Source of the DNA: Candidatus Paceibacter sp. | Lineage (GTDB): Bacteria; Patescibacteriota; Minisyncoccia; UBA6257; JAGOQP01 | Reading direction: 5' to 3' | Assembly: GCA_020724905.1 (NCBI GenBank) | Contig: DYGB01000001.1 | Span: forward strand, 65,866-129,865 | Length of the DNA stretch: 64,000 nt | Shown: positions 1 through 64,000 of the stretch, one piece after another | Numbering within the stretch: position 1 is the first letter of the stretch | Layout: every line of letters begins with the position of its first letter | Position numbers and translations under genes: made by a program | The notes under the pieces: generated by a model | Databases searched by the model: none | What the model was told of the DNA's origin: nothing | The model's input: only the letters and a program-made list of their open reading frames with translations

Positions 1-109
1 AATATACACCTTATATATCCCTACCCAGAGTAGTGGAAGAAAAAATCCCACCGCTGCCCCAAGAAGAGTATAGATGATAATTCGAATCATATACCCTAAG
101 TATATACTA

Positions 110-1126
110 TTATAATCCTAAATACACACTCCGATAGTAGGTATGTTCATCTAACGTATCACTAAAGACTGTCTCCCCAGTATCAGGACGAGAAAGGTAG
201 TACCAATACGATGTTGAGCGAGGAGAAAGGGCCGCTCTCACAGACGAGAGTGATGGAGACGCAATAGGAGTAGGAGGGAATCCTTTTCGAGTATAAGTAT
301 TATACGGTGTGTCTTCTTGAAACATAGACCTTACGGGAGTGCAAGAGTACCCACCACATGCTCCATACAGTACAGAGGCATCAATCTGAAGTGCCATTCC
401 TACCGCATATCGCTTATATATAATACCAGCAACAATCTCTTTATCTTTCTGGGTCACGACCTCTTTTTCAAGAAGTGAGGCAACGATAAGGGCTTCATAG
501 ATCTCATCAAAGGAATGCCCTTCAAAAAGATCCTCATACACTTCCCAAAAATGCCCCACAAGAATACGAGCAACCACCTCAGCACCTCTTCCAGTATAGA
601 AACGATAGGTATCAGGAACAATAAACCCCTCAAGAGTCTCAAAAGGGACATTTTCTTCTAATCCAAACACGCTCCCTGGATCCAGGGAAACTAACGATCC
701 TTTTTCAATAATCCCCTCAGAGGCAAGGAGTTCATCAATCATCACAAGACTCATTCCTGGCAAGATAGTAACGTTCTTTTCTTGTGGAGGAGAAGTAATA
801 AGAGAAAGAATGTCTTGTATGCGTGTACTGGCAAGTTGATATGTTCCAGGATGCAGTGAACTATATCCTCCAGACAGAAGCCCATACCCAATAAATGAGA
901 CACGTGACTTAATAACATCCTCCTCATAGAGTCTTTTAGCAACAGAAAAAATATCATCCCCTTCTTTCACTTCAAAGCTATGTATCTGAAATGATGTATG
1001 AGAAGGATAGAGTAAAAATCCAGAAAAAAATGAAAGGAGAAGGACGATGCATCCCAACACACCTAATGCTCCATACCAACTCCATTGTCTCTTATCGATG
1101 CGCATACATTGATTGAATAATTCCAA
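110..1126 (-). CDS. mltG: Endolytic murein transglycosylase MltG (YceG family)
   Basis: N-terminal TM anchor followed by a YceG-like domain. The C-terminal motif ...YNTYTRKGFPPTPIASPS... is the MltG catalytic signature. Overlaps the downstream SEDS gene by 35 nt. Confidence 0.85.
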   Translation of the reverse strand: MELFNQCMRIDKRQWSWYGALGVLGCIVLLLSFFSGFLLYPSHTSFQIHSFEVKEGDDIFSVAKRLYEEDVIKSRVSFIGYGLLSGGYSSLHPGTYQLASTRIQDILSLITSPPQEKNVTILPGMSLVMIDELLASEGIIEKGSLVSLDPGSVFGLEENVPFETLEGFIVPDTYRFYTGRGAEVVARILVGHFWEVYEDLFEGHSFDEIYEALIVASLLEKEVVTQKDKEIVAGIIYKRYAVGMALQIDASVLYGACGGYSCTPVRSMFQEDTPYNTYTRKGFPPTPIASPSLSSVRAALSPRSTSYWYYLSRPDTGETVFSDTLDEHTYYRSVYLGL

Positions 1127-2165
1127 TAAGAATAAAACTCATGATCATACTTGATCCTCCATAACTCACAAACGGAAGGGTAATCCCAATAACCGGGAGC
1201 AACCCAAGTGATGACCCTATGTTAATAACAATATGTATAAAAAATAGTATCCCTCCCCCTAAACACAAGAAAGTCCCCAAAGATGTAGAACTTTTCATTC
1301 CCATCTGAATCAGACGAGCAACAAGTAAAAGTAATCCAACAAGTACAATCCCCCCAAAGACAATTCCTCCTTCCTCAAGAATAGCAGAAAAAATAAAATC
1401 ATTGTGTGCTTCAGGTAAAAATCCAAGTTGCACCTGTGTTCCTTGTCCAAATCCCTTCCCTGTTATTCCCCCAGATCCAATAGCAATTTTTGATTGAATA
1501 ACATTGTATCCTGTCCCCAAAGGATCAACCGAAGGAGCAAACACAGAAAGAACTCGATCCTTTTGATAGTCCTGCAATGCTCCATGCCACATCCCCACAC
1601 CTGCAATAACACATATCCCTAACAGAAGTAAAAGATGGCGAAAAGGTATCTCCGAAAGAAGTACAAATCCAAGCCAAATAAGAATAAGGGTAATTGCAGA
1701 TCCTAAATCAGGCTGTAGTGCAATAAAGAAAGCAAACCCAGCAGAGAGTAAAAACGATCCAATTAACACTCCCCAATGAGCAATGCGCACATGTTGACGA
1801 GAGAAAAAAACACTTAATACGAGAACCAAAACAACTTTAGCAAGCTCAGCTGCTTGAAATTGAAATGACCCGATCATAATCCATGCACGGTTCCCTTTCA
1901 CCTCAGGAGCAAATAGAAGTGTCGCAAGAAGGAGTAAGATAACAAGCCCATACAACACCATAATAAACCCTCTATGAGATATAAATGAACGAATATCAAT
2001 AACACTAATAAGAAGAGCAGCAACTATTCCAATGCCAACCCACCACACTTGTCGTGCAAACGTATCAGAATCAATGCTCGCTAATATAAAAAGACTGCTC
2101 GCAACAAGCAGTGCTACAGCTCCCATAAGTCTCCAATCAATGGCTGTACGTAATTGGCGAAACAT
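1092..2165 (-). CDS. SEDS-family peptidoglycan glycosyltransferase (FtsW/RodA)
   Basis: About 10 TM helices. Conserved SEDS block GSGGITGKGFGQGTQVQLGFLPEAHNDFIFSAILEEGG. Adjacent to mltG. Confidence 0.85.
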   Translation of the reverse strand: MFRQLRTAIDWRLMGAVALLVASSLFILASIDSDTFARQVWWVGIGIVAALLISVIDIRSFISHRGFIMVLYGLVILLLLATLLFAPEVKGNRAWIMIGSFQFQAAELAKVVLVLVLSVFFSRQHVRIAHWGVLIGSFLLSAGFAFFIALQPDLGSAITLILIWLGFVLLSEIPFRHLLLLLGICVIAGVGMWHGALQDYQKDRVLSVFAPSVDPLGTGYNVIQSKIAIGSGGITGKGFGQGTQVQLGFLPEAHNDFIFSAILEEGGIVFGGIVLVGLLLLVARLIQMGMKSSTSLGTFLCLGGGILFFIHIVINIGSSLGLLPVIGITLPFVSYGGSSMIMSFILIGIIQSMYAHR

Positions 2166-2180
2166 ATAAAAGATATGGTA

Positions 2181-3272
2181 TCACAAAGCCCTTGAGGAGG
2201 ACAGACTCAATATTCCATTCGCTTCAAGCGGATAAGAATTTCCTTTCATGTGCCCAATATATCCTGCAACCCCAATCATTGCAGCATTATCCTGACAATA
2301 CGCAAAGGGAGGGAAAAGAATGGGAACAGTATCTTCAAATGTATCCTTCATATAAGTACGAAGAAATGAACTCGCACTTACTCCCCCACTCACTACAACA
2401 CTCTTTGCACTATATTCCTCAAAAGCTTTCTTTGTTTTTTCAACAAGAGGACGAAACGCAGCATACTGAAACGATGCAGCGGTATCATAACTAAGCTCAT
2501 CAGAAAGAGTTATTTGTTTCCCGGGAGAAAATGACTGAGCACTATCTCCAGAAACATTCCTCAGATGATAGAGTACTGCTGTTTTAAGCCCAGAATAACT
2601 GAACTCATAGTCCCCACTATGAAGAAGTGGTGAGGGGAATGGATAGGCATGCACATCTCCTCTCTGAGCATAACGCTCTATCTGAGGACCCCCAGGATAG
2701 GGAAGCCCTAGTAGACGAGCAACCTTGTCAAACGATTCTCCCACCGCATCATCTTTTGTTTCCCCAAGAAGTGTGTAGGTATACATATCAGAAAGAACAC
2801 CAAGTATAGTATGTCCCCCACTTACAAGAAGTGAAACCATAGGAAAGAGAGTATCAAGAGATGCTGGATCAAACAATTCATGAAACAAAAAACTATACAG
2901 ATGTCCCTCAAGATGATTCACTCCTACAAGAGGAATATCTGGATACAGTGTTTTGTGAATATCAGAAAAAAAGGTAATACCCTGCCACAATGCTGGTTCA
3001 AGACCAGGACCAACAGTTACTGCCATTATATCAGGGCAGATGCGTTCCTTTGCAAGATATGCAGACATCCTCTCCCATAAAAGTGGAAGATTCTTTTGAT
3101 GCTCACGTTTTGCAAGATTAGGAACAACACCTCCAAAGGAAGCATGTATCTCTACTTGGGAAGCTGTTTCATGAAACAACACATCGACAGAGAAATCTTC
3201 CCTAATATGAACGAGTGCAAGAGATGTCTCGTCACAACTTGTCTCACACGCTAGCACATACTTACGCTGCAT
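2181..3272 (-). CDS. tsaD: tRNA N6-adenosine threonylcarbamoyltransferase TsaD (Kae1/Gcp)
   Basis: The ...VLACETSCDETSLALV... motif, HLEGH metal-binding motif and glycine-rich SGGV motifs are present. The likely true start is the internal Met (MQRKYVLACETSCDET), because the longest ORF overlaps rny by 41 nt. Confidence 0.88.
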   Translation of the reverse strand: MQRKYVLACETSCDETSLALVHIREDFSVDVLFHETASQVEIHASFGGVVPNLAKREHQKNLPLLWERMSAYLAKERICPDIMAVTVGPGLEPALWQGITFFSDIHKTLYPDIPLVGVNHLEGHLYSFLFHELFDPASLDTLFPMVSLLVSGGHTILGVLSDMYTYTLLGETKDDAVGESFDKVARLLGLPYPGGPQIERYAQRGDVHAYPFPSPLLHSGDYEFSYSGLKTAVLYHLRNVSGDSAQSFSPGKQITLSDELSYDTAASFQYAAFRPLVEKTKKAFEEYSAKSVVVSGGVSASSFLRTYMKDTFEDTVPILFPPFAYCQDNAAMIGVAGYIGHMKGNSYPLEANGILSLSSSRAL

Positions 3273-4788
3273 ACTCAACGGATCGTGTCTCACGAATAAC
3301 AACCACTTTTATTTCTCCAGGATACTTCAATTCAGACTCAATACGTTTCGCAACATCTCGAGCTAACTGAAGTGCTCCAAAGTCATCAACTCGTTCAGGA
3401 GTAACAAAGACGCGGAGTTCACGCCCTGCAGAAATAGCATAGGCATTTGAAACTCCATCAAGCTGTGTTGCAATATTTTCTAAATCTTGAAGACGCTTAA
3501 GGTAGTTTTCAATGCTGTCACGACGTGCTCCAGGACGAGCAGCTGAAAGTGCATCAGCAGCAGCAACTACATATGATTCAACAGTAGCATAGGGATACTC
3601 ATCATGATGAGATTCCATTGCATGAATGACTGCATCACTAATGTTATATTTCTTTAGAATCTTTCTTCCAATATCAACATGACTTCCTTCAATTTCATGA
3701 TCAACAGCCTTTCCAATGTCATGAAGAAGTGCTCCTCGTTTTGCTACTTCAACATCAACACCAAGCTCAGCAGCAATCATTCCAGCAAAGTGAGTTACCT
3801 CAACAGAATGCTGTAACACGTTCTGTCCATAACTTGTTCTGAAATGAAGTCGCCCCAGTAATTGAATAATCTCCTTTGGAAAATCATAAATACCTACTTC
3901 ATAGGCAGCATTCTCAGCTGCATCAACCATGATCTTCTGTACCTCAGCACGAGCCTCTTCAACTTTCTCTTCAATTTTTGCTGGCTGGATACGTCCATCT
4001 TTAATTAATTTCTCAAGAGCTGTTTTGGCAACCTGTCTTCGTACTGGATCAAATGATGAGATAACAATACTATCAGGAGTTTCATCAACAACGAGCTCAA
4101 CACCGGTAATACGCTCAAGGGTACGGATGTTTCGTCCCTCTTTTCCAATAATCTTTCCTTTAAAGTCTTCGTTAGGAATATCAACGGTTGTTGTTGTAAG
4201 CTCTGATGCTGATGAACGACTATATCGTTGCAACACCGTACTCATAATCTCAATAGTCCTCTTCTCTATTTCTTCCTGTCTCTCATGCATCATCTTCTTC
4301 CCATACTCCAAGAGATCTTGGTTAAATTTCTTCTCAACATCTTTAAGAAGAAGTGCTTTTGCTTCCTCTACATTCATTCCTGCAACTCGCTCAAGCTCCT
4401 GAGATGTTTTTTCTTTGATTGACTCAATGTGCTTTTTAATCTCATCAATCTTTTTAAGATCAGATTCAACACCTTTTTCTTTTTCTCTAAGTTCCTGATC
4501 TTTCTTCTCAATCGTCTCTTCTTTACGTAAAATTCTTTCTTCAGCTTTATCGAGCTGATGTTTTCGTTCACGTTCTTCCTTTTTAATCTCTTCTAAAATA
4601 CCCGCAGATTTCTCCTGGGCCTCAAGAATGAGTTCCTTTGCCTTTGTTTTCGCTTCTTCTATCTGCCTGCGAATGCGCTCCTCAATAGAAGCGGCTCGCT
4701 TTGAAACAAGGGCTTGGCGGATGATATATCCGATCGCAAAGCCCACAACAAATAACAACGCAAAATACATATAGTTCGTGTAATCCAT
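3262..4788 (-). CDS. rny: Ribonuclease Y
   Basis: N-terminal TM helix and a long coiled-coil (E/K-rich). KH domain (IIGKEGRNIRTLERITGVELVVDE) and HD domain (GALLHDIGKAVDHE...HH). This is the canonical RNase Y architecture. Confidence 0.9.
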   Translation of the reverse strand: MDYTNYMYFALLFVVGFAIGYIIRQALVSKRAASIEERIRRQIEEAKTKAKELILEAQEKSAGILEEIKKEERERKHQLDKAEERILRKEETIEKKDQELREKEKGVESDLKKIDEIKKHIESIKEKTSQELERVAGMNVEEAKALLLKDVEKKFNQDLLEYGKKMMHERQEEIEKRTIEIMSTVLQRYSRSSASELTTTTVDIPNEDFKGKIIGKEGRNIRTLERITGVELVVDETPDSIVISSFDPVRRQVAKTALEKLIKDGRIQPAKIEEKVEEARAEVQKIMVDAAENAAYEVGIYDFPKEIIQLLGRLHFRTSYGQNVLQHSVEVTHFAGMIAAELGVDVEVAKRGALLHDIGKAVDHEIEGSHVDIGRKILKKYNISDAVIHAMESHHDEYPYATVESYVVAAADALSAARPGARRDSIENYLKRLQDLENIATQLDGVSNAYAISAGRELRVFVTPERVDDFGALQLARDVAKRIESELKYPGEIKVVVIRETRSVEYAA

Positions 4789-5005
4789 ATATCAAAAGTA
4801 CCTCCAGTGCAATCCTGTGGGACATAGGTATAAGGTCTATGATTCAAAAAATGAAATAAAACTATCATATACGTCCGAAAATACTATCGCCACCAGATAC
4901 TCTGAGGCACGTTACTTACTTCTAAACCTATATACATCATAGCCCTCAGATATCCCCTCGTCAAATACGTGTATCAAAAACAAAGGTATGGTACGATAGA
5001 AACGT

Positions 5006-6544
5006 ATGAAACCACGTGTTGTTCTATTAATTCTTGATGGATGGGGTATTGGAGAGAGAAATACCTCAAACCCTATTCATGTCATGCAGCCAAAGAATAT
5101 AGAATTCATCAAAAAGAACTTCCCTTCGGGATCACTCCAAGCATCAGGACTGGCAGTAGGGCTTCCCTGGAGAGAAGAAGGAAACAGTGAGGTAGGACAC
5201 CTCACTATGGGCATTGGACGAGTCGTCTATCAACACTTTCCTCGTATTAGTTTGAGTATTCAAGATGGATCGTTTCAAAAAAATGAAGCAATTCAGGGAG
5301 CCATCCAACACGCCCTCCAAAACAACACAACACTACACCTTGCAGGACTCATTAGTGATGGGAATGTTCATTCAGCACTCCCTCATCTACATGAACTCAT
5401 CGCACTTGCACAAAAAGCAGGCGTCTCATGGAAACTCCATGCATTTACCGATGGACGAGACACTGATCCAACAAGTGCATGGTCACTTCTCCAAACACTT
5501 CCTCTCCAACATATCGCTAGTATTTCTGGACGATTCTATGCTATGGACAGAGACAAGCACTGGGACCTTACCCAAAAAGCATATGATGCAATGACCGGGG
5601 AAGCCCCTATTATCTCTCACCATGATATCCAGAGTCATATAGAAAAGACATACGCAAAAAACCTCAATGATGAGTTTATAGTTCCTGTTGGTATTGATTC
5701 AGCTGACAATGCACTACACGATAACGATGCACTGTTCTTTTTCAACTTCAGAGAAGATCGTATGAGACAGCTTGGAGAACTTTTCCTCAAACCATCCCCG
5801 GAACATGGAAACATAAAATCATACACCAATCTCCATATTGCATCGATGACACAGATACGAGAAGATTTCACCATTCCTATCGCCTTCCCTCCTCAACAGA
5901 TAGATACAAGTCTTGGAAAGACTCTCTCAGAGAATGGAAAAATGCAACTCCGTATCGCTGAAACGCAAAAATATGCTCACGTAACATTTTTCTTTAATGG
6001 ACTCACTGACAAACCCTTTAAAAACGAATACCGCATCCTCATTCCCTCAAAAACAACTCCTCGACAAGATGAAGATCCCGCAATGCAAACCCCAGCCATT
6101 ACACAACGACTCATACAATCAATAGAAGAGGGACTCTTTGATTTTACCCTGGTAAATATCGCTTCTCCTGACATGATCGCACATACCGGAAACTACAATG
6201 CCTCAAAAGAAGCTGTCGCTCTTGTTGATGAATATGTTGGAAAAATTCTTGATGCAGTGCTTAGACATAACGTTACCCTCCTTATCACCGCAGACCATGG
6301 AAACATGGAACGACTTTTCGATCCCCTTACTGGAGAACCTGAAACAAAACACGATCCAAATCCTGTACCCCTCTATCTTATCCACTCATCACTTAAAAAA
6401 CCACGAGATGATGCATATATCCAGGAACGAGAACGCTACACAATAGGGATGCTCTCAGATATTGCTCCAACTATTCTTGATATTCTTTCCATCCCAAAAC
6501 CATCTCACATGACAGGTCAAAGCCTCCTTAAACAACTTCTCTAA
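5006..6544 (+). CDS. gpmI: 2,3-bisphosphoglycerate-independent phosphoglycerate mutase
   Basis: N-terminus MKPRVVLLILDGWGIGE and the C-terminal metalloenzyme block TADHGNME. At 512 aa it is typical of iPGM. Confidence 0.9.
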   Translation: MKPRVVLLILDGWGIGERNTSNPIHVMQPKNIEFIKKNFPSGSLQASGLAVGLPWREEGNSEVGHLTMGIGRVVYQHFPRISLSIQDGSFQKNEAIQGAIQHALQNNTTLHLAGLISDGNVHSALPHLHELIALAQKAGVSWKLHAFTDGRDTDPTSAWSLLQTLPLQHIASISGRFYAMDRDKHWDLTQKAYDAMTGEAPIISHHDIQSHIEKTYAKNLNDEFIVPVGIDSADNALHDNDALFFFNFREDRMRQLGELFLKPSPEHGNIKSYTNLHIASMTQIREDFTIPIAFPPQQIDTSLGKTLSENGKMQLRIAETQKYAHVTFFFNGLTDKPFKNEYRILIPSKTTPRQDEDPAMQTPAITQRLIQSIEEGLFDFTLVNIASPDMIAHTGNYNASKEAVALVDEYVGKILDAVLRHNVTLLITADHGNMERLFDPLTGEPETKHDPNPVPLYLIHSSLKKPRDDAYIQERERYTIGMLSDIAPTILDILSIPKPSHMTGQSLLKQLL

Positions 6545-9044
6545 AAGAAAGTGTGTTTTCTCCTTCAAGAAACATCTCAATACGCATTCCTTTACTAAGA
6601 CGCCCTGAAAGAAGTGCGTGAGAAAGAAACGATACAATATGTTTTTCAATAGCTCGTTTTAGTGGACGAGCTCCAAATGACGGATCAAATCCCTCCTGAG
6701 AGATGAAAGATACTAGTTCTTCAGAAAAACTCACTGCTACTCCATTACTCTCATGTACTCGCTTTGAAAGGGAAGTAAGTTGAAGACGAGCAATCTTACG
6801 AATATGCTCAAAGGATAACGGCTTAAAGGTAACAATGCGTGAAAAACGATTCACCAATTCTGGGCGAAGAACTTCAGACAGTTTCCCCTTTAATGCCTCA
6901 GCAATAGTATCAATATCTTTTCCTTCCTTAAGAGATTCTTGAATAAACACTGAATGAGCATTCGATGTTGCAATAATAATCGTATGAGAAAAATCAATCT
7001 TTCGCCCAAACACATCGGTTAACACCCCCTCATCAAGTACCTGTAAGAAAAGTTGCAGGATATCTTGGTGAGCTTTTTCAAACTCATCAAGAAGTACAAT
7101 GCTGTAAGGAGAGTGTGCAACAGATTCACTAAAGGCACCAACAATTTTCCCATCAGACGATCCAATAAATCTCTGGATACTTCCCTTCTCTTGATACTCA
7201 GACATATCAAACCGAACTAATAATTTTTCAGAACCAAAATACAAAGAAGCAAGAGATTTGGAAAGTTCTGTTTTCCCTACCCCTGTAGGGCCAACAAAAA
7301 GAAATGAAGCAATAGGACCCTTTCCTGAAGAAAGTCCACTACGATACGAACGAAGTGCCTCAGATACTGCTCCAACAGCTTCATCTTGATTGATGTATCG
7401 TTCATGAATACGTTCTTCTAAACGAAGTAGTTCAGAGGCTTCATGGGTAGATGCTTTTTGAATAGGAACGGATGAACGTTCTTCAACAAGCGCAATAACA
7501 TCAGATTCCTTTACCATACGTCTCTTCCTTTCTCGTTTCACCCGAGCAAATACCTCACGAAGTACTTCTTGTGCACTTGAAGGAAGTGGAGCTTGAGTTA
7601 TATAGCGAGCAGATAACTTGACAGCAGCACGTACTGCAGCAAATGTGATTCGAATTCCTAACTGTTTTTCTAAAATAACAGCATCATACACAAGTAATCG
7701 TGTCGCATCTTCTTCTCCAATCTGCTCAATAGGAATCCTCTCAAATAACTGAGAGAGACTCTTGTTCATATCAATATACTGAGAATAAAGATGTGGTGTT
7801 GTTGTTCCAATCACAGGGAAAAGACCATTACGAAGGAGTGGTGTTAATACATCAAATAACCGAACCCCTTCTCGTGTCTGTGTTTTTTCAAGAAGATGAA
7901 TATCAGGGATATAGAGAATAATATTTCCTGCACGAGAGATTTCTGAGACAATCATTTGAAGTGTTGTATAAATATCATCACTCCCCCCTGAAAGAATTCT
8001 CCCCAAAGACAAAGAAACGACACGTCGATCAAATAATTCCCCAGGAACAGCATCAGAAAGAATTTGAAATGCGAGATGATGTACAATTGCTTCTTTCCCT
8101 ACCCCCGCTTCCCCTACGAGCAATACATTCCGTTGTCCTGATTTTGAAAGCGCATCAAGGATCTGATGGTACTCAGTATCATGTCCAATGAGAAATCCTC
8201 CTCGTCCACTTCGTACAACATCGGTAATATCATCAGATACCCTATCAAGATAGGGAGTAGGACGTGATGTTAGAGTTCTGTTAACTCGATGGGCCTTAAT
8301 ACGAGACAGCGTCTTTGCAAATCCACCCGTCACCGCAGGAAGATGTCTTTGTGAAAGCGCAACACCAAATGAAATAGCAATAGAAACATCTTTCTGTGAC
8401 AAAGAGTACATATCAAAGATACGTGCAAGATGAGATGAAGGAGAAGAAACAATACCAGCGAATAATAAATCATCCCCAATAACATCTTTTTTGTGAATCA
8501 GTGCCTCTGCTCCTGCATACAAGGCAATATTCTTTAAAATCTCCATAACCTCAGCCTTCTCCTGTTCTCCATCACTATGTTCAAATGCCTCAGTAACATC
8601 TTTACGTAACTGAGAAACATCTAACTCTAATCGTTCACAAATCCATACGACAGAAGGCTTTTTCAATAATTCAGAAAACAGTGCGAGGTGAAGGTCTCCT
8701 TTTTGAAGTCGTGCTTTCTCAAATGCAGCAACGAGGATACGTAGTGATTTCTTATCAATACACAATCCAATGTTATTCCCCGGGACTCTTCCTAAAAATA
8801 AATCTCTTACCCGATAATGAGCTGAGGAAAGATGGAATATATGATCAAGGAGTATAAGAAATAGTAACCCTCCCCACCATCGAAGCGCCTCAACATCAGA
8901 GAGTAGTAGTGCAACGGTAAGACCAATACAAACAACAAAACAGATATAAAAAACAATTCGAGTAAACACCCTCTCTGTATGAGAAAGAGCAAATATTCGT
9001 CGATGAAATGTTACTTTTTCTAAAGGTATAAGTGAGTCTTTCAT
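6528..9044 (-). CDS. Clp/Hsp100-family AAA+ ATPase (ClpC/ClpB-like) with a membrane-anchored N-terminus and degenerate NBD1
   Basis: NBD2 has intact Walker A (FLFVGPTGVGKTELSKSLA) and Walker B (IVLLDEFEKAH). NBD1 has a non-canonical Walker A (GEAGVGKEAIV, Glu instead of Ser/Thr) and lacks the Walker B catalytic Glu (ILYIPDIHLL). Two Clp_N-like repeats follow two predicted N-terminal TM helices (IVFYICFVVCIGLTVALLL / GGLLFLILLDHIFHL). The middle domain is short. Confidence 0.8.
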   Translation of the reverse strand: MKDSLIPLEKVTFHRRIFALSHTERVFTRIVFYICFVVCIGLTVALLLSDVEALRWWGGLLFLILLDHIFHLSSAHYRVRDLFLGRVPGNNIGLCIDKKSLRILVAAFEKARLQKGDLHLALFSELLKKPSVVWICERLELDVSQLRKDVTEAFEHSDGEQEKAEVMEILKNIALYAGAEALIHKKDVIGDDLLFAGIVSSPSSHLARIFDMYSLSQKDVSIAISFGVALSQRHLPAVTGGFAKTLSRIKAHRVNRTLTSRPTPYLDRVSDDITDVVRSGRGGFLIGHDTEYHQILDALSKSGQRNVLLVGEAGVGKEAIVHHLAFQILSDAVPGELFDRRVVSLSLGRILSGGSDDIYTTLQMIVSEISRAGNIILYIPDIHLLEKTQTREGVRLFDVLTPLLRNGLFPVIGTTTPHLYSQYIDMNKSLSQLFERIPIEQIGEEDATRLLVYDAVILEKQLGIRITFAAVRAAVKLSARYITQAPLPSSAQEVLREVFARVKRERKRRMVKESDVIALVEERSSVPIQKASTHEASELLRLEERIHERYINQDEAVGAVSEALRSYRSGLSSGKGPIASFLFVGPTGVGKTELSKSLASLYFGSEKLLVRFDMSEYQEKGSIQRFIGSSDGKIVGAFSESVAHSPYSIVLLDEFEKAHQDILQLFLQVLDEGVLTDVFGRKIDFSHTIIIATSNAHSVFIQESLKEGKDIDTIAEALKGKLSEVLRPELVNRFSRIVTFKPLSFEHIRKIARLQLTSLSKRVHESNGVAVSFSEELVSFISQEGFDPSFGARPLKRAIEKHIVSFLSHALLSGRLSKGMRIEMFLEGENTLSFREVV

Positions 9045-9400
9045 AAGAATAAAGTTATCCCTTTATAGATACAGACAAGAGGAAGGGCAGCCCACATACC
9101 ATACGTACACACAAAGAATAGTGCAGCAAGAATATAATACAAACTCCCCCCTATAACACGAATAAGTCGAACAAAAAACCCAAGCAAGAAACCAACAACA
9201 TTACGTTCTTGATAGAGTGGTGAAAATAAAAAGAAAAGATTTGCACGAACAGCGAGCGTTCTTTCTCCACGAGAGAACACGTATAAAAATCCTGAGTACC
9301 AACGACGAGCACCTTCAACATACCAATGTCGAAAGAATTCAAATAGTCTATAGTATCCAGTTTTTAGTATATAAATACCAGCTCCAACCATTATATGCAT
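9041..9400 (-). CDS. Hypothetical small membrane protein, translationally coupled (ATGA overlap) to the Clp-family ATPase gene
   Basis: 119 aa with 3 predicted TM helices. Its stop overlaps the start of the downstream clp-like gene. No recognisable domain. Confidence 0.4.
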   Translation of the reverse strand: MHIMVGAGIYILKTGYYRLFEFFRHWYVEGARRWYSGFLYVFSRGERTLAVRANLFFLFSPLYQERNVVGFLLGFFVRLIRVIGGSLYYILAALFFVCTYGMWAALPLVCIYKGITLFL

Positions 9401-9423
9401 AGTATCAAAAAATATGTCTTTCT

Positions 9424-9460
9424 GCTACAAAAAACTCCCCTGTATATACAAGGGAGTTTC
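9424..9460 (-). terminator. Rho-independent terminator (hairpin AAACTCCC..GGGAGTTT, then a T-run on the minus strand)
   Basis: Inverted repeat read directly from the sequence. On the minus strand it is followed by TTTTTTG. Confidence 0.55.
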
Positions 9461-9481
9461 ATATGCACTGTCAGTGATGTG

Positions 9482-9679
9482 TTATGCTTGTGGCATTTCA
9501 CCTTCACTGTTTTGATCTGAATCCTCTGAGAATTCTTGCCCAGCCTCTGGCTGTGCTTGTTCCTCAGGAGCTGATTCCTCTGCAGGAACCTCAACTGAAG
9601 GATTCATTGTTTCTTGAGTCTGTGAGTCTTGCTCTTCAGACTGTGGTTGCTGTTGCATGTCGTTGTTTTGCATGTCCAT
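9482..9679 (-). CDS. Putative small acidic, low-complexity protein (65 aa, E/Q/D-rich)
   Basis: The ORF sits between two intrinsic terminators, with a plausible TTGAAA-N17-TATCCT promoter upstream on the minus strand. There is no obvious SD, and it could instead be an sRNA unit. Confidence 0.3.
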   Translation of the reverse strand: MDMQNNDMQQQPQSEEQDSQTQETMNPSVEVPAEESAPEEQAQPEAGQEFSEDSDQNSEGEMPQA

Positions 9680-9761
9680 AATAGATAGTTCGAGTTACTT
9701 GGGCTTACGACGATCGCCGCACACCACATGCAAGGATAGCACAGGTATTCCCTTATTTCAA

Positions 9762-9793
9762 GGAAAAAACCAGGCAACAAGCCTGGTTTTTCA
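9762..9793 (-). terminator. Rho-independent, bidirectional-capable terminator downstream of the giant surface-protein gene
   Basis: AAAAACCAGGC-AACAA-GCCTGGTTTTT. The perfect 9-bp GC-containing stem is flanked by A/T runs on both sides. Confidence 0.65.
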
Positions 9794-9814
9794 TGTATAA
9801 CATTGATACTAGCC

Positions 9815-12800
9815 TTAATTTCCTCCTGGATTGGTCTCACCACCACCAAGATTATATGCCCTGATAGTAACATTACATGAGATATTTCCAAAATCATCAC
9901 TCACCGTACCAACAGCAGTATAGGTACCACTTGTCCTATAATCATGTGTATGTTGAGCAACAGCATATGAAGGCCTTCCATCACCAGGGTTAATTGAATA
10001 ACTCTTTGTTCCGCTCCCCCCCGTAGCATTCAATGTGAACTGAGTCCAGAAAGGCACAATACCTTCTGTTTTTGATGCACTTAACGTACATGCGAGAGGT
10101 TCAATTGGAGCATTAACCGTAACAGGTACTGTAGCAGTAGCTCGTGCGCCTAGAGCATCAGTAACTCTTCCTATCGCAGTATATGAACCCTGTCCATAGG
10201 TATATTCATATGAAGCACTAGAACTGTCCCACCTACCATCTCCATTTGCATCAATCTCATAAGTGTATGGAACAGCTCCATGGTTTGTAACGGTGAGAGT
10301 AAGAGTTGATGTAAGTGGAGCATTTCCTGTAGAAGGAGTTACACTCAAGGAAGCTCCTATTGGATCTGGATCTGGTGGAGAAATATCAGAAACACTAAGT
10401 ACTGAGGAAGCATTCCCCGAAACACCTTCTCGTGATGCAGTCACCGTAAATGGATATGAATTGTTTTCAACACTTGTAGGAACTGAGAAAGTAATTGAGT
10501 GACATGATGCTCCTTCTGGAGCTGTCCCACCATCACAATTACTCCAACTCACATTGGTAAAGGAATGTGTTACTCCAGTAGTAAGTGGTTCTGGAGAAAG
10601 AGAGAAGTGTTCTGGAGAAAGTGCTCCTACACTTCCTGTACGTACTGCTGTGATGGGGAATGAAACAGTTGCAGTAGTTGATCCTCTTTTTATATTCTTT
10701 TGGGCAGGCATAGAAAGAGTGATGCTTCTTGATGGAACAACGACGGTGTCTTTAGTAAGAGTAATCATTGAAGAATCACTGTCGATGACATTTCCCCCAA
10801 TATCATTTACCGCAACACTGAATGTATCTTCAAGTCCATCCTCTGATCCTGGTGCATTTGAAGCAACGCTAACGGTAAGAGTAAATTGTTGTTCATTCTC
10901 ACCAACTCGAGCTCTTGTATTAAGAGCAAATGATCCCGTAACACCAGTAGGAAGGGAATCAACCGAAAGATCTGAAACAGTAAATCCATCTATATCGGCT
11001 GGACGTACAATGTTCACATTATATGTCGTTGAAACACTCCCTGATTTAGGAACTGTAACATTCCTATTATCAGGACTGAGGGTAAGTTCAACACTCTCGC
11101 CTGGTTCTGGATCATCCTCAAGAGACACTCTAAGTGAAGATGTCGTTGACTCTGAAGAACCATCATCTGTTGTTGCTGTAAATGTTATATCCTTTTCTCC
11201 TAGTTGTGTATTAGGACGAACATTAAGCGTTACCGTGAAGATGTCTGAGTTCACATTGTTTGTTGTATGTGTGATGACAGGAGAGCCTATATTTGCATGT
11301 TCAGTAACCACAGTAATATTGTCTTTGGTAAATGCGAAGGAAGGAGTCTTTGCAACGGTTACCTCGTATGAGACTGGAACAGTTCCGGTGGTTGGACGAA
11401 TAACTGTTTCTGATGCAGGAGATGAGGTAACGGTAAAGGTTCCTGGGGATGACACGTTAAGTGAAGATGTTGTCCATTTCGTTTCACTTCCTGTTGAAGC
11501 ATAGAACGTTATATCCTTTTCTCCTAGTTGTGTATTAGGACGAACATTAAGCGTTACCGTGAAGATGTCTGAGTTCACATTGTTTGTTGTATGTGTGATG
11601 ACAGGAGAGCCTATATTTGCATGTTCAGTAACCACAGTAATATTGTCTTTGGTAAATGCGAAGGAAGGAGTCTTTGCAACGGTTACCTCGTATGAGACTG
11701 GAACAGTTCCGGTGGTTGGACGAATAACTGTTTCTGATGCAGGAGATGAGGTAACAGTAAAGGTTCCTGGAGCTGGAGGTGCAGTAATAGTAAGTTTAGC
11801 TTGTCGTGATCGAGATTCAGCACCTGCATTAGCAGTAACAGTAATTAGATGCTCTCCAAGTTGTGCATGTGGGGCAACGGATAGAGTTACCTCAAAGATA
11901 TCAAGAGTAGACCCATTAAGACTATGGGTAACAGATTTCTTTGTAACACCTGTAGGGAGATTGGTAACTGCAATGCTAGAAGGAACAAAGTTAAATGAAG
12001 GATCTGATTTGCTCACAATAGCAGTGTATGAAACATCTTTTGTTCCACTAGTTGGACGTTCTACACTTTTTCCGTCTGGAAGACTAGGAATAAGGGTAAG
12101 GACAAACTGAGGATTAGGAACATCTTCCTCTATAACACTAAAGGATCCTGAATATGTTTGAGAAATACTCTGTCCAGAAGTTGAAGTAGCAGAAACTCCT
12201 ATATCAACGATAAAACCTCCTAACTCAGTTAGCTGTTGTGTATCTACATATACTGCGTATTCATCCTGTGTTGCAGTAGTACTAACACGACTCACCCGTG
12301 CTTCAGGAGATACTGTTGTAGCATCTCCTCCTTTTGCTGGATTTTGTTTTCTTATCTCTAAAATAGTAGCGTTTGTACTTGCTATATTCTGTTTTTCTAA
12401 GATGAGGGTATGTGTACGAACATTACTTTCAAGGCGCACAACTTCTGTATCTACATTAGAAACAGATCCAGAAAGAGAATATGGATCTTCTGCGGGAGCA
12501 GAAACCCCAAGATCAGCAATCGCCTCAGCAATAACTGTTCGAGGAGCATTTGGATGCGCAAACTGAGGAACATCATAAGTAGGAGCGTTAGGAAGTGTAC
12601 GAGTATAAAGATGTAGCTTATACTGACCACCTACCTGAGCTGCATTTGTTGGCGTTGCAGTAAAGAATGCGTTATTCCCATTTGAATACACATTTGAAAA
12701 TGTAATTTCTGTTCCTGTTACATTAACGCCATTTCTATACGCAACAGGTGCCCAATTCCAATTCTGTGTGGTATACACATTTCCACCATCTTGTCTTACA

Positions 12801-14122
12801 ACTTTAAATGTCGTTGCTTGTCCTTTTTGAACAACATCATTTTGCTTTCCATCAAACTGAACACAGTATGGACAGGTGTATGAAACGGAACCTCTTGCAA
12901 CTGCACCATCGTATGATGCTTCAAAATACACAGTATCAGGACTATATCCATCTGGCTGGAAAAAGACTCCAGGATCTGAAGCACTGCTCTCTCCAAGCCC
13001 ACTAAGAAGAGCAAACTTTCCAGTGAAAGGATTTACATGATTTGCGGTAAGTTTAAGAAGACTTAGGTTTTGAATATTGTATGCACCAGCATTTAAGATA
13101 GACAGTGATGGACCACCAGCAGCATGAAGATCTATTGGTTGCCATGTTCCTCCTTCTTGGAATACATCAATTGTGATTGTTTCACTTTTTGAAGCTTCTC
13201 CTCTTCCACTATCATAAATGGCGGTAAAGGTAATAGGATGCTTCCGTATTGGAGCATCTTTATAAATACGAAGTGTAAGATATGTTGTGCCAGAAAAGGT
13301 ACTCCCTAACGCACTTCCCCTGGTAAGAGAAACGTCTACTGGATTTGGAGTAACACGAACAAGATCAGTAGATCGTGTACTATTAGAAACAGCAGCAGTA
13401 TAGTACACATCACGATCACCAATGGCACTATTGTCATTAATATACAGATCAACTCTTACGGTAACATCTTTGTATTGATCGGTGGTAGGAGCTTTTATCT
13501 TAACGGTACGATTATTTGGAGCATATCCAACTTTCAAATTTACTGCCCCAATAGCATCATCAGAAGAATTACTCCACACCCACTCTCGAAGAAGGAAATC
13601 TCCCGCCTTTCCAAGGGTAACGCTTTTACTTTCTGGGTACAATGAGATACGAGTTTCTTGTTCTCCTAGATTCAAAAGTCCTGGTAATCTTGTTTGGAGT
13701 GTATTATTGGTATAGTACTCAACCTCTATAGGAAATGAGAGATATCCACCAAATGATCCTGGTATAATCTGAGCAACAACATCAAGTGATGCCTCAGTTC
13801 CATTTTCAAGAGATCCAGGGCCATCTTTAACAAGAGTGAGGGGCCCCTTGTTCTCAACCCCATTAACAAAGAACTTAACTCCTGAGCTACTCATAAGACC
13901 AGAAATAACAATCTGATCAGCGATTTCTGGGAAGAAGGCATAGACAGAGAGCTCAACATCTCCTCCACTTGAAGGCACAGCAATGTTTGCTCCCGATCCA
14001 GTAATATCCTCACCATTTATAGTTGCAAAAGAGGTTCCATCTGCTTGAGCAAACGATCCCCCAATCATAAACAATGATGCGACGATAGCACAAATTAAAA
14101 ATACCTTAGACAAATATCTCAT
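9815..14122 (-). CDS. Giant secreted cell-surface protein (1435 aa) with Ig-like/PKD repeat domains; adhesin-like
   Basis: N-terminal signal peptide (MRYLSKVFLICAIVASLFMIGGSFAQA). T/S/V-rich beta-strand repeats include two identical 108-aa repeats. Two C-terminal PKD-like domains (...YTYGQGSYTAIGRVTDALGARATATV... and ...HDYRTSGTYTAVGTVSDDFGNISCNVTI...). Confidence 0.8.
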   Translation of the reverse strand: MRYLSKVFLICAIVASLFMIGGSFAQADGTSFATINGEDITGSGANIAVPSSGGDVELSVYAFFPEIADQIVISGLMSSSGVKFFVNGVENKGPLTLVKDGPGSLENGTEASLDVVAQIIPGSFGGYLSFPIEVEYYTNNTLQTRLPGLLNLGEQETRISLYPESKSVTLGKAGDFLLREWVWSNSSDDAIGAVNLKVGYAPNNRTVKIKAPTTDQYKDVTVRVDLYINDNSAIGDRDVYYTAAVSNSTRSTDLVRVTPNPVDVSLTRGSALGSTFSGTTYLTLRIYKDAPIRKHPITFTAIYDSGRGEASKSETITIDVFQEGGTWQPIDLHAAGGPSLSILNAGAYNIQNLSLLKLTANHVNPFTGKFALLSGLGESSASDPGVFFQPDGYSPDTVYFEASYDGAVARGSVSYTCPYCVQFDGKQNDVVQKGQATTFKVVRQDGGNVYTTQNWNWAPVAYRNGVNVTGTEITFSNVYSNGNNAFFTATPTNAAQVGGQYKLHLYTRTLPNAPTYDVPQFAHPNAPRTVIAEAIADLGVSAPAEDPYSLSGSVSNVDTEVVRLESNVRTHTLILEKQNIASTNATILEIRKQNPAKGGDATTVSPEARVSRVSTTATQDEYAVYVDTQQLTELGGFIVDIGVSATSTSGQSISQTYSGSFSVIEEDVPNPQFVLTLIPSLPDGKSVERPTSGTKDVSYTAIVSKSDPSFNFVPSSIAVTNLPTGVTKKSVTHSLNGSTLDIFEVTLSVAPHAQLGEHLITVTANAGAESRSRQAKLTITAPPAPGTFTVTSSPASETVIRPTTGTVPVSYEVTVAKTPSFAFTKDNITVVTEHANIGSPVITHTTNNVNSDIFTVTLNVRPNTQLGEKDITFYASTGSETKWTTSSLNVSSPGTFTVTSSPASETVIRPTTGTVPVSYEVTVAKTPSFAFTKDNITVVTEHANIGSPVITHTTNNVNSDIFTVTLNVRPNTQLGEKDITFTATTDDGSSESTTSSLRVSLEDDPEPGESVELTLSPDNRNVTVPKSGSVSTTYNVNIVRPADIDGFTVSDLSVDSLPTGVTGSFALNTRARVGENEQQFTLTVSVASNAPGSEDGLEDTFSVAVNDIGGNVIDSDSSMITLTKDTVVVPSRSITLSMPAQKNIKRGSTTATVSFPITAVRTGSVGALSPEHFSLSPEPLTTGVTHSFTNVSWSNCDGGTAPEGASCHSITFSVPTSVENNSYPFTVTASREGVSGNASSVLSVSDISPPDPDPIGASLSVTPSTGNAPLTSTLTLTVTNHGAVPYTYEIDANGDGRWDSSSASYEYTYGQGSYTAIGRVTDALGARATATVPVTVNAPIEPLACTLSASKTEGIVPFWTQFTLNATGGSGTKSYSINPGDGRPSYAVAQHTHDYRTSGTYTAVGTVSDDFGNISCNVTIRAYNLGGGETNPGGN
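11184..11772. repeat. Near-perfect tandem duplication, 2 x 324 bp (about 1 mismatch over >260 bp), inside the giant surface-protein gene
   Basis: The string gttatatccttttctcctagttgtgtattaggacgaacattaagcgttaccgtgaagatgtctgagttcacat... recurs at 11184 and 11508. The protein-level repeat GTFTVTSSPASETVIRPTTGTVPVSYEVTVAKTPSFAFTKDNITVVTEHANIGSPVITHTTNNVNSDIFTVTLNVRPNTQLGEKDITF appears twice. Confidence 0.9.
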
Positions 14123-14195
14123 GTACGTTTTTATATATAATTACTATGCTTCTAGTATAGAGTATTTTATAGTATAAATCTAGAAACTATTTCCC

Positions 14196-14230
14196 TTTAT
14201 AAATAAAGCCCCTAAAACATCTAGGGGCCC
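14196..14230 (-). terminator. Rho-independent terminator downstream of the T9SS-CTD protein gene
   Basis: GCCCCTA-AAACAT-CTAGGGGC hairpin, followed on the minus strand by TTTATTTAT. Confidence 0.55.
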
Positions 14231-14233
14231 TTC

Positions 14234-15310
14234 CTATTTCAAAAAGAGCATCTTTTTTGAGATAGGTTTTTTATGGGGGGAGGTAAGAGTATACATATAG
14301 ACACCGCTAGGAAGATTACTTCCAGAAAAATCAACTTCAAGACGATGATTTCCAGCTCCATAGTATCCATCAGCAACTCTCATTACTCGCTCTCCAAGGA
14401 TAGAATAGATATCAACGCGTATATATCCACTCACTGGAAGAGAAAATGTAATATATGTCGATGGATTAAAAGGATTGGGATAGTTCTGATACAGAATATA
14501 CTCTGAAACGAGATTATCCTCTTCACGATACGAAGTAAGGGAAAAATCATCCAATACCAAAAATGTTGTGTCGTTCCCATGTTTATCGTAGTCAACAGCT
14601 ACAATCTTAGAGAACCACCATCCTAATTCTTGTGTGTAAGATTCAGTTGTTTCCATCGAAGACATCACGTTTATTGTGAGCCCTTCATAAACAAAACCCG
14701 TATCAACATTTTGGTTATACAGAGCCTCAGGCATCTTAATAACAAAGGTGACTGGAGTATGTACCGAATCCCAAGGAGTACTACTTCCAATACCAAGCAT
14801 ATACACACCACGATAATGAGTTTCTTCTCTGTACCAGATATTGAAATCAAACCACGGTGTAGGCGTTGTATCACTTTCAAAAAAATCAAGATTGGCAGAA
14901 ATCCAAAACTCTCGAGGAAGGGTAAATGTTTGAACATTCTTTCTAAAAAATGTATTCATCCAAAAGAGTGAATCTTCTGAAAATGGAATAGGAGTAGACT
15001 CTCCTTTGTGATAAAAAGTCTGACCCTCTTGTCCATATTTTTCAGAAAAATAAGATCCAATCTCACGATAGATACCATCGGATGCAAAGGGAGAAAATTC
15101 CCACCCATTTACTGATCCCACATAGGGAGAATCAGCAAGGGAATAGGTATAATTAGGTACTACTAGATTTGAATCGGCATACAATAGTGTTGTGCCCCTA
15201 TCAATATCAACTACTTTCATAGGACGTTCCACAACAATATACTCCTGAGCTATAGGAGCTCGAATAAACACCGTGAAGAGAAAAACAGAAATAATGATAA
15301 TCCGTTTCAT
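14234..15310 (-). CDS. Secreted protein with a C-terminal T9SS-type (Por secretion tail, type A) sorting domain
   Basis: Signal peptide (MKRIIIISVFLFTVFIRAPIAQE). The last ~85 aa are YQNYPNPFNPSTYITFSLPVSGYIRVDIYSILGERVMRVADGYYGAGNHRLEVDFSGSNLPSGVYMYTLTSPHKKPISKKMLFLK, which matches the Por_Secre_tail consensus closely. Confidence 0.75.
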   Translation of the reverse strand: MKRIIIISVFLFTVFIRAPIAQEYIVVERPMKVVDIDRGTTLLYADSNLVVPNYTYSLADSPYVGSVNGWEFSPFASDGIYREIGSYFSEKYGQEGQTFYHKGESTPIPFSEDSLFWMNTFFRKNVQTFTLPREFWISANLDFFESDTTPTPWFDFNIWYREETHYRGVYMLGIGSSTPWDSVHTPVTFVIKMPEALYNQNVDTGFVYEGLTINVMSSMETTESYTQELGWWFSKIVAVDYDKHGNDTTFLVLDDFSLTSYREEDNLVSEYILYQNYPNPFNPSTYITFSLPVSGYIRVDIYSILGERVMRVADGYYGAGNHRLEVDFSGSNLPSGVYMYTLTSPHKKPISKKMLFLK

Positions 15311-15468
15311 AACAAACCTCCTTTATGTATGTAAATGTTCTTTTTTGTTCTATTTATATTATACAATGAGTACAAAAAAGAGCAATGGTTATATTCTATA
15401 TTGACATAAAAAGAAAACATTGTATTATACACACATCACATTAATAATTTCATATCTGAGGAGGAGTT

Positions 15469-15972
15469 ATGTCGAAAAAATCCAAGCATCTCTTTACCAC
15501 AGCACAACTAGGATCACTTTTTGTATTTATCGCTCCTTTTGCGCTCTGTATACACATATTTGGTAACAGCCCACTTACAAAGGAACGCTTTGTGACAGCT
15601 GTTATCTGTGGAGGGATGTTCCTTACATTAGCGGTTATTATTGCAGTCACAAAACTAGTAAAAAACAAGGAGTTTGGATTTTACTGGTTTTTATCTTCTT
15701 CCCTCTCAATTATGGCAATTGAGCTATCGTTTGTAACATTACTGATAACAGGAAGCTTTGCTTCCACAACAATGATAAACAATCCGCTGACAGTTGCCAT
15801 ACTTGTCATGACAACTATTGTGGTGATTTTCCTTGTTATGATATCCTCTCATGTAATAGACAGTATTGAGGAATACTATGATATTCCAAAAAGAAGTACT
15901 GCATGGAGGAGTATATTCCAAATGATGTATATAACCGGTATAATCATCCTCTCATACTACGCACTCATATAA
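15469..15972 (+). CDS. Hypothetical polytopic membrane protein (167 aa, about 5 TM)
   Basis: Good SD (GAGGAGG) 6 nt upstream of the ATG. Hydrophobic helices throughout. No recognisable domain. Confidence 0.45.
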   Translation: MSKKSKHLFTTAQLGSLFVFIAPFALCIHIFGNSPLTKERFVTAVICGGMFLTLAVIIAVTKLVKNKEFGFYWFLSSSLSIMAIELSFVTLLITGSFASTTMINNPLTVAILVMTTIVVIFLVMISSHVIDSIEEYYDIPKRSTAWRSIFQMMYITGIIILSYYALI

Positions 15973-15973
15973 C

Positions 15974-16002
15974 AAAACCGACCCCTTGGGGTCGGTTCTT
16001 TT
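15974..16002. terminator. Bidirectional rho-independent terminator between convergent genes
   Basis: AACCGACCCC-TTGG-GGTCGGTT with CTTTT on the plus strand and TTTTGTT on the minus strand. Its 3-prime base (16001-16002) is shared with the trxB stop codon. Confidence 0.65.
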
Positions 16003-16936
16003 ACACATCTTCCATTTTCACCTTGTCGTATATGTTAAGAATAGCATTCACCCCATCCCCCATTGCGGTATTAATCTGATGATACAGTTCATCGGTAATG
16101 TCCCCTGCAGCCCAGATACGGGGATGTGATGTCTGAAATGTTTTTCGATCAACTTTAATTGTGTTCTTCTCGGTCAGATCAACAAGGTCAGAAACAAGAG
16201 AGGTATTGGGAATATACCCAATAGCAACAAATGCACCTGCAACAGGAAGTTCTCCTTCCTCCTCTGTTAGAGTATCTTTCCAGGTTACTCCAGAAAGAAA
16301 TGCTTCTCCCTCAAACGTCTTTACTTCACGGTTTAAATGAATATGAACATTTTCATGCTTCGCTATCCGTTCTTGGTATACTGCATCTGCTCGTAGTACC
16401 CCTGATCGTTGAAAAACATGAATGTTTTTAGCATAAGGAAGAAGATCGATAATAGCTTCAAACGCACTGTTTCCTCCTCCAATAACCACAACATCTTTGT
16501 CCTTCATGAGAGGAGCATCACAGATAGAGCAATAAAAGACTCCCTTTCCTTCAAATTCCCTCTCACCAGGAGTCTCAAGTCGTTTATACTGACTCCCCAA
16601 AGCAAGTAAAAGATACTTCGAACGATATTCTTTCCCTTGCCCATCAACAACTACCACACAGTTGTCCTCCTCAGATACACTCACTACCTCAACACCTGTC
16701 TCAACAGTGATGTGATCCTGAGCACGTAAATGATTTTGAAGTACTTCAGAAAATTCCATTCCTGAAAGTTTTTCAAAACCGATAAAATTTTCAATTGATC
16801 CAGAATTAAGAGATTGTCCTCCTATTTCTTTGGTGAGAAGAAGACTTGAGAGTCTTTTTCTCGATGCATAGATGCCTGCTGCAACACCAGCAGGACCTCC
16901 TCCCACGATAATAACATCGTACACGTTATTGTTCAT
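16001..16936 (-). CDS. trxB: Thioredoxin-disulfide reductase
   Basis: FAD motif VIIVGGGPAGVAAGIYASR. Redox-active CxxC (FYCSICDAP) followed by the NADPH GGGNSAFEA motif. The likely start is MNNNVYDV at 16936, since the longer 16001..17098 ORF overlaps the glutaredoxin gene. At about 311 aa it is typical for TrxB. Confidence 0.85.
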   Translation of the reverse strand: MNNNVYDVIIVGGGPAGVAAGIYASRKRLSSLLLTKEIGGQSLNSGSIENFIGFEKLSGMEFSEVLQNHLRAQDHITVETGVEVVSVSEEDNCVVVVDGQGKEYRSKYLLLALGSQYKRLETPGEREFEGKGVFYCSICDAPLMKDKDVVVIGGGNSAFEAIIDLLPYAKNIHVFQRSGVLRADAVYQERIAKHENVHIHLNREVKTFEGEAFLSGVTWKDTLTEEEGELPVAGAFVAIGYIPNTSLVSDLVDLTEKNTIKVDRKTFQTSHPRIWAAGDITDELYHQINTAMGDGVNAILNIYDKVKMEDV

Positions 16937-17189
16937 TGATGTCTGTTGGACTCTGTTCTTCAGTTTCTGCAAGCGCAGTATCAATTGCCCCTCTATCAAA
17001 CCCAACAATAATAGTTCCGTTAATATCAAGTACAGGAACACCCATTTGTCCTGATTTTTGGACCATTTCAGCTGCTGCTGCAGTATCCTCCTGAACATTT
17101 ACATCCTTAAAGGGAACGCCCTTTACGCCCAAGTACTCCTTTGCCATTTTGCAGTATGGGCACTGCGTTGTTGAATAAATAGTAATCAT
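16926..17189 (-). CDS. Glutaredoxin-like protein (NrdH/YruB-type)
   Basis: 87 aa with a CPYC active site near the N-terminus (MITIYSTTQCPYCKMAKEYL) and GVPVL in the thioredoxin fold. Confidence 0.75.
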   Translation of the reverse strand: MITIYSTTQCPYCKMAKEYLGVKGVPFKDVNVQEDTAAAAEMVQKSGQMGVPVLDINGTIIVGFDRGAIDTALAETEEQSPTDINEQ

Positions 17190-17219
17190 ATGACCACCAC
17201 CTTAACATACTTTAAAAGA

Positions 17220-17948
17220 CTATTGCAACTCTTGACTGCTTTCTCCAGAAAGCGCCTCTTCATATGAAGCAATATCAAATGCATTCACCTGAATACCATT
17301 TACAAAGACCGTTGGTGTAGAGACACGTCCATCCATCGCAGCTTCAGCATCAGCCATATGCTGTGCGATCATCTGATCTGCATCGGATGATGCATAACAT
17401 GCTTCAAATGCTTCAACGTCCCCTCCTTGCTCTGTAATAACTCCTTCAAAAAAACGATCAACTAAGTTTCCATTGTTCTCATTTCCACCAGCAGCAAGCT
17501 GTTCTGCTTCAGCAACAAATATTGCATCATGCATCTCCCAGAAGAGATTCTGCTCTGCAGCACAATATGATGCTTTAGCAGCATTATCTGATTCACGAGG
17601 AAGTGCATAGTTATCATAGGAATCAATGAAGGTAAGAATCTTTGTTACCTTGTGAGCGCGTCCAGTATCGATAAACTGTTCACGAACCTGTTGTTCTACA
17701 TTAGCAAAATAAGAAACACAAGCAGAACACTGAAAATCAATAAATTCAACGATACGCCCAGGAGCGTTTATATCTCCAAGAACTGCCTCTCCTCTATCCT
17801 CAAGACCACTTCGTCCATCATCTACTGGTCCTGTTGGTGTTGGACTGTCTTGCAAGACTGCAAATACGATGAGACCAATAGCAACAAGGGCACTGACCCC
17901 AATAATAATATAGTTTAGCGCTGATCCACGAGATTGTTTTATGTCCAT
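17220..17948 (-). CDS. DsbA-family thiol:disulfide oxidoreductase (thioredoxin-fold, membrane-anchored)
   Basis: N-terminal TM anchor, a CxxC motif (FIDFQCSACVSY) and a thioredoxin_4/DsbA-like length. Confidence 0.7.
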   Translation of the reverse strand: MDIKQSRGSALNYIIIGVSALVAIGLIVFAVLQDSPTPTGPVDDGRSGLEDRGEAVLGDINAPGRIVEFIDFQCSACVSYFANVEQQVREQFIDTGRAHKVTKILTFIDSYDNYALPRESDNAAKASYCAAEQNLFWEMHDAIFVAEAEQLAAGGNENNGNLVDRFFEGVITEQGGDVEAFEACYASSDADQMIAQHMADAEAAMDGRVSTPTVFVNGIQVNAFDIASYEEALSGESSQELQ

Positions 17949-17990
17949 ATGTATTTATAGTACACTTAGTAATAAGAATATTAGTATAAA

Positions 17991-19274
17991 ATGATTACCC
18001 GTATAAAACAACTTGTCGCATTACTGGGAGATCTCGCTCTTCTCTATGGAGCGCTATTTCTTACGCTTTTAATTCGCTATCAATCAATACAACATGTTGA
18101 TGCACACCTCATCCCTTTTTCGTGCATCTTTATCGTATGGATTATTCTCCTCTACGCATTTGGATTCTATGAGATAAAAAATCTTAAAAATACGATAGAG
18201 TTTGGCGTTCTGTTCTTACTAGCTATTGGAATAGGAATGATTAGCGCTATTGTGCTCTTCTACCTTATCCCTTCCTTTCATATCTCACCAAAAACAAATC
18301 TTGTCATCTTCTCTGGAGTCTTTATGGTGCTAGGGCTTTTGTGGAGATTTATATTTAATACAGCAACACGAGGATACACCCAAACAGTTCTAGTGATAGG
18401 GAATAGTTCTCACGGGCAAGAGATCCTCTCTTATATCACACACAACCCTCATATTGGGTATGTTCCCTTTCATATTACAGATCCTTCAGTAGAAAGAATT
18501 CAGGAGGCACTCCGAAACCATCCTGAGTATGTCGTCTATGACCCTCAACTCTTTGAACATGAGGGTCCTTTTTCTACACTCTCACAGCTCCTGGTAACAT
18601 CTCAGAGCACGTCATATCATACTCATGAATTCTATGAATTATTGTTAAAGAAAGTTCCTCTGACCAAAACATCCTACACCCCACCACAACGATCCTTCTA
18701 CCTTTCAATTCGTCCTCTTATAGAAAAGATTATTGCACTCATTCTTTGTATTATCCTTCTCCCTCTTCTACTTCTCATCTACCTCCTTGTTGTTCTTACC
18801 TCAAAAGGAGGAGGTATCTACTTACAAGAACGTATCGGAAAACATGAGAAACCATTTCTCATATACAAATTTAGAACCATGGTACATGATGCAGAAAAAC
18901 AAGGCCCTCAGTTTGCTACCCATCAAGATCCTCGTATCACCCTCATTGGACGCTTTCTTCGCTTTACCCACCTTGATGAACTCCCTCAGTTGATAAATGT
19001 GATAAAGGGAGATGTCTCATTTGTAGGGCCACGACCAGAACGTCCTCCCTTTGTATCAGAGCTTAAAAAACAAATTCCTCTCTACAGCATCAGACATACC
19101 ATACACCCAGGTATTACCGGATGGGCACAGGTACAGTATCGGTATGGGTCAAACAAAGAAGATGCAGAAGAAAAACTACGCTTTGACCTCTACTATGTAA
19201 AACATCAATCATTCTTTCTTGATCTTATTATTCTCACAAAGACAATAAAGATGGTATTTTTTAATTATAAATAG
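17991..19274 (+). CDS. Polyprenyl-phosphate glycosyl-1-phosphate transferase (bacterial sugar transferase, WbaP/WecA-like initiating enzyme)
   Basis: 4-5 N-terminal TM helices plus the C-terminal Bac_transf domain (KFRTMVHDAE...LDELPQLINVIKGDVSFVGPRPERP...GITGWAQV). Confidence 0.85.
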   Translation: MITRIKQLVALLGDLALLYGALFLTLLIRYQSIQHVDAHLIPFSCIFIVWIILLYAFGFYEIKNLKNTIEFGVLFLLAIGIGMISAIVLFYLIPSFHISPKTNLVIFSGVFMVLGLLWRFIFNTATRGYTQTVLVIGNSSHGQEILSYITHNPHIGYVPFHITDPSVERIQEALRNHPEYVVYDPQLFEHEGPFSTLSQLLVTSQSTSYHTHEFYELLLKKVPLTKTSYTPPQRSFYLSIRPLIEKIIALILCIILLPLLLLIYLLVVLTSKGGGIYLQERIGKHEKPFLIYKFRTMVHDAEKQGPQFATHQDPRITLIGRFLRFTHLDELPQLINVIKGDVSFVGPRPERPPFVSELKKQIPLYSIRHTIHPGITGWAQVQYRYGSNKEDAEEKLRFDLYYVKHQSFFLDLIILTKTIKMVFFNYK

Positions 19275-19346
19275 GTTAACTTAGGTAGTATGATTAACAT
19301 ACGTTAACCATTGACGTCTGGTTAACATAGATATATACTACATATA
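19275..19346 (+). promoter_or_regulatory. Sigma70-like promoter (TTGACG-N17-TATACT) embedded in GTTAAC palindromic repeats; putative operator of the HTH-Doc operon
   Basis: -35 at 19311-19316 and -10 at 19334-19339. GTTAAC occurs at 19275, 19303 and 19321, with a TTAAC half-site at 19294. The ATG at 19347 lies about 8 nt after the -10, so the transcript is leaderless or has a very short leader. Confidence 0.5.
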
Positions 19347-19619
19347 ATGGAAAATAACAAAGAGAAGGAATTCCTTTCAACAATAGAAGTAGCTCAATTA
19401 CTTGGCATCAGCAGAATTGCTGTTTTTAAGCGTATCAAAAAAGGAACCCTCCCTGCTCAAAAAATAGGAGAACAATATGTTATTGCAAAAAAAGATCTTA
19501 ACTTAGAAAAACTCCACAGCCCCCTCTCTCAGAAAAGAAAAGATGAATTAAAAAAAAGTATTTCACATATCTTAGAACGATATGAAGAGGCATTTAAACT
19601 TCTTGGGAAAACAGAGTAA
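19347..19619 (+). CDS. Excisionase/MerR-type helix-turn-helix DNA-binding protein; putative antitoxin of the Doc module
   Basis: STIEVAQLLGISRIAVFKRIKKGTLPAQKIG is an excisionase-family HTH. Its stop overlaps the doc start (TAATG). Confidence 0.7.
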   Translation: MENNKEKEFLSTIEVAQLLGISRIAVFKRIKKGTLPAQKIGEQYVIAKKDLNLEKLHSPLSQKRKDELKKSISHILERYEEAFKLLGKTE

Positions 19620-20044
19620 TGAAAAAAGTAGTATACCTCACAATCAAAGAGATTGAATTTTCTGCCTATGAACTTGCAGTACAACTCCTCACAGGGAGCG
19701 AACCGATACCACCGTTCTCAACTCGATATCCTGAAGTTCTCGAGCGATGCGTATATAGCCCACAACAAACATTTGATAAGAAGGATATGTATCCAACGCT
19801 GTATAAAAAAGCGTCAATTCTTTTTTATACACTTATCAAGAATCATCCTTTCAAAAACGGTAATAAACGAATAGCTCTTACATCACTCATTCTTTTTCTA
19901 GAAAAAAATGGATATACTATTACCATAGATTCAGTGCGCATTTACCGCTTCACTCTCTGGATAGCAGAAAGTGATGCAAGTTTAAAAAGTTCAGTACTAG
20001 AGATAATAGAAGAATTTATTAAAAAATACTCAACAAAACTATGA
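19619..20044 (+). CDS. doc: Doc (death-on-curing) toxin, Fic/Doc family kinase
   Basis: Fic/Doc motif HPFKNGNKRIAL (HxFx[D/N]GNKR) at the expected position. At 141 aa it is the typical Doc size. Confidence 0.8.
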   Translation: MKKVVYLTIKEIEFSAYELAVQLLTGSEPIPPFSTRYPEVLERCVYSPQQTFDKKDMYPTLYKKASILFYTLIKNHPFKNGNKRIALTSLILFLEKNGYTITIDSVRIYRFTLWIAESDASLKSSVLEIIEEFIKKYSTKL

Positions 20045-20961
20045 TTGAAATATATAAAAAAACACTACGAGATACAGAACTCAAAAAAAGAGAGTCATTT
20101 GATAAGGGGTCATGGGTGTTAGTGACAAATCCAGATGATGAAGAAATACAAGTACTCACCGAGGAGTTAGGCCTTGAGAGGGGACATATTCTTGATGCTC
20201 TGGATATTCATGAGTCTCCTCGTTTTGAAGCAGAAAAACATGGTCTTTACATCTTCCTTCGTTTCCCCTACACAGAAGCAGGGATGATTCATACCATGCC
20301 AGCTCTTTTTGTTATCACCGATGATATGCTTATTACTATTGTAAAAGATCAACGACTCCTCTTTGAAGACTTCCTCACAGAAAAGGCGCTTTTCTATACC
20401 ACCCAACGACAAAAAACAGCACTCTTTATGTTTCTTAAAATTAGTCTCCTATACAGACGTCATCTACAAAAGATAAATAAAGAACTTCGTTCAAAGAGAA
20501 ACAAGCTTGAAGAAATTAACGATAACGATATTAAACGATTCGTCCAATGGGAAGAAATATTAAATGACTTTATTACCTCAGTAGTACCTGCAAGTAATAT
20601 CTATCGAACTATTTTGAGTGGAAAATATATTACTTTCTTTAAAGAAGATGAGGATATCATTGAGGACTTGCTTCTCAGTAACGATGAGACCATCGATATC
20701 TGTAAAACAAATATCAAAACTATTGTAAACATTCGAGAAGCCTACTCTACCGTTGTTGCAAATAATCTTAACCGTACGGTAAAGTTCTTAACTGCAATAA
20801 CGATTATTCTGACCCTTCCAACGATGATCGCAAGTATCTATGGTATGAATATAGAATTACCTTTCCAAGGGCATCCCCTTGCCTTTCCTATGGTAATAGG
20901 AATTATCTTTCTTGTTGCTATCATTGCCCTTCTTTTGTTTCAAAAGAAAAAATGGCTCTAA
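20041..20961 (+). CDS. corA: CorA-family Mg2+/Co2+ transporter
   Basis: Two C-terminal TM helices flank the signature loop YGMNIELP (GMN motif). At 306 aa it is the typical CorA size. The start overlaps the doc stop (ATGA). Confidence 0.8.
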   Translation: MIEIYKKTLRDTELKKRESFDKGSWVLVTNPDDEEIQVLTEELGLERGHILDALDIHESPRFEAEKHGLYIFLRFPYTEAGMIHTMPALFVITDDMLITIVKDQRLLFEDFLTEKALFYTTQRQKTALFMFLKISLLYRRHLQKINKELRSKRNKLEEINDNDIKRFVQWEEILNDFITSVVPASNIYRTILSGKYITFFKEDEDIIEDLLLSNDETIDICKTNIKTIVNIREAYSTVVANNLNRTVKFLTAITIILTLPTMIASIYGMNIELPFQGHPLAFPMVIGIIFLVAIIALLLFQKKKWL

Positions 20962-20993
20962 AAAAAGACGACTATATACATAATAGTCGTCTG
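20961..20993 (-). terminator. Rho-independent terminator for the minus-strand gene 21029..21748 (also sits directly after the corA stop)
   Basis: AGACGACTAT-ATACATA-ATAGTCGTCT is a perfect 10-bp stem preceded by AAAAAA on the plus strand, which reads as a T-run on the minus strand. Confidence 0.55.
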
Positions 20994-21028
20994 TAGTAAA
21001 ACCAACCGAGGGCCAAGAGCAAAGGGAC

Positions 21029-21748
21029 CTAGTGCCGACCGCGGCACGAGGGAGACCCCCACCCGTCCCCGCCATCCTCGAAGTCGCTCCAGTAGAGCCC
21101 GGGCAACTCATCGCCATGCAGGCAGACATGGGGAACGCCACCCAGATAGCGGGATCCGGTACAGTCGAGATAGTGATCACTCAACACATTGGTATGAAGA
21201 GCAAGAGCAATACATTCCTCTACAACAAGGGGGAGACGATTATCTTTCTGCATTGCTTCTTCTGCTTTTCGAGGTGAATACCCACGGTATACCGTACCGT
21301 CTTCGACATCAAAAATGGCATATGGTTCTGAAGGAGTAGATACAATGTTGTTAATATCACCAACATCAAAATATGCACACCCCTTATTACCTTTGTACAC
21401 CAATGTTTTCATCTGGGCATCAAAACCCCATTGTTGTTTAGGAACAACAATAAGAAAAGGAATGTGATGATCAGGAATATCCATACCAATAGCTGTTCTG
21501 ATCGTTTCGTCTTTCTTTTTTACAATCTGATCAAGTACAGATTGTGGGCAATCAATATGTGAAAGCGTCTCAACCTGTTTGTCCCAGAGCGAAACATACA
21601 ATGCCTCTCGTTCACCCTTTCGTGTTTGTGCTTCTTTCTTTGCTTTTCGAAATACATCAGATACATCAGCAAGAGTACACTGTGTATGAAGATAAATACG
21701 TACAAGTACCTTCTTTAGCTCATCAACATATGTTTTAGGTAATGCCAT
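21029..21748 (-). CDS. Hypothetical protein (239 aa), unknown function, with a GC-rich 3-prime coding tail
   Basis: Long ORF with SD-like context. I recognise no domain. The last ~50 codons lie in a ~60% GC patch, unlike the rest of the window. Confidence 0.45.
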   Translation of the reverse strand: MALPKTYVDELKKVLVRIYLHTQCTLADVSDVFRKAKKEAQTRKGEREALYVSLWDKQVETLSHIDCPQSVLDQIVKKKDETIRTAIGMDIPDHHIPFLIVVPKQQWGFDAQMKTLVYKGNKGCAYFDVGDINNIVSTPSEPYAIFDVEDGTVYRGYSPRKAEEAMQKDNRLPLVVEECIALALHTNVLSDHYLDCTGSRYLGGVPHVCLHGDELPGLYWSDFEDGGDGWGSPSCRGRH

Positions 21749-21988
21749 GAGAAACCTCCTTTGGGTTAGTTACTATATAATTATTTATCAAACTTCTGCC
21801 AACAGAATACCATATAGATGTATATATGTCAATATAGTTGGGTAATGTGCAAAGACATATGGCACTTTCTAGTATCATTACGCATACCCTAAGAACGCTA
21901 TGTGTGTTTATATATTACCAATTAATCTTTACAGATACACCTCTTTGTTGTATCGTCTAGTTAGCTCATACACAACTAAGGAGGACAC

Positions 21989-22519
21989 ATGCAATTTTTA
22001 AAGGAGGAACTCATTGCTCTACTCAAGGATCTCTTTGCAGGGGTATTGGTAATAGCTATCGTTATTATCGTCTACACAGTCACCGCCATTCCCCTTGATT
22101 TCTTTTCTCACGTCTTTGTATTTGTTTCGGATAACTTCTTTATACAAACAGGGGTAGGAATTGGTATTACTATCCTGATAGGGATAGGAACACGAAAACT
22201 TCCTATGTTTAAGAAGTTTAAGTGGCTCGAAAGAGTTGTCCCAACAAAAGCATTGAAAAAACCTGAAATTCGTATTCCCACAAACGTACCAGGAGTATAT
22301 GATCTTCGCATAGAACTGCGAAGAACAGATACATTCATTGAAACCGGTATTGCATCAGGAAGTCTTATCTCCTATACAATACTGCAAGATAAGATTATCT
22401 ATACAGATAATCCTGAACTCATGGGGATTACTTATACAGGAAGAAACGCCGGGGACGTATTGCGTTCCATGGCAACGATAGGAATTGCAACAGGACAAAA
22501 AAATAAGGCCGACATATAG
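21989..22519 (+). CDS. Hypothetical membrane protein (2 N-terminal TM helices plus a soluble C-terminal domain)
   Basis: Strong SD (AAGGAGGA) 6 nt upstream of the ATG. 176 aa. Confidence 0.45.
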   Translation: MQFLKEELIALLKDLFAGVLVIAIVIIVYTVTAIPLDFFSHVFVFVSDNFFIQTGVGIGITILIGIGTRKLPMFKKFKWLERVVPTKALKKPEIRIPTNVPGVYDLRIELRRTDTFIETGIASGSLISYTILQDKIIYTDNPELMGITYTGRNAGDVLRSMATIGIATGQKNKADI

Positions 22520-22535
22520 TCGGCCCTTTTATTTA
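22505..22535. terminator. Bidirectional rho-independent terminator between convergent genes
   Basis: GGCCGAC-ATATA-GTCGGCC followed by CTTTTATTT on the plus strand and TTATTTTTT on the minus strand. Confidence 0.6.
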
Positions 22536-24071
22536 TAACAATTGATACTGATCAGAAGCGGTACGTCTTTTACGAGAAGTTTGTTTTCGTTTCTCTACAG
22601 GCATACCAAGAGACGCCCTCATTGTCTCAACTCCTCTCCGAGAAGCATGAAACATACTCATATCAAGCGGATGATCCAAGATAATATAATCAATAGCACC
22701 ATATCCAACACGTCCAGTACGACCTCCTCTTTGGATACGAGAAATTTCAGTTAAGGGCATTGAGTAGTTGATGATATACCCAACTTCAGGAACAGAGACT
22801 CCTTCCTCAATTACAGAAGTTGCGATGAGAACATCAATGTCTCTGTGAGCAAGTTGCCCCAAAAGAAAATGTTGTTGCTTCACACTGGTAGCACCAGTAA
22901 TAACTTCAACACGTTTCCCTTCGGCAGTAGCGATGTCCTTAAGTCTGTACCCAGTCACTTTATTATTCACAAATACAATTCCTACAATTCCTGCAACATA
23001 CCCTTTTCTCATTAGGTAAGCAAATCGCTCTACCTTTGGATGTGTGGATTCATCACAGTTCCGTATATAAGAAATAACATGAGCTACAGTAGCATGGTTT
23101 TTGAGAAACATGCCTGATTTTGACCTATCAGCAGCTAACGTTCCATCCCAATATGACAATACTGATGTATATGTTTCAGTAAGGGCTGTTTTGAGAATGT
23201 GGGTAAGTTTTTGATACAGGGCAATGTAGTACTGAGCTTTGTAGTATACATACTTCCCCATCTTCTTTGCTGTCTTTTGAAGTATTGTGATTTCTTTATA
23301 TGTCAGATATCCAGAAGAACGGAAGCATGAACGAAATCCAAGATTCCCCAGACTCACTAAAACTCCACCCATGACAGAAAGAAGTTGTTTTTCGATATAG
23401 AGAAGTTCTTTGCTCAGAGGAACAGTATAGGGATAAGAAAAACGTTTCTTTTCTTGTTCAGGATTAGGAACAACAAGAAGATTATCGATATGAGAACGCT
23501 TCTTGAGTTGCTCTATATCCTCTACCGTTTTCCCAGGAGATGCAGAAAGCCCTAAAAGAGGAATCTCGTGAAGTGATGCAAGATGTTCACAAAATACATA
23601 TGCATAGTTCCCCACACTCTTGTGAAATTCATCAATGATAATGAGATCAAAATCCATTGAAACCTTCCACCGATTATAATCAGCAAGAAATGTTTGTGGA
23701 GTACTAAAAGTGTAAAACGTTTCATTCCACTGACGTCTCTTCCACTCAGTATCTCCAAGAATAATCTGATAGGAGTACGTATCTGCCCCCATCGCTAAAA
23801 AGAGTTCTTTATGTTGAGAAGCAAGTACTTTTTCTGGGACAAGGAAAAGGACACGAGAAAATCGAGCAATTGAAACTAAGTGAGCAATAATCGTCTTTCC
23901 TGCTCCTGTTTCAGCGACAATTCCCACATTTCCCCCATGTAGGCCCTCAAGAACCTTGTAAGACCATTGATACCAAAATGGAAGGTATCGCTTCTGCGTA
24001 GAAGAAAATCCTCCATATGAAAGCCGAGACCACAGTGTCCTATAGACTGATGTGTTATCTAGGTAGTTCAT
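22533..24071 (-). CDS. Superfamily-2 DEAD/DEAH-box helicase (Hef/RIG-I-like two-RecA core), standalone
   Basis: Motif I AETGAGKT, motif II IIIDEFH, motif III LGLSASP and motif VI QRGGRTGR. 512 aa with no accessory nuclease domain. Confidence 0.8.
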   Translation of the reverse strand: MNYLDNTSVYRTLWSRLSYGGFSSTQKRYLPFWYQWSYKVLEGLHGGNVGIVAETGAGKTIIAHLVSIARFSRVLFLVPEKVLASQHKELFLAMGADTYSYQIILGDTEWKRRQWNETFYTFSTPQTFLADYNRWKVSMDFDLIIIDEFHKSVGNYAYVFCEHLASLHEIPLLGLSASPGKTVEDIEQLKKRSHIDNLLVVPNPEQEKKRFSYPYTVPLSKELLYIEKQLLSVMGGVLVSLGNLGFRSCFRSSGYLTYKEITILQKTAKKMGKYVYYKAQYYIALYQKLTHILKTALTETYTSVLSYWDGTLAADRSKSGMFLKNHATVAHVISYIRNCDESTHPKVERFAYLMRKGYVAGIVGIVFVNNKVTGYRLKDIATAEGKRVEVITGATSVKQQHFLLGQLAHRDIDVLIATSVIEEGVSVPEVGYIINYSMPLTEISRIQRGGRTGRVGYGAIDYIILDHPLDMSMFHASRRGVETMRASLGMPVEKRKQTSRKRRTASDQYQLL

Positions 24072-24208
24072 ACCTATACCTCATATATTGTTATCAAATT
24101 AACTATTTATGATAGTATCTATTTTTGTAAAAGAGGTCAATTGATTGACAGAGGTCATTATTTATAGTATTCTCTTTCCTAGTACTCAACAATTAAAAGG
24201 GAGTTGTT

Positions 24209-24682
24209 ATGAACTTAACATTGTTTGGAAGAAACTCATTTATATTTGCCGTTATGTTTTCCTGCATCGTTATTGCAGGTGGATTATTTCTACCTATGAA
24301 ACATATGCAGGCAGATATGAACTTCCTCACGATAGTAACAATTATTCTTTTTCTTTTTATTATCCCTATCGCATTCTGGAAATTGATGGTGGGACCAAAA
24401 GGAGAAGAGTTTATAATTATTAGTGGACTTTCGACTATCGCAGGGTATGGGATAGTCCAGTTCTTTTCTGCCACAGGAGATCTCTCTCTTGTATCAGGAG
24501 CCATGTGTGTTATTGCACTCATACTTCTTTTTTTAACATCAAGAGGTATTGCAGAACAGAAGGGACACTTCGAAAAAGAAGTTGAACACATCAAGAAATT
24601 CTTCTTCGGGCAGGAAGTTTTCATTATGCTGCTTCAAATAGTTGTTGCCGTTGTATTCCTCTATATATCAGGAGGTCTCTAA
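24209..24682 (+). CDS. Hypothetical 4-TM membrane protein
   Basis: 157-aa hydrophobic ORF. Its stop overlaps the start of the next membrane-protein ORF. Confidence 0.4.
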   Translation: MNLTLFGRNSFIFAVMFSCIVIAGGLFLPMKHMQADMNFLTIVTIILFLFIIPIAFWKLMVGPKGEEFIIISGLSTIAGYGIVQFFSATGDLSLVSGAMCVIALILLFLTSRGIAEQKGHFEKEVEHIKKFFFGQEVFIMLLQIVVAVVFLYISGGL

Positions 24683-25152
24683 TGAAATACTTCGCACATG
24701 CATTCCTCCTCTGTGGATACACAGGAGTTTTTGCTCTCGGATCCATCTTAATCTTTCCCATGTTTGGAGGAGATGTGACAGAGTTTTCCATTCTTATGGG
24801 AGAGCTAGCCGGACTTACACTCTGGACCCTCTATCTGGTACGAGAAGCTGATATTGGAACTGAAAAACTTATTGTATATCCACTCATAACATCAGCATAT
24901 GCTGGACTCCTTGTCGCATATAGTTGGCTGCAGTATGGTAAAGCCGCCATGCTATATGAAAGTGCCGGATGGATACTTCTTGCAGGAGCAATCCTACGAC
25001 TCATCTCTATCTGGTGGGGTGGAAGAGATGATACATTTACTCCCCCAGCATTCGTTATTGTTGTATGGGTAATGATATCTGTTGGAGTTTCGACTCTAAC
25101 AGCATACATCCCCCACCTGCTCTATGATGCAGTGACGACACCATTACCATAA
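24682..25152 (+). CDS. Hypothetical 4-TM membrane protein
   Basis: 156-aa hydrophobic ORF translationally coupled to the upstream ORF. Confidence 0.4.
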   Translation: MKYFAHAFLLCGYTGVFALGSILIFPMFGGDVTEFSILMGELAGLTLWTLYLVREADIGTEKLIVYPLITSAYAGLLVAYSWLQYGKAAMLYESAGWILLAGAILRLISIWWGGRDDTFTPPAFVIVVWVMISVGVSTLTAYIPHLLYDAVTTPLP

Positions 25153-25312
25153 CTGTTCTTTGAAATCATGGGTGAGAGATATATCTGAACGACAATATTC
25201 TCATGCACAGCATGAAATGAGGGAGATAACTTCGGAAAGCTCTCCCTCCTAGGGAATACTGAACACTCTCACAGTGAGAATCTGTATACAATACAGTTTC
25301 TAAAAAGGACTC

Positions 25313-26782
25313 CTACACGGAGTCCTTATTTTTTTGAAATAATTTTCGAGCAATAATGCCAAGGCTCTCTTCCTTAAGAAGAACCAGAGAAGTAAAATAC
25401 ACAACCATACCCAGAACAAGAATGAGATAAATATTTACCCCAACAAATCGAAGCCCCACAAGCACAAGGGCCATGACTGTTGTTGCAATAACAATCTTTC
25501 CTATCTGATGAAATACTTTAAAATCAAGTTCTTTTTTAAGCTGAGCGAGGAGATAAAGAGCAACAATACAGAAATTAATAACTGTTGAAAGCGCTGCTCC
25601 CTCAATACCAAATACAGGAATCAAAAGAAGGTTAAAAAGAAGATTCCCTCCAATACCTAAAAATACATACCCTAGTAACTTCTTTTCTTTATTCATAGAA
25701 AAGAGAGTATTGGAGAACAATGCCATAAGAAAAAGAGGAAGATATGAAAAGTTAAGAATGCGGAATGCTTCAACAGCAGGTATATAACTACTACCATATA
25801 ACAGATCTATAATTTCCCAGGAGAGAATAGCGGCTCCAACAGTGATAGGAACAGCAATAAGAGTAGAAATAGAAAGCCCCTTCTCAACCAATGCTTTTAG
25901 CATTCCTCTGTCCTTATTAAAACGAGTCATAGAGGGGAAGAATGCAACTGCCAAAACACCAGGGAAAATAAATACAAATCCCCAGATTCGCTGAATAGCC
26001 CCATAATATCCTACATCAGCAAGAGTCCCAAACCACTTCACCATAACCGTATCCATATTCATTAATATCACCCACATAAGCCCCACCATTCCAACAGAAA
26101 AACTTGTCTTTAAGATATTTTTCAACAAACTAAATGAGAATAATTCTTTTACCCGAGTAAAATGTTTACGATAGGGAAGAAATGCTATTACCATCCCTAT
26201 TCCTGTCCCAATAACATATCCCCACGCAAGAGAAAGAGGGGTCGCTGAAATTAAAAGGGCTCCTATCCCTATTCCTGCAATAAGAACGTTAGTGATAATC
26301 TGTACACCAGATTCTATATGCATCTTGTCCCATATACGAGACAGAGCAGCAAAGAAATCTCTAAATCCATCAAATCCAAGCATAATAATCACCAGAGGAA
26401 GAAGGATGGCTACCTTCTCTTCAAATACATCTGTAAGAGAAATAATTCCCATACCAAAAGCAATCACAAGAAATATCATTCCTTTCCCAACAAGTGCTGT
26501 TGAGAAATATTTTTCTCTCACTGTTTCATCTTTTACAGATTCCCGAGTAACCGTTGCGGTAATACCAAAATCCATAAAAATAGTAAGAAGCGTTGCAAAA
26601 GAAAATGCATATGAAAACACTCCCCATTCTTCAACGCCCAAAACTCGAGCTGCATAGACAATAAGAACAGCTCGTATCACACGAGAAATAATATGACCAG
26701 AAAACAGCCAAAATGAATTTTTAGCAACTGTTTGCTGTGTAGATGAATTCTTAAAAAGAAAGTTTTTTACCCTCTCAGTCAT
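25313..26782 (-). CDS. Oligosaccharide/polysaccharide flippase (Wzx-like, MOP superfamily)
   Basis: 489 aa with about 12-14 TM helices and a Polysacc_synt-like N-terminal region. Sits next to glycosyltransferases. Confidence 0.75.
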   Translation of the reverse strand: MTERVKNFLFKNSSTQQTVAKNSFWLFSGHIISRVIRAVLIVYAARVLGVEEWGVFSYAFSFATLLTIFMDFGITATVTRESVKDETVREKYFSTALVGKGMIFLVIAFGMGIISLTDVFEEKVAILLPLVIIMLGFDGFRDFFAALSRIWDKMHIESGVQIITNVLIAGIGIGALLISATPLSLAWGYVIGTGIGMVIAFLPYRKHFTRVKELFSFSLLKNILKTSFSVGMVGLMWVILMNMDTVMVKWFGTLADVGYYGAIQRIWGFVFIFPGVLAVAFFPSMTRFNKDRGMLKALVEKGLSISTLIAVPITVGAAILSWEIIDLLYGSSYIPAVEAFRILNFSYLPLFLMALFSNTLFSMNKEKKLLGYVFLGIGGNLLFNLLLIPVFGIEGAALSTVINFCIVALYLLAQLKKELDFKVFHQIGKIVIATTVMALVLVGLRFVGVNIYLILVLGMVVYFTSLVLLKEESLGIIARKLFQKNKDSV

Positions 26783-26823
26783 AGTATGACTCTATCACCC
26801 CCTCTTCATTCAAGCAATATGAT

Positions 26824-27927
26824 TTATCTTTCTAGATATCTTTCAAGCTGAGAAAAGAATAATTCTTTTCTAAATCTTTTCTCTACCTCTATGAGAGCAT
26901 GCTCTGAATACTTCTGGTACATATCCCTATCTTCAAGAAGTGTCCTTATAGCATCAGAAAGGGCACCAGAGTCTTTTGGAGGGACGGTAAGTCCTGTTTT
27001 TCCATCTACACTTACCTCAGGAACTCCCGTAGGAAGAGCTGTGTTAATAACGGGCTTCCCACACGCAAGAGCTTCTATCTGCACAATACCAAATACTTCT
27101 GAGGATTCTGATGAAGGAAGTACAAATATGTCACAGGCATGATAGTAAGGAACAAGATCATCTACAGGATCGATAATATGAACTCGTTCTTCTAGGTTAT
27201 ACTTCCGTATTAATTCAGATAACTCATCTTTAAGGGGTCCATTCCCTATAATCAAAAGTTGCGCATTTACATCTTTCATCGCCTCAATGAGATATGAGAA
27301 TCCTTTGTAGTAAACAAGTCTCCCCACAGAAAGAAGGAGGGGTGTACCATATGTCTTAATAATAGCATTACTCTCCTCTTCTCTTGTAGAATCTTTCCTA
27401 AACGTATCTACATCAATTCCAAAATAAATAACTCTACACTTTTCTACAAACTGAGGAAGTATATATGAGGTCTGTAGTAACGTCTTATTTGAAACAAACA
27501 CATGTGTTGCTTTTTTTAACGTATAGCGAAGAAATGGATCAAATAACTTTCTTAGAAACTTCTGTTTTACAATATCAGAGTGATACCACACCACTACTTC
27601 TTTATCTCTTCCAAAAAGCCAGTATGCAATATAAGTAAGAGGAAAGGGGTGATGGATAAAGATAAGATCAGTTTCCTTTACTAGTTTTCTAAATAGAAAA
27701 AAGAAATCAATTGAAACAGGCATTCCTTTTACTATCCCCATGCTAGAAGCTCGATGGGTGACAACACCATCAACACCATCTTTCTTTCTTTTCCCCTGTG
27801 GCTGACAAACAAGATTAACAAGATCTATATCATCTTTTTTATTAAAATACATAGCTATATCACGAGCTATTGTTTCAATTCCTCCTATCCAAGGATAATA
27901 GAGTTTATTTATTTGAAGAATTTTCAT
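26824..27927 (-). CDS. Glycosyltransferase family 4 (GT-B, Glycos_transf_1)
   Basis: C-terminal signature EVFGIVQIEALACGKPVINTALPTGVPEVSVDGKTGLTV. Confidence 0.85.
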   Translation of the reverse strand: MKILQINKLYYPWIGGIETIARDIAMYFNKKDDIDLVNLVCQPQGKRKKDGVDGVVTHRASSMGIVKGMPVSIDFFFLFRKLVKETDLIFIHHPFPLTYIAYWLFGRDKEVVVWYHSDIVKQKFLRKLFDPFLRYTLKKATHVFVSNKTLLQTSYILPQFVEKCRVIYFGIDVDTFRKDSTREEESNAIIKTYGTPLLLSVGRLVYYKGFSYLIEAMKDVNAQLLIIGNGPLKDELSELIRKYNLEERVHIIDPVDDLVPYYHACDIFVLPSSESSEVFGIVQIEALACGKPVINTALPTGVPEVSVDGKTGLTVPPKDSGALSDAIRTLLEDRDMYQKYSEHALIEVEKRFRKELFFSQLERYLER

Positions 27928-29077
27928 GTATCTTCTTTATTATATCATCTACCGTATTACTCCTTATATCACAAATAATAACATGAGAAACGAGAGGAAT
28001 CATCGATTTAAAACGTACTAGTCCTCTTTTTGAATATGTTGGAAGATAAAAATTCTTGCAATCAATAAGACAATAGGTCTGTTTCTTTAGTATTATAGAA
28101 AGATGGGTGGGAAAAGATTCTATACCAATAACATACTGAGCATCTAGTAGTAGTCGTGCCAACTCTGGTATCGATAACTGCGTAAGAACAGAAACAGTAT
28201 TAATATCATGTGCAATCATGTTGAGCTTCTCCTCTTGATTCTTCACGCCAGCAAGATATACATGAATTCCACTCTTTGAAATTTCTTTTACTAGAGCTCT
28301 CCATTTATCTATACCCCATCCCCGATTGTTCCCAAATGTTGTAGGGGTAATGACAATATATGTGTCAACAATAGTGCCTACTGATTCAGCAATATTGAAA
28401 AAATGTGAACCCAACACTTCCTTTTTTATTCCCAAAGGAAGTAAAAGTTTATGTAAGTTTTTCCACTCTTCATTATATATATCATAGGGAACAGTTATAT
28501 CTGCCAAAAAATTTCTTTGGGACACATCAAAAGAAATTAAGACTTCAGGTTTAATAAGTTTCCATAAAATATTAGAACTTGGTGGTGAATGACGCGTATT
28601 AATAACAACATCATATTCATTATTTCTAAGAGTCTTTAATGTCCCAATATTTTCCTTAAAAATTTCCCACATTGATGTGTGTAGCTTTTTTCTCCCAGAA
28701 AGAAGCGCTCTAAGCAACAGGGAAATATCATAATACGTATATATACTACTCACACCTTTATTACCCTTTAGTACGGGGAGGGAAGATTCTTGAACAACAT
28801 AATCAATTACTGCATCTGGATATTTCTTTTTTATCGCAGTAATAAGAGTTGTTGATAATAGAACATCCCCTAATTGGTCTATCTTTACAATAAGAATCCT
28901 CTTGGGTTCTTGTTTTAAAGATTTCCCCTTCTCGAAAAGAAAAAATATAGAAAAGATAATATCAAGCAACACACTCACTAGATAATAAATGGCCTTCAAA
29001 AAACCCAGAAAACCACCTTTTAAATAAGATACCCAAAGTATAAACCAATTTTTAACTCTATTTTTGAGGTGCTCCAT
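27905..29077 (-). CDS. Glycosyltransferase family 9 (ADP-heptose:LPS heptosyltransferase-like) with an N-terminal TM helix
   Basis: ILIVKIDQLGDVLLSTTLITAIKKKYPDAVIDYVV matches the GT9 N-terminal signature KILVIR.SALGD....P....LK..YP.A.I. A hydrophobic segment precedes it. Confidence 0.65.
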   Translation of the reverse strand: MEHLKNRVKNWFILWVSYLKGGFLGFLKAIYYLVSVLLDIIFSIFFLFEKGKSLKQEPKRILIVKIDQLGDVLLSTTLITAIKKKYPDAVIDYVVQESSLPVLKGNKGVSSIYTYYDISLLLRALLSGRKKLHTSMWEIFKENIGTLKTLRNNEYDVVINTRHSPPSSNILWKLIKPEVLISFDVSQRNFLADITVPYDIYNEEWKNLHKLLLPLGIKKEVLGSHFFNIAESVGTIVDTYIVITPTTFGNNRGWGIDKWRALVKEISKSGIHVYLAGVKNQEEKLNMIAHDINTVSVLTQLSIPELARLLLDAQYVIGIESFPTHLSIILKKQTYCLIDCKNFYLPTYSKRGLVRFKSMIPLVSHVIICDIRSNTVDDIIKKIHENSSNK

Positions 29078-29907
29078 TATTTTACAAGTTTAAGTATTGC
29101 TTTATGTAAAAAAGATCTAGCTTTTGTTGGAATTATAGCTTTTAGAAAAATATAGAAAAGATGAGAACACCTAATAAGTAGAGCTCTTTTGTGCTTTAAA
29201 AATATTTTTCTATTTTTAAAAATAATATGAGCTTTACCTTTTAGTTGCTTAAGATACCTTCCTTTGGTTATTTGATTCTTGTGTTTGTAGTAGATAGTGA
29301 GAGGTTCATCGATATAACAACCCTTGAGATTCCAACCTCTTACACTCCATTCATCGTCCTCTAACCCAATTAAATCTCTATCTTCATCAAAAAGCCCAAC
29401 TGATAAAAATGAATCTCTTCTATACACATGTGAACTTGGCACACTTACCCCTACACCAGCAAGTTTCAAAAAACTAAGTTTATCTGAACTAATACCAGAA
29501 AATCGTTTTATTTCTTTTTCTCCTGTGTCCAAATATTGAATTTCATCTGCTGTATAACAAAAATCAAATTCTTTATGTTTTTCTAAAAGAGAGATTTGTT
29601 TTTCAAGTTTCTCAGGATGCCACCCATCATCAGAATCAAGAAATGCTATATAATCACTCGAAGAATTATTTATGGCCTTATTTCTAGCGGCTCCTATCCC
29701 TTTATTCTCTTGAAAGAAATATTTTATCCTTGAGTCTGACTTTGACAATTCTCCAATGACTTCTTTTGAAGAATCAGTAGATCCATCATCAGTAATTAAG
29801 AGTTCCCAATTTTTATAAGTCTGAGCTTGCACACTTTTAATACACCGGGTAATAAGATCAGACCTATTAAATGTAGGAATTATTATTGATACCAGTTTAT
29901 TTTTCAT
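29077..29907 (-). CDS. Glycosyltransferase family 2
   Basis: VSIIIPTFNRSDLITRCIKSVQAQTYKNWELLITDDGSTD, plus a DSDD (DxD) motif. Confidence 0.8.
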   Translation of the reverse strand: MKNKLVSIIIPTFNRSDLITRCIKSVQAQTYKNWELLITDDGSTDSSKEVIGELSKSDSRIKYFFQENKGIGAARNKAINNSSSDYIAFLDSDDGWHPEKLEKQISLLEKHKEFDFCYTADEIQYLDTGEKEIKRFSGISSDKLSFLKLAGVGVSVPSSHVYRRDSFLSVGLFDEDRDLIGLEDDEWSVRGWNLKGCYIDEPLTIYYKHKNQITKGRYLKQLKGKAHIIFKNRKIFLKHKRALLIRCSHLFYIFLKAIIPTKARSFLHKAILKLVK

Positions 29908-30869
29908 GATGCTTTCTCTAAAGGATTTCTACTAATAAACCTTCTCTTTATAAAAGAAACCATACGATAAATCCTTGATCCAAAAAACGAAAGAAGAAGT
30001 AAGAAAAATATATACAAATTAAACTTTCTTTTTAGGACATCAACATACACACGTCTTCCAATACTCATTTTACCAGCAAGACAATAATAATTCCCAAGAA
30101 TTCTTTTATTAAACAATAATAAAGATTCTTCAAACTCATTATATTTAGCAACGTGTTTTTCTATAAAGTATTCGAGTTCTTTTGCCTTCTTTAAAAAAGA
30201 AAGCTTTTTCCCAGCACTATCAGGCCGAGAATGCCAAAAAAATAGTGCTTCACGAATATAACCAAATGAAAAGCCAGTAAATAAAATTCTAAGATATAAA
30301 TCTCTGTCATCACTCCATTTCATGTTCTCATCGAATCCACCAACTACATTAAAAACATCTCTTTTGATAATTACACTAGAACAAGAATGAATAAAATTTC
30401 TTTTTAAAATATTTTTTTTAAAACAATCCTGCAAAGCCATTGAGTCTTGGTATATTCCAAGGGGTCTGTTGTTAGTAATCACAAAAAAGTTAGAAGCAAC
30501 AAAATCAAATCCCCCCTCCAACAAAAAATTTACCTGTCTTTCAATTTTGTTTGTAACCCATTCATCATCGTGATCTAAGAAAGCAATAAACTCACCCTTA
30601 GACTTTTTAATCCCGATATTTTTAGGATGAGCAGGGCCACCAGAATTTTTTAAAAAACGTATAACTGAGATTCTAGCATCAATTCTTTGAAAATTTTCTA
30701 TAATGCGAACCGTTCCGTCAGTCGATGCGTCATCCACAACAATTAACTCCCAATTTGGATATGTTTGTCTTCTAACAGAAGATATAGTTCGTTCTATAAA
30801 CTCTTCTGCATTATGAGTAGGGATAATAATAGAAACAGAAGGAGTGTTATTTTTTTTTAAGTTAAACAT
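29904..30869 (-). CDS. Glycosyltransferase family 2
   Basis: VSIIIPTHNAEEFIERTISSVRRQTYPNWELIVVDDASTDGT, plus a DHDD motif. Overlaps the downstream GT2 gene by 4 nt. Confidence 0.8.
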   Translation of the reverse strand: MFNLKKNNTPSVSIIIPTHNAEEFIERTISSVRRQTYPNWELIVVDDASTDGTVRIIENFQRIDARISVIRFLKNSGGPAHPKNIGIKKSKGEFIAFLDHDDEWVTNKIERQVNFLLEGGFDFVASNFFVITNNRPLGIYQDSMALQDCFKKNILKRNFIHSCSSVIIKRDVFNVVGGFDENMKWSDDRDLYLRILFTGFSFGYIREALFFWHSRPDSAGKKLSFLKKAKELEYFIEKHVAKYNEFEESLLLFNKRILGNYYCLAGKMSIGRRVYVDVLKRKFNLYIFFLLLLSFFGSRIYRMVSFIKRRFISRNPLEKAS

Positions 30870-30980
30870 AGATAATATTTAAAAAAACATAATTCTCAAC
30901 CCTATGCAGCCTAACCTAGATTGTATAGTAACACACACTTAACTCAAGATATAGATAAATTAGAACGTCTTTATCTTTTC

Positions 30981-32432
30981 TTAAGAATTATAAAATAGAC
31001 CCTTCTTGTTTTTCGTTTTTGCCAAAAAATAAAAATATCTCAAATTAAAAATGCAGAAATACAAACCAAAAATACTAAGATACATAAAAATTTTTGTTCC
31101 AGTAAATAAAAACAATCCTATTGACAAAAAGAGAACGAAAAATCTAAACATTGAGACGCTTTTTTTAAACCTTTTTTCATCAAAGTTCTTTGCTAAAAAT
31201 ATTTCCTTTTTTATACCATATTGGATAGCATCGGGAATCATGCTATACACAACATAAAACAGCGGCGCTATCAGAAAATTTACACTCAGAACGGAAATGG
31301 GGACAGCTATTTTTATAATTCTTAACAGTGAAAAAGTTACTATCTTCACTTTTGAGTTTTCTTTCATCACATTATGCAAGAAAAAAATAAAAAGCGTCAG
31401 GAGAGAAGAGAGGAAGAAGTATAAAGCGATCCCTTTCAATACCGAAACGATACTAACAATGAAAAGGAACATGCTGAATTTTATAAATGCAAACAAAGGC
31501 AATCTGTCGCAAAACTTTTTTGTAGTTCTCAGGGTTGGATTTTTTTCACGCGATATTGCGAAACAATCATTCATTGCATATCCTATTTCATAAATACTGT
31601 AAAATCCGACAATGGCAATAAAAAACAACATGATATTTAAAAAAGAAAAAGGTATTTCTATCATAAAAAAATTCACTGCTTGGGGGAAGATAAACATCGA
31701 TATCAAAAAATCCTTGAGTGACAGAGAAGATCTTCTTCTATATAAATCGTAAGAAAACGGAGAAAAAAAAGAGTGTGTGCGAAACTCCGGGTTAAAGCTT
31801 GTAACAAATGTGTTTATACCAAAACCATTCCACCACTCCTTCTGAAATTTTAAATCCCAGCTATAACTATAGATAACGGCATTTGCTTTACCAAATAATT
31901 TAAGAAGTTCAACATCGCTCTTATTATCAGAAAAGCAAAACGATTTATCAAAATCTATATTCTTTTTCCATTCTTTTTCCGCAAAGATTTCCTGCTTCTT
32001 TCCGAGTAAATCTTTTTTTAAAACACCAGTACATCGATTATTGATAAAATCAAGTTCCGACGATTTCCAATTGTCAAATCCAAGTTTACGAGCAAATACC
32101 TCGGCAGTGCAATCTATTGTTCCAGAAATAAGTAGAGTTTTATATCCTTTCTCCTGTAAAAGAATGGATTTTTCAACTATTTCATTGTTTAAATATTTTT
32201 TTGAATATTCAAAAAAATCCTCCGTTCCTTTTCTGAGATCTTCTCGAGAAAACCCCTCTAGAAGATTCAACGATTTTTTTCGAAAATCAAAAATAAATTT
32301 TAATTCCCGAAAAATAAGGAAAAATGCATATCTTATTTTTGAACGTCTCCACAAAAAATAACCTATAAAATCAAAGGTTGTATTTACATTTACTAAGGTA
32401 TCATCAAGGTCAAAAACAGCGATTTTTCTCAT
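30981..32432 (-). CDS. Fusion protein: N-terminal HAD-superfamily hydrolase plus a C-terminal polytopic membrane domain (divergent UbiA-prenyltransferase-like)
   Basis: HAD motif I at the N-terminus (IAVFDLDDTLVN). The C-terminal ~230 aa have 7-8 TM helices and a UbiA-like block (YAMNDCFAISREKNPTLRTTKK) in which the usual Asp residues are partly replaced. Confidence 0.5.
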   Translation of the reverse strand: MRKIAVFDLDDTLVNVNTTFDFIGYFLWRRSKIRYAFFLIFRELKFIFDFRKKSLNLLEGFSREDLRKGTEDFFEYSKKYLNNEIVEKSILLQEKGYKTLLISGTIDCTAEVFARKLGFDNWKSSELDFINNRCTGVLKKDLLGKKQEIFAEKEWKKNIDFDKSFCFSDNKSDVELLKLFGKANAVIYSYSWDLKFQKEWWNGFGINTFVTSFNPEFRTHSFFSPFSYDLYRRRSSLSLKDFLISMFIFPQAVNFFMIEIPFSFLNIMLFFIAIVGFYSIYEIGYAMNDCFAISREKNPTLRTTKKFCDRLPLFAFIKFSMFLFIVSIVSVLKGIALYFFLSSLLTLFIFFLHNVMKENSKVKIVTFSLLRIIKIAVPISVLSVNFLIAPLFYVVYSMIPDAIQYGIKKEIFLAKNFDEKRFKKSVSMFRFFVLFLSIGLFLFTGTKIFMYLSIFGLYFCIFNLRYFYFLAKTKNKKGLFYNS

Positions 32433-33352
32433 TTTTTAAAAACAAAATTTCCTCCGTATTCTTTAATATTTGATAGATCTCCTTCTATCTCATGGATATC
32501 TCCATTTTCATCAATATAATGTGATTTATATCCCATATTTCGAAGAAGTCCTACGGCCTTCATCGATATGTTTTTTCCCATATTACCACTCCATACCTCA
32601 AGAATTACAATAGGAGAATTGCTTCTTAGAAAAATTTCTCCTCCTTCAAGTACTGATTTCTCCCCACCCTCCACGTCTATTTTCAAAACCGAGGGGGTTA
32701 TGTTTTTAGATTTTATGTACGAATCCAATGTTATCGTATTAATATTATGTGATTCAGAATAATTCCAACTTTCCCATTCTTTCATATTAACTGTATCTTT
32801 ATTTAATGTGCTTATACCAGAGTTTTCTTTTGAAGTATACAGCTTTGATCTTCCTGTAAAACTTGAAATTGCTAAATTCTCAATAAATGTATTTTCTCTT
32901 TTCCCATTTTTGAGAAGAAAATAAAAAACCTTTGTGTTCGGCTCAAAAGAACATACCTTCTTGCAAATTTCTTGAGCGAGATATGTATAAAATCCATAAT
33001 TTGCCCCTATATCAAAAAATACGTCGTTTCCTTGAAGATTCTTAATAAGATACTTTACAAGTCGAAATTCCTCATCGTTTCCACTCGGAAATCCAAAAAC
33101 AAAAATTCTAAATGACTCCCAATCTAATACGGGAATTCTAATAAATTTTCCAAAGACAAGTTTTATATCTCTTTCTCTTCTCCCTAAAACACCAAGTTTA
33201 AAAAGAAGAGAATAAAAATATAGCTTAGGAAAAGAAAAAAGTCTTTTTATTTTCTTTTTAAAACCTGGTCCAGATATTTTTTCTAATCTCTTTTTATTTT
33301 CTTCTGTCTTTTTCAATAAAGACAAAAAGATAATTGTTTTAGGATTTGACAT
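32429..33352 (-). CDS. FkbM-family methyltransferase (Methyltransf_21)
   Basis: VFFDIGANYGFYT SAM-binding motif and a ...KIDVEGGE... block, typical of FkbM. Confidence 0.75.
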   Translation of the reverse strand: MSNPKTIIFLSLLKKTEENKKRLEKISGPGFKKKIKRLFSFPKLYFYSLLFKLGVLGRRERDIKLVFGKFIRIPVLDWESFRIFVFGFPSGNDEEFRLVKYLIKNLQGNDVFFDIGANYGFYTYLAQEICKKVCSFEPNTKVFYFLLKNGKRENTFIENLAISSFTGRSKLYTSKENSGISTLNKDTVNMKEWESWNYSESHNINTITLDSYIKSKNITPSVLKIDVEGGEKSVLEGGEIFLRSNSPIVILEVWSGNMGKNISMKAVGLLRNMGYKSHYIDENGDIHEIEGDLSNIKEYGGNFVFKK

Positions 33353-33848
33353 ATATAAATTATATCTTCTAATCTATTCCAATTTAAGAACATGTTTTTT
33401 TAATGATGGTCCGAGTCTAAAATTACCATTACTTTATCATTGTCACTTATTAGTTCTCTATATCTATAATTTCTTTTGGTGTAGATGAACCGGATAAACA
33501 TTTTATTCTTTTATGTCTTGGTTTATCTTTTCTACCTTTGATATCTATCGTTATTATCTTCCTATTATTTACTAAATCACATATAAAAGCATGGGGCACT
33601 TCTTTCGTGTATAGTCCCAAGTTTAGTCATTATATATTGTATGTGGTCTTATTTCAAAAATTTGTATACGTCCACCACTTTTTTGAGACTCCTTCCTGTA
33701 TTGAGAGGTGTCTGTATCATACACTGAAAGGGAGAGAGAAGACCTTTTGTTCCTTTCCATGTATTGAAACACATCATATATGAGCCCTACAAGACAGCCT
33801 CATGTATGTGAACTTATGTAATATTAAATACAAATTTAACAAAAAACC

Positions 33849-34637
33849 TCATAAATATATAACTCCTATACCCGCCCATCCTTGGCTATAATCATGTACT
33901 AATTCAACATTTCTATGTTCACCTTTAATTTCATCCCAGAAAGAATTAACTTCACAACCAGAATCTTTGGAATGAACACAAATATCATGAAATGCAATAA
34001 TTCCACCATTTTTTACAAGTCCGCTATATAGCTGGAAATCTTTCTTCACTCCTTCATAAGAATGATCCCCGTCTATGAAGAGAAAATCAATCTTTCTTTC
34101 TTTTAAAATGTCTTTAATCTGGTTTATCATACTACTAGAATGAGAATCCCCCCTTAAAAGAAAGAGACTCTGCTTCTTCTTTGTAAAAGATCTAAAAAAG
34201 GGAGATTTCACTTCTGAGTACCCTCCCCCAAAATCACCGCCTGGAAGATCTATACTTATCAAAGTTGCTTCATCTAAGCCAAGTTTAGAAAAACAAAAAA
34301 GCGTTCCTCCTCTAGCAGTTCCGATCTCAACTACCACCTTTGGTTTTTGTTCTTTATAGCGCACGAGTAAATCTAAAAATTCTGAGTCAACCTGCATAGG
34401 AGCAAAACTACTAAAAAAAGATTCTTTTATAAAATTAAATACATCAACCTCATTGGTGGAATTAAAGTTTGCTATTTTCCTTACTACATATCTCTTAAAC
34501 AAAAACAAATACAAATTAATAAGAAATATTTTTATTCTAAAAAACATTGCCTTGCCTATACGAAAAAGTAGATAAAAAAATCCTTCGCTTTCTAAAATTT
34601 TCTTAATTTTTCCTTTATTGTTTTTTAACAAATCCAT
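33849..34637 (-). CDS. Class I SAM-dependent methyltransferase (Methyltransf_24 / CmcI-TylF-like O-methyltransferase)
   Basis: VVEIGTARGGTLFCFSKLG...FIDGDHSYEGVKKDFQLY...GGIIAFHDI is the hallmark arrangement of this family. Confidence 0.75.
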   Translation of the reverse strand: MDLLKNNKGKIKKILESEGFFYLLFRIGKAMFFRIKIFLINLYLFLFKRYVVRKIANFNSTNEVDVFNFIKESFFSSFAPMQVDSEFLDLLVRYKEQKPKVVVEIGTARGGTLFCFSKLGLDEATLISIDLPGGDFGGGYSEVKSPFFRSFTKKKQSLFLLRGDSHSSSMINQIKDILKERKIDFLFIDGDHSYEGVKKDFQLYSGLVKNGGIIAFHDICVHSKDSGCEVNSFWDEIKGEHRNVELVHDYSQGWAGIGVIYL

Positions 34638-34713
34638 AATGGTTTCTTTAATAATCTAGTTAAGGTGATAAAAAATAAAACTACTTTCATATACAATTTA
34701 CTTATATATTATT

Positions 34714-36882
34714 TTATCCAACAAACTGAACATCCCTCCACTCTCCAGAATTAATATACTCCCTAATCATATCGAGCCCCTCTTTCCTATCAGGCCTAAT
34801 ATATTCTAACCAATCAGCAGCTTCTAAGGCCCGCTCTTTATTCCTTTCCTTATAATAATGCTCTAACAGTGTATACACAACAATATCAGACCCATTGTGG
34901 TTCTTTACCTGTGCTGGATTCAATTCCATGCCCTCCTTAACTTCTTCGAATGCTTTTTCAAACTCCCCTTGAGCAGCATGGAGCGTAGAAAGAACAAAGT
35001 GACCACTTGCAACTCGCTCTTCTAATCCTAGTGTATATTCCATAACTTCAAAAGCCTCATCATATCGATCCTGACGAGCAAGATTTAATGCAAGGGCATA
35101 TTGTACATCCTGTCTTTGAGGAGAAAGTTCAATTGCTTTACGAAATGCTTCTTCAGCATCACTATAATATTCAACAAGACCTCTCTTCCCTAACTCCTCA
35201 TATGCTTCCCCAATTTTCACATAATACCGAGGATTATACGGTTCAACCGACGTTACCTCTTTCATCTTCTCAATAGCTTGTAGTAAGAGCTGTTTTTCAC
35301 TTTCTTTACCTTCATAGATATCAATTGCATTTCCAATAAAGTGGGTGCGGATAACATTCTGAGCATAGGTATAAGGAGTAAAGTACTCCTTAACACCCTC
35401 AGAAAGCTCTGAGGCGCTCATTTCCCCACGAGTAAAGGATATATACCCTTTCACCTGAAAAAATGGAACAACAGTCCAGGCGATAAAGCTAAAGACAAGA
35501 AACAGCCCTACAACCCCCACTTTCCCAGTAACCATCCATGAAGGGATGTGATTGGAAAGTTTTTCTGTAAGGGTACATTCAAATCGTTTCTCGTGTAGTA
35601 AAGGAAGAGTAGCAAGGGCAATAAATGAGAAGAACGGAATATAGGTAACAACAGAATCAAATACAAATAAGTTCTGGATAAAATACGCAACACCAAAGAA
35701 TAAAAGAGAAGAAGAAATCATTGATACTTTCTGACGAATAATCTGCCACAGCGCAACAATCCACATTCCCATATACGCAAGAAATCCAAGGAGTCCCTGC
35801 ATGACAAGCACATCAAGTACCTTGTTGTGAGCCCTATCAAACCATGCTTGTTCATAGACAAAGTATTCAGGATTATAGTGCGCATTATACGCAATATGGT
35901 AGTTTTCCTGTCCCCATCCAAAAAGAAACGTGTCCCAGCCATTTTTTACAGGATTCATTGCATCAAGACTCACCCCAATAGCAATTAAACGAGTCTGCAC
36001 TGTTGCATTATCAAAGGTAATTTGAGAAAGACGATCAAGTCCAGGAATTGTTTTCCATACATCAGCATCTCTCATGGTGAAAAATAGTCCTCCCCCAAGG
36101 ACAAAAAGAATAAGAATTCCTCCTCCAATCTTTTTAAGATGTGGAGATACATGCTTCCCTTTTATATATACATAAAGAGCAACAACGAACAGTCCACCCA
36201 AAATACCAACCATAACTCCCCGAGTCTCAGTTACAATAATTCCAAATAAAGATATAAATATAACAAGGGTAGAGATAAGTTTCCAAAATGATTTTAACGC
36301 CTGAGGATACCCACTATCTTTCCGATACTCATGCATCACAAGTAAGCTTGAAAGGATCACAAAAAGAAACACAACAGCAAGATAAATAGCATTCCCAGTA
36401 TATGAAGATGGACGTTCTTGTCCTCCAAGAAACTGAACCATTTCATGGATAAAAAGAGCCACCCCTGAAAACATGGTTAACTGAAAAAAACGAATCCAAT
36501 GTTTCCATTCAAATAGCACAAGAGCTAGTACATAGAACCCAAAGAAATATAGTATCCCTAAAAAGCCTTCACCTCTTTCTAGATCTCCAAAAAATGCACG
36601 GTACATATCTGGAGCAAATAAAACACTTATACCAACAAAAAATAAAAAGAGGGATGTAAGTATGAATATTTTTTGAGAAAATAGAGTCTTTAGTCTCTCA
36701 ACTACTTCTTTTCTAAATACAGAAGATCGCATCATCGCTATCCCAAGAAGTAAAAAGACTGTGGAAACAACCCCCTGCACAAAAAGAACTTTCCCGCTTA
36801 CAAAAGGAAAGAATAATGACTTAGAAGTAATAAGAGGAACAAATGCCAAAAGCAATAAAAGGAATCGAGATATACTTTTCAT
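34714..36882 (-). CDS. O-antigen ligase-like (Wzy_C) polytopic membrane protein with C-terminal TPR repeats
   Basis: About 12 TM helices, including a Wzy_C-type loop (TETRGVMVGILGG). The C-terminal ~220 aa are soluble and TPR-like (YYVKIGEAYEELG..., AEEAFRKAIELSP...). Confidence 0.75.
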   Translation of the reverse strand: MKSISRFLLLLLAFVPLITSKSLFFPFVSGKVLFVQGVVSTVFLLLGIAMMRSSVFRKEVVERLKTLFSQKIFILTSLFLFFVGISVLFAPDMYRAFFGDLERGEGFLGILYFFGFYVLALVLFEWKHWIRFFQLTMFSGVALFIHEMVQFLGGQERPSSYTGNAIYLAVVFLFVILSSLLVMHEYRKDSGYPQALKSFWKLISTLVIFISLFGIIVTETRGVMVGILGGLFVVALYVYIKGKHVSPHLKKIGGGILILFVLGGGLFFTMRDADVWKTIPGLDRLSQITFDNATVQTRLIAIGVSLDAMNPVKNGWDTFLFGWGQENYHIAYNAHYNPEYFVYEQAWFDRAHNKVLDVLVMQGLLGFLAYMGMWIVALWQIIRQKVSMISSSLLFFGVAYFIQNLFVFDSVVTYIPFFSFIALATLPLLHEKRFECTLTEKLSNHIPSWMVTGKVGVVGLFLVFSFIAWTVVPFFQVKGYISFTRGEMSASELSEGVKEYFTPYTYAQNVIRTHFIGNAIDIYEGKESEKQLLLQAIEKMKEVTSVEPYNPRYYVKIGEAYEELGKRGLVEYYSDAEEAFRKAIELSPQRQDVQYALALNLARQDRYDEAFEVMEYTLGLEERVASGHFVLSTLHAAQGEFEKAFEEVKEGMELNPAQVKNHNGSDIVVYTLLEHYYKERNKERALEAADWLEYIRPDRKEGLDMIREYINSGEWRDVQFVG

Positions 36883-36969
36883 ATCTATCTATAATATCAG
36901 AAGAAATACACAAGGCAAACAAAAAGACCCCACGAGGGGGTCTTTTTGAGACTGATTAACGATCTACGC

Positions 36970-38826
36970 TTATTTATTTACGTATACGTCAGCTGTTTTG
37001 AATGTATCTGACATATATGTTGAGCTGTAGGTCATAGTAGCAGCATCTACGTCATCTGCATCATCCCAAACAACGCTTGCAAGATAGAAGTGGTAATAAG
37101 CTGCTGCTCCGATGCTTGCTTCACCAACGGCGAAGTTAACAGCGAAAGTAGCGGTTGAACCATCACTAATCTTATAAGAGTTTGTCAATGATGTTACACC
37201 TGAAGTTGGCTCCTGGTAAGAAACGCTTACGCCAGTTGTTGTAGCATATGAAGAGCTTGCAACAACGATAGAGAAACCACTTGTCTTAGGGATGTATACA
37301 TCACCTCCGTTAGCTGTTACTGAGATGTTGAATGAACCAGTCAATGTTCCTGATGCAACATCTGTTGCTCCTGTCCAGCTCACTGATTTGCTGTTAAGAG
37401 CAAAGCTAGGAGCTGCTGCAGAGATGTACATTACATCAGAAGAAGCTGAACCAGAAATTGAACTAGTTACTCCTCCTTCTGAGTTGTAAGAAACGATTGA
37501 TGATGTTGGTACAGAAGATACTGTTGATGTAGCAGCTGCTGCTGTTGCACCACTGTAGCTAACTTTCAAAGTAAGTGTCTTTGTTGTGTCTTTTGCAACA
37601 TGCAAGATATCTTCCATGTCACTAAAGGTAGCAACGTTTGAAGTTACTTCTGCTGATGCCAATAATGATGATCCATCATAAAGGTATGCAACTGTTTCTG
37701 TAGCCAATCCACCGAAGTTCATTACGATTTGGTCAACCTTTGCCATATCATCCTTTGTTTTAAGGTCAAGAGCAAAGATTGTTGCTTCTGTAACGTCACC
37801 CTGACTGTTTGCAACAATAGCTGTTGAAGCAGGTGAGTTTGCACTCTTTGAGATTGTCAAAGAAGCGGTATCAGCTAAGTCACTATTAATAGTGAATGCT
37901 CGGCTAATAGGGTTTGATGGTCCATACTGATTAATACCAGCTGCGTCCATTGCACGTACTCCATTTTCAGGAACAGTCAATGTTGTTGAAACAGCGTATG
38001 TTGATTCTACTGTTGAGTAGATATCAACTTTTACAGTAAGAACTTTTGTTGTGTCCTGAGGAACAACAAAGTTAAGACCTGTGAAGTAGATGTAGTAGTC
38101 ACTTCCTTCCTTGATAACTGAACTTGAGTTCAAGTCAACTTTCTGAAGAAGTGATGATCCATCATAAAGACCAAGAGCTGTCATTTGCTTTGTGTAAGCT
38201 GTGATAGCTGATCCAATCTTTACTTTCACACGTTCAACTTTAAGATCTGAGTTCTGGGCTTTAACTTTAATACCCATTACTGCAGCATCACTGTCACCTT
38301 CATATACCTTTGTTCCTGCTGCTGGTGATGGGTTCAATTCAACTGTCATGATACCTTCATCTCCAGAAAGAGCTGGTGTTGGGGTAGCTGTAGGTGATGT
38401 TGTAGGTGATGTTGTTGGAGTTGGTGTTGTTGCAACCATAGCATTAAAGTGTGCTCGGGTTACTGGACCAAAGTATCCAACTGCTGGTGAAATACCAACT
38501 GAAGCTTGATAGCTTGCCAACGCTGCTTTAGTCAAAGGACCAAAGTATCCTGTTGGGTTTACTTTCAAGAATCCTTTTTCAAAAAGGAATTGTTGAAGAG
38601 CGCTAACATCTGCACCTTGTGAACCATCTGTGAGGTTGCTGTTGTAGGTGTATAATGCTGTGCTTCCTCCTGTACTTCCGCTATTTAGCTGTGTTTGCAA
38701 TGCTTGAATCTGTGAAAGAAGAGCAGCAATTTGTGCTTGCAATTCTTCTACAGTCTGAGCTTGTGCTGGAACTGCTGTTCCAACAACTGCAAGAGCTAAA
38801 GCGAATAATGCAACTTTTTTTAACAT
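36970..38826 (-). CDS. Secreted cell-surface (S-layer-like) protein with a peptidoglycan-binding domain, a Pro/Thr-rich linker and a large beta-rich domain
   Basis: Signal peptide (MLKKVALFALALAVVGTAVPAQA) and a coiled-coil. PG_binding_1 (DVSALQQFLFEKGFLKVNPTGYFGPLTKAALASYQASVGISPAVGYFGPVTRAHF). Linker TTPTPTTSPTTSPTATPTP. T/S/A-rich C-terminal part. Confidence 0.75.
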   Translation of the reverse strand: MLKKVALFALALAVVGTAVPAQAQTVEELQAQIAALLSQIQALQTQLNSGSTGGSTALYTYNSNLTDGSQGADVSALQQFLFEKGFLKVNPTGYFGPLTKAALASYQASVGISPAVGYFGPVTRAHFNAMVATTPTPTTSPTTSPTATPTPALSGDEGIMTVELNPSPAAGTKVYEGDSDAAVMGIKVKAQNSDLKVERVKVKIGSAITAYTKQMTALGLYDGSSLLQKVDLNSSSVIKEGSDYYIYFTGLNFVVPQDTTKVLTVKVDIYSTVESTYAVSTTLTVPENGVRAMDAAGINQYGPSNPISRAFTINSDLADTASLTISKSANSPASTAIVANSQGDVTEATIFALDLKTKDDMAKVDQIVMNFGGLATETVAYLYDGSSLLASAEVTSNVATFSDMEDILHVAKDTTKTLTLKVSYSGATAAAATSTVSSVPTSSIVSYNSEGGVTSSISGSASSDVMYISAAAPSFALNSKSVSWTGATDVASGTLTGSFNISVTANGGDVYIPKTSGFSIVVASSSYATTTGVSVSYQEPTSGVTSLTNSYKISDGSTATFAVNFAVGEASIGAAAYYHFYLASVVWDDADDVDAATMTYSSTYMSDTFKTADVYVNK

Positions 38827-39301
38827 ATCTGATTTTTTTGCTTTAGATTAATTAACTTTTATAAAACGAATAACAAAACTTTCTGTCCGTTACCCCCTCT
38901 TTATTACCGACCCGCTGCTTCATCGGTGAGGACGAATCAGCTTAGCGAATAAACGAAGTTCGTAACGCACATGTGAATTTAAAGGCCTCCCTCTGGAAGC
39001 CAGTGGGCATACCATCAATCCAATAAAGAAAAGATAGTATACCCACTGGATCCCAGAAAAAGAAAAACTCACTAGTGGTAGTGAGACAAAAAACAAACTG
39101 GTATTACAAAATACCAAAAACGTATGTTCCGCCTCACTCCCACAGGCTTTATGCCTATGGACAGAACGTATATTGTTATAACGTACTTATATAGTATAAG
39201 ACATTGTGCATATCGATGCAAACCAGTCTTCATATAGTACAACGAGATAGAACCAGAAGTGTTACAAAACCTCCCTTTTCACCATTACAAAAAGACTTCT
39301 A

Positions 39302-40171
39302 TTAGAGTGTTTGTTCAGATTTTTGGAAATCCTTCTGTTTAAGACGAATAAATGAATTGGGACCCCCACTTCCCAGTCGCTCAACAAGATTCTTCTCCAC
39401 AAGACTCTGAATATCATACCGTAATGTCCGATTACTAATGTCTGGCAATATATCTGAGATATCACTCATATGACACAACGATCTATCCTTCAAAAGAGAC
39501 AAAATAACCTGCTTTCTCTCTACCGATGAGATTTTGCCATATACAGGAGATTTGTTGCCAGACTTTGCCGGACTCTCATTGCCAGACTTTGCCGGACTTT
39601 TCTCCTCATATACTTTGTTTGCCAGACTTTTCTTTATACTATCGACATTGCCAGACTTTGCCGGACTCTTTAAAGAGTCTTTTTCAAGCCCTCTTGGAAT
39701 ATCATCATTGCCAGACTTTCCACTAAAGGAAACAAAGTCTCTCTCCTCTTTCTTCTCTTTATTCTTGCCAGACTCAGGTGAAGGAGGGAGTGCGGTAAAA
39801 AGAGTACTTAAATCAATTTCAACAGGTTCATTGCCATACCCCTCATGTTTCTTGCCAGACTCATGGATATGGTTCTTAAGATTCTGGGTTTCTCGAAGGA
39901 GTACTTTTGCATTCTCAGGGGCAATATCTCCAATACGATATCCAAGGGTAATACCCTGTTCAAGTAAGATAAGTGATTCTAATGATTGTTCTCTAAAAAA
40001 TAAAAGCGCCCGTTCTTCAAGAAGCGCCTTAAAAGACATTCGGTGAGAAACCTCTGCAACACGAAATGCTGCCCACACGACCTCAAATGATCGCTGGATA
40101 AAAAAATCATGTGAGGAGTGAATGTCGTTCATGTCCACTACAATACTATGCAAAAGAAAAAACGTCAACAC
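39302..40171 (-). CDS. Putative DNA-binding protein with a C-terminal winged-HTH (DeoR/HTH_11-like) and a central SPAKSGN oligopeptide repeat tract
   Basis: C-terminus ...ISNRTLRYDIQSLVEKNLVERLGSGGPNSFIRL. The repeats SPAKSGNVDS / SPAKSGNESPAKSGNKSP are encoded by the DNA repeat TTGCCAGACTTTGCCGGACT. Confidence 0.5.
   Translation of the reverse strand: MLTFFLLHSIVVDMNDIHSSHDFFIQRSFEVVWAAFRVAEVSHRMSFKALLEERALLFFREQSLESLILLEQGITLGYRIGDIAPENAKVLLRETQNLKNHIHESGKKHEGYGNEPVEIDLSTLFTALPPSPESGKNKEKKEERDFVSFSGKSGNDDIPRGLEKDSLKSPAKSGNVDSIKKSLANKVYEEKSPAKSGNESPAKSGNKSPVYGKISSVERKQVILSLLKDRSLCHMSDISDILPDISNRTLRYDIQSLVEKNLVERLGSGGPNSFIRLKQKDFQKSEQTL
39555..39870. repeat. Short degenerate direct repeats (TTGCCAGACT, seven copies; 20-mer TTGCCAGACTTTGCCGGACT three copies) within the coding sequence
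   Basis: Counted directly in the sequence between 39555 and 39861. Confidence 0.7.
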
Positions 40172-40429
40172 ACAAGTTATCCACAGAAAGAAATATCAAC
40201 GATGAAAATACTATTTATCATTATAATCCATATGACGGGTTATAACGGATTGTAACGATAAACAGGACTCACGCAATGAAAATGTAACACATATATATGT
40301 TTGATAAATTTTTACATAAAGATATACTAAGCATGTCTTCTGGTTTTTAACTAGAAGGGTATCACATCCAAGAAACACTCTCTGAGAAGAGGGTGTTTTA
40401 TTTTTATACCATTAAGAAAAAGATCGCTA

Positions 40430-40475
40430 TATAAAAAAGGGGGCCTTAGGTACGTAACCGTTCGGGCCCCTTTTC
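40430..40475 (-). terminator. Rho-independent terminator downstream of the 2-hydroxyacid dehydrogenase gene
   Basis: GGGGGCC...GGGCCCC GC-rich stem followed on the minus strand by TTTTTTATATAG. Confidence 0.5.
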
Positions 40476-40520
40476 GTCTTAATATTTATATAGTAACAGA
40501 TCAGTATATTTTTTCAAACA

Positions 40521-41534
40521 CTACTTCACCTCATCAACAAGTGTCCCCTTTTCAAAAAATGAAACAATGTTTGCAATATCTCCATCATAAATTCTCTGTT
40601 TTGCTTCACGAGTATTAAACGCAGTATGTGGAGTGATAACAACATTCTCCATATCCATTAATAGATGGTTGGCAACAACAGCACGAAGATCATGTCCTTC
40701 ATCTTTTCGAAGTAAAAATCCCATCTCATCTTTTACCACTCCTTCCTCTTCTAATACATCAAGACCAGCTCCTCCAAGATGTCCACTACTCAACACTTCA
40801 ACTAATCCAGTCGTTTCAACTAACGCACCTCGTGCGGTATTGATAAGTAACGCACCCTTCTTCATAGAAAAGAGTTTCTCTCTATCAAGTATATGATGCG
40901 TAGCATCAGTGTAGGGAAGATGAAGGGTCACTACATCAGATACAGAAAGTAATTCTTCAAGAGATACATATGAAATACCAACCTCCTTCCCATACACCTC
41001 ATCAGGAAATGCATCAAACGCAACAATACGCATATCAAATCCTTGAGCCATACGAATAACATGACGTCCAATACGTCCTGTTCCAATCACCCCAAGTGTT
41101 TTTCCTTTCAAATCAAACCCCTCAAGGCCTTCAAAAGAAAATTCACTTGTTTCCTTTATCCGATCAACAGCAGGAAACAATTTACGTGAAAGAGTAAGGA
41201 TAAGACCAAAGGCAAACTCAGCTACCGTATGTTCTCCATAGTGAGGAACATAGCCAACTCGTACTCCCTTTTCCTTGCAGGCCTCTATATCAATATGGTT
41301 AAACCCTGTAGAACGAGTCGTAATCAAAGAAAGCGAAGGAAAGGCATCTAGCACCTCCTGATCAACACTAGATCCAACAAAGATGGAAAGCCCATCATAT
41401 GAACGTGTATCAGGAAGGTGATCTTTATCTAAAGGTCCCTCATAGATATCAACGCTAAAGCCCTTCTCTTCAAGAGCTTTTTTCATATAGGATGATCCCC
41501 ATCCAATAGACTGAAACAATGCAATAGATTTCAT
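40521..41534 (-). CDS. D-isomer-specific 2-hydroxyacid dehydrogenase (D-lactate/phosphoglycerate dehydrogenase family)
   Basis: NAD-binding motif GKTLGVIGTGRIGRHV and catalytic-domain blocks. 337 aa. Confidence 0.85.
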   Translation of the reverse strand: MKSIALFQSIGWGSSYMKKALEEKGFSVDIYEGPLDKDHLPDTRSYDGLSIFVGSSVDQEVLDAFPSLSLITTRSTGFNHIDIEACKEKGVRVGYVPHYGEHTVAEFAFGLILTLSRKLFPAVDRIKETSEFSFEGLEGFDLKGKTLGVIGTGRIGRHVIRMAQGFDMRIVAFDAFPDEVYGKEVGISYVSLEELLSVSDVVTLHLPYTDATHHILDREKLFSMKKGALLINTARGALVETTGLVEVLSSGHLGGAGLDVLEEEGVVKDEMGFLLRKDEGHDLRAVVANHLLMDMENVVITPHTAFNTREAKQRIYDGDIANIVSFFEKGTLVDEVK

Positions 41535-42137
41535 CTATTTATCCATTTTTGTCTTAATAATGGTATCAATAATACCATATTTCACCGCCTCATCAGAAGA
41601 TAGATAAAAGTCTCTATCAGTATCATTTTCAATCTTTTGAAGTTTCTGACCAGTATGACGAGCTAATATCTCGTTAAGGCGCTTTTTAATCTTGATAATC
41701 TGTTTTGCGGTAATTTCAATTTCAGATGCCTGTCCTTCAGCTCCTCCCATAACCTGGTGAAGCATAATCTCAGAGTTAGGAAGTGCAAATCGCTTCTTTT
41801 TAGCACCAGCCCCGAGAAGAACAGCTCCCATAGAAGCAGCAATACCAACACAGATAGTAGAAACATCAGGTTTCACATGTTGCATCGTGTCATAGATAGC
41901 AAGACCAGCAGTCACTGACCCTCCAGGACTATTGATATAGATCTGAATATCTTTTTTAGAATCATCATGATCAAGTAACAGAAGCTGAGCAATAACGGTG
42001 TTTGCAACCTCGTCACTAATAACGCCTCCAATAAAGATAATACGCTCCTTTAATAACCGTGAGTAAATATCATACGCACGTTCTCCAAACTGGTTTTTGT
42101 CCACCACCATAGGAACTAAATTCATAGCACGTAACAA
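41535..42137 (-). CDS. clpP: ATP-dependent Clp protease proteolytic subunit
   Basis: ...[21 protein letters not shown]...[15 protein letters not shown]... is the classic ClpP Ser-His-Asp core. 200 aa. Confidence 0.9.
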
Positions 42138-42167
42138 TTACTTATATATAGTATAGCAGAAAAAGAA

Positions 42168-43505
42168 CTATTCTTTTTCTTCCTCCTCTTCAGAGGACTC
42201 TTCTTTTGTTTCTTCTTCCTCTACCACTTTTTCAGTTTCTTTGTCCTCTACTTTCTCTTCTTTGGAAGATTCCTCATCTGAAGATGATTCTCCTTGTGGA
42301 GATCGATCCGCAAGGATTTCTTCTCCTTCTTCATTGATAACAGATGCAGCTGCAGCATCAGCGGTATCAGCAATACCTTCTTCTTGTACCTGTTCAGGAT
42401 TTGCCTGAGAACGAATATCAATACGAGCACCAGTTAACTTTGCTGCTAATCGTACATTCTGTCCCCGCTTTCCAATCGCAAGACTCAACTGATCATCAGG
42501 AACAAGAACGCGAGCTTCCTTTTCTCCAATAAGTTCAACGGTAGTAACAGTAGCAGGAGAAAGAGATGCAGCGATATAGCTCTCAAGATCTTCAGACCAT
42601 TCAACGATATCAATCTTCTCAGCTCCAATCTCACTATTCACTGCCATCACACGAGCTCCTCGCTGTCCCACACATGATCCCACAGGATCAACACCATCTT
42701 CATCAGTATACACAGCCACTTTACTGCGACTTCCTGGTTCTCTGATAACTTCTTTTATCTCCACAACACCATCAGCAATCTCAGGAACTTCAAGTTCAAA
42801 GAGTTTGGTAATGAAATGTGGGTGTGAACGAGATAGAACAAGATTTGGACCCCGTCCTCCATCTTGTACACGGAGTAGATAAAACTTTAATCGCTCACCA
42901 ATACGATATCGTTCCCCTGGAATTGCTTCAGTATAGTGCATCATTCCAGAAGCACGTCCTAAATCAACAAACACATTTCCTCGCTCAACGCGTTGCACCA
43001 CTCCACTCACTAAATCACCAATTTTGTCTTCAAATTCAGATCGAATAGCATCTTTTTCTATCTCACGAAGCTTTTGAAGTACTACCTGCTTTGCAGTCTG
43101 AGCTGCAATACGCCCAAAATCAGCCTCAGGAGCAGGAAGCGGGAAGGAAATCTCATCACCAAGGGAAACGTCCTCCTTTTCCTTTTTTGCCTCCTCAAGG
43201 AGGATATGTCTATCAGGATTGTAGAGGGGAAGCTGTTCTTCATCATCAGCTACCTCAACTACCTCTTCTCCCTCTAGAGGAAATCGAACAGTAGTATCAT
43301 CTACTACTGTTTTTACCTGGGTAAAGACAACATCTCCTGTTTTCTCATTTAATACGGCACGAACAATTTCTCCTCGTTTCCCATACTCTTTCTTGTATGC
43401 AGAAGCTAAGGCTGCTTCAACAGCATCAAGCACATCTTGTCGATCAAGATCTTTCTCTGCTGCTAATTGTTCAATTGCTTTATGTAATGTTTTTATATCA
43501 AGCAT
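42168..43505 (-). CDS. nusA: Transcription termination/antitermination factor NusA, with an acidic E/S-rich C-terminal tail
   Basis: N-terminal domain, S1 domain and two KH domains (...AIGKRGQNVRLAAKLTGARIDI...). C-terminal tail EEEETKEESSEEEEEKE. Confidence 0.9.
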   Translation of the reverse strand: MLDIKTLHKAIEQLAAEKDLDRQDVLDAVEAALASAYKKEYGKRGEIVRAVLNEKTGDVVFTQVKTVVDDTTVRFPLEGEEVVEVADDEEQLPLYNPDRHILLEEAKKEKEDVSLGDEISFPLPAPEADFGRIAAQTAKQVVLQKLREIEKDAIRSEFEDKIGDLVSGVVQRVERGNVFVDLGRASGMMHYTEAIPGERYRIGERLKFYLLRVQDGGRGPNLVLSRSHPHFITKLFELEVPEIADGVVEIKEVIREPGSRSKVAVYTDEDGVDPVGSCVGQRGARVMAVNSEIGAEKIDIVEWSEDLESYIAASLSPATVTTVELIGEKEARVLVPDDQLSLAIGKRGQNVRLAAKLTGARIDIRSQANPEQVQEEGIADTADAAAASVINEEGEEILADRSPQGESSSDEESSKEEKVEDKETEKVVEEEETKEESSEEEEEKE

Positions 43506-43736
43506 AGTATATGTAATTAAAAAGAAATCCGCATACTAAAGGCGGATTACACTATACAAAAACAGTATCAAAGAAGAAAAGAAAAGTCAATAAGATTTTT
43601 AGTTTTATATGGACCATATATAAAATACCCTTTCTTCCTAATTGTAGTAGATAGTTTTCAAAATATATTCTACTTACTCAACAGAATGAAGAAGTAAAGT
43701 CGTTTCTTTCGTCAATGGAATGAACAAGTAAGAAAA

Positions 43737-43788
43737 TATCCTTAATCGTATCATTTTAGGTGTTTAATCGTATCATTATGATACGATT
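43737..43788. promoter_or_regulatory. Direct repeat TTAATCGTATCATT (x2) plus the 23-bp perfect palindrome AATCGTATCATTATGATACGATT in the divergent nusA / ATPase intergenic region; putative operator
   Basis: Read directly from the sequence. A second inverted repeat, TTACTTATTA-N10-TAATAAGTAA, lies at 43849-43878 next to a TTGACT -35-like hexamer at 43834. Confidence 0.35.
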
Positions 43789-43911
43789 AGGCATGTTATC
43801 CAGGTAGTAAGATTTTAAGCCATATAAATGTTCTTGACTTCATTTTTACTTATTAGTATCATGTGTAATAAGTAAAAACAGTCATTTTTACTTATTATAA
43901 TAAGAAATATC

Positions 43912-45162
43912 ATGAAAAAAGAAGCATTAGAGAAACAACGTCGAGAACTTGAGATGTTAAAAAAACATCCTCTCATTACACGAGACATAACTGATTCAGT
44001 AAAGAAACACATGTCATCAAACCTCATGAAGGTTATTTTGGGACCTCGAAGAGCAGGAAAATCAATCTTCTCACTTCTTTTGCTTCAAGATAGGCCGTTT
44101 GGGTATGTTAATTTTGATGACGAGAGACTACTAGAAAATTTTGATGCAGATCAATTACTCGCTGATATACAATCTATGTATGGGAAGACCCCCTACCTTT
44201 TTCTTGATGAAATACAAAATCTTCCACAGTGGGAACTTATCGTAAACCGGCTACAACGAATGGGGCACAATCTTGTACTTACCGGTTCAAATGCAAATCT
44301 TCTCAGCAAAGAGCTTGCAACACACCTCACGGGAAGACACATCCCAATAGAGTTACTCCCTTTTAATTTCAATGAATATCAACGAGCAAAGAAACTAGTT
44401 GACCCACAGAGCACCACAACAGAGCTATTAGAATCATACATGCAGTATGGAGGATATCCTGAAATTACACTACAAAGAGCCGAACCAAAAGAATACCTAG
44501 GAAATTTGTTTGATTCATTAATTCTCAAGGACGTTGTACTCCGACACAATATTAGAAAGGTAGATTCTATAAAACGTATTGGTGAGTATATGATACATAC
44601 CACATCACAGCGCTTTAGCTTTAATAGTGTTGCTCGTGCACTTAATGAAAAAAGTGATGTAACAGTAGGTAAATATATCTCTTATTTCTCAGACGCATAT
44701 ATAACGCTACCACTTAGCCAGTATTCCCATAGCCCTAAGAAAAGATCACGGGGAATACAAAAAGCATATGTAATAGATAATGGATTTATATTTTCTAAAA
44801 GTATCTCAGCATCACATGATCAAGGAGTTTACCTTGAAAACCTTGTGCTAACTGAGTTTCTTAAAAAGGGATATACTATAAACGAAACTATCTTCTATTA
44901 TCAAACGAGGAATAATAAGGAGGTCGACTTCGTTATAAAACAAGGGAATTTATTCTCTCTTTTCCAAGTTTCATATGATATAACAAATCCTGCCACAGAA
45001 AAGAGAGAGGTCCTTGCACTTCTTGAAGCCGCAGAGGAGCTAAAAACTAATGACTTAACCATCATTACAAGAAACACAGATAAAACTATACAAAAGAACG
45101 GAAAAGAAATTCGATGCATATCCCTTAAAACGTGGCTCTCCCAACTTCATACAACTGATTGA
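43912..45162 (+). CDS. AAA_14 / DUF4143-family ATPase (archaeal-type ATPase-like)
   Basis: Walker A GPRRAGKS and Walker B FLDEIQ, plus a C-terminal DUF4143-like region. 416 aa. Confidence 0.7.
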   Translation: MKKEALEKQRRELEMLKKHPLITRDITDSVKKHMSSNLMKVILGPRRAGKSIFSLLLLQDRPFGYVNFDDERLLENFDADQLLADIQSMYGKTPYLFLDEIQNLPQWELIVNRLQRMGHNLVLTGSNANLLSKELATHLTGRHIPIELLPFNFNEYQRAKKLVDPQSTTTELLESYMQYGGYPEITLQRAEPKEYLGNLFDSLILKDVVLRHNIRKVDSIKRIGEYMIHTTSQRFSFNSVARALNEKSDVTVGKYISYFSDAYITLPLSQYSHSPKKRSRGIQKAYVIDNGFIFSKSISASHDQGVYLENLVLTEFLKKGYTINETIFYYQTRNNKEVDFVIKQGNLFSLFQVSYDITNPATEKREVLALLEAAEELKTNDLTIITRNTDKTIQKNGKEIRCISLKTWLSQLHTTD

Positions 45163-45277
45163 TATAATATTCTATTTTCTGGTTGCACTACAAATAAAGC
45201 CTCACGCGCAACTAAACTCACTGTAAAACATAAGGTTTTCCATTGAGTCAAAGTAAAAAATCATCTACAATACATAT

Positions 45278-45643
45278 ATGAAAAGTATAGGAAGATTACT
45301 TATCTATCTGGTCGCAAATGCTATTGGAATAGGAATCGCAGCCTATTTTATTGAAGGGGTCAGTATTGATCCTACTATTGAGGCATACCTCAAAGCAGCA
45401 GCCCTCCTTACTATTGGAAACCTCCTAGTGCGTCCTATTCTAAAGATTGTCCTTGGGCCACTCATTATTATTACCCTCGGACTCGGAATTATTGTGGTAA
45501 ATGCACTCATCCTCTATGGAGTAGACTATATCAGTACCGATATCACCATCACTGGACTTTATCCGCTTGTCTATGCTACACTCATCCTCGCAGTGATAAA
45601 CGGAGTATTTTCATATTCCGCCAAAAAAACACAAAACCTTTAA
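45278..45643 (+). CDS. DUF360 / phage-holin-4_2 family small membrane protein
   Basis: 121 aa with 4 TM helices and the pattern ...VRPILKIVLGPLIIITLGLGIIVVNALILY..., typical of the YvlD/DUF360 family. Confidence 0.55.
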   Translation: MKSIGRLLIYLVANAIGIGIAAYFIEGVSIDPTIEAYLKAAALLTIGNLLVRPILKIVLGPLIIITLGLGIIVVNALILYGVDYISTDITITGLYPLVYATLILAVINGVFSYSAKKTQNL

Positions 45644-45646
45644 TTT

Positions 45647-45871
45647 ATGGATATTACATCGATTCTCTCTATCGCACAGCTTGTTATTGCGGTTCTCCTC
45701 ATCATCCTTGTTCTTCTTCAAGAACGTGGAGGAGGGGTAGGAGCAGCATTTGGAGGTGGTGATAGTGGATTCCAGACACAACGACGTGGTATGGAAAAGT
45801 GGACCTACAGTGCAACTATTGCAGGACTCATACTGTTTGCAGCGCTTTCGCTTGCATTGCTCCTGCTCTAA
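45647..45871 (+). CDS. secG: Preprotein translocase subunit SecG
   Basis: 74 aa with 2 TM helices around the conserved LLQERGGGVGAAFGGGDSGF glycine-rich loop. Confidence 0.8.
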   Translation: MDITSILSIAQLVIAVLLIILVLLQERGGGVGAAFGGGDSGFQTQRRGMEKWTYSATIAGLILFAALSLALLLL

Positions 45872-45879
45872 GCTTAATC

Positions 45880-47559
45880 ATGAAAAAAACGTTCTCCTAC
45901 ATTCAGAAGATGTTCTCTTCTTTTTCACGAAAAGAGATTATTCTCTTCCTTACCGCTGCCATCTTTTTTGTGGCATCAAGTGTGCTTCTTACCGTTGCGC
46001 TTGTTGATGAATACACAATACAAACCCCTGGAAGTGGTGGAGAGCTCAAAGAAGGAGTTGTAGGGCAGATTAGCCTGATTAACCCTATCCTTGCTCAAGA
46101 CAATACTCCTGATGGAGATATTACCGCTCTCGTATTTGCCAACATCCCTACCATTGCAGAAAGCATCAAATACTCAGATGACTTTAAAACATGGAATGTG
46201 AGAATAAAAGAAGGTGCACAGTGGCACAATGGAACAGCTATTACCAGTGATGATATTATCTTTACCATCCAGACGGTAAAAAATCCTCAAACATCATCCC
46301 CCCTCTTTGATGTATGGAAGAATATATCAGTTCAACGTATTAGTGAACGAGAGGTTGAATTTCAACTCCTTGATTCATACGCACTCTTTGAAAACATTCT
46401 TCGAGAACTACGACCAGTACCAAAACAGTTATTCGCTGATATTGCTCCTGCAAACATAAAACTCTCAGTGTATAACCTACGTCCTTTGGGAAGTGGACCT
46501 TATACATACAAAGAACTCACGAAGCGTGATGATGGCTTTATCAGCTCATATACACTCAGTGCAGCAGATACCTTCACCTATACAGAAAACTCTCCTCTTA
46601 TTAAAACCCTCACCTTTGTATTCTTCGAAAATGATTCACAACGTATCAATGCATTTAACAGTGGAGTAATTACCTCATTGGGAACATTTGATCCAGAGGT
46701 AATAGAAAGCATCTCTATTAAAAAGAATGTCTATGATATTGCAACACGACGATACTATGCACTCTTTTTCAATACCACCGCCTATGGCACACAGATATCA
46801 CAATCATTACGAGAAAACCTTATTCACAGTATAGACTCACAAGCTATTATCACAGACGTCTTTAACTCACATGCTGATTCTATCAGAGGACCACTTGATA
46901 GTATCATCCCTCCAAAAGAACAGAGTCCTTCTATTACTATCAATTTTGAAGAAAGTCTCTCTGAAGCAGGGTGGGAGAAAAGAGATGATACCTGGGGTCG
47001 TATGAATGGAGAAACCTGGGAAGAATTCTCTCCTACTATTACCGTTCCTGATACCCCACTTCTTACACGAACAGCACATCTTATCGCCTCACAATGGAAA
47101 CAGTATGGTATTGCTGCTCGTGTTGCTGTTGTCGACCCTCAGATTCTCTCAGATGATATCCTTCCTTCACGAAACTATGAAGTCCTCCTCTTTGGGAATA
47201 TTTTACTTAAAAACCCTGATCTATCATCATTCTGGCATTCAAATGAAATATTCCATCCAGGACAAAACTTCTCACTCCTCAAAGACAATACCCTCGATAC
47301 CCTTCTTGCTGAATTAAAACGATCCTATCCAGACACACAGGAATACACTGATCTTCTGAGTGGTATTAATGAGCAGATTCAATCTCATGCACCAGCTGCA
47401 TTCCTTCTTTCTCCTTACTATCTCTACATCACCTCTCCACAAATCCCTACCCCACTCTTCCCTCAAAAAATATCATTCACCCATGATCGATTTGAATACA
47501 TCACCTCATGGTATGTAAAAACAACACGAACCTTTAGTTCATCAAAAGATCTCCACTAG
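45880..47559 (+). CDS. Solute-binding protein family 5 (peptide/oligopeptide ABC-type substrate-binding protein), membrane-anchored; orphan
   Basis: Start chosen at MKKTFSY (45880), directly after secG. N-terminal TM anchor. The SBP_bac_5 region ...PILAQDNTPDGDITALVFANIPTIAES...DFKTWNVRIKEGAQWHNGTAITSDDIIFT... matches the family pattern. No permease or ATPase gene is adjacent. Confidence 0.7.
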   Translation: MKKTFSYIQKMFSSFSRKEIILFLTAAIFFVASSVLLTVALVDEYTIQTPGSGGELKEGVVGQISLINPILAQDNTPDGDITALVFANIPTIAESIKYSDDFKTWNVRIKEGAQWHNGTAITSDDIIFTIQTVKNPQTSSPLFDVWKNISVQRISEREVEFQLLDSYALFENILRELRPVPKQLFADIAPANIKLSVYNLRPLGSGPYTYKELTKRDDGFISSYTLSAADTFTYTENSPLIKTLTFVFFENDSQRINAFNSGVITSLGTFDPEVIESISIKKNVYDIATRRYYALFFNTTAYGTQISQSLRENLIHSIDSQAIITDVFNSHADSIRGPLDSIIPPKEQSPSITINFEESLSEAGWEKRDDTWGRMNGETWEEFSPTITVPDTPLLTRTAHLIASQWKQYGIAARVAVVDPQILSDDILPSRNYEVLLFGNILLKNPDLSSFWHSNEIFHPGQNFSLLKDNTLDTLLAELKRSYPDTQEYTDLLSGINEQIQSHAPAAFLLSPYYLYITSPQIPTPLFPQKISFTHDRFEYITSWYVKTTRTFSSSKDLH

Positions 47560-47645
47560 CTCGGGTGGTGAAACTGGTAGACACGCAGCGTTCAGAGCGC
47601 TGTAGGAATTATCCTGTGGGAGTTCAAATCTCCCCCCGAGCACAC
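47560..47645 (+). tRNA. tRNA-Leu (anticodon CAG), type II with a long variable arm
   Basis: Cloverleaf folded by hand. Acceptor GCTCGGG/CCCGAGC. D-arm GTG-AAACTGGTAGA-CAC. Anticodon stem CAGCG/CGCTG with loop TTCAGAG. Variable arm TAGGAATTATCCTGTG. T-arm GGGAG-TTCAAAT-CTCCC. Discriminator A. CCA is not encoded. Confidence 0.85.
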
Positions 47646-47673
47646 ATTACTTATATAACTAATTATCCTATTT

Positions 47674-49491
47674 ATGGAAACAAAAAAACAGACGCGCCGT
47701 CCAAAACGGCAACAAAGAAAGAAACCGACGTCAGATGCATCGTCTCGACGAATCGCAAAGCGCCCTGCAACACACACGGCAACATACAGGACTCTTAAAA
47801 AGAGCACGAAAGATATTGATGCAAAAAATCCTCCTCTTCGCTTTACCCCACTAGGGGGACTTGAGGAGATTGGGCAGAACATGTCCGTCTTTGAATACAA
47901 AGATGACATCTTCATCATTGATATGGGACTCTGGTTTGGAGAAGATGCTACCCCAGGAATTGACTACGTCATTCCAAACGTTGAAAGTCTTGTCCCAAAA
48001 AAGAAGAACATCAAAGGAATTATTATTACCCATGGTCACTACGACCACATTGGAGCAATTCCCCATCTTACCACCATCCTTGGAGGTGATATCCCTATCT
48101 ACGCCCCTGCACTTGCCAGAGAAATTATTAAAAAAAGACAAGAAGAATACAAAAATGCTCCAAAGCTTCAGATACATACGGTAAAAGATGGAGATACTAT
48201 ACGCATCTCTGATACCATCCACCTCAAGGTGCATGAAATCATCCATACTATTCCAGATTCTATCGCCCTTACCATCCATACCCCTGTAGGGACAATGGCA
48301 TACTGTACCGATCTTAAGATCGACTGGAAAAAAGATGGTACTCCAACAGGACTTGATGCCTATGAACGCATGGCAAAAGAAAAGATTCACACCCTCTTTC
48401 TTGAAAGTACTGCAGCAGAAAAACAAGGAACCTCTCTTCCAGAAGAAATAGCTCATGAGAATATAGAAATTCTTATGAAAGCAGCTGAGGGAAGGGTTAT
48501 TATCGGTCTGTTTGCTTCACTTCTTAACCGTGTTGCAGAAATCATTAAAATAGCAGAAAAGCTTGATAAGAAAGTTGCGCTCAGTGGCTTCTCATTAAAA
48601 ACAAACTTTAATATTGCCCAATCACTTGGATATATAAAGGTGAGAAAAGGAACAATCATTCCTCTTGAAGAGATTTCAAAATATAAAGATAATCAAATCC
48701 TTATCCTCAGCACCGGAGCTCAAGGAGAGCCTAACGCAAGTCTCATGAAAATAGCTCATGGAGAACACAGAACTGTTGAAATAAAAGCATCAGACACCAT
48801 TATCTTCTCCTCATCTATCATTCCAGGAAACGAACAAGCAATTCAAAACCTTAAAGATGACCTCACAAGACAAGGAGCACGTGTCATTCAATCACAACAC
48901 ATTGATGTACACTCAAGTGGACATGGGCCAGCAGGAGACCTTAAAAAAGTTATTGGTATTATACAACCACAATACTTTGTCCCTATCCATGGTATGTATT
49001 TCATGCGTGCTGCAAACGTTGAACTCGCAAAAGAAATGGGAGTACCAAAACAGAACAGCTTTCTCATTGATAACGGAAACATCCTTGATATGTATGCCGA
49101 TCATATTGATGTATCAGATGAAACCGTAGCATCACAATATGTCATGGTTGATGGACTCGGAGTTGGAGATGTTGAAGAGGTTGTTCTCCGAGACCGTCGT
49201 GCCCTTGCAGAAGAAGGTATGATTGTTGTTATCGCAACCATTGATAGACGTACAGGACGATTCCTCAAAAATCCAGATATCATCTCTCGAGGATTTATCT
49301 ACCTTAAAGAAAACAAAGGCCTTATCGAAGATATGAGAAAACGTGTAAAACTAGCGATTCAAAAAATCCCTCGTATCCAATCAGTAGAAACAGAGTACAT
49401 AAAAACACTTCTTCGAGAACAACTTGGACAGTTTATCTTTAATAAAACAAAGAGACGCCCTATGATTCTCCCTGTTATCATAGAAGTCTAG
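47674..49491 (+). CDS. rnj: Ribonuclease J (beta-CASP metallo-beta-lactamase RNase) with a ~50-aa Lys/Arg-rich N-terminal extension
   Basis: Conserved RNase J N-terminus LRFTPLGGLEEIGQNMSVFEY and an HGHYDHIG zinc motif, plus beta-CASP and C-terminal domains. It is preceded by METKKQTRRPKRQQRKKPTSDASSRRIAKRPATH.... Confidence 0.9.
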   Translation: METKKQTRRPKRQQRKKPTSDASSRRIAKRPATHTATYRTLKKSTKDIDAKNPPLRFTPLGGLEEIGQNMSVFEYKDDIFIIDMGLWFGEDATPGIDYVIPNVESLVPKKKNIKGIIITHGHYDHIGAIPHLTTILGGDIPIYAPALAREIIKKRQEEYKNAPKLQIHTVKDGDTIRISDTIHLKVHEIIHTIPDSIALTIHTPVGTMAYCTDLKIDWKKDGTPTGLDAYERMAKEKIHTLFLESTAAEKQGTSLPEEIAHENIEILMKAAEGRVIIGLFASLLNRVAEIIKIAEKLDKKVALSGFSLKTNFNIAQSLGYIKVRKGTIIPLEEISKYKDNQILILSTGAQGEPNASLMKIAHGEHRTVEIKASDTIIFSSSIIPGNEQAIQNLKDDLTRQGARVIQSQHIDVHSSGHGPAGDLKKVIGIIQPQYFVPIHGMYFMRAANVELAKEMGVPKQNSFLIDNGNILDMYADHIDVSDETVASQYVMVDGLGVGDVEEVVLRDRRALAEEGMIVVIATIDRRTGRFLKNPDIISRGFIYLKENKGLIEDMRKRVKLAIQKIPRIQSVETEYIKTLLREQLGQFIFNKTKRRPMILPVIIEV

Positions 49492-50615
49492 AAGAAAAGT
49501 GTCATATAGACGGTATAAACAATCGCCATACAAAGAACAAGAAAAATAATCACAAGAACGGATGGGTCCACATTTCCCAATACCGATACCTCTTGTGGTT
49601 TTTTCTTTCGCATCGCAATCCACATCAATACAATTGATGACCATTCGATAGCAAGAAACAAACCCCCTACAATACTCACTAACATAAGGAAATTATCAAA
49701 CCCCACAAACACAAATACGATAGGGACAAGTGAAACAATACCCCCAGCAACAAGACGAGGAAGCCCTACATCTTGTCGAAATGATCGAAACAGATCAGAT
49801 CCATTTGAAATAAATGAACTCCACAGAGCAAAAATCCCAAGCACTCCCATAATAATCTGGACATTCCATGGTAACTTCACCAGCCCACTCACTCCATCTT
49901 GAGTAATAACATCACTCATACTCACCACTCCAATAACAAATACGAAGTAAAGTGCAAGTGAGATAAATACACCACTGGAAACAGCCCACCGAATTTGTTT
50001 CTTCTCTCCTTTTAAAAATAACACTACATCAGGAATCACTGCACGACCCCCCAAAGAAAACAGAAATGCCCCAATAGGAAGAACAAACAAAAAGGGAGAG
50101 AAAGGAGAAAGAGACAAAGAAAATTCTTCAAGGTGAGAAAGACCAAATCCAAGAATCATCACAATCACAATCCCTATCCCCATCGTGGCAAAAAACTCTA
50201 ACTGTGCCTCATTTTTTATACGCAAAAAGATAGCCCAAAAAGAAAGTAACCAAAAAACCAATGCAAGAATCAAAAACGGTGTATCAGCAAAAAATAGTTT
50301 CAAAAAACTTACCGAAAGAACAATATAGGTAGTCAGCACAAACAGTGTCCCTAGCCCATTCACAAATAACAAACTAAAGAAACCTTTCTTTCCAAAGTAG
50401 TATCGAGCAAGGCCCATAATACGATGCTCACTATGATCATCTAACACAAGATCCGCATACATAAGGAATATACATACCGCAATAAGAGAAACTACAAGAC
50501 CAAATAACACTCCTCCTATAATACCTGCCTGAGAAAACACAAATGGAAGAGAAAAAATTCCCGCCCCAATAATGGTCCCTACCAATAATGATGTTGCTAA
50601 AATAAACTGTTTCAT
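49488..50615 (-). CDS. Polytopic membrane transporter-like protein (possibly amino-acid permease family)
   Basis: 375 aa with about 11 TM helices. The N-terminal motif LVGTIIGAGIFSLP resembles amino-acid/aromatic permeases. Overlaps the rnj stop by 4 nt. Confidence 0.45.
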   Translation of the reverse strand: MKQFILATSLLVGTIIGAGIFSLPFVFSQAGIIGGVLFGLVVSLIAVCIFLMYADLVLDDHSEHRIMGLARYYFGKKGFFSLLFVNGLGTLFVLTTYIVLSVSFLKLFFADTPFLILALVFWLLSFWAIFLRIKNEAQLEFFATMGIGIVIVMILGFGLSHLEEFSLSLSPFSPFLFVLPIGAFLFSLGGRAVIPDVVLFLKGEKKQIRWAVSSGVFISLALYFVFVIGVVSMSDVITQDGVSGLVKLPWNVQIIMGVLGIFALWSSFISNGSDLFRSFRQDVGLPRLVAGGIVSLVPIVFVFVGFDNFLMLVSIVGGLFLAIEWSSIVLMWIAMRKKKPQEVSVLGNVDPSVLVIIFLVLCMAIVYTVYMTLFF

Positions 50616-50618
50616 ATG

Positions 50619-51971
50619 CTACACATGATATGTCTTTCCTGCCTCTCCAACGACTGCATCAAGAGAGAGTTCTTCTGTGATTCGTGTGGCTAACGCCTCA
50701 CTCTGAGCTACCTCTCCCTGTACTACAACAACAAGGCGAGTCCGCTCCCCCAGTGCTTTGACCCACTCAAGAAGTAATGGTTGGTCAGCATGAGCAGAAT
50801 ACCCTGAGATAAAACGCCTCTGAGCAGCAACACGAATCTTTCGTCTCTGTAGGGTAATTTCCTCAATACCATCAAGAAGTGCTCGCCCAAGTGTTCCTGG
50901 AGACTGAAATCCAATAAAAAGAAGGATGGTATCAGGTTTGTCCAGATAAGTATGGTAATGAGAACGAATACGTCCACCATCAGACATACCAGCTCCTGCA
51001 ATAATAATTTTTGGACCCGTTACTCGCGCTATCTCTGATGACTCTTCAGCAGAACGAACAAGGGTAAGTTCAGAAAACCGAAACACCTCAGGATCAATCC
51101 TCAACATGTCTTTTACCTCAGGACTAAAGAATGCAGGATCGTGAACATATGTTTCATAGACAGCGGTAATACTAATAGCAAGTGGGCTATCAACAAACAC
51201 AGGGACAGAAGGAACCTCTTTTCTTTCAAAAAATCCATTTAATTCAAATAAAATATCTTGTGTTCTTTCAAATGCAAAGGAGGGAATAAGAAGTGTTCCT
51301 TTTCGATGAATCGTATCAAGTACCGCCTGTTTTAAAAGACTCCCTCGCACCTCAACACTTTCATGGATACGTCCTCCATACGCAGATTCAACAAATGCTC
51401 CATCAACATCAGATACATATTCAGTTTTCTTCAAAAGGACTGATGGTTGATTCCCCAGATCTCCAGAGAACGCAACTGCTTTCCCATCTCCACTGTCTTC
51501 TATGCGAAGAGACGCAGACCCCAATACATGTCCTGCATTATAAAATGAGACACGAAGTGATCCAACTAAAAGAGGATCATGGTATGAAACTCCTTTCCAC
51601 TGGGACAGTGCCTTTTTTACAGCATCTTCTCGATATAGTGCTTTTCCTCTCCCTTCTTTTTCTTCATAGGACATTACCTTTACCATATCTGAAAGAAGTA
51701 GTGCCCCAACATCTTTGCTCGGTTTAGTTGAGTAAATAGGTCCCTCAAATCCTCTTTCACATAACAGAGGAATCAGTCCACTATGATCAATATGTGCATG
51801 TGTCAAAAAAACAGCCTTAATATCTTTGGGGGTATAGGGAAATACTACCTCATCAACATCTCCTTCTTGAAAAAATCCACACTCAACAAGGTATAGATCT
51901 CCCGCACTATCCTTTAAAAGATACTGTGCACCCGTCACATGACCTCCTCCCCCAATACATGTAATATCCAT
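50619..51971 (-). CDS. MBL-fold metallo-hydrolase of the beta-CASP RNA-processing type (CPSF/RNase J-like nuclease)
   Basis: HAHIDHSGLIP (HxHxDH) and downstream beta-CASP-like blocks. 450 aa. Confidence 0.7.
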   Translation of the reverse strand: MDITCIGGGGHVTGAQYLLKDSAGDLYLVECGFFQEGDVDEVVFPYTPKDIKAVFLTHAHIDHSGLIPLLCERGFEGPIYSTKPSKDVGALLLSDMVKVMSYEEKEGRGKALYREDAVKKALSQWKGVSYHDPLLVGSLRVSFYNAGHVLGSASLRIEDSGDGKAVAFSGDLGNQPSVLLKKTEYVSDVDGAFVESAYGGRIHESVEVRGSLLKQAVLDTIHRKGTLLIPSFAFERTQDILFELNGFFERKEVPSVPVFVDSPLAISITAVYETYVHDPAFFSPEVKDMLRIDPEVFRFSELTLVRSAEESSEIARVTGPKIIIAGAGMSDGGRIRSHYHTYLDKPDTILLFIGFQSPGTLGRALLDGIEEITLQRRKIRVAAQRRFISGYSAHADQPLLLEWVKALGERTRLVVVVQGEVAQSEALATRITEELSLDAVVGEAGKTYHV

Positions 51972-51982
51972 AACAAAACAGA

Positions 51983-53176
51983 TTAGTTATTTTCTTCACA
52001 CACACGACTCAATACCTCAGCATCAGACCAGGGAATGACCTTCCCTCCAGCGACATGAATACTATTTTCTGATCCTTTCCCACTACATACAATACAGTCT
52101 CCCTCCTTGGCATATAATCGTGCTTTGATAATAGCAGCTTCTCTTTCTTCAATAATTTCTGCAGTATTTGCTTCTTTGTGATGGTTAGAAATCCCCTCAT
52201 AAACAGCTTCCATAATGGCACGAGGATCTTCATCATACGGGTCTTCATTGGTAACAATAATACGATCACAGTATTCACTTGCAGCTGCACCAAGATGTGG
52301 TCGCTTCCATTTGTCTCTTCCTCCACCCGCAGATCCAAGAACACAGATTAAAGATCCCTTCGTATCTGATGCAAGATGAGAAAGAACAGCGCGCAAAGAA
52401 TCTGGAGTATGTGCATAGTCAACCACTCCCCTCACAGGACTCTCACATACAACCTGCATACGCCCCTCAAGCCCCTTAAAGCTCGATACCGCCTCTTGTA
52501 TCGTCACGTCCTCAACTCCCTCATGAAGAGCGATACGACGAGCACAGGCAATATTTATCTGATTAAAGTCCCCTAAAAGAGAAGGAGGGGCCACAAGACC
52601 ATCCATCTGAGAAAATAGTATCACCTCATGCTTCCCCGCAGCATTCACAAAGGAATCAGCATGCGCATCATCAGCGCGTACAAAAAACGTTGCACTGGTA
52701 TGTGCTTGAGCATATGAAAAGAATGAAACCTTTGCTGCCATATATGCTTCAAATGATCCATGAGCCTCAATATGTTCTGGATGAATCCCTAAAAAAGCAA
52801 CATCATTCCAATCAATCCACTGATGTCGAAATTGAGCAACTCCCTGAGAAGTCACCTCAACAAGAGCAATGTCACATCCTTTCTTAATAGCTTTTCGTAA
52901 AAATCGTTGTAAAAAAAATCGTCCTGGCATAGAATTGCCTGTCATGTTTCGTTCTCGTTCTTTCCCCATCCAGACTGATGTTGAAGACACGAGAGCTGGT
53001 CTGTGCCCTGCATACTCAAAGATATGAAAGAGAAGGGCTAGTGTTGTTGATTTCCCCTTTGTTCCTGTAACACCAATGACACGAATACGATGAGATGGAA
53101 AACGATACAGTATCGCTCCTAGTAACGGAAGGAGTCGATGATATAACGATAGGAAAAATGATACAAACTTTCTCAT
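51983..53176 (-). CDS. Mur ligase family protein (MurE/MurF-like; central and C-terminal domains only)
   Basis: P-loop IGVTGTKGKSTT (Mur ligase middle domain). At 397 aa it is shorter than canonical MurE/MurF. Confidence 0.55.
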   Translation of the reverse strand: MRKFVSFFLSLYHRLLPLLGAILYRFPSHRIRVIGVTGTKGKSTTLALLFHIFEYAGHRPALVSSTSVWMGKERERNMTGNSMPGRFFLQRFLRKAIKKGCDIALVEVTSQGVAQFRHQWIDWNDVAFLGIHPEHIEAHGSFEAYMAAKVSFFSYAQAHTSATFFVRADDAHADSFVNAAGKHEVILFSQMDGLVAPPSLLGDFNQINIACARRIALHEGVEDVTIQEAVSSFKGLEGRMQVVCESPVRGVVDYAHTPDSLRAVLSHLASDTKGSLICVLGSAGGGRDKWKRPHLGAAASEYCDRIIVTNEDPYDEDPRAIMEAVYEGISNHHKEANTAEIIEEREAAIIKARLYAKEGDCIVCSGKGSENSIHVAGGKVIPWSDAEVLSRVCEENN

Positions 53177-53748
53177 AAGCGTTTTTCTTGTGCAAGTAGT
53201 TTTAATGCTTCCTTAACTCGTTTTTCAAATGATCCACTGTGTGTTATCTGTTTTGAACAAATATGTCGTACCTGAGTAGTATCATACCCCAGTCCAATTA
53301 ATACATCTTCAAGTTCCATCTGAGATGCTACCTGTGTATTTGAAGAAATCTCCTTGCCACGCAATTTCTCTGACAATTCAATAATGATCTTTGACGCAGT
53401 CTTGCTTCCTACCCCTGCACGTTTTGAAAGTCCCTGGGCATCACGAAGTAAAATAAGACCTGCAATATCATCAACAGACACACGGGAAAGAATTTTCATT
53501 GCCATTTTAGGACCAATACCAGGTACGGTCCGTAGTAAATCAAAAAGTGAGCGCTCCTGAAGTGTTTTAAATCCGAACAGTGAGGTAAAGTCAGCCCCAA
53601 CAACACAAAAAGCTTTTAGCTTTTTTCCTTCTTGAGCAGATGACAATAGTGAGGGAGTCCCAACAATATAAAACCCTATTCCTCCCGCCTCTATCACACA
53701 TCCATCACTATCAATATGAGACACAATACCTTCCAGGGAATAGATCAT
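53173..53748 (-). CDS. ruvA: Holliday junction branch-migration complex subunit RuvA
   Basis: MIYSLEGIV...IEAGGIGFYIV is the OB-fold start. Helix-hairpin-helix LFDLLRTVPGIGPKMAMKIL. The start is taken at the internal Met, as the longer ORF adds 14 hydrophobic residues. Confidence 0.85.
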   Translation of the reverse strand: MIYSLEGIVSHIDSDGCVIEAGGIGFYIVGTPSLLSSAQEGKKLKAFCVVGADFTSLFGFKTLQERSLFDLLRTVPGIGPKMAMKILSRVSVDDIAGLILLRDAQGLSKRAGVGSKTASKIIIELSEKLRGKEISSNTQVASQMELEDVLIGLGYDTTQVRHICSKQITHSGSFEKRVKEALKLLAQEKRL

Positions 53749-53798
53749 ATACACAGTATACGAGAAAAACGAGGTAAAAAAAAGAAGCATACATTAAA

Positions 53799-53827
53799 TT
53801 GACTTTCATACCTCTATTTGATATGCT
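53799..53827 (+). promoter_or_regulatory. Putative sigma70 promoter of rpsT (TTGACT-N17-TATGCT)
   Basis: The hexamers and their spacing were read from the sequence 12-40 nt upstream of the rpsT ATG. Confidence 0.35.
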
Positions 53828-53838
53828 GAGCCGGATAT

Positions 53839-54114
53839 ATGCCAAATACAACATCAGCAAAGAAAGCTCTCCGCCAAACTACAAAAAGGAGAGAACAGAA
53901 TAAACAACGAAAAACAGCATTAAAAAAGGCGGTAAAGACATTTCGCAAACTTGCATCTGAACAGAAAAAAGATGAAGCACAAAAAGCACTTGCCACTGTA
54001 TATAAGACTGCTGATAAAGTTGCGAAAACAAACGTTATCAAAAAAAATAGTGCTGCCCGAATAAAATCACGATCAGCACAAGTATTTAAAAAGTCTTTTA
54101 GTGCTGAGAAATAA
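53839..54114 (+). CDS. rpsT: 30S ribosomal protein S20
   Basis: MPNTTSAKKALRQTTKRREQNKQRK... is a basic 91-aa protein with the S20 signature. Confidence 0.9.
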   Translation: MPNTTSAKKALRQTTKRREQNKQRKTALKKAVKTFRKLASEQKKDEAQKALATVYKTADKVAKTNVIKKNSAARIKSRSAQVFKKSFSAEK

Positions 54115-54898
54115 CGTAAGAAAGGAACAGTAAATCAAGATCTTCTCCCTGTTTCATACGGGTATCGATAATAGAAAGTCGTTCAATGAGCGACTTTTTT
54201 GATGCGACAGCACTCATGTAATAAAAGAGTGCTTCTGTACCAATTCCTTGAAATAATAGCGCCTCAAATAGTGAAAGTCTTCCAGAAAGAGATCCTCCTA
54301 GAAGTGCGCGGGATCCTTCAAAAAGTGTCTTTTCTTCTTTGTGTTCAGGAAGCGCAAGAATATCAGAAGCACTCACTGAACGCCCTAAAAAAGAAAGACG
54401 ATCTATCTCATGAGAAAGAAGTGCAACATTATCTCCATAGAGTGAATGAAGAAGAACAAGTGCTTTTTTCTCAATCAAAAGACCCTTCTGTTTTGAACGC
54501 AAGGAAAGATACGAAATAAGATCACCTCCTTTCAGTGGTCCAAAATACTGTTTCTTCGTAATATAGGCACTAAGCTTCTTCTCATGCTTCTTGTACTCCT
54601 TTTCAGTCCATGAGCTTAACATGAGCGCAACACATTCCTTGTCCATTGATGCTCTTTGAATGAGTAGTACCATATCATCTATAGAAAATTCCTCTGCTTG
54701 TTTGATAAGAGCAAGTCGTTTTCCTCCAGAAAAAAGTGTCCGTGAAGAAAGAAAATCAATCGCCTCTGCCATAGCTCCCTCATCAGCTCCAGAAAATATC
54801 CCTATCTCTACCCCTCCTTTCTTTTGAACATCCCTTAAAAGAGCGTGTGACTGCTCTCTCTTTCTAAATGCCTCGGGACCATAGAAAAAATACACCAT
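54098..54898 (-). CDS. DNA polymerase III delta subunit-like protein (HolA-like)
   Basis: Starts ...YFFYGPEAF..., with helical-bundle pattern LL..L..N...L..EI.KL. At 266 aa it is short but consistent with reduced-genome HolA. Confidence 0.5.
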   Translation of the reverse strand: MVYFFYGPEAFRKREQSHALLRDVQKKGGVEIGIFSGADEGAMAEAIDFLSSRTLFSGGKRLALIKQAEEFSIDDMVLLIQRASMDKECVALMLSSWTEKEYKKHEKKLSAYITKKQYFGPLKGGDLISYLSLRSKQKGLLIEKKALVLLHSLYGDNVALLSHEIDRLSFLGRSVSASDILALPEHKEEKTLFEGSRALLGGSLSGRLSLFEALLFQGIGTEALFYYMSAVASKKSLIERLSIIDTRMKQGEDLDLLFLSYVISQH

Positions 54899-54900
54899 AA

Positions 54901-56373
54901 TTAATCACGTTTTGGAAATAAGACTCCCTGTGAAACAACGCTCACCCCCTTCTTTTGTATGCGGATACTCTTTTGAATACGCTCTGCAGTATCAGGAAGA
55001 AATGGCTCTAAAAAGACAGCAATACTCTGCAATAAGATAACTAAAGAAAAGAGTGTTTTTGTATTCTCAATATCAGGATTTTCTAAAGACCATGGTTTCT
55101 TCTCAGCAATATAGGTATTACCTAGCCCAATAAGATCCCATACAACACCAACAGCACTATTAAACCGGAATGACTCCATTGCTTCATCAAGATCCTCTCG
55201 AGCTGTCTTTATCTTCTGCTCTATAAACAAATCCATAAGGTGATAATCGTGAGGAAGTATTGCTTCTCGCTTTGAAAGCAACCCACATACACGCGCATAT
55301 AAATTTCCAAGTCCATGTGCTAAATCAGCATTGTATCGTTCTTCAAATCGATGTGCTGAAAAATCACCATCCTCAAACGGAGATACTTCACGAAGAAGGT
55401 AGTAGCGAAGAGGATCAATCCCATAGGCAGAAACAAGTGCGTCAGGATACAATACATTCCCAACAGATTTAGACATCTTCTCCCCTTCAGCAGTAATAAA
55501 CCCATGTACAAAGAGTTTTTTAGGGAGCTCAAGCCCTGCTGATAATAACATTGCAGGCCAAATAGCAGCATGGAATCGAAGCACATCTTTCCCCAGTACT
55601 TGTACATCAGCAGGCCACCACTTCTCAAATGTCTTCTTGTCCCTCCCATACCCAATAGCTGAAATATAGTTTGTGAGAGCATCAGCCCACACATACATTG
55701 TCTGCGTTTCATCCCCAGGAACAGGAATTCCCCAAGAAAGTTTCTCACGTGACCGAGAGAAACTGATATCATCAAGTCCCTGTTCAATAAATGAAAGAAT
55801 TTCTTTTTCACGAATAGCAGGAACAATATGAAGTTCTCTACTCTGAATCTTTTGTTTTAACTGTTTTGTATATGAAGAAAGTCGAAAGAAATAATTTTCT
55901 TCCTCAATGAGCTCTGGTTCTTTTTTATGAATAGGACAGTGGCCTTGCTCTAAATCTTTAGGACTCAAAAATGCTTCACACCCAGAACAATAGAGTCCTC
56001 GGTATACTTTCTTGTATATATCCCCACTCTCCATCATTCTCTTCCACAGAGCGATAGCTCCTGGATAATGTTTTTTCTTGTCAGTGGTACGAATAAACTC
56101 ATCAAAAGAGATATTAAGAACCTTTTTTAAATCTTTAAAGACCCGACTATTCTGCGTTGCAAACTGTAGAGGAGTAAGAGAATGCTGGGCAGCACTCCGT
56201 AATACCTTGGTTCCATGCTCATCAGTCCCGGTAAGGAATAAGACATCTTTCCCTTTAAGACGTTGATACCGTGCAATCGCATCAGATTGCACTGCTTCAA
56301 GACCAAATCCAATATGTGGAACACTATTCACATATGGAAGTGTTGTTGTGATATAAAATGATTCTTTCTTCAT
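54901..56373 (-). CDS. metG: Methionine--tRNA ligase
   Basis: Class I HIGH-region (TTTLPYVNSVPHIGFG), zinc knuckle (CSGCEAF...CPIHK) and KMSKS motif. 490 aa. Confidence 0.9.
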   Translation of the reverse strand: MKKESFYITTTLPYVNSVPHIGFGLEAVQSDAIARYQRLKGKDVLFLTGTDEHGTKVLRSAAQHSLTPLQFATQNSRVFKDLKKVLNISFDEFIRTTDKKKHYPGAIALWKRMMESGDIYKKVYRGLYCSGCEAFLSPKDLEQGHCPIHKKEPELIEEENYFFRLSSYTKQLKQKIQSRELHIVPAIREKEILSFIEQGLDDISFSRSREKLSWGIPVPGDETQTMYVWADALTNYISAIGYGRDKKTFEKWWPADVQVLGKDVLRFHAAIWPAMLLSAGLELPKKLFVHGFITAEGEKMSKSVGNVLYPDALVSAYGIDPLRYYLLREVSPFEDGDFSAHRFEERYNADLAHGLGNLYARVCGLLSKREAILPHDYHLMDLFIEQKIKTAREDLDEAMESFRFNSAVGVVWDLIGLGNTYIAEKKPWSLENPDIENTKTLFSLVILLQSIAVFLEPFLPDTAERIQKSIRIQKKGVSVVSQGVLFPKRD

Positions 56374-57392
56374 ACTTCAGTAGCGGGTTCGATAGGGGGA
56401 TCCTTTTTAAATGACCACCCATCGATAAGTTCTTGTATAATAATAGCTGCAGGAATAGCCAAGATTGCTCCAATAAATCCACCAACTTGAGATCCGGCCA
56501 AAATAGCAATCACAACAAGTACCGGATCAAATCCAACTGCTTTTCCAACAATAAGAGGGACTAAAAGATGATTTTCAATCTGTTGAATTGCAAAGAAGAT
56601 AAGTACTGCAATAAATGCAAGTGTCACTGACTGGGGGAGGATAACAATAAAACTGATAACGCCAACAGCGATAGGTCCAACATAGGGAATAATTTCAAAA
56701 AGCGCAGCAAGAAGAGCGAGTACAAGTGCGTATTCAACTCCTAAGATAACAAGCCCTACAAACGTAAGCGCCCCCACAAAGAAACTCACAATAATCTGAC
56801 TGGTAAACCATCGTCCAATCTTCCTTCTCATGCGATCAAAAAGTGCAATAACATCATTCTCTTTTTTAAGAGGAGTAAGAGAGCGTAAGAATCGCTCAAT
56901 AGACCCTTTACTGACCGTCATATAAAATGAGAGCACCACCGTGACAAACACGGAAAAAAGATTTCCTGCTACTGAGGAAAGAAATGAAAGCGTCCCAGAT
57001 CCTCCAGAAAAAAGTGTATTAATCCATCCACTTACCCCCTGATCAAGATCACTGACTAACTGTGAAAGCCCCAGGTCCTCAAGGAAGGGAAGCTCAATAT
57101 CGCTCAAGTGTCCAAAGAAATATTTTAACTGTATTAATACGACAGGTACGAGTGTGTATAGGACAAGTCCTATCACCGCAGCACCAAGAAGGAAAATAAT
57201 CAACACACTTAAAATACGAGGAATATTCTTACTCTCAAGATAGGTGACAGGAACATGAAGCGCAGAAGAAATAATGACAGCAAAAAAAACAATAACCAGA
57301 ACTTCTGATATATAAAAAAGAGTCACCGCCAAAAGAATCACGCCGATGATACGAAAAAGCGATATCCATGTAATATCAATACTCTGCCTCAT
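56370..57392 (-). CDS. AI-2E family transporter (PerM/UPF0118)
   Basis: 340 aa with 7-8 TM helices and a typical AI-2E length and hydropathy profile. Overlaps metG by 4 nt. Confidence 0.7.
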   Translation of the reverse strand: MRQSIDITWISLFRIIGVILLAVTLFYISEVLVIVFFAVIISSALHVPVTYLESKNIPRILSVLIIFLLGAAVIGLVLYTLVPVVLIQLKYFFGHLSDIELPFLEDLGLSQLVSDLDQGVSGWINTLFSGGSGTLSFLSSVAGNLFSVFVTVVLSFYMTVSKGSIERFLRSLTPLKKENDVIALFDRMRRKIGRWFTSQIIVSFFVGALTFVGLVILGVEYALVLALLAALFEIIPYVGPIAVGVISFIVILPQSVTLAFIAVLIFFAIQQIENHLLVPLIVGKAVGFDPVLVVIAILAGSQVGGFIGAILAIPAAIIIQELIDGWSFKKDPPIEPATEV

Positions 57393-57428
57393 ACAGGTAT
57401 CATACTACACCACAAAAAAATACGAAAG

Positions 57429-59144
57429 CTAGGAGAGAACCTTTTTAATAAATGAAACAAATAGTGGATGAGGGGAAAGAGGGCGAGAAGTGAGTTCTGG
57501 ATGAAACTGGGTTGCAACGAAAAATGGGTGCACCTTAGGAGGAAGCTCTATAATCTCAGCCAGTCTCCCTGAAGGAGAAAGCCCTGATATTACAAGTCCC
57601 TTTTGTTCCAAGAGATCAAGATATTCTGGATTAATCTCATATCGATGTCGATGCCTCTCAGAAATCACAAGATCATCTTTCTTGCTGTACTCACGTCTAT
57701 TAACAAAAGGAATATGAAACCTCTCAGCTGACCGATACGCCTGATATGCATGTGTTCCTTTCTTTACTACTGCAGGATATACTCCAAGTCTCATTGTTCC
57801 TCCATAACGTTCTTTTGAAACAACATCTTTCTGTTCAGGAAGTATATCAACAAAAGGATGGCTTGTATTCTCATTAACTTCTGTTGTATGTGCGTCTGAA
57901 AATGAAAGTACGTGTCGAGCAAACTCTACCACAGCAAGCTGCATTCCATAACAAAGCCCCAAAAATGGTATCTTCTTCTTTCGAACATACTCAATAGCGG
58001 CAATCTTTCCCTCAATAGAACGAGTACCAAATCCTCCTGGAACAATAATTCCATCATATCCAGAAAGAACAGAGAGATTTTTTCGTGCTTTCTCTTTTCC
58101 TACCTCAGTAGGATCAAAATCAGCAGCATTTAACCACTCTAACTTCACACGAGCCCCAAGATGAAATCCTGCATGTTTTAGTGCCTCAATAACAGATACA
58201 TATGAATCAGCAAGAACAAATGATCCTGAAGAAAAGTATTTTCCTACCACACCAACACGAACTTCTTTTTGAGCTTTTTGAGATTTCTTTACAAATTTCT
58301 CCCATACAGAAAAGGTGTCTTTTTTAACACGTAATCCAAGTTTTTTAAGAAGGAGTGAGTCCAGCCCAGCTTTTTTAAAGTTAATAGGGATTTCATAGAT
58401 ATTTGAAACATCGGGAGCAGCAATAATGCTCTCCTTTTCCATATTACAGTTAAATGCAATCTTTTCTTGTCTTTTTTTATCAAGAGAAAGTGCGCTTCGA
58501 GCAAGAATAATATCAGGCTGTAGTCCTCCTGAGTTTAGTGTACGAACGGCGTACTGTGTTGGTTTTGTTTTTAGCTCATTATCTTTATTAAGCAAAGGAA
58601 GATAACTTACCAACACGAGTGCAACATCTCCTCGTTTCTTTTGACGAAGCATGCGAGCAGCTTCTGAGAAAATAAATCCTTGATATTCTCCCACTGTCCC
58701 ACCAATTTCAATAACACCAATATCAGCATCTTCTACATCAAGCGCATGATTAATCTTTTTGATAATCGCAAGAGGAATGTGAGGAATCACCTCAACACAC
58801 TTCCCTTTGTATTTTAATGACCGCTCTTCTTCAATAACATCACGGTAGATGCTCCCGGTTGTCATGTAATTTTCCCCTGAAAGATCTCTATCTAAAAATC
58901 GTTCGTAGTTTCCCATATCCTGATCACACTCTGTTCCATCAGGAAGCACAAATACCTCTCCATGCTCTGTTGGATTCATGGTCCCAGCATCAACATTTAC
59001 ATAGGGATCAATTTTAAAAGCAGTGACCTTGTGGCCACTGTCCTTTAAAAGACGTGCTATTGATGATGCAGCAACACCCTTCCCGACACCAGACATGACA
59101 CCCCCCATAACAAAGATGTATTTTCGTATTCGTCGGGATTTCAT
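57429..59144 (-). CDS. pyrG: CTP synthase
   Basis: KYIFVMGGVMSGVGKGVAASS N-terminal synthase motif and the C-terminal glutamine amidotransferase motif (GLCYGMQLAVVEF). The start is chosen at MKSRRIRKYIF rather than the longest ORF. Confidence 0.9.
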   Translation of the reverse strand: MKSRRIRKYIFVMGGVMSGVGKGVAASSIARLLKDSGHKVTAFKIDPYVNVDAGTMNPTEHGEVFVLPDGTECDQDMGNYERFLDRDLSGENYMTTGSIYRDVIEEERSLKYKGKCVEVIPHIPLAIIKKINHALDVEDADIGVIEIGGTVGEYQGFIFSEAARMLRQKKRGDVALVLVSYLPLLNKDNELKTKPTQYAVRTLNSGGLQPDIILARSALSLDKKRQEKIAFNCNMEKESIIAAPDVSNIYEIPINFKKAGLDSLLLKKLGLRVKKDTFSVWEKFVKKSQKAQKEVRVGVVGKYFSSGSFVLADSYVSVIEALKHAGFHLGARVKLEWLNAADFDPTEVGKEKARKNLSVLSGYDGIIVPGGFGTRSIEGKIAAIEYVRKKKIPFLGLCYGMQLAVVEFARHVLSFSDAHTTEVNENTSHPFVDILPEQKDVVSKERYGGTMRLGVYPAVVKKGTHAYQAYRSAERFHIPFVNRREYSKKDDLVISERHRHRYEINPEYLDLLEQKGLVISGLSPSGRLAEIIELPPKVHPFFVATQFHPELTSRPLSPHPLFVSFIKKVLS

Positions 59145-59182
59145 TGCTCCCAATGTATCATGAGAAGTCAAAAAACTCAATA

Positions 59183-60463
59183 TTAGAGCTCATCAAGTAA
59201 TGAAGGTTCGTGTTGAGGGATATATGAACTGTCGGTAGGTAAAGAAAGAGTAAATATAGAGCCACGTTTAAGCTCAGAGATAACACTGATATCTCCCCCG
59301 TGACCTCGTACAATATTACGAGCAATATAGAGCCCAAGTCCCGTACCATCAGCAACGGCTCGCATTGCATTCTCTGCTCTGAAAAACTTTCCAAAGAGTT
59401 TATCTATTTGATCTTGAGGAATACCAATTCCAGTATCTTCAATAGATATGGTAACAAATCCTTCTTGACCCTCTCCGATACGAACAGTAATCTCTCCATT
59501 CTCAATATTATACTTAAGTGCATTGTCTAAAAGATTTAAAACAACCATTCGCATCTTTTCTTTATCGATAACAACAGATACGTCTTGCGCAGGACGATCA
59601 AAATACAATTTTATCCCACTCTCTTTTGCAAGTGGATAGACCTCTTTGAGTAGTTCATCAAGGTAGGATACGAGTGGTACTGTCTCAAATGAATATCCAA
59701 ACTTCCCTTCTTCTATCTTAGATACATCAAGTAAGCTATTAACGGTACGTAATGCATTTTCAATAGCTGCTTTTCCTGTATCAACAAGTTCTTTTTGAGA
59801 ATCAGTTAACGTCTCATCATGAAGTCCTTCAAGAGCCCAGTTGGTAGCGGTAAGAGGAGTACGAAGCTGATGAGCAGCAACACCAATAAATTCTGTTTTT
59901 GAACGAAGTAGTTCAGCTTCTCGTGTTTTATTTACAAACAATTTTACAAACGCTACCACCTTCCCCTCACCATCAATGACTCGCTGTGTTGTGACACGAA
60001 TATTAAGAGGAGGATCGGTAAAGATGACATCAGCAACAGAAGGATATTCCCCAGAAGCAGTTCTCCTAATAACTGCAGGAGCAAGGGTAAGGAATACACA
60101 CTGAATAAATCGTTGCATCTTTGTATCAGAAGCCTGTGAGGCATCAAGTTTCTTTGGCATATCAGATGAAGAAAGTCCAAACATATCTTCAAGTTCTTTG
60201 TTTGCCTTAAAGACACGGAATGATGAATCATATACAAGCACCCCCACAGGAGCATGTTCCAAGATAACCCTACTCAATGATTCTCCTATAGAAGACATCT
60301 CTCCAACACGTGAAGCAAACAGAGTTCTTTCAATAATAATACCAAGCGCTATAAGTGCTCCAAGAATAATACTAACAGCATTCCAAGGAGAAGGAATAAA
60401 AAAAGAAGCTCCAATAAGGAGAATTGATAAAATTCCTCCACTGTATGCAAATATGCTATTCAT
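59183..60463 (-). CDS. Sensor histidine kinase (2 TM helices, a PAS-like segment, a DHp H-box, and HATPase_c)
   Basis: H-box AAHQLRTPLTA, N-box LLDNALKYN, and G-boxes DTGIGIP / GTGLGL. No response-regulator gene is adjacent. Confidence 0.85.
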   Translation of the reverse strand: MNSIFAYSGGILSILLIGASFFIPSPWNAVSIILGALIALGIIIERTLFASRVGEMSSIGESLSRVILEHAPVGVLVYDSSFRVFKANKELEDMFGLSSSDMPKKLDASQASDTKMQRFIQCVFLTLAPAVIRRTASGEYPSVADVIFTDPPLNIRVTTQRVIDGEGKVVAFVKLFVNKTREAELLRSKTEFIGVAAHQLRTPLTATNWALEGLHDETLTDSQKELVDTGKAAIENALRTVNSLLDVSKIEEGKFGYSFETVPLVSYLDELLKEVYPLAKESGIKLYFDRPAQDVSVVIDKEKMRMVVLNLLDNALKYNIENGEITVRIGEGQEGFVTISIEDTGIGIPQDQIDKLFGKFFRAENAMRAVADGTGLGLYIARNIVRGHGGDISVISELKRGSIFTLSLPTDSSYIPQHEPSLLDEL

Positions 60464-61637
60464 GAGAAATATCTAGTCTATACAATTTACTATCAAGTCG
60501 ATTAATAAAGTAAAAGAAACCATTTCGTGTAACTGGACTGGTTATATCTAATGAAATATTTTTGCCTCCAAAAATAAGTTCTGAAGAAGAGTCTTGAAGA
60601 TTAAACATATATATTTCATCTTTTGTATATAAATTCCTCTGCATATAACTATCAGGTAATTGTATTCCAGAATCTTTGCTTAGAATATATGGGACTCCGC
60701 AAATCATAGAATTATCTCCATCAAAGACACACTTTGAAGAAATGGTTGAAAGGGATAGTGTTGATGGGCTGGCCGATCCATCAATATCAAATACATCTAT
60801 CCGTATAGTTAATGGATTTAAGCTAGAGAATCTTGCTAGATAGTTCTGATTATCAGTTAATACATCTAACCCCTTTCCAGAAAATAACTTCGTCATTCTA
60901 TGTGTAGAAGTGTTAAAAATCCATGCAGTACCATAGAAGTTGTAAGATGTGGACGGATAGAGTAAAAGAGATGTATTTTTAATCCATACAACATTCATAT
61001 CAGTAAACTTAAATTGAGCCTCTACCTGAACATCATCAATATCATCCACATCAAAAATAGAGACGGTATATATTCCTTCTGACCTATTAGAAAAAACAAT
61101 CGAGCTTTCATCTGGTGAAAAAGATGCTGACGAAAAAGAATATGGAATACTTGTCCAAGCCTCTTTTTCAGAATCAAATAAAAATATTCCGCTATCAAAC
61201 CAGACAAGTGCAAACGAACCAAGTTTACTAACAACAACTTTGTACGGATTTAACCTTGGAAGATTTTCAACCACAACTCCATCTTCCTGAGTATGTTTCA
61301 CTAAACTATTCTGAGAAATAAAGAAAATATTTTCTTCCTCGTTCTCACTGTATATCCAAAAATAATCAGCCTGTTTGTCAGACACAATACTAAGAACTCC
61401 CTGTTCTTGAGTAAAATCATCTTCTGTATCTACGTTAGAAAAGGGAACCGCTTTATATTCAGAATCGATATTGGAACCACCGCCCGAAACATCTCCTATC
61501 GGTGCCGTAGGAAAGCCAGTCTGAGTTGGTTGAGGAGATAAAATGACAGAAACATTCTGAAGGCCGAAATAAACCCCTACAGCAATAGCAAGAAGGATTA
61601 CGATAATGATAAATATTGTGAGAAATTTTTTATTCAT
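60456..61637 (-). CDS. Membrane-anchored extracytoplasmic protein, beta-propeller-like (TolB/PD40-like) fold suspected
   Basis: N-terminal TM helix (LTIFIIIVILLAIAVGVYF) followed by beta-strand-rich W/Y/F-x-S/D repeats. Overlaps the kinase gene by 8 nt. Confidence 0.45.
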   Translation of the reverse strand: MNKKFLTIFIIIVILLAIAVGVYFGLQNVSVILSPQPTQTGFPTAPIGDVSGGGSNIDSEYKAVPFSNVDTEDDFTQEQGVLSIVSDKQADYFWIYSENEEENIFFISQNSLVKHTQEDGVVVENLPRLNPYKVVVSKLGSFALVWFDSGIFLFDSEKEAWTSIPYSFSSASFSPDESSIVFSNRSEGIYTVSIFDVDDIDDVQVEAQFKFTDMNVVWIKNTSLLLYPSTSYNFYGTAWIFNTSTHRMTKLFSGKGLDVLTDNQNYLARFSSLNPLTIRIDVFDIDGSASPSTLSLSTISSKCVFDGDNSMICGVPYILSKDSGIQLPDSYMQRNLYTKDEIYMFNLQDSSSELIFGGKNISLDITSPVTRNGFFYFINRLDSKLYRLDISHE

Positions 61638-61640
61638 ATT

Positions 61641-62717
61641 CTAGAAATGCATATGAATGTGAAATCCACCAATCACCCTTCCATCAGAGGTAAACACATC
61701 GTTGACTGGAAACGCCTTACCTCCCTTATCAAAGAAAACACTTGGATTGCTCCCTCCTTGATTCCTAGCTTCATTGTAAAATGCATCTTTATACCACTGC
61801 CAAATAGCTTTCTTTTCTTCTCTTGTTAAGTTTGACGCGGTAGATACTGGAACAACATCAGCGGCTCTACCTAAATAGTGATACGATGATTCGGCATGAT
61901 TATCTCCTGTAAGACTCGTTATCCTAAAATTAGGAATTTTACTCTTTTCAAGGGAAAAAGAGGATCCTTCAAGATTAATAACAACAACTCCTTCTTCCTG
62001 AGATAGTTGTTTCTGTTTATTTTTTACATTTAGTAATGTGGCTAATATGCCTTCGGTCACATACACGGGTGTTCCTTCACAACTATATGAACCCTCTTCT
62101 GTCCCAGAAACAATATTAAGACCACCAGAAGTACACAAATTTTCGTCAGTCGTACATCCACGAGCGCACACAAAAGGAAGTTCGCCATTTTCCATGTCTC
62201 TAAGATTTGACTGTGGAGTCGCACCAGCGAAACATTGATCAGTTCCAGATAAATCAACTCCTGAGGCACGGAGTGACGTTGCTAACTGGATAGCATTCTC
62301 ATTTTTATTTTCCCATTCACAAGAAATCTCTGAAGAATTTGGTGGAGCTGCTCCCTCAGGTAACTCTTGTTGAGTAAGTGCAGGATTTCTCAACTCGACA
62401 AGATTTGGATTTATTGTATTAAGAATGAGAAACGCCCCAGCGAGAAGAACAAGCCCCCACACAGCACTCTTTATAATGTCCTTGGCGTCTCCTTGGGCTG
62501 ATACATTTCCAGCAGTAACAACATATTTAATACCACCAAAAACAATCATAATAACAGCAAGGGTTCCTGCTATTCCTAAGATGTACAGATAAAAATTGTT
62601 CACAAGGCTTGCAGGATCTCCTGATTGAGTAAACGAAGGAAGCTCTAAACGATACTCATCTGCAAAAGCATTTTTGATAGAGAAAAGTGATGCAACTAAT
62701 AAATAAAAAAGTGACAT
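61641..62717 (-). CDS. Fusion protein: N-terminal TrbC/VirB2-like pilin domain, a Cys-rich linker, and a C-terminal LAS-family (peptidase M15) peptidoglycan peptidase domain
   Basis: Signal peptide (MSLFYLLVASLFSIKNAFA). Two hydrophobic helices separated by a short polar loop (NFYLYILGIAGTLAVIMIVFGGIKYVVTAG-NVSAQGDAKDIIKS-AVWGLVLLAGAFLILNTI), matching the VirB2/TrbC pilin layout. C-terminal motifs SSYHYLGRAADVVP (SxHxxGxAxD) and terminal GGFHIHMHF (HxH) match Peptidase_M15_3. Confidence 0.65.
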   Translation of the reverse strand: MSLFYLLVASLFSIKNAFADEYRLELPSFTQSGDPASLVNNFYLYILGIAGTLAVIMIVFGGIKYVVTAGNVSAQGDAKDIIKSAVWGLVLLAGAFLILNTINPNLVELRNPALTQQELPEGAAPPNSSEISCEWENKNENAIQLATSLRASGVDLSGTDQCFAGATPQSNLRDMENGELPFVCARGCTTDENLCTSGGLNIVSGTEEGSYSCEGTPVYVTEGILATLLNVKNKQKQLSQEEGVVVINLEGSSFSLEKSKIPNFRITSLTGDNHAESSYHYLGRAADVVPVSTASNLTREEKKAIWQWYKDAFYNEARNQGGSNPSVFFDKGGKAFPVNDVFTSDGRVIGGFHIHMHF

Positions 62718-62719
62718 AA

Positions 62720-63421
62720 TTATTTTATTCTAAATTGCTCATAAAACGTAGCAGAGGAAAATAATCCCCCTTCTTGATTTACCGAAATTTCAATAGGGAA
62801 GATACGACCCCTTACCCCTTCTTCTGGAATAGAGACATTAAGGGTATATTTCGAATCAGCCTCCACCGGAACTTCTTTACCATTTACTTTCCATGACACC
62901 CTAAGTGCATTGGGATCAATGTTAAAGAAAAAAGGATACACAGAAAGAAAAAGCTTTTCACTAGGAAGTACATCAGGGACAAATTTATGATAGTCCACTA
63001 CAACACGAGGAGCAACAATAGGAATAGATTCATGGTGATTTATATTATAGGAACGACCCAGTTCAGAGTCATAGTAATCAACAATACTAACTCGTACAGA
63101 AAGAGTTTTGTCAGGATAATCTTTATTCCTAACACGAACACTCTGCAGTCCATTCTCTTTCTTAACAAAGTCATCGTTAATATACCATCGCACCTCTTTA
63201 TTAGAGATATCAATAAGACTTCCTTTTAATGCTCCATTTTGTTCAACAACTTCAAAAGAAATATCTATGTCACTATCATATGATGGAAACGCCTTCCCTT
63301 CATACCATGATGGTGTTATTGTCTGTGCCTGCCAAGAGAAAATGATTTCTGGTTCTTTCGCAAAAACAGAGCCAGAAGACATTAGAAATATAGAACCCAC
63401 CAGTAGTAGAAAAAACTTCAT
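62720..63421 (-). CDS. Hypothetical secreted protein (signal peptide; beta-rich)
   Basis: MKFFLLLVGSIFLMSSGSVFA is a cleavable signal peptide. No recognisable domain. Separated from the neighbouring gene by 3 nt. Confidence 0.45.
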   Translation of the reverse strand: MKFFLLLVGSIFLMSSGSVFAKEPEIIFSWQAQTITPSWYEGKAFPSYDSDIDISFEVVEQNGALKGSLIDISNKEVRWYINDDFVKKENGLQSVRVRNKDYPDKTLSVRVSIVDYYDSELGRSYNINHHESIPIVAPRVVVDYHKFVPDVLPSEKLFLSVYPFFFNIDPNALRVSWKVNGKEVPVEADSKYTLNVSIPEEGVRGRIFPIEISVNQEGGLFSSATFYEQFRIK

Positions 63422-63461
63422 TATATCTAGTATATCATCTCAAAAAAATAAGATAAACTGT

Positions 63462-63863
63462 CTATTTTCCATGAACTCCTCCCCTTGGGGTTATAGCATT
63501 AGCAAGACCCATATATTTTCCCCATTTTTCAGGATTATTAGTAGCTAAGATAGTGAGAATAATAACAATAGTCCTTGTTGGAGAGATATCTAAAAACGGT
63601 ATAAGCTCTATTCCATTTGCTATAGCATTCCTACTCACAACGCGTGGAGTTCCTTTAAGATACAGGTACAAAAGCGTCGGTAGTCCAATAAGAAAATCAA
63701 CCAAAAAACCAACGATTGCACCAACACCCGTTATATCAAGAATTTCGAGAGCATCTCCTATAAGATTGAATGAAATAAGAAAAAAACTCTCAACAAAACC
63801 AAACCTATGGTTATCTTGAATAACGGGAATATTGGATTCTATAGCCTTTTCTTCATTGTCCAT
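63462..63863 (-). CDS. Hypothetical small membrane protein (2-3 TM)
   Basis: 133 aa with hydrophobic segments (FFLISFNLIGDALEILDITGVGAIVGFLVDFLIGLPTLLYLYL). No recognisable domain. Confidence 0.4.
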   Translation of the reverse strand: MDNEEKAIESNIPVIQDNHRFGFVESFFLISFNLIGDALEILDITGVGAIVGFLVDFLIGLPTLLYLYLKGTPRVVSRNAIANGIELIPFLDISPTRTIVIILTILATNNPEKWGKYMGLANAITPRGGVHGK

Positions 63864-63866
63864 AGC

Positions 63867-64000
63867 GTATTATACCTGCTCACCATCCTTACGTAATAAA
63901 TCTCGAGGATTTGTAGTAATAATTTTGTCTTCAAAATAGGAAGCAACAACTTGCATAGCAACATGCTGAAGCCCAGCAAAGAAAAGTCCCTGTCCCACTC
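63867..64000 (-). CDS. C-terminal fragment of a minus-strand gene continuing beyond the window
   Basis: Open frame ending at a TAA at 63864-63866 (...GLFFAGLQHVAMQVVASYFEDKIITTNPRDLLRKDGEQV*). Its identity cannot be determined. Confidence 0.3.

Follow-up and report, generated by a model that had tools for sequence, protein, structure and literature searches.

A candidate two-subunit membrane AAA+ machine of Patescibacteria: an Hsp100/Clp-like ATPase with a membrane anchor and its small membrane partner

Introduction

The Clp_N domain of Hsp100 proteins binds substrates and adaptors, and mutation of the pore-loop tyrosine abolishes translocation in ClpB, ClpA, and ClpX. In NSF (D2), p97 (D1), and Pex1/6 (D1), one of two stacked rings does not hydrolyse ATP and serves assembly. 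Torsins, which are phylogenetically most similar to Clp/Hsp100, have an N-terminal hydrophobic segment at the membrane, no aromatic pore loops, and dedicated membrane-protein cofactors; processive threading was judged improbable by the authors of the review (PMC5425593). No literature on a membrane-anchored Clp-like ATPase with a small partner was found.

Results

The window (the whole 64 kb stretch of DNA analysed) contains the following gene pair.

6528..9044, minus strand: gene for the membrane-anchored Hsp100/Clp-like ATPase, 838 aa (ORF, homology, AF2)
9041..9400, minus strand: gene for the small partner, 119 aa, or perhaps 116 aa with Met4 as the start (ORF, homologues, synteny)
9041..9044, minus strand: ATGA overlap of the small-ORF stop codon and the ATPase start codon (sequence)

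The overlap, already noted in the preliminary description of this DNA, suggests translational coupling, and the gene pairs of relatives either overlap as well or lie no more than 84 nt apart. The clpP gene, said there to lie about 32 kb away, was located at 41535..42137(-), approximately 32.5 kb from the ATPase gene; no clpX was found adjacent to it, and no second Clp ATPase within the 64 kb. The pair is surrounded by housekeeping genes (thioredoxin reductase, NUDIX, rplT/infC, and iPGM) and occupies a similar place in several genomes.

The two-ring Hsp100 layout proposed earlier for the 838-aa protein was supported by three kinds of comparison. Pfam assigned AAA_2, ClpB_D2-small, and AAA_lid_9; phmmer against PDB retrieved ClpB, ClpC, and ClpA (1e-107 to 1e-85, ClpB being the best at 1e-107), with ClpA aligned in one stretch; and the AF2 model (pLDDT 88.8) matched ClpC/ClpB at E 1e-52, the best Foldseek matches being ClpC. 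The scores were 427 for TIGR02639 (NCBIfam ClpA; cut-off 993) and 447 for TIGR03346 (comparison with ClpB; cut-off 1232). Relatives, publicly annotated as 'ATP-dependent Clp protease ATP-binding subunit', share 40-50% identity over the full length among Paceibacteria-type genomes.

The N-terminal part of the ATPase comprises a transmembrane hairpin, an N-domain, and a linker.

8901..8957, minus strand: TM1, residues 30-48, IVFYICFVVCIGLTVALLL (hydropathy, AF2)
8829..8885, minus strand: TM2, residues 54-72, LRWWGGLLFLILLDHIFHL (hydropathy, AF2)
8295..8759, minus strand: Clp_N-type N-domain, residues ~96-250, eight helices (hhalign, TIGR02639, AF2)
8193..8285, minus strand: family-specific pre-D1 linker, consensus NRaWTxRPTPxLD...GFLIGH (conservation)

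The Wimley-White octanol 19-mer sums were -12.5 kcal/mol for TM1 and -10.6 kcal/mol for TM2, compared with -2.8 or weaker for the soluble domains of the ATPase, and AF2 placed helices at residues 22-47 and 52-70. A conserved short outside loop, 'SD', precedes TM2, which itself holds a conserved intramembrane residue, Asp67. Across 62 relatives, K+R averaged 3.1 ahead of TM1, 0.9 in the loop between the helices, and 3.2 beyond TM2, a distribution that fits an N-in/C-in hairpin; with this topology, the N-domain/D1 face of the ring would abut the membrane from the cytoplasm. Following the hairpin, the N-region of the family matched canonical N-domains in hhalign (97.9% probability, E 3.5e-13), and the TIGR02639 alignment begins at residue 102. 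Hence, both the membrane tether and the two TM helices ahead of Clp_N that had been described are supported by hydropathy, charge pattern, AF2, and hhalign. The pre-D1 linker has a conservation of 0.71, exceeded only by the D2 large domain.

The first ring is conserved and predicted to be folded, and its motifs deviate from those of ClpB as follows.

7515..8192, minus strand: D1 AAA+ module, residues 285-510, folded, conserved, non-catalytic by its motifs (alignments, conservation)
8091..8114, minus strand: D1 Walker A GEAGVGKE, with Glu for the Mg-binding Thr/Ser (alignment)
7959..7994, minus strand: D1 pore-1 loop region LSGGSDDIYTTL, without the KYRG tyrosine (alignment)
7896..7919, minus strand: D1 Walker B ILYIPDIH (alignment)
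7734..7760, minus strand: D1 Arg-finger position SLSQLFERI (alignment)

GEAGVGKE aligned with GEPGVGKT of ClpB, and ILYIPDIH with ILFIDELH, Pro standing in for Asp and Asp for the catalytic Glu. Both D1 Arg fingers are lost (SLSQLFERI versus the canonical ALERRFQ; ERRF to SQLFE). Thus the P-loop (GxxGxGK) is retained, while the Mg-binding Thr, the Walker B Asp-Glu, and the Arg fingers are absent. The alignment agrees with the preliminary description of Glu in Walker A and of the missing catalytic Glu in Walker B, and its assignment of these motifs (GKE and IPDIH) holds. Judged from the motifs, the D1 ring is catalytically dead, and the Glu beside the P-loop Lys could abolish nucleotide binding altogether. 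With a D1 conservation of 0.63 in the family, Glu occupies the Thr/Ser position in 48 of 64 members, and Walker B reads 'PD' in 44 and 'PE' in 8 (together 52/64); the conservation of these changes suggests that they are under selection and do not reflect random decay.

The second ring has the following features.

6531..7409, minus strand: D2 AAA+ module and D2-small domain, residues 546-838 (Pfam, alignment, invariant columns)
7269..7292, minus strand: D2 Walker A GPTGVGKT (alignment)
7137..7163, minus strand: D2 pore-1 loop GSSDGKIVG, no aromatic residue (alignment)
7077..7097, minus strand: D2 Walker B VLLDEFE (alignment)
6960..6968, minus strand: D2 sensor-1 TSN (alignment)
6843..6851, minus strand: D2 Arg finger NRF (alignment)
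6666..6674, minus strand: D2 sensor-2 GAR (alignment)

The catalytic residues of D2 were invariant across 73 sequences (D2 conservation 0.78), and D2 appears to be the only competent ATPase site, in line with the single active ring postulated before. The further statement that this domain is canonical stands for its catalytic motifs but not for its pore-1 loop, which is four residues shorter than GAPPGYVGYEEGG of ClpB (GSSDG----KIVG), the deletion taking out GYVG. The residue at the position of the pore Tyr is variable (K/R/S/A/T) and not conserved. The shortened loop keeps a semi-conserved hydrophobic residue (x-I/V-x-G), which possibly gives some gripping ability, and four members of the membrane-anchored family have K-I/T-Y/F-G. 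All family members lack the M-domain that is present in ClpC of the same alignment. Likewise, the IGF/LGF ClpP-docking insertion, carried by these ClpC sequences and not seen by eye in the earlier description, was found in no family member.

A motif census was taken of the query with its top 120 homologues, among which were 86 membrane-anchored and 34 soluble ClpB/ClpC proteins. The soluble proteins kept every motif (34/34). In the membrane-anchored CPR proteins, D1 KYRG, D2 GYVG, and the RRF Arg finger were each found in 0/86, the D2 loop is four residues shorter in most, and D2 Walker A and B are kept in 85/86. The membrane-anchored relatives recovered were Patescibacteria/CPR.

For the small protein, the preliminary description gave three TM helices. 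This count was not borne out, since a single span is both uncharged and strongly hydrophobic.

9059..9139, minus strand: single clear TM helix of the partner, residues ~88-114 (hydropathy)

The family-averaged hydropathy of this span is 2.0-2.7, and the Wimley-White minimum (-10.9 kcal/mol) lies at residues 94-112. AF2 (pLDDT 94.6) gave two long helices, 2-49 and 68-118, and no AAA-like fold. As the closest homologues have 116 aa, the start may be Met4. The family is conserved, CPR-specific, and unannotated; its homologues fall into 798 clusters at E<=1e-3, and searches of Pfam, NCBIfam, PADLOC, and PDB gave no match. Close relatives carry the motifs FFRHWY and LFxPLYQE, and the motifs of the family at large are FPxWWYSRG and FxPMYGQxDWxG.

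A search of six-frame ORFs with an HMM placed the partner directly upstream of the ATPase gene, in the same orientation, at 28 related Patescibacteria-type loci in addition to the window; of about 50 non-CPR Clp loci, none had it. Fusions of the partner to the ATPase N-terminus occur in at least two lineages: P0078 (BLASTP 1e-10; independent HMM 1e-13) and P0074 (A4 profile 1.8e-7; 41% identical to the stand-alone partner of L006); P0313 is probably a further fusion. In P0078, one further TM helix follows that of the partner, which fits the predicted N-in/C-out topology of the latter. The strict synteny and the fusions support the small protein as a genuine partner of the ATPase, as had been proposed. 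On these sequence data, the ATPase and its partner form a conserved Patescibacteria-wide two-gene module, beyond the peculiarity of one gene.

Discussion

The ATPase resembles ClpB/Hsp104 in Clp_N, two AAA+ modules, the D2-small domain, matching D2 catalytic motifs, and the lack of a ClpP-docking loop, but it has neither the coiled-coil M-domain (the DnaK-coupling element) nor the pore-loop tyrosines, and it adds a seemingly dead D1, an N-terminal TM hairpin, and an obligate small membrane partner. The overall fold is shared with ClpC/ClpA, Foldseek placing ClpC first, and the absence of a long M-domain with ClpA; in contrast to these proteins, it lacks the IGL/LGF ClpP loop, the ClpC M-domain, and the pore-loop Tyr, and has the altered D1 and the membrane anchor. 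The joint absence of pore-1 tyrosines, M-domain, and ClpP loop makes processive threading, DnaK-coupled disaggregation, and ClpP activation unlikely, so that the ATPase is most likely not a threading unfoldase, a disaggregase of this type, or a ClpP activator. The term 'unfoldase' used previously is hence not retained, the tyrosines being gone from both rings throughout the membrane-anchored clade.

As the substrate-gripping parts are lost and a small membrane protein invariably accompanies the ATPase, the pair probably represents a hitherto undescribed type of membrane-bound ATPase machine. Beyond the observed architecture, motif states, conservation, synteny, and fusions, the reading that we favour, with a probability of about 0.55, is a two-subunit membrane AAA+ machine of Patescibacteria (CPR), driven by D2 and remodelling without processive threading. 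The overlapping genes would encode the two subunits of one membrane-embedded, Patescibacteria-specific complex. The large subunit would descend from an Hsp100/Clp double-ring ATPase, be tethered by its N-in/C-in hairpin, and presumably form a hexamer, with D2 as the sole motor. Judging by the analogous rings NSF-D2, p97-D1, and Pex1/6-D1, D1 may act in assembly or as a scaffold without hydrolysing ATP; these rings belong to another AAA clade, and in the CPR ATPase it is D1, the ring next to the membrane, that is inactive. The small subunit (~117 aa), with a helical N-terminal part in the cytoplasm and a single TM helix at its C-terminus, would be a stoichiometric subunit and not a substrate, lying against the TM hairpin, the membrane-proximal N-domain, and the pre-D1 linker. 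ATP hydrolysis by D2 would then act on the partner or complex in the membrane through a remodelling step or a conformational switch, much as in Torsin or NSF.

By its features, Torsin with LAP1/LULL1 offers an analogy, being Clp/Hsp100-related, membrane-associated, devoid of aromatic pore loops, and accompanied by a membrane-protein partner, and the machine may work in a Torsin-like way. However, Torsin is a single ring without its own Arg finger, which an AAA-like cofactor supplies, whereas the ATPase has a degenerate D1 and Clp_N, and the machine is a bacterial, cytoplasmic one. As a counterpoint to the analogy, D2 keeps its own Arg finger and the helical-hairpin partner lacks an AAA-like fold.

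A possible but doubtful alternative is an extractase for membrane proteins or an unfoldase for quality control, similar to FtsH or Msp1 without the protease, that pulls membrane or secreted proteins through the hexamer channel by a bilayer-facing pore with non-aromatic loops, the small protein acting as an adaptor. As judged from topology, the N-terminal anchor would set the N-domain/D1 face, and with it the entry pore, at the membrane as in FtsH, Msp1, and Bcs1; the D2 motor is intact, Clp_N is retained, and the conserved loop shape SPDG-x-(I/V)-x-G suggests that the D2 loop is under selection. Nevertheless, FtsH, Msp1, and Bcs1 are single rings of the classical AAA clade, not Hsp100, with aromatic pore loops (and, in FtsH, a protease domain). 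Here the aromatic motifs needed for translocation in ClpB, ClpA, and ClpX are missing from both rings, the D2 loop is mostly shortened, and the residue in place of the Tyr varies.

It is quite unlikely that the protein is the organism's activator of ClpP, a ClpC/ClpA equivalent that docks in an unconventional way to the clpP product encoded 32 kb away and supplies it with substrates. The D2 face would point toward the cytoplasm within reach of ClpP, the relatives bear the Clp protease annotation, and neither a clpX beside clpP nor another Clp ATPase occurs in the 64 kb, although clpX may lie beyond it; however, no member has the IGF/LGF helix-loop-helix insertion found in the aligned ClpC, there are no pore-loop tyrosines for feeding a protease, and the NCBIfam ClpA score is far under its cut-off.

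Still less credible is an anti-phage defence ATPase related to Dodola DolB or PDC-M37B: the PADLOC matches (PDC-M37B, 2e-36; DolB, 2e-28) are confined to the generic ClpB-D2-like AAA part (residues 460-811), none was obtained for the partner, and the pair sits among housekeeping neighbours at a similar place in several genomes and is spread over many lineages of Patescibacteria, in contrast to the patchy occurrence of defence islands.

Least probable is a degenerating or pseudo-enzymatic ClpC/ClpB leftover without a specific function and with the upstream ORF there by chance, which would suit the broken D1 motifs and the reduced, fast-evolving CPR genomes but appears already contradicted by the full-length identity among Paceibacteria-type genomes, the invariant D2 catalytic residues, the conservation of the altered D1 motifs themselves, and the homologue clusters, synteny, and gene fusions of the small ORF.

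The gene pair and the ATPase fold

The two ORFs under study lie on the minus strand and are as follows.

9041..9400, (-), small partner ORF, 119 aa
6528..9044, (-), Clp-like ATPase ORF, 838 aa

The TGA stop codon of the small ORF and the ATG of the ATPase ORF share the sequence ATGA, so that the ORF coordinates confirmed the overlap reported in the preliminary description. At its 3' end, the ATPase gene is convergent with the phosphoglycerate mutase gene (iPGM, 5006-6544, +), and their overlap of 17 bp (6528-6544) leaves no space for an intergenic terminator. Moving upstream from the small ORF, one meets first a hairpin and its T-run, next a short, acidic ORF, and then the gene for a putative surface protein of 1435 aa. 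The hairpin (10 bp, found by eye) and T-run occupy approximately 9458-9425, ending about 25 nt before the small ORF. Because of the ATGA overlap, the flanking convergent gene on the 3' side, and the hairpin/T-run and other ORFs upstream, the pair looks like a two-gene unit. Both the genes in the window and the named relatives of the two proteins point to a Patescibacteria (CPR) genome of the Paceibacteria/Parcubacteria type. A scan of 6300-9900 for sigma-70 promoters and terminators returned fewer promoter-like sites than shuffled sequences did and did not list the by-eye hairpin, and no CIRCE heat-shock operator was found in the window.

The ATPase matched AAA_2, ClpB_D2-small, AAA, and AAA_lid_9 in Pfam, and phmmer against PDB sequences returned ClpB, ClpC, and ClpA at 1e-107 to 1e-85. 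The AlphaFold2 (AF2) model, built with 73 relatives, had a mean pLDDT of 88.8, and Foldseek matched it to ClpC and ClpB with E values of 1e-52 to 1e-39. The two AAA+ modules with AAA_lid_9 and ClpB_D2-small that define class I Hsp100 proteins were thus found by Pfam, phmmer, and AF2/Foldseek, and the fold predicted from sequence and model places the ATPase in the Hsp100/Clp superfamily. For each named NCBIfam equivalog, its score was far under the trusted cut-off: 447 bits against 1232 for ClpB (TIGR03346), 426.7 against 993 for ClpA (TIGR02639), and 372 against 885 for ClpV/TssH (TIGR03345). No T6SS genes were seen near the ATPase gene, either in the window or in the related loci.

Membrane hairpin and N-domain

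Two N-terminal transmembrane (TM) helices ahead of a Clp_N domain had been proposed from the sequence, and both elements were supported. On the Wimley-White octanol scale, the sums were -12.5 kcal/mol for TM1 (residues 30-48) and -10.6 kcal/mol for TM2 (residues 54-72); no sum in the soluble domains fell below -2.8 kcal/mol. AF2 placed helices at residues 22-47 and 52-70 with a pLDDT of about 90. Among 62 relatives, Lys plus Arg averaged 3.1 and 3.2 in the two flanks versus 0.9 in the 7-residue connecting loop, a positive-inside signature by which the N-terminus is predicted to be an N-in/C-in hairpin. For the following domain, the N-region of the family was compared with canonical N-domains by hhalign, which gave a probability of 97.9% (E 3.5e-13), and the TIGR02639 alignment began at residue 102; Pfam Clp_N on the ATPase itself stayed below threshold.

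The outside loop of 5-7 residues carries a conserved SD motif, and TM2 (window 8829-8885) has a conserved Asp and His within or at the end of the helix (LxD...H). Conservation of charged intramembrane residues at such a level hints at a function within the membrane, for example ion or partner binding. An anchored relative, P0064 (887 aa), has an extra, lineage-specific N-terminal segment of the zinc-ribbon-like CxxC...CxxC type ahead of its TM region.

A degenerate first ring and an intact second ring

The first AAA+ ring (D1) aligned with that of ClpB residue for residue in Walker A, GEAGVGKE against GEPGVGKT, with Glu in place of Thr. In Walker B, ILYIPDIH stands against ILFIDELH, with Pro in place of Asp and Asp in place of the catalytic Glu. 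These alignments bore out both substitutions read from the sequence beforehand. Two further losses had been missed: both Arg fingers are gone (ALERRFQ to SLSQLFE), and so is the Tyr of the KYRG pore loop. With GKE, IPDIH, and SQLFE at the positions of GK[ST], hhhhDE, and ERRF, D1 lacks the motifs of a catalytic ring. Of the 64 sequences in the query subfamily (full-length identity of at least 38%), 48 have Glu right after the P-loop Lys; at the Walker B pair, 44 have Pro-Asp and 8 have Pro-Glu. D1 is well conserved overall, with a mean column identity of 0.63 versus 0.78 for the large domain of D2. Conservation is among the highest in the ATPase at NRxWTxRPTPxLD, a motif specific to the family that directly precedes D1.

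In the second ring (D2), Walker A, Walker B, sensor-1, the Arg finger, and sensor-2 are intact, and none of the residues K591, T592, D653, E654, N695, R733, and R793 varies among 73 sequences. The pore-1 loop reads GSSDG----KIVG against GAPPGYVGYEEGG in ClpB, a four-residue deletion that takes out the GYVG Tyr, so that the aromatic pore-1 loops of both rings (KYRG in D1, GYVG in D2) are absent. The earlier description of D2 as canonical therefore holds for catalysis but not for substrate handling.

Two further Hsp100 elements are missing. The coiled-coil M-domain is absent: the ATPase runs directly from the D1 small domain to the D2 linker, at a site where ClpB-type sequences carry about 125 more residues. 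An IGF-type loop had not been seen by eye, and the alignment agreed, since no IGL/LGF/IGF ClpP-docking insertion follows the TSN sensor-1, where ClpC in the same alignment shows LGF/MGF. The clpP gene, noted previously as some 32 kb away, was located at 41535..42137 (-), flanked by nusA (42168-43505) and the gene of a D-2-hydroxyacid dehydrogenase (40521-41534); no clpX adjoins it. By tblastn, there was no other Clp-type ATPase in the 64-kb window. The public label of the ATPase, "Clp protease ATP-binding subunit", is contradicted by these sequence features and should not be used, because M-domain, ClpP loop, pore-loop Tyr, and active D1 are all wanting.

Traits of the anchored clade

These features were used to classify the query together with its 120 top-ranking relatives in the database. 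Eighty-six proteins had the N-terminal hydrophobic anchor, and every one with an organism name belonged to Patescibacteria. Within this anchored clade, none of the 86 retained a KYRG-type motif in D1, G[YF][VI]G in D2, or the RRF Arg fingers of D1, and D2 Walker A and B were kept in 85; all motifs were kept in each of the 34 soluble ClpB/ClpC proteins of the same list. Judging from these sequences, the D1 and pore-loop changes are traits of a family and not of one gene. A few anchored relatives (P0078, P0080, and P0100) retain canonical D1 Walker motifs, with pore loops and Arg fingers already gone. Anchoring and pore-loop loss therefore came first, as the defining events, and the D1 Walker motifs degenerated later, in several lineages. 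Even CPR genomes of only about 0.56-0.8 Mb have retained the module, and it is thus probably important for Patescibacteria.

The small membrane partner

A word-based search with the small ORF gave only three close homologues. Contigs were examined for five members of the subfamily and for two anchored relatives at a greater distance; each had an ORF of 114-124 aa, without annotation, directly upstream on the same strand, and these ORFs align with that of the window. The eighth ATPase examined, P0078, carries the partner domain as a fusion. An HMM built from the upstream ORFs was then run on six-frame ORFs of 88 fetched loci. Besides the window, it detected an adjacent same-strand ORF (a fused N-terminus in locus L007) in 28 related loci, all of the Patescibacteria type, and gave no match in the Clp loci from outside the CPR, which numbered about 50; in the other two Patescibacteria loci, the stored DNA extended little or not at all upstream of the ATPase gene. 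Profile searches yielded 129 proteins and 798 clusters at 50% identity, nearly all of 105-150 aa, called "hypothetical" if named, and without a Pfam domain. These proteins form a family of approximately 105-150 aa with FPxWWY and FxPMYGQ-type motifs and a C-terminal TM helix, encoded directly upstream of the TM-Clp gene; the public label of the partner is "hypothetical protein".

The P0078 fusion, with the partner at the ATPase N-terminus, was supported by BLASTP (1e-10) and by an HMM from which P0078 had been excluded (1e-13). A second fusion of the same order, P0074, was detected with the broad profile (1.8e-7) and shares 41% identity with a stand-alone partner. P0313 (414 aa) is counted as a probable third fusion only, since it appears to be an over-extended gene call joining partner to ATPase start. 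Permanent fusion to the ATPase speaks for a subunit, and against a substrate, as the role of the small protein. The upstream ORF had been suggested as a partner beforehand, and the synteny in 28 loci together with the P0078 and P0074 fusions points the same way. From the gene fusions, overlap, and synteny, we infer that the two proteins form a physical complex. An ORF of 120 aa that precedes the P0078 fusion (L007 4642-5004) was considered as a partner and proved unrelated to the family. In locus L008 (1187-3637), the pair adjoins a DUF87/TrwB-like ATPase gene, a lineage-specific elaboration.

The AF2 model of the small partner consisted of two long helices (pLDDT 94.6). An uncharged hydrophobic span was found only at residues about 88-114, with positive charge ahead of it, and the protein is accordingly read as having one TM helix, N-in/C-out; the three TM helices assigned previously were not recovered. 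In the P0078 fusion, the partner TM helix is followed by one further TM helix and then by the cytoplasmic ATPase, which fits the N-in/C-out reading. The small protein had no match in Pfam, NCBIfam, or PADLOC, none against PDB by sequence-profile search even at E<=10, and nothing better than E=5.5 by Foldseek against PDB; a resemblance to the long helices of ExbB or CorA was dismissed as not significant at that value.

Proposed mechanism and alternatives

Alignments and profiles demonstrate, at the level of predicted domains, the order membrane hairpin, Clp_N, non-catalytic D1, and catalytic D2, with neither gripping loops, M-domain, nor ClpP loop, and with a small membrane protein that is obligately co-inherited. 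Hsp100/Clp proteins are textbook AAA+ machines in which pore-loop tyrosines grip a polypeptide and then thread it, and these tyrosines are needed for translocation in ClpB, ClpA, and ClpX. Since they are lost across the clade, processive threading by the ATPase is unlikely. The preliminary description had proposed a membrane-tethered, single-active-ring unfoldase; the predicted tether and the one catalytic ring stand, but an unfoldase is not supported, the pore-loop motifs being lost in 86 of 86 proteins.

The ATPase would assemble as the usual Hsp100 hexamer, its N-domain/D1 face being kept at the membrane by linkers that are short (some 25 residues between TM2 and the N-domain). D1 may be a nucleotide-binding or purely structural assembly ring, for which NSF-D2, p97-D1, and Pex1/6-D1 are the model, and D2 would be the sole motor. 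The partner TM helix would pack with the hairpin, and its conserved cytoplasmic part would touch the N-domain and the pre-D1 linker. D2 would then drive the complex as a conformational switch or remodeller, which would act on the membrane partner or through it.

Torsins are Clp/Hsp100-related, membrane-associated AAA+ proteins without aromatic pore loops that depend on membrane cofactors, and threading by them was judged improbable by the authors of a review (PMC5425593). The ATPase shares the missing aromatic pore loops, the membrane association, and a dedicated membrane cofactor, a likeness of mechanism and not of membership. In contrast to Torsin, which has no Arg finger of its own, D2 of the ATPase has an invariant R733; the Torsin cofactor supplies the Arg finger from a degenerate AAA fold, whereas the partner here is a two-helix protein without an AAA fold; and the ATPase has two rings. 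The ATPase also differs from ClpB in lacking the M-domain, from ClpA/ClpC in lacking the ClpP loop, and from threading Hsp100s in lacking pore-loop tyrosines and an active D1. Torsin is the nearest functional precedent, the one that the ATPase would most resemble in its mode of action. Because threading is unlikely and this precedent exists, we favour the D2-driven switch or remodeller, with a probability of roughly 0.55 for this reading as a whole.

Its main rival is that the ATPase extracts membrane proteins by means of pore loops of an unconventional kind; such an extractase would use the same catalytic D2, but the loss of the tyrosines makes it a distinctly weaker candidate. A ClpP-coupled role is very improbable; clpP is encoded in the window, and the ATPase has no docking loop. 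Anti-phage defence, suggested by PADLOC matches to DolB/PDC-M37B that reflect generic D2 homology, and simple decay, against which the invariant D2 catalytic residues and the partner synteny speak, are effectively excluded.

An extension of the D2-driven switch is tentatively offered: a phylum-wide bacterial ring on the Torsin principle, derived from Hsp100 and without threading, which with the small tail-anchored subunit would build a collar of some 18 TM helices (6 x 3) that has the conserved intramembrane Asp in TM2. ATP hydrolysis in D2 would power or gate a membrane process essential to the episymbiotic CPR lifestyle, which would be, for example, envelope/lipid handling or surface-structure assembly.

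In a literature search, which was not exhaustive, neither a membrane-anchored or pore-loop-less bacterial Hsp100 nor the partner family was found described. For a specialist in AAA+ proteins, the architecture and its conservation, which are solid, would come as a surprise; what is said of mechanism and cellular role is inferential. A large conserved bacterial clade has kept the double-ring scaffold and one active motor and deleted the gripping loops, while silencing one ring, gaining a membrane anchor, and acquiring an obligate small membrane subunit. If functional, as conservation indicates, the module is a natural experiment that shows which tasks are open to an Hsp100 ring when threading is lost, and it offers a tractable prokaryotic counterpart with which to compare Torsins, which are poorly understood.

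Other features of the window

The ORF preceding the hairpin/T-run (9482-9679, -, 65 aa) is extremely acidic and Gln/Glu-rich, has no Pfam match, and is not conserved beside the module in other genomes. The putative secreted/surface protein of 1435 aa directly upstream of the module (9815-14122, -) has a weak C-terminal PKD-like match and two near-identical tandem repeats of about 110 aa each ("GTFTVTSSPASETVIRPTTGTVPVSYEVTVAKTPSFAFTKDNITVV..."). A 358-aa protein (14234-15310, -) has a Por_Secre_tail domain (31 bits against a cut-off of 27), a type IX secretion C-terminal sorting domain that is unexpected in a Patescibacteria genome. A low-GC stretch at about 28-34 kb (0.30-0.32 versus about 0.40 elsewhere) lies inside a gene cluster at about 26800-36900 (-), which encodes GT1, GT9, and two GT2 glycosyltransferases, a HAD hydrolase, FkbM- and CmcI-type methyltransferases, and a Wzy_C/O-antigen-ligase-like TPR protein, and which is probably a horizontally acquired surface-glycan cluster.

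Follow-up and report, generated by a model that had tools for sequence, protein, structure and literature searches.

A type-A T9SS sorting domain maintained in a Parcubacteria clade, on a probably secreted protein with an orphan passenger, shared with Ignavibacteria-like bacteria

The type-A C-terminal sorting domain (CTD) belongs to a secretion system, type IX (T9SS), and to translocation across an outer membrane, a structure that, to our knowledge, the Parcubacteria/CPR lineage does not possess. Nevertheless, the window analysed here, a stretch of 64 kb from a genome of this lineage, encodes a secreted protein that ends in such a domain, which raises the question of what a T9SS signal can be doing in a cell of this kind. 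The literature describes CTD proteins as confined to the Bacteroidota and, a few exceptions aside, as following the T9SS core genes (PMC10202324), and a search for publications linking CPR or Patescibacteria with T9SS domains returned nothing relevant.

The gene in question (the target), its parts, its expression signals and its two immediate neighbours lie as follows:

14234-15310, minus strand: target open reading frame of 358 aa, with an ATG start and a TAG stop codon
15424..15453, minus strand: promoter-like ATGAAA-18-TATAAT (10/12), about 115 nt 5' of the start codon; a weak candidate, by consensus match only
15317..15324, minus strand: strong Shine-Dalgarno sequence AAAGGAGG, 6 nt 5' of the ATG, as read from the sequence
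15248..15310, minus strand: putative Sec/SPI signal peptide, residues 1-21, by inspection and family alignment
14507..15247, minus strand: orphan N-terminal domain, residues 22-268, predicted to be all-beta (AF2 model), with no domain match
14237..14506, minus strand: type-A T9SS CTD, residues 269-358, by PF18962, TIGR04183, a purpose-built HMM and AF2
14199..14228, minus strand: intrinsic terminator 5 nt past the stop codon, as read from the sequence
9815..14122, minus strand: downstream giant secreted repeat protein of 1435 aa with a C-terminal PKD-like domain (PKD_4, 26.3 bits)
15469..15972, plus strand: upstream, divergent small hydrophobic protein of 167 aa, by reading a putative integral membrane protein, present at all four CPR loci

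The putative signal peptide is composed of MKR, the hydrophobic core IIIISVFLFTVFI and then RAPIA/Q, and the N-terminus as a whole, MKRIIIISVFLFTVFIRAPIA/QE, reads by inspection as a signal-peptidase-I signal (the slash marks the presumed cleavage position). It contains no lipobox cysteine, and the +1 residue, Q22, is invariant across the family alignment. Judged by eye in this manner, the signal peptide suggests that the target is exported via Sec. The terminator is formed by the stem GCCCCTA, the loop GATGTTT and the stem TAGGGGC, followed by TTTATTTAT, and its hairpin is reported on the plus strand as well; because the target has this terminator of its own directly after the stop codon, it looks monocistronic. 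Promoter-like sites upstream of the target are no commoner than in shuffled sequence, and Rfam families are represented by zero matches in the window.

When considered by sequence, position, fold and motifs, the C-terminus of the target is a genuine type-A T9SS CTD. The initial annotation of this DNA, made from the letters alone, had read the last ~85 residues as a type-A Por-secretion-tail and had named PF18962 and TIGR04183 as the profiles by which to check this, and both searches give significant matches above their cut-offs: PF18962 (Por_Secre_tail) matches residues 277-353 with 31 bits (gathering cut-off 27, E 3.1e-7), and TIGR04183 matches residues 277-354 with 32.2 bits (cut-off 23, E 7.9e-8). 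A CTD HMM of our own, built from the C-termini of 114 database matches, scores the target at 114 bits (E 6e-35) and, with all six frames of the 64 kb window searched, leaves it as the sole CTD. The domain sits at the extreme C-terminus, its match ending at residue 354 of 358. An AF2 model of residues 262-358, computed from an alignment of 45 CTD sequences, reaches a pLDDT of 86.6 and comprises seven beta-strands. The Foldseek matches of this model are generic Ig-like sandwiches, every one with E > 1e-3, and the list includes FlgD (3osv) together with 8gl6_D (TM 0.62) and 8gl8_D (TM 0.56), which are the CTD chains of the substrates in two T9SS translocon structures.

The motifs are in place as well. 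The target CTD carries QNYPNPFNPST, the motif D sequence GVYMY and the tail KKMLFLK with the motif E lysines, and residues G336, Y338, Y340, K352 and K353 do not vary within the family and hardly vary across the 45 CTDs. A review counts motif D (G-x-Y), together with the lysines of motif E in the last 13 residues, among the determinants for T9SS recognition (PMC10202324). A related module is the FlgD Ig-like domain (PF13860), which has a similar fold, a small beta-sandwich, which occurs in organisms without a T9SS and which co-matches many CTD proteins in the database; the motifs of the target CTD, however, are of the T9SS type, and PF13860 gives no match in the target at E<=1.

In contrast to this recognizable end, the N-terminal ~270 aa match neither a Pfam nor an NCBIfam domain, and a sequence search of the PDB finds no relative, in agreement with the initial annotation, which had seen no recognisable domain there. 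The conserved core of this N-terminal domain spans DSPYVGSVNGW to VLDDF. Its profile, run against 1.84 billion representative proteins, retrieves only its own family plus a weak, repetitive match (P0125), and no homologue was found in 185,579 species-representative genomes, the JGI metagenome contig collection, viral contigs or plasmids. Across 5.8 billion protein clusters and the 1.84 billion proteins, the family amounts to six clusters and some fragments, that is, the target cluster and five clusters of full-length homologues (P0002 to P0006, 77-46% identity). As the family is this small, few sequences stand under every evolutionary inference made below. The full-length AF2 model, built from a six-sequence alignment, is all-beta and of low confidence (pLDDT 53); its Foldseek matches, all with TM < 0.3, were set aside as meaningless. 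Also discarded as N-terminal relatives were P0018, P0053 and P0065, which cover 36-73% of the query and whose true similarity is restricted to the CTD.

The genome that harbours this gene belongs to the Parcubacteria/Paceibacteria (CPR), as is evident from the relatives of a housekeeping protein and from its gene content. The best 80 relatives of the CTP synthase (PyrG) encoded in the window, at 54-68% identity, belong almost without exception to genomes that are assigned to Patescibacteria lineages (Wolfebacteria, Harrisonbacteria, Paceibacterota, Saccharibacteria and others) or carry no label below 'bacterium', with three otherwise auto-labelled. The window further encodes YceG, FtsW/RodA, TsaD, RNase Y, iPGM, a ClpB-like ATPase, TrxR, CorA, NusA, ClpP, RNase J, MetRS, a Mur ligase, RuvA and a polysaccharide cluster, and at its end stands a T4SS-like cluster, continuing in a flank of ~9 kb, which we take to be of the kind familiar from CPR genomes. 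At the opposite end, where the window starts, the YceG protein has no database record with the start codon used here. Families of the T9SS or of outer-membrane biogenesis are represented by none of the proteins in the 64 kb window and the ~9 kb past one of its ends (~73 kb). Both suppositions of the initial annotation about the surroundings of the gene are thus borne out: that the lineage is a reduced, possibly monoderm one, the PyrG relatives being overwhelmingly Patescibacteria, and that genes resembling PorK/L/M/N/SprA/PorU are missing nearby, no window protein being a T9SS component. Extrapolating from these ~73 kb and from what is known of the lineage, the T9SS is probably absent from the whole genome. 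In line with this, groundwater CPR cells viewed by cryo-TEM lack an outer membrane, and they are found attached to Gram-negative hosts (PMC7906910).

Within the CPR, the target occupies a conserved locus. The window locus is found again on a 145-kb JGI contig and in an independent Logan assembly at 99.9-100% DNA identity, and a 181-kb NCBI contig is a further recorded source of the target protein. Three more diverged CPR contigs carry an orthologue at the shared locus: P0002 (contig L086), P0004 (L003) and P0005 (L085) are 77%, 57-59% and 50% identical to the target, respectively. The order of genes at this locus is thioredoxin-like protein, glutaredoxin, TrxR, small hydrophobic protein (on the other strand), target and giant secreted protein. 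TrxR is 83-86% identical among the window, L086 and L003 and 74-75% identical against L085, and the three contigs contain one CTD each, as does the window. Taken together, the gene appears to be an old acquisition that is now inherited vertically at a fixed CPR locus. Base composition was considered as a sign of recent transfer and gives no signal: with a GC content of 37.4% and a GC3 of 0.29 the target falls inside the range of the window genes, and it is ameliorated to its host.

As a side observation, the two neighbours of the target are conserved alongside it. The giant protein lies 3' of the target in the window, L003 and L085, with the first 400 aa being 44-59% identical, and the 167-aa hydrophobic protein, at 28-70% identity among the CPR loci, has no Pfam match in the JGI annotation.

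The CTD has long been kept by purifying selection in this CPR clade, which shows no T9SS. Estimated according to Nei-Gojobori, the CTD and the N-core both show a dN/dS of 0.11 between the window and L086, at a dS of ~1.0-1.3; for deeper CPR pairs the CTD value is 0.24-0.29, with the N-core ranging from 0.11 to 0.29 overall. Such selection could merely mirror a need for folding or stability, a point that will be weighed below.

Outside the CPR clade, the family is carried by two sources only, an Ignavibacteria-like genome and the contig L084. The first of these contains P0121, a member of the P0003 cluster that is 71% identical to the target over the full length and shares its three-part architecture. 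P0121/P0003 copies are located on L087, L088, L091 and L093; among these, L087 and L088 are overlapping independent contigs with four CTDs in ~13 kb, L093 is a third contig repeating the same context, and one copy adjoins an IS110-like transposase. The neighbours of P0121 that bear a CTD are an S8 peptidase, an RCC1-repeat protein and a 363-aa protein, and other neighbours are an M1 peptidase, a PAP2 protein, a metallophosphoesterase and a fragment resembling the glycogen synthase C-terminus. The named sequences closest to the M1 peptidase, 44-47% identical to it, belong to Ignavibacteria, Ignavibacterium, Melioribacter and Rosettibacter. From this gene content, the P0121 genome appears to be Ignavibacteria-like, rich in CTDs and of the T9SS type, and P0121, since it is located among other CTD proteins, is presumably a genuine T9SS cargo there. 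The second source, L084, is a lipoprotein-rich contig of 31% GC that encodes P0006 and has no synteny with the CPR locus. Its proteins give no informative Pfam match and a LemA-like neighbour has just two relatives, both unnamed, while a contig related to L084 shows only an IS3 transposase and lipoproteins.

Segments of the gene have been exchanged between these carriers, as sharp mosaic breakpoints show. A sliding-window comparison of P0004, from the CPR contig L003, with P0006, from L084, gives N-cores that are 87-97% identical in protein and 86-90% identical in DNA, together with unrelated signal peptides and CTDs, the latter being 36% identical with a DNA identity of about 50%. Instead, the signal peptide and CTD of P0004 resemble the versions of the window and P0002 (70-84%), and the CTD of P0006 is 57-60% identical to generic CTDs of the Ignavibacteria/Melioribacteraceae type, as against 36-44% to the other CTDs of the family. 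In their housekeeping flanks the window, L086 and L003 are equidistant, yet the target is 77% identical between the window and L086 and only 59% between the window and L003; such unequal distances between equidistant flanks point to the replacement of the N-core in at least one lineage. Regarding direction, the fragment P0124 combines a CTD of the CPR type with an N-part that shares 78% identity with P0004 and 72% with P0006. The topology (P0124,(P0004,P0006)) of an outgroup-free N-domain tree favours a CPR gene as the source from which the N-core passed into the L084 organism.

A second breakpoint is visible in P0121, which groups with the window and P0002 both in the N-core and in the first 60 residues of the CTD. 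Its last ~24 residues, SGVYFYTLSSGGFVETKKMMLIR, nearly reproduce those in which the CTD of the neighbouring S8 peptidase ends, SGVYFYTLSSGSFVETKKMMLIK, so that the T9SS-recognition end of this protein looks as if it had been gene-converted to the local type. These mosaic breakpoints lend good support to two or more exchanges between the CPR clade and genomes outside it. Gene flow was repeated and may also have gone outward from the CPR clade. The ultimate source of the CTD must be a T9SS-bearing lineage.

The explanation that best accounts for these data, to which we assign a probability of roughly 0.7, is that the target is a Sec-exported CPR protein in which an acquired T9SS-type CTD is reused as a module for binding or anchoring, with an Ig-like fold. 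T9SS-bearing bacteria of the Bacteroidota/Ignavibacteria type would have been the source of the CTD and probably of the entire gene; the gene would then have become fixed at a single locus in the ancestor of the CPR clade, and segments of it would later have been swapped at least twice between this clade and Ignavibacteria-like or L084-type genomes. In the CPR cell, the signal peptide by itself would put the protein outside the single membrane, and because it suffices where there is one membrane, the CTD would not act there as an outer-membrane translocation signal. Because its conservation is no weaker than elsewhere in the protein, it would serve another role, most likely binding or anchoring on a surface or host-interaction protein. 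The initial annotation had offered three options, namely that the lineage has or once had a T9SS, that the gene was horizontally acquired with its tag, or that the domain is used by another route. The last two would hold jointly, acquisition being indicated by the family shared with a CTD-rich Ignavibacteria-like genome and by the mosaic breakpoints, and another route by a CTD under selection in a clade that shows no T9SS; the option of a T9SS of its own is the part that we hold to be very improbable.

How far this departs from the known system becomes clear from a comparison with the type-A cargo of the Bacteroidota, such as RgpB and PorZ of P. gingivalis or RemA of F. johnsoniae. Like these proteins, the target combines a Sec signal, a passenger and a CTD of ~80-90 aa. 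Unlike them, it resides in a CPR host whose ~73 kb examined hold no T9SS and which, judging from its lineage, has no outer membrane to cross, and it is a lone CTD protein, not one of dozens, with an orphan domain as its passenger. In the producing CPR cell, SprA translocation, PorV shuttling, and PorU cleavage with attachment to A-LPS would be impossible. The P0121/P0003 homologue also differs from the target, by its neighbourhood of CTD proteins and by the last ~24 residues of its CTD, which are of the S8 type. Another comparison is offered by gene sharing between CPR episymbionts and their hosts, which is known, for instance, for Saccharibacteria and Actinobacteria. The present family is similar in that a gene for a surface or secreted protein is common to a CPR and a distant free-living bacterium, with signs of repeated exchange, and it differs in that the gene bears the secretion tag of the partner phylum and in that the Ignavibacteria-like host is putative. 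The domain itself, in short, is known; what is new is its conservation where the known mechanism would be unable to run, on an orphan passenger exchanged between two phyla. Maintained by selection in such a lineage, the domain would have a use beyond outer-membrane translocation.

Hosts are known for very few Parcubacteria, and a family that is shared with Ignavibacteria-like bacteria and that has been exchanged repeatedly provides a concrete, testable host hypothesis for this Parcubacteria clade. One alternative builds directly on it. The CTD secreted by the CPR cell might bind the PorV/PorU/PorZ/PorQ attachment complex on an Ignavibacteria-like host, and might even be ligated by PorU to host A-LPS, so as to tether epibiont material. 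Retention of the CTD in the CPR clade, including the recognition residues of motifs D and E, fits this idea, as does the fact that PorU and PorV work at the cell surface (PMC10202324). Moreover, gene segments that are traded repeatedly with CTD-rich, Ignavibacteria-like genomes imply that the partners are physically close. CPR cells are found attached to Gram-negative hosts, and one study saw a CPR lineage co-occur with Ignavibacteria (PMC7906910). Among the records retrieved here, however, CPR carriers and Ignavibacteria-like carriers share no sample, all of them being from different samples, and the two non-CPR carriers both have a CTD or tail of local type, so that the T9SS may bind the CPR-type tail only poorly. 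We regard docking on a host T9SS as unlikely; if it were true, this family and its repeated exchange would reveal that the CPR clade has Ignavibacteria-like bacteria as its hosts.

Rather improbable is the view that the CTD is a vestigial tag, a relic of transfer that has been retained since the loss of a folded terminal domain would destabilise the protein. The dN/dS of the CTD is not below that of the N-core (0.11-0.29 for both) and gives no sign of a special constraint on the tag, and the fold is that of a generic Ig-like sandwich. On the other hand, the CTD is intact in at least four CPR lineages across saturated synonymous divergence, surface-exposed signal residues such as the terminal lysines are invariant, and reduced CPR genomes usually lose dispensable sequence, all of which argue for a domain that is in use.

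It is very improbable that the genome encodes a T9SS and an outer membrane elsewhere, with the target as an ordinary cargo. In favour of this, the scan for T9SS genes covers only ~73 kb of the genome, and the CTD looks fully competent according to profiles, motifs and model. Nevertheless, neither the window nor its flank holds a T9SS or outer-membrane biogenesis gene, and the single CTD of the window contrasts with the four in ~13 kb at the Ignavibacteria-like locus. In addition, the CPR cells imaged to date have no outer membrane (PMC7906910), and the system has been reported just from the Bacteroidota and, possibly, other FCB phyla (PMC10202324, PMC5837995). Finally, an artefact of assembly or binning, by which an Ignavibacteria gene was misjoined into a CPR contig, might be suspected from the close homologue in the Ignavibacteria-like genome, but it can be dismissed, given that the independent JGI and Logan assemblies have the same junctions, that three more diverged CPR contigs carry the orthologue at the shared locus and that the base composition of the target fits that of the host genome.

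Annotators may take from this case that a CPR protein labelled 'T9SS type A sorting domain-containing protein' is not necessarily a sign of bin contamination. This label has been given by the NCBI pipeline to at least one partial protein of a Paceibacteria bin, on a contig of 1.3 kb.

In the Ignavibacteria-like genome, the family member carries a composite T9SS C-terminal domain (CTD): its final ~24 residues nearly match the CTD end of the adjoining S8 peptidase, and the remainder of the domain is CPR-like. The stretches compared lie on two contigs of that genome type:

L088, 5200-5441 and 6570-6647: CTD comparison
L087, 1860-1934: CTD comparison

This pattern suggests that adjacent CTDs have undergone gene conversion. 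As a separate observation, the non-CPR family members or their relatives are adjoined by mobile-element genes:

L091 (Ignavibacteria-like contig), 1482-2837, minus strand: putative IS110-like transposase, recognized by reading its sequence, directly downstream of the homologue P0003
L089 (contig related to the P0006-bearing L084), 1606-2780: IS3-family transposase with HTH_Tnp_1 and rve Pfam matches

At the other end of the protein, Gln occupies position +1 of the predicted signal-peptidase site in all six aligned family members (Q22 in the target, codon at 15245-15247). This invariant residue is weakly consistent with the "Bacteroidetes Q-rule" for signal peptides (PMC5837995), the signal being weak because A|Q was also read in two other secreted proteins of the CPR window.

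The conserved neighbour downstream of the target, a secreted protein of 1435 aa (9815-14122, minus strand), contains two near-identical units of ~108 aa each, a repeat that was not among the output of Tandem Repeats Finder:

11446-11770 (approximate), minus strand: repeat region of the 1435-aa protein

The same contig in the JGI assembly is shorter here by 324 nt, that is, by one repeat unit, and encodes a protein of 1327 aa; the difference reflects either true copy-number variation or assembly collapse.

Several further features of the window lie apart from the target and its neighbour:

19300-20000 (5267-5964 in the matching JGI record, L001): Fic-domain protein and HTH_17 protein, between CorA and a sugar transferase
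27900-34640: low-GC island with glycosyltransferases (GT2, GT9) and FkbM/CmcI-type methyltransferases
60456-64000, running past the window end into L094 1-9960: T4SS-like gene cluster
61641-62717: T4SS_pilin protein (profile match to PF18895)

The Fic-domain and HTH_17 proteins are absent from the syntenic locus of a diverged CPR contig (L003), and the pair resembles a small insertion of accessory genes, perhaps of a toxin-antitoxin-like kind. The island, with 30-32% GC versus ~39-40% across most of the window, also encodes a protein in which a HAD-family hydrolase domain is followed, as a fusion, by a long hydrophobic C-terminal region. The island as a whole resembles a cluster for surface polysaccharide and may be of foreign origin. 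Immediately beyond the window end, the T4SS-like cluster continues with genes of the TrbL_3, PrgI-like, TraC-like and VirB4/TraG-like ATPase types, and clusters of this kind are frequent in CPR genomes. Finally, the sole tRNA within the 64 kb is tRNA-Leu(CAG) (47559-47643), whose first base is the final stop-codon base of the listed SBP_bac_5 ORF (45799-47559).

Follow-up and report, generated by a model that had tools for sequence, protein, structure and literature searches.

A predicted Doc-family toxin–antitoxin operon with a MerR/excisionase-like antitoxin upstream of corA in a Candidatus Paceibacter genome

The window analysed here, a 64-kb stretch of DNA from a Candidatus Paceibacter genome, holds three co-oriented genes that overlap at both of their junctions (TAATG and ATGA), as the original prediction had described. 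At the first junction (GTAATGA), the TAA stop codon of the upstream gene (19617–19619) shares one base with the ATG of doc (19619–19621), and at the second (CTATGATT) the ATG of corA (20041–20043) overlaps the TGA of doc (20042–20044). The features of the region, numbered from the first nucleotide of the window, are the following.

19275–19326, plus strand: predicted operator array of four sites, GTTAAC copies at fixed spacing
19311–19339, plus strand: sigma-70-like promoter, −35 TTGACG (19311–19316), 17-nucleotide spacer, −10 TATACT (19334–19339)
19347–19619, plus strand: putative antitoxin/repressor gene, 90 amino acids, HTH_17/excise match, upstream of doc
19619–20044, plus strand: Doc-family toxin gene, 141 amino acids, Fic/DOC_P1 match, HPFKNGNKR
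20005–20040, plus strand: 3′ end of doc, about 36–40 nucleotides (..EEFIKKYSTKL), retained before corA in derivatives with toxin–antitoxin deletions
20041–20961, plus strand: corA, Mg2+/Co2+ channel gene, 306 amino acids, PF01544 match, GMN
20966–20992, minus strand: hairpin just past the corA stop codon, G+C-containing, with a T-run on the minus strand only

The 90-amino-acid product of the first gene matches Pfam HTH_17 (4e-8) and the TIGR01764 ‘excise’ model (5e-8, 33.1 bits, cut-off 28.8), in both cases above the curated cut-off. Its N-terminal region (amino acids 9–52, nucleotides 19371–19502) is a winged helix-turn-helix (HTH) of the MerR/excisionase type, and an AF2 model (pLDDT 81.5) has the order E-H-H-E-E followed by a long helix. 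The top Foldseek matches are Pukovnik Xis, NmlR (MerR), RacA, BldC and the excisionase RdfS. Profile searches with Pfam and TIGR models gave no Phd/YefM match, and the model is that of a winged HTH. Thus, the HTH_17, TIGR01764 and Foldseek matches bear out the earlier description of this protein as an excisionase/MerR-type HTH rather than a Phd/YefM antitoxin. A sequence search of the PDB returned no relative of the protein, which has no solved structure.

Homologues of the HTH protein carry two separately conserved blocks, one being the HTH itself (amino acids 9–50) and the other a C-terminal segment (amino acids 62–89). The helix in this second block spans amino acids 62–85 (nucleotides 19530–19601) and has the family consensus DKxxIxxAVKKTVxEYGExLKLLGKE. 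A Shine–Dalgarno sequence for doc was considered as the cause of the conserved C terminus, but an SD-like tetramer occurs in just 28 of 76 pairs and therefore provides no general explanation. The C-terminal helix is presumed to neutralise Doc.

The second gene encodes a protein that was claimed to be of the Doc/Fic type, and profile searches confirm this assignment by matches above the cut-offs to Pfam Fic (PF02661, 1.9e-11, 45.1 bits versus 24) and TIGR01550 DOC_P1 (3.2e-15, 56.4 bits versus 38.65). The catalytic motif HPFKNGNKR occupies amino acids 76–84 (nucleotides 19844–19870), and its residues H76, P77, F78, N80, G81, N82, K83 and R84 are invariant among 29 Doc homologues. An AF2 model (pLDDT 92.6) reveals a small, all-helical Fic core fold like that of P1 Doc, whose structures 3k33, 3dd7 and 3kh2 are the best Foldseek matches (probability 1.0, TM 0.58–0.67). 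Sequence identity to P1 Doc is approximately 20%, and sequence matches in the PDB are 9vzc and 3k33.

These features bear on a reading in which there is no toxin–antitoxin (TA) pair at all, wherein the HTH protein would be a true excisionase/RDF or a mobile-element transcription factor and the Fic protein a non-toxic AMPylating regulator. Fic proteins are generally AMP transferases, and the HTH domain indeed finds its best HMM and structure matches among excisionases and Xis-like proteins. However, the AMPylator motif is HxFx(D/E)GNGRxxR whereas the Doc-type motif is HxFx(D/N)(A/G)NKR, and HPFKNGNKR fits the Doc kinase variant (NKR) and not GNGRxxR. The longer Fic architecture is absent, and the best structures are those of P1 Doc. 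Furthermore, no integrase or recombinase is encoded within ±10 kb, att-like repeats and other mobile-element genes are likewise missing nearby, and the conserved partner of the HTH gene is Doc rather than an integrase. The overlapping layout of two small genes and the second conserved C-terminal block constitute a TA signature, and we consider it scarcely credible that the two proteins serve as an excisionase and an AMPylating regulator.

The original prediction had raised the prospect that homologous HTH and Doc genes might never be found together, but 75 of the 80 best species-genome loci have an HTH homologue immediately upstream of Doc. The pair occurs across Patescibacteria, Planctomycetota, Omnitrophota, Nitrospirota, Methylomirabilota, Acidobacteriota/Aminicenantes and other phyla. 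Where both genes were found, the distance from the end of the HTH gene to the start of doc ranges from −23 to +7 nucleotides, with modes at a 1-nucleotide overlap (32 loci) and a 4-nucleotide overlap (17 loci). By this comparison, HTH–Doc is a conserved two-gene module. The HTH protein had also been called a non-canonical antitoxin, which holds relative to P1 Phd–Doc but not within its own Doc subfamily, where an HTH partner is the rule.

Plasmid and phage collections yielded only distant Doc homologues (37% identity or less), whose neighbours, where named, are AbrB/MazE-type or unspecified ‘addiction module’ antitoxins. Because these matches are distant and accompanied by other antitoxins, the HTH–Doc subfamily is not represented in those collections. 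Public annotation already labels many of the toxins from this subfamily as ‘type II TA death-on-curing family toxin’. The literature searched held nothing relevant on an HTH_17/excisionase/MerR–Doc pair or on a GTTAAC TA operator. No second HTH–Doc copy that could share the operator exists within the window.

The DNA preceding the HTH gene carries three exact copies of GTTAAC (19275–19280, 19303–19308 and 19321–19326) and one aTTAAC (19293–19298), arranged as GTTAAC-N12-aTTAAC-N4-GTTAAC-N12-GTTAAC with start-to-start spacings of 18, 10 and 18 bp. Only nine GTTAAC copies are present in the entire window (shuffle mean 13.4), so that three copies in a stretch of 52 bp are far more than chance would give. 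As originally noted, these sites are interleaved with TTGACG-N17-TATACT, which is the top promoter-like match within 18800–21400 (10 of 12 positions). The array brackets the −35 element, and the fourth site resides in the 17-nucleotide spacer.

The −10 element ends 7 nucleotides before the ATG of the HTH gene. From the predicted start site, the mRNA made from this promoter is probably leaderless or nearly so. Initiation at or near the ATG, as first proposed, is plausible given that −10-to-ATG distances of 6–8 nucleotides, read from upstream sequences, recur in the Patescibacteria homologues L005 and L033, which have an equal −35/−10/ATG geometry. The promoter is also conserved in the close relative L004. 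Both L004 and another relative, L093, have four perfect GTTAAC sites at positions matching those of the array in the window.

Family-wide, GTTAAC is enriched approximately 118-fold in the 120 nucleotides upstream of HTH genes (16.7 per kb versus 0.14 per kb elsewhere in the loci), and the spacings favoured are 10 bp (29×) and 18–19 bp (46×), with which the array in the window agrees. Of 73 species-genome loci, 45 have at least two copies within the 120 upstream nucleotides, often with the −35 element between sites as in the window. Exact GTTAAC is absent from this upstream region in 22 of the 73 loci, many of which have the variant GTAAC-N4-GTTAC, suggesting some variation in the recognition sequence. 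Homologous pairs from many phyla are preceded by the same hexamer at the same spacings, which makes it very likely that the GTTAAC array serves as the operator of an autoregulated promoter, in keeping with the layout claimed at the outset. Pair conservation, along with the enrichment of GTTAAC upstream at preferred spacings, strongly supports the reading of an autoregulated type II TA operon, in which the regulation is predicted.

This organization has several counterparts among known systems. With P1 Phd–Doc (3k33, 3dd7 and 3kh2) it shares the Doc-variant Fic fold and motif, a toxin gene that follows and overlaps the gene for a small DNA-binding antitoxin, palindromic operator sites that overlap the promoter and, presumably, a mechanism of EF-Tu phosphorylation, neutralisation by a C-terminal helix and autorepression. 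In contrast to P1 Phd–Doc, the antitoxin is a MerR/excisionase-like winged HTH (HTH_17) and not Phd/YefM, the toxin is only about 20% identical, the operator is a four-hexamer array (18-10-18 bp), and the element resides on the chromosome of an uncultivated small-genome bacterium, followed by corA. The predicted fold of HTH residues 9–52 is the same as that of MerR-like binders of the Xis/BldC/RacA type, which bind arrays of short repeats cooperatively, and this behaviour fits the four-site operator. None of those proteins has a toxin partner, however; they act in excision, in developmental regulation or in anchoring the chromosome, whereas the protein described here adds a conserved C-terminal helix and has no integrase nearby.

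Toxins and antitoxin folds are known to mix freely, and MerR-like–PIN pairs use a truncated HTH of the MerR superfamily as both antitoxin and repressor (Makarova et al. 2009, PMC2701414). The partners given for Fic/Doc toxins in that study are AbrB, Xre, Phd and YhfG, with MerR given only for PIN (Makarova et al. 2009, PMC2701414), and the HTH_17–Doc combination is not among the pairs given (PMC2701414). Judged by its sequence and its homologues, the locus is a Doc-family type II TA whose antitoxin is not of the Phd type, and it belongs to a widespread and uncharacterised family.

We propose that the region 19275–20044 is likely to be a self-contained type II TA operon, with corA as a resident neighbour rather than a functional part. 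If this model is correct, the winged HTH of the 90-amino-acid antitoxin would bind the GTTAAC array around the −35 element and in the spacer and thereby repress its own promoter, while the conserved C-terminal helix would bind and neutralise Doc. The HTH and doc genes would be translationally coupled through the TAATG overlap. Once the labile antitoxin is lost, the Doc-type Fic kinase would phosphorylate EF-Tu and arrest translation, as expected from homology to P1 Doc. DNA binding, toxicity, neutralisation and the EF-Tu target are predictions that draw on the roughly 20% identity to P1 Doc, and repression, the transcription start site and co-transcription are likewise predicted.

The same parts and regulation could instead serve primarily in anti-phage defence by abortive infection (Abi), with phage infection as the trigger. 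Abi activity is common among type II TAs, and the match of Doc to the C-terminal domain of PADLOC PDC-S23 models (2e-21 to 2e-13) is better than that to Pfam Fic. In addition, the module is patchy, often lost and apparently swapped between close relatives, and hsdR or an integrase gene adjoins it in some genomes. However, PDC-S23 is itself only a ‘phage defence candidate’ and the likeness does not extend beyond the Doc domain. There is no evident phage-sensing component, and the neighbours in the window are cell-envelope and redox housekeeping genes, with no defence genes flanking the module. We therefore view a primary role in defence as unlikely, if by no means far-fetched, and retain the self-contained TA operon as the working model.

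The third gene encodes a protein that matches PF01544 (4.3e-38, 131.7 bits), has GMN at amino acids 268–270 (nucleotides 20842–20850) within YGMNIE (amino acids 267–272), and exhibits two hydrophobic C-terminal segments in its sequence. Its TIGR00383 score of 100.8 bits falls under the equivalog cut-off of 200.75, and thus the CorA assignment is made at the family level only. The protein was also compared with the PADLOC ‘CorA-like’ CRISPR-associated effector, to which the match is weak (1.4e-4) and C-terminal only, and this assignment was rejected. No M-box or other riboswitch/Rfam element reaches threshold anywhere in the window. The hairpin at 20966–20992 lacks a U-tract on the plus strand; because its T-run is on the minus strand only, it represents a terminator-like site for the convergent DUF5701 gene.

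The most striking claim made for this locus was that a cation transporter belongs to the TA system, so that Mg2+ uptake would be co-regulated with toxin release or antitoxin turnover in a genuine three-component system. Several observations are consistent with this idea. The ATGA overlap and the gene order are common to the window and the relatives L003 and L004 despite nucleotide divergence of about 14%, neither a terminator nor a good internal promoter was found between doc and corA, and the 3′ end of doc stays fused to corA in both deletion derivatives described below. A co-oriented third gene placed after the toxin gene, probably on the same transcript, recalls mazE-mazF-mazG of E. coli and the TAC system HigB–HigA–SecB-like chaperone, in which that gene modulates the TA and is conserved together with it.

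corA differs from the third genes of mazEFG and TAC in that it lacks conservation with the TA and survives deletion of the latter. Comparison of gene neighbourhoods for the 80 best homologous loci in other genomes, as proposed originally, uncovered corA downstream of Doc in none (0/80); elsewhere, unrelated genes abut doc, and the same TA family is equally tight against many of them. Among the 11 loci with an open reading frame of at least 80 amino acids starting about −30 to +10 nucleotides from the doc stop codon, a Pfam-identified unrelated gene abuts doc in eight. Abutting genes include hsdR (L022; the corresponding open reading frame in L028 is near-identical), purM, an integrase gene, ksgA and genes for a CCA-adding enzyme, an O-antigen ligase and an FtsX permease.

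Close relatives exhibit a series of states at the corA locus. The TA is intact in the window and in L004, and L003 has doc and corA on a contig that ends before the HTH gene. In L093, doc has been lost by an internal deletion that leaves the operator, the HTH gene and corA, with homology resuming at window position 20007. In L088, three operator sites and the 3′ end of doc remain before an intact corA; window positions 20019–20087 are retained at 94% identity, whereas the HTH gene and the remainder of doc are gone. L089 has the orthologous corA at the orthologous locus with no trace of the TA, and a search of its intergenic region for a second deletion scar returned only 9-mer matches, at chance level. 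More distant corA orthologues (about 60% identity) reside in a different context, also with no TA.

Thus, corA is retained throughout this series (the window, L003, L004, L093, L088 and L089) with or without its upstream neighbours, the HTH gene and doc being absent in L088 and L089 and doc in L093. Its identity in L003 and L004 is 97%, and comparisons of the window with these two relatives give dN/dS values of 0.03–0.04, which is strong purifying selection. The TA module, by comparison of these relatives, appears to be decaying in a narrow corA-linked clade, to which the linkage itself seems confined. The L004 allele suggests that cassettes may be exchanged via the conserved operator and 5′ region.

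In every relative whose start region was read (L004, L088, L089, L091 and L093) as well as in the window, corA begins with ATGAT (Met-Ile) with or without the TA, indicating that the overlapping TGA of doc is supplied by corA’s own start. Since both derivatives with TA deletions keep the 3′ end of doc before corA, nucleotides 20005–20040 probably carry translation-initiation or proximal expression signals for corA. In L004, the last 16 codons of doc have a pS of 0.19, versus more than 0.65 elsewhere in the gene. Given these findings, we judge a genuine three-component system to be very improbable. In the model of a self-contained TA operon, corA would have been at its chromosomal position already when the TA came to lie upstream in an ancestor of a narrow Patescibacteria-like clade. 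It appears to be a bystander, a resident neighbour of the TA module and not a component, and the TA ‘fused’ to a cation transporter is best described as a local juxtaposition rather than a new three-gene system.

Nevertheless, corA is probably co-transcribed with the TA, and it could possibly also be transcribed by read-through from the upstream sugar-transferase gene. The overlap, the lack of a terminator or strong promoter between doc and corA, and the presence of the tricistron in three diverged genomes together indicate that corA expression may depend on the TA promoter, which may have regulatory consequences for corA in this lineage. A stronger version, in which corA is promoterless and subordinate to the TA promoter, repressed by HTH–Doc and derepressed upon antitoxin degradation, strikes us as quite improbable. 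If true, ion uptake would have become tied to toxin activation by an accident that is now functional.

Base composition had been cited as a sign that the region was acquired. GC content is 0.34 for the TA pair and 0.357 for corA, compared with a window mean of 0.384 (s.d. 0.034). Approximately 13% of equally sized windows have a GC content as low or lower, and corA is equally low; the deviation is therefore not significant, and we discarded it as evidence of acquisition.

For the three-gene idea, the main value of this analysis is a negative result. The corA locus nonetheless provides a clean natural series in which TA decay and allele replacement can be followed in small-genome bacteria. More broadly, the pattern described here, present at more than 555 loci, fits hundreds of species genomes, mostly from uncultivated phyla, and points to a large and uncharacterised Doc subfamily. 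The GTTAAC operator found across phyla, with its 10-bp and 18–19-bp spacings, represents a ready DNA target for a family of TA repressors that lacks a structure. An operator that is near-identical in so many phyla would also permit cross-regulation between paralogues and the exchange of cassettes.

Three co-oriented open reading frames (ORFs) span positions 19347–20961, and by ORF reading they are as follows:

19347–19619, + strand: HTH (helix-turn-helix) ORF, 90 aa
19619–20044, + strand: Doc ORF, 141 aa
20041–20961, + strand: CorA ORF, 306 aa

The stop and start codons have one base in common at the HTH/doc junction (GTAATGA) and overlap by four bases at the doc/corA junction (CTATGATT). A polyprenyl-phosphate sugar transferase gene lies upstream, ending at 19274, and the first GTTAAC hexamer starts at 19275. 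The ORFs, their overlaps, the Doc motif, the promoter and the GTTAAC sites are all present as the original prediction described them. In contrast, its reading of lower GC as a mark of acquisition does not hold. The GC content is 0.34 for the toxin–antitoxin (TA) genes and 0.357 for corA versus a window mean of 0.384 ± 0.034, which is not significant: roughly 13% of equally sized windows have an equally low or lower GC, and this comparison across the 64-kb window gives no compositional sign of recent acquisition. No second HTH–Doc copy was found within the 64 kb, where no Rfam family, tRNAs included, reaches its gathering threshold, either upstream of corA or elsewhere. The window (1–64000) is dense in cell-envelope glycosyltransferase, flippase and redox genes, which is typical of a small-genome Patescibacteria-like organism.

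The profile searches agree with the predicted identities of both TA proteins. The 90-aa protein scores above the curated cut-offs for both Pfam HTH_17 and TIGR01764 (‘excisionase family DNA-binding’), matches that mark it as an HTH protein outside the Phd/YefM type. Its AF2 model (pLDDT 81.5) comprises a winged HTH (strand-helix-helix-strand-strand, residues 9–47) and, beyond it, a long helix (residues 62–85). The HTH part of the model superposes on mycobacteriophage Pukovnik Xis, NmlR (MerR family), RacA, BldC and the RdfS excisionase; a search for sequence relatives in the PDB found none. The 141-aa protein exceeds the thresholds of both Pfam Fic and TIGR01550 (DOC_P1). Its Doc-type motif, HPFKNGNKR, does not vary among 29 homologues, and its model (pLDDT 92.6) has three P1 Doc structures as its best structural matches. 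On all the sequence and structure criteria applied, the toxin belongs to the Doc family. It also matches the C-terminal ~110 residues of PADLOC PDC-S23 models (roughly 312–331 positions; up to 2e-21 for 19619–20044), so related Doc domains occur fused in single-gene candidate defence proteins, and an anti-phage role is possible. The 306-aa protein is a CorA-family channel with a GMN signature.

Doc homologues at 45–58% identity are plentiful in metagenomes, mainly in Patescibacteria and also in many other phyla. Scanning a single genome for each species gave at least 555 loci, the best 80 of which were fetched. An HTH homologue lies immediately upstream of Doc in 75 of these 80 best loci (of at least 555), and two of the other five have little or no upstream sequence. 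Where both genes were found, the Doc start lies between −23 and +7 nt from the HTH stop, most often with an overlap of 1 nt (32 loci) or 4 nt (17 loci). On this gene-order evidence, the HTH–Doc pair is a conserved module, and a predicted Doc-family type II TA system in a widespread, uncharacterized HTH-antitoxin subfamily. Type II antitoxins usually combine a DNA-binding part with a toxin-neutralizing part. In the HTH proteins of the family (82–106 aa), both the HTH and a C-terminal segment, DKxxIxxAVKKTVxEYGExLKLLGKE, are conserved as blocks, and we read these two as this layout, wherein the first would bind DNA and the second would neutralize the toxin.

The 72-bp intergenic region upstream of the HTH gene has the arrangement GTTAAC-N12-aTTAAC-N4-GTTAAC-N12-GTTAAC. 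A TTGACG element lies inside the second N12, and TATACT follows 17 nt further on, ending 7 nt before the ATG. GTTAAC occurs nine times in the 64-kb window, below shuffle expectation, and three of the nine copies fall in this region. Enough upstream sequence was available in 73 species-genome loci, and in these we surveyed the 120 nt preceding the HTH gene. The hexamer occurs 146 times in these regions (16.7 per kb), compared with 0.14 per kb across the other 475 kb of these loci; two or more copies are present in 45 of the 73, and no other palindromic hexamer is found in more than five. Successive copies lie 10 bp (29 times) or 18–19 bp (46 times) apart, matching the 18-10-18 pattern of the window, and the core is often a perfect palindrome, GGTTAAC-ATAT-GTTAACC. 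Recurrence of the same hexamer and spacings upstream of the pairs family-wide favours the operator originally proposed, and comparative evidence strongly supports the GTTAAC array as the putative operator of an autoregulated promoter.

A subset of loci (L008, L009, L012, L018–L021, L029, L056 and L071) instead carries GTAAC-N4-GTTAC upstream of the HTH genes (for example, TGTAACATATGTTACA), an inverted repeat shorter by one base. This subgroup may point to the true half-site and to a change of specificity in the family. In Patescibacteria homologues such as L005 and L033, the layout resembles that of the window: a TTGACA −35 element lies between the sites, and 6–8 nt separate the end of the −10 element from the ATG. 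This matching geometry supports a leaderless or near-leaderless transcript of the HTH–Doc operon.

The proposed coupling of corA to the toxin is not supported. A CorA homologue is found near Doc in none of the 80 best loci (of at least 555), and exact-protein look-ups recover the tricistron only in very close relatives. One of these, L003 (Doc 84% and CorA 97% identical to the window), has a contig that begins ~35 nt upstream of doc, placing the HTH gene outside it; the other, L004, has identities of 64% for Doc, 45% for HTH, 97% for CorA and 91% for the sugar transferase. Searching with CorA as the query gave L088, L093, L089 and more distant corA orthologues. In L088 (CorA 93%), 73 bp separate the sugar-transferase gene from corA, and neither an HTH nor a Doc ORF is present. 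The spacer still holds GGTTAAC-N12-GGTTAAC-N5-TTAACC and the last ~40 nt of doc (encoding ..KKYSTKL), whose TGA overlaps the corA ATG; judged by these remnants, it is a deletion scar from which approximately window positions 19309–20010 were lost.

Three GTTAAC-type sites (L088:3928–4000) persist upstream of corA without the repressor gene. If the L088 genome has another HTH–Doc paralogue, these sites could still be bound, since the sequence is common family-wide. One Phycisphaerales MAG (DQCG01, UBA9295) contains two HTH–Doc loci (L036 and L049), so paralogous copies with the same operator type can coexist.

L093 (HTH 72%, CorA 97%), from NCBI MAG GCA_015657915.1 (L093:4270–4340, 4339–5222), has an internally deleted doc lacking window positions 19648–20007 and the start codon, and keeps four perfect GTTAAC sites and an intact HTH gene. 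This orphan antitoxin has a dN/dS of 0.32. In L093, corA appears to carry a 37-nt deletion and a frameshift around codons 60–72; this may reflect a genuine pseudogene or faulty assembly. In L089 (CorA 80%), the 100-bp spacer holds no recognizable TA remnant, and corA orthologues at ~60% identity have a different gene order and no TA.

No terminator-like or good promoter-like site lies between doc and corA, so corA is probably co-transcribed with the TA genes; because no terminator follows the sugar-transferase gene, read-through from there is also possible. L088 lacks the −35 element, the fourth operator site and the −10 element, yet retains an intact corA, which argues that corA is independent of the TA promoter. 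Whether or not the TA is present, corA opens with ATGAT (Met-Ile): this holds for the window and for the five relatives read across the corA start (L004, L088, L089, L091 and L093), so the TGA ending doc belongs to corA’s own start. The last ~36–40 nt of doc are kept in both deletion derivatives (L088 and L093), and in L004 slow divergence within doc is confined to its last 16 codons (pS 0.19 versus >0.65 elsewhere), which suggests that the corA initiation region lies there. corA itself is under strong purifying selection (dN/dS 0.03–0.04). The same TA family lies equally tight upstream of hsdR, purM, a phage-type integrase and a CCA-adding enzyme, and likewise of an O-antigen ligase, ksgA and an FtsX-type permease. 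The data are most simply explained if corA was already in place when the TA came to lie before it in one small clade, and if the TA is now disappearing piece by piece, with corA kept where the TA is absent (L088 and L089); by this comparison, corA is a bystander.

The genes flanking it in L004 differ from those of the window by dS 0.34–0.58, whereas the HTH and Doc coding regions (L004:2007–2715 versus 19347–20044) are synonymously saturated (pS 0.74–0.78). Nucleotides 19442–19699 are unalignable; close similarity remains in the operator and in the final 16 codons of doc. This pattern suggests replacement of the L004 cassette by a divergent allele, not merely fast protein evolution. Downstream, between corA and a 176-aa gene, lies a DUF5701 gene (21029–21748, − strand; Pfam 2.9e-12) that looks foreign. 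Its 3′ end, especially 21029–21200, has 61% GC, against 38% for the genome. L003, L004, L088 and L089 lack the gene in this slot, and L093 has a 324-aa HTH/phosphoribosyltransferase-like gene there, so the slot is a variable insertion hotspot. A hairpin with a 10-bp stem (20966–20992) directly follows the corA stop. Its T-run, which overlaps the region of that stop codon, is found on the minus strand only. The hairpin resembles a terminator for the convergent DUF5701 gene more than one for the TA–corA transcript.

The predicted working scheme is that of P1 phd-doc, although the antitoxin there is Phd/YefM and here is of the HTH_17 type. Fic/Doc partners listed by Makarova et al. 2009 (PMC2701414) are AbrB, Xre, Phd and YhfG, and truncated MerR-like HTH proteins are paired there only with PIN. 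Plasmids and phages of cultured organisms hold only distant Doc homologues (≤37% identity), whose neighbours, where named, are AbrB/MazE-type or unspecified addiction-module antitoxins. No description of an HTH_17–Doc pair or a GTTAAC operator was found in the literature searched, although one may exist elsewhere. Many of these toxins already carry a death-on-curing family label in public annotation, and what is new here is only that the GTTAAC operator architecture is conserved across phyla.
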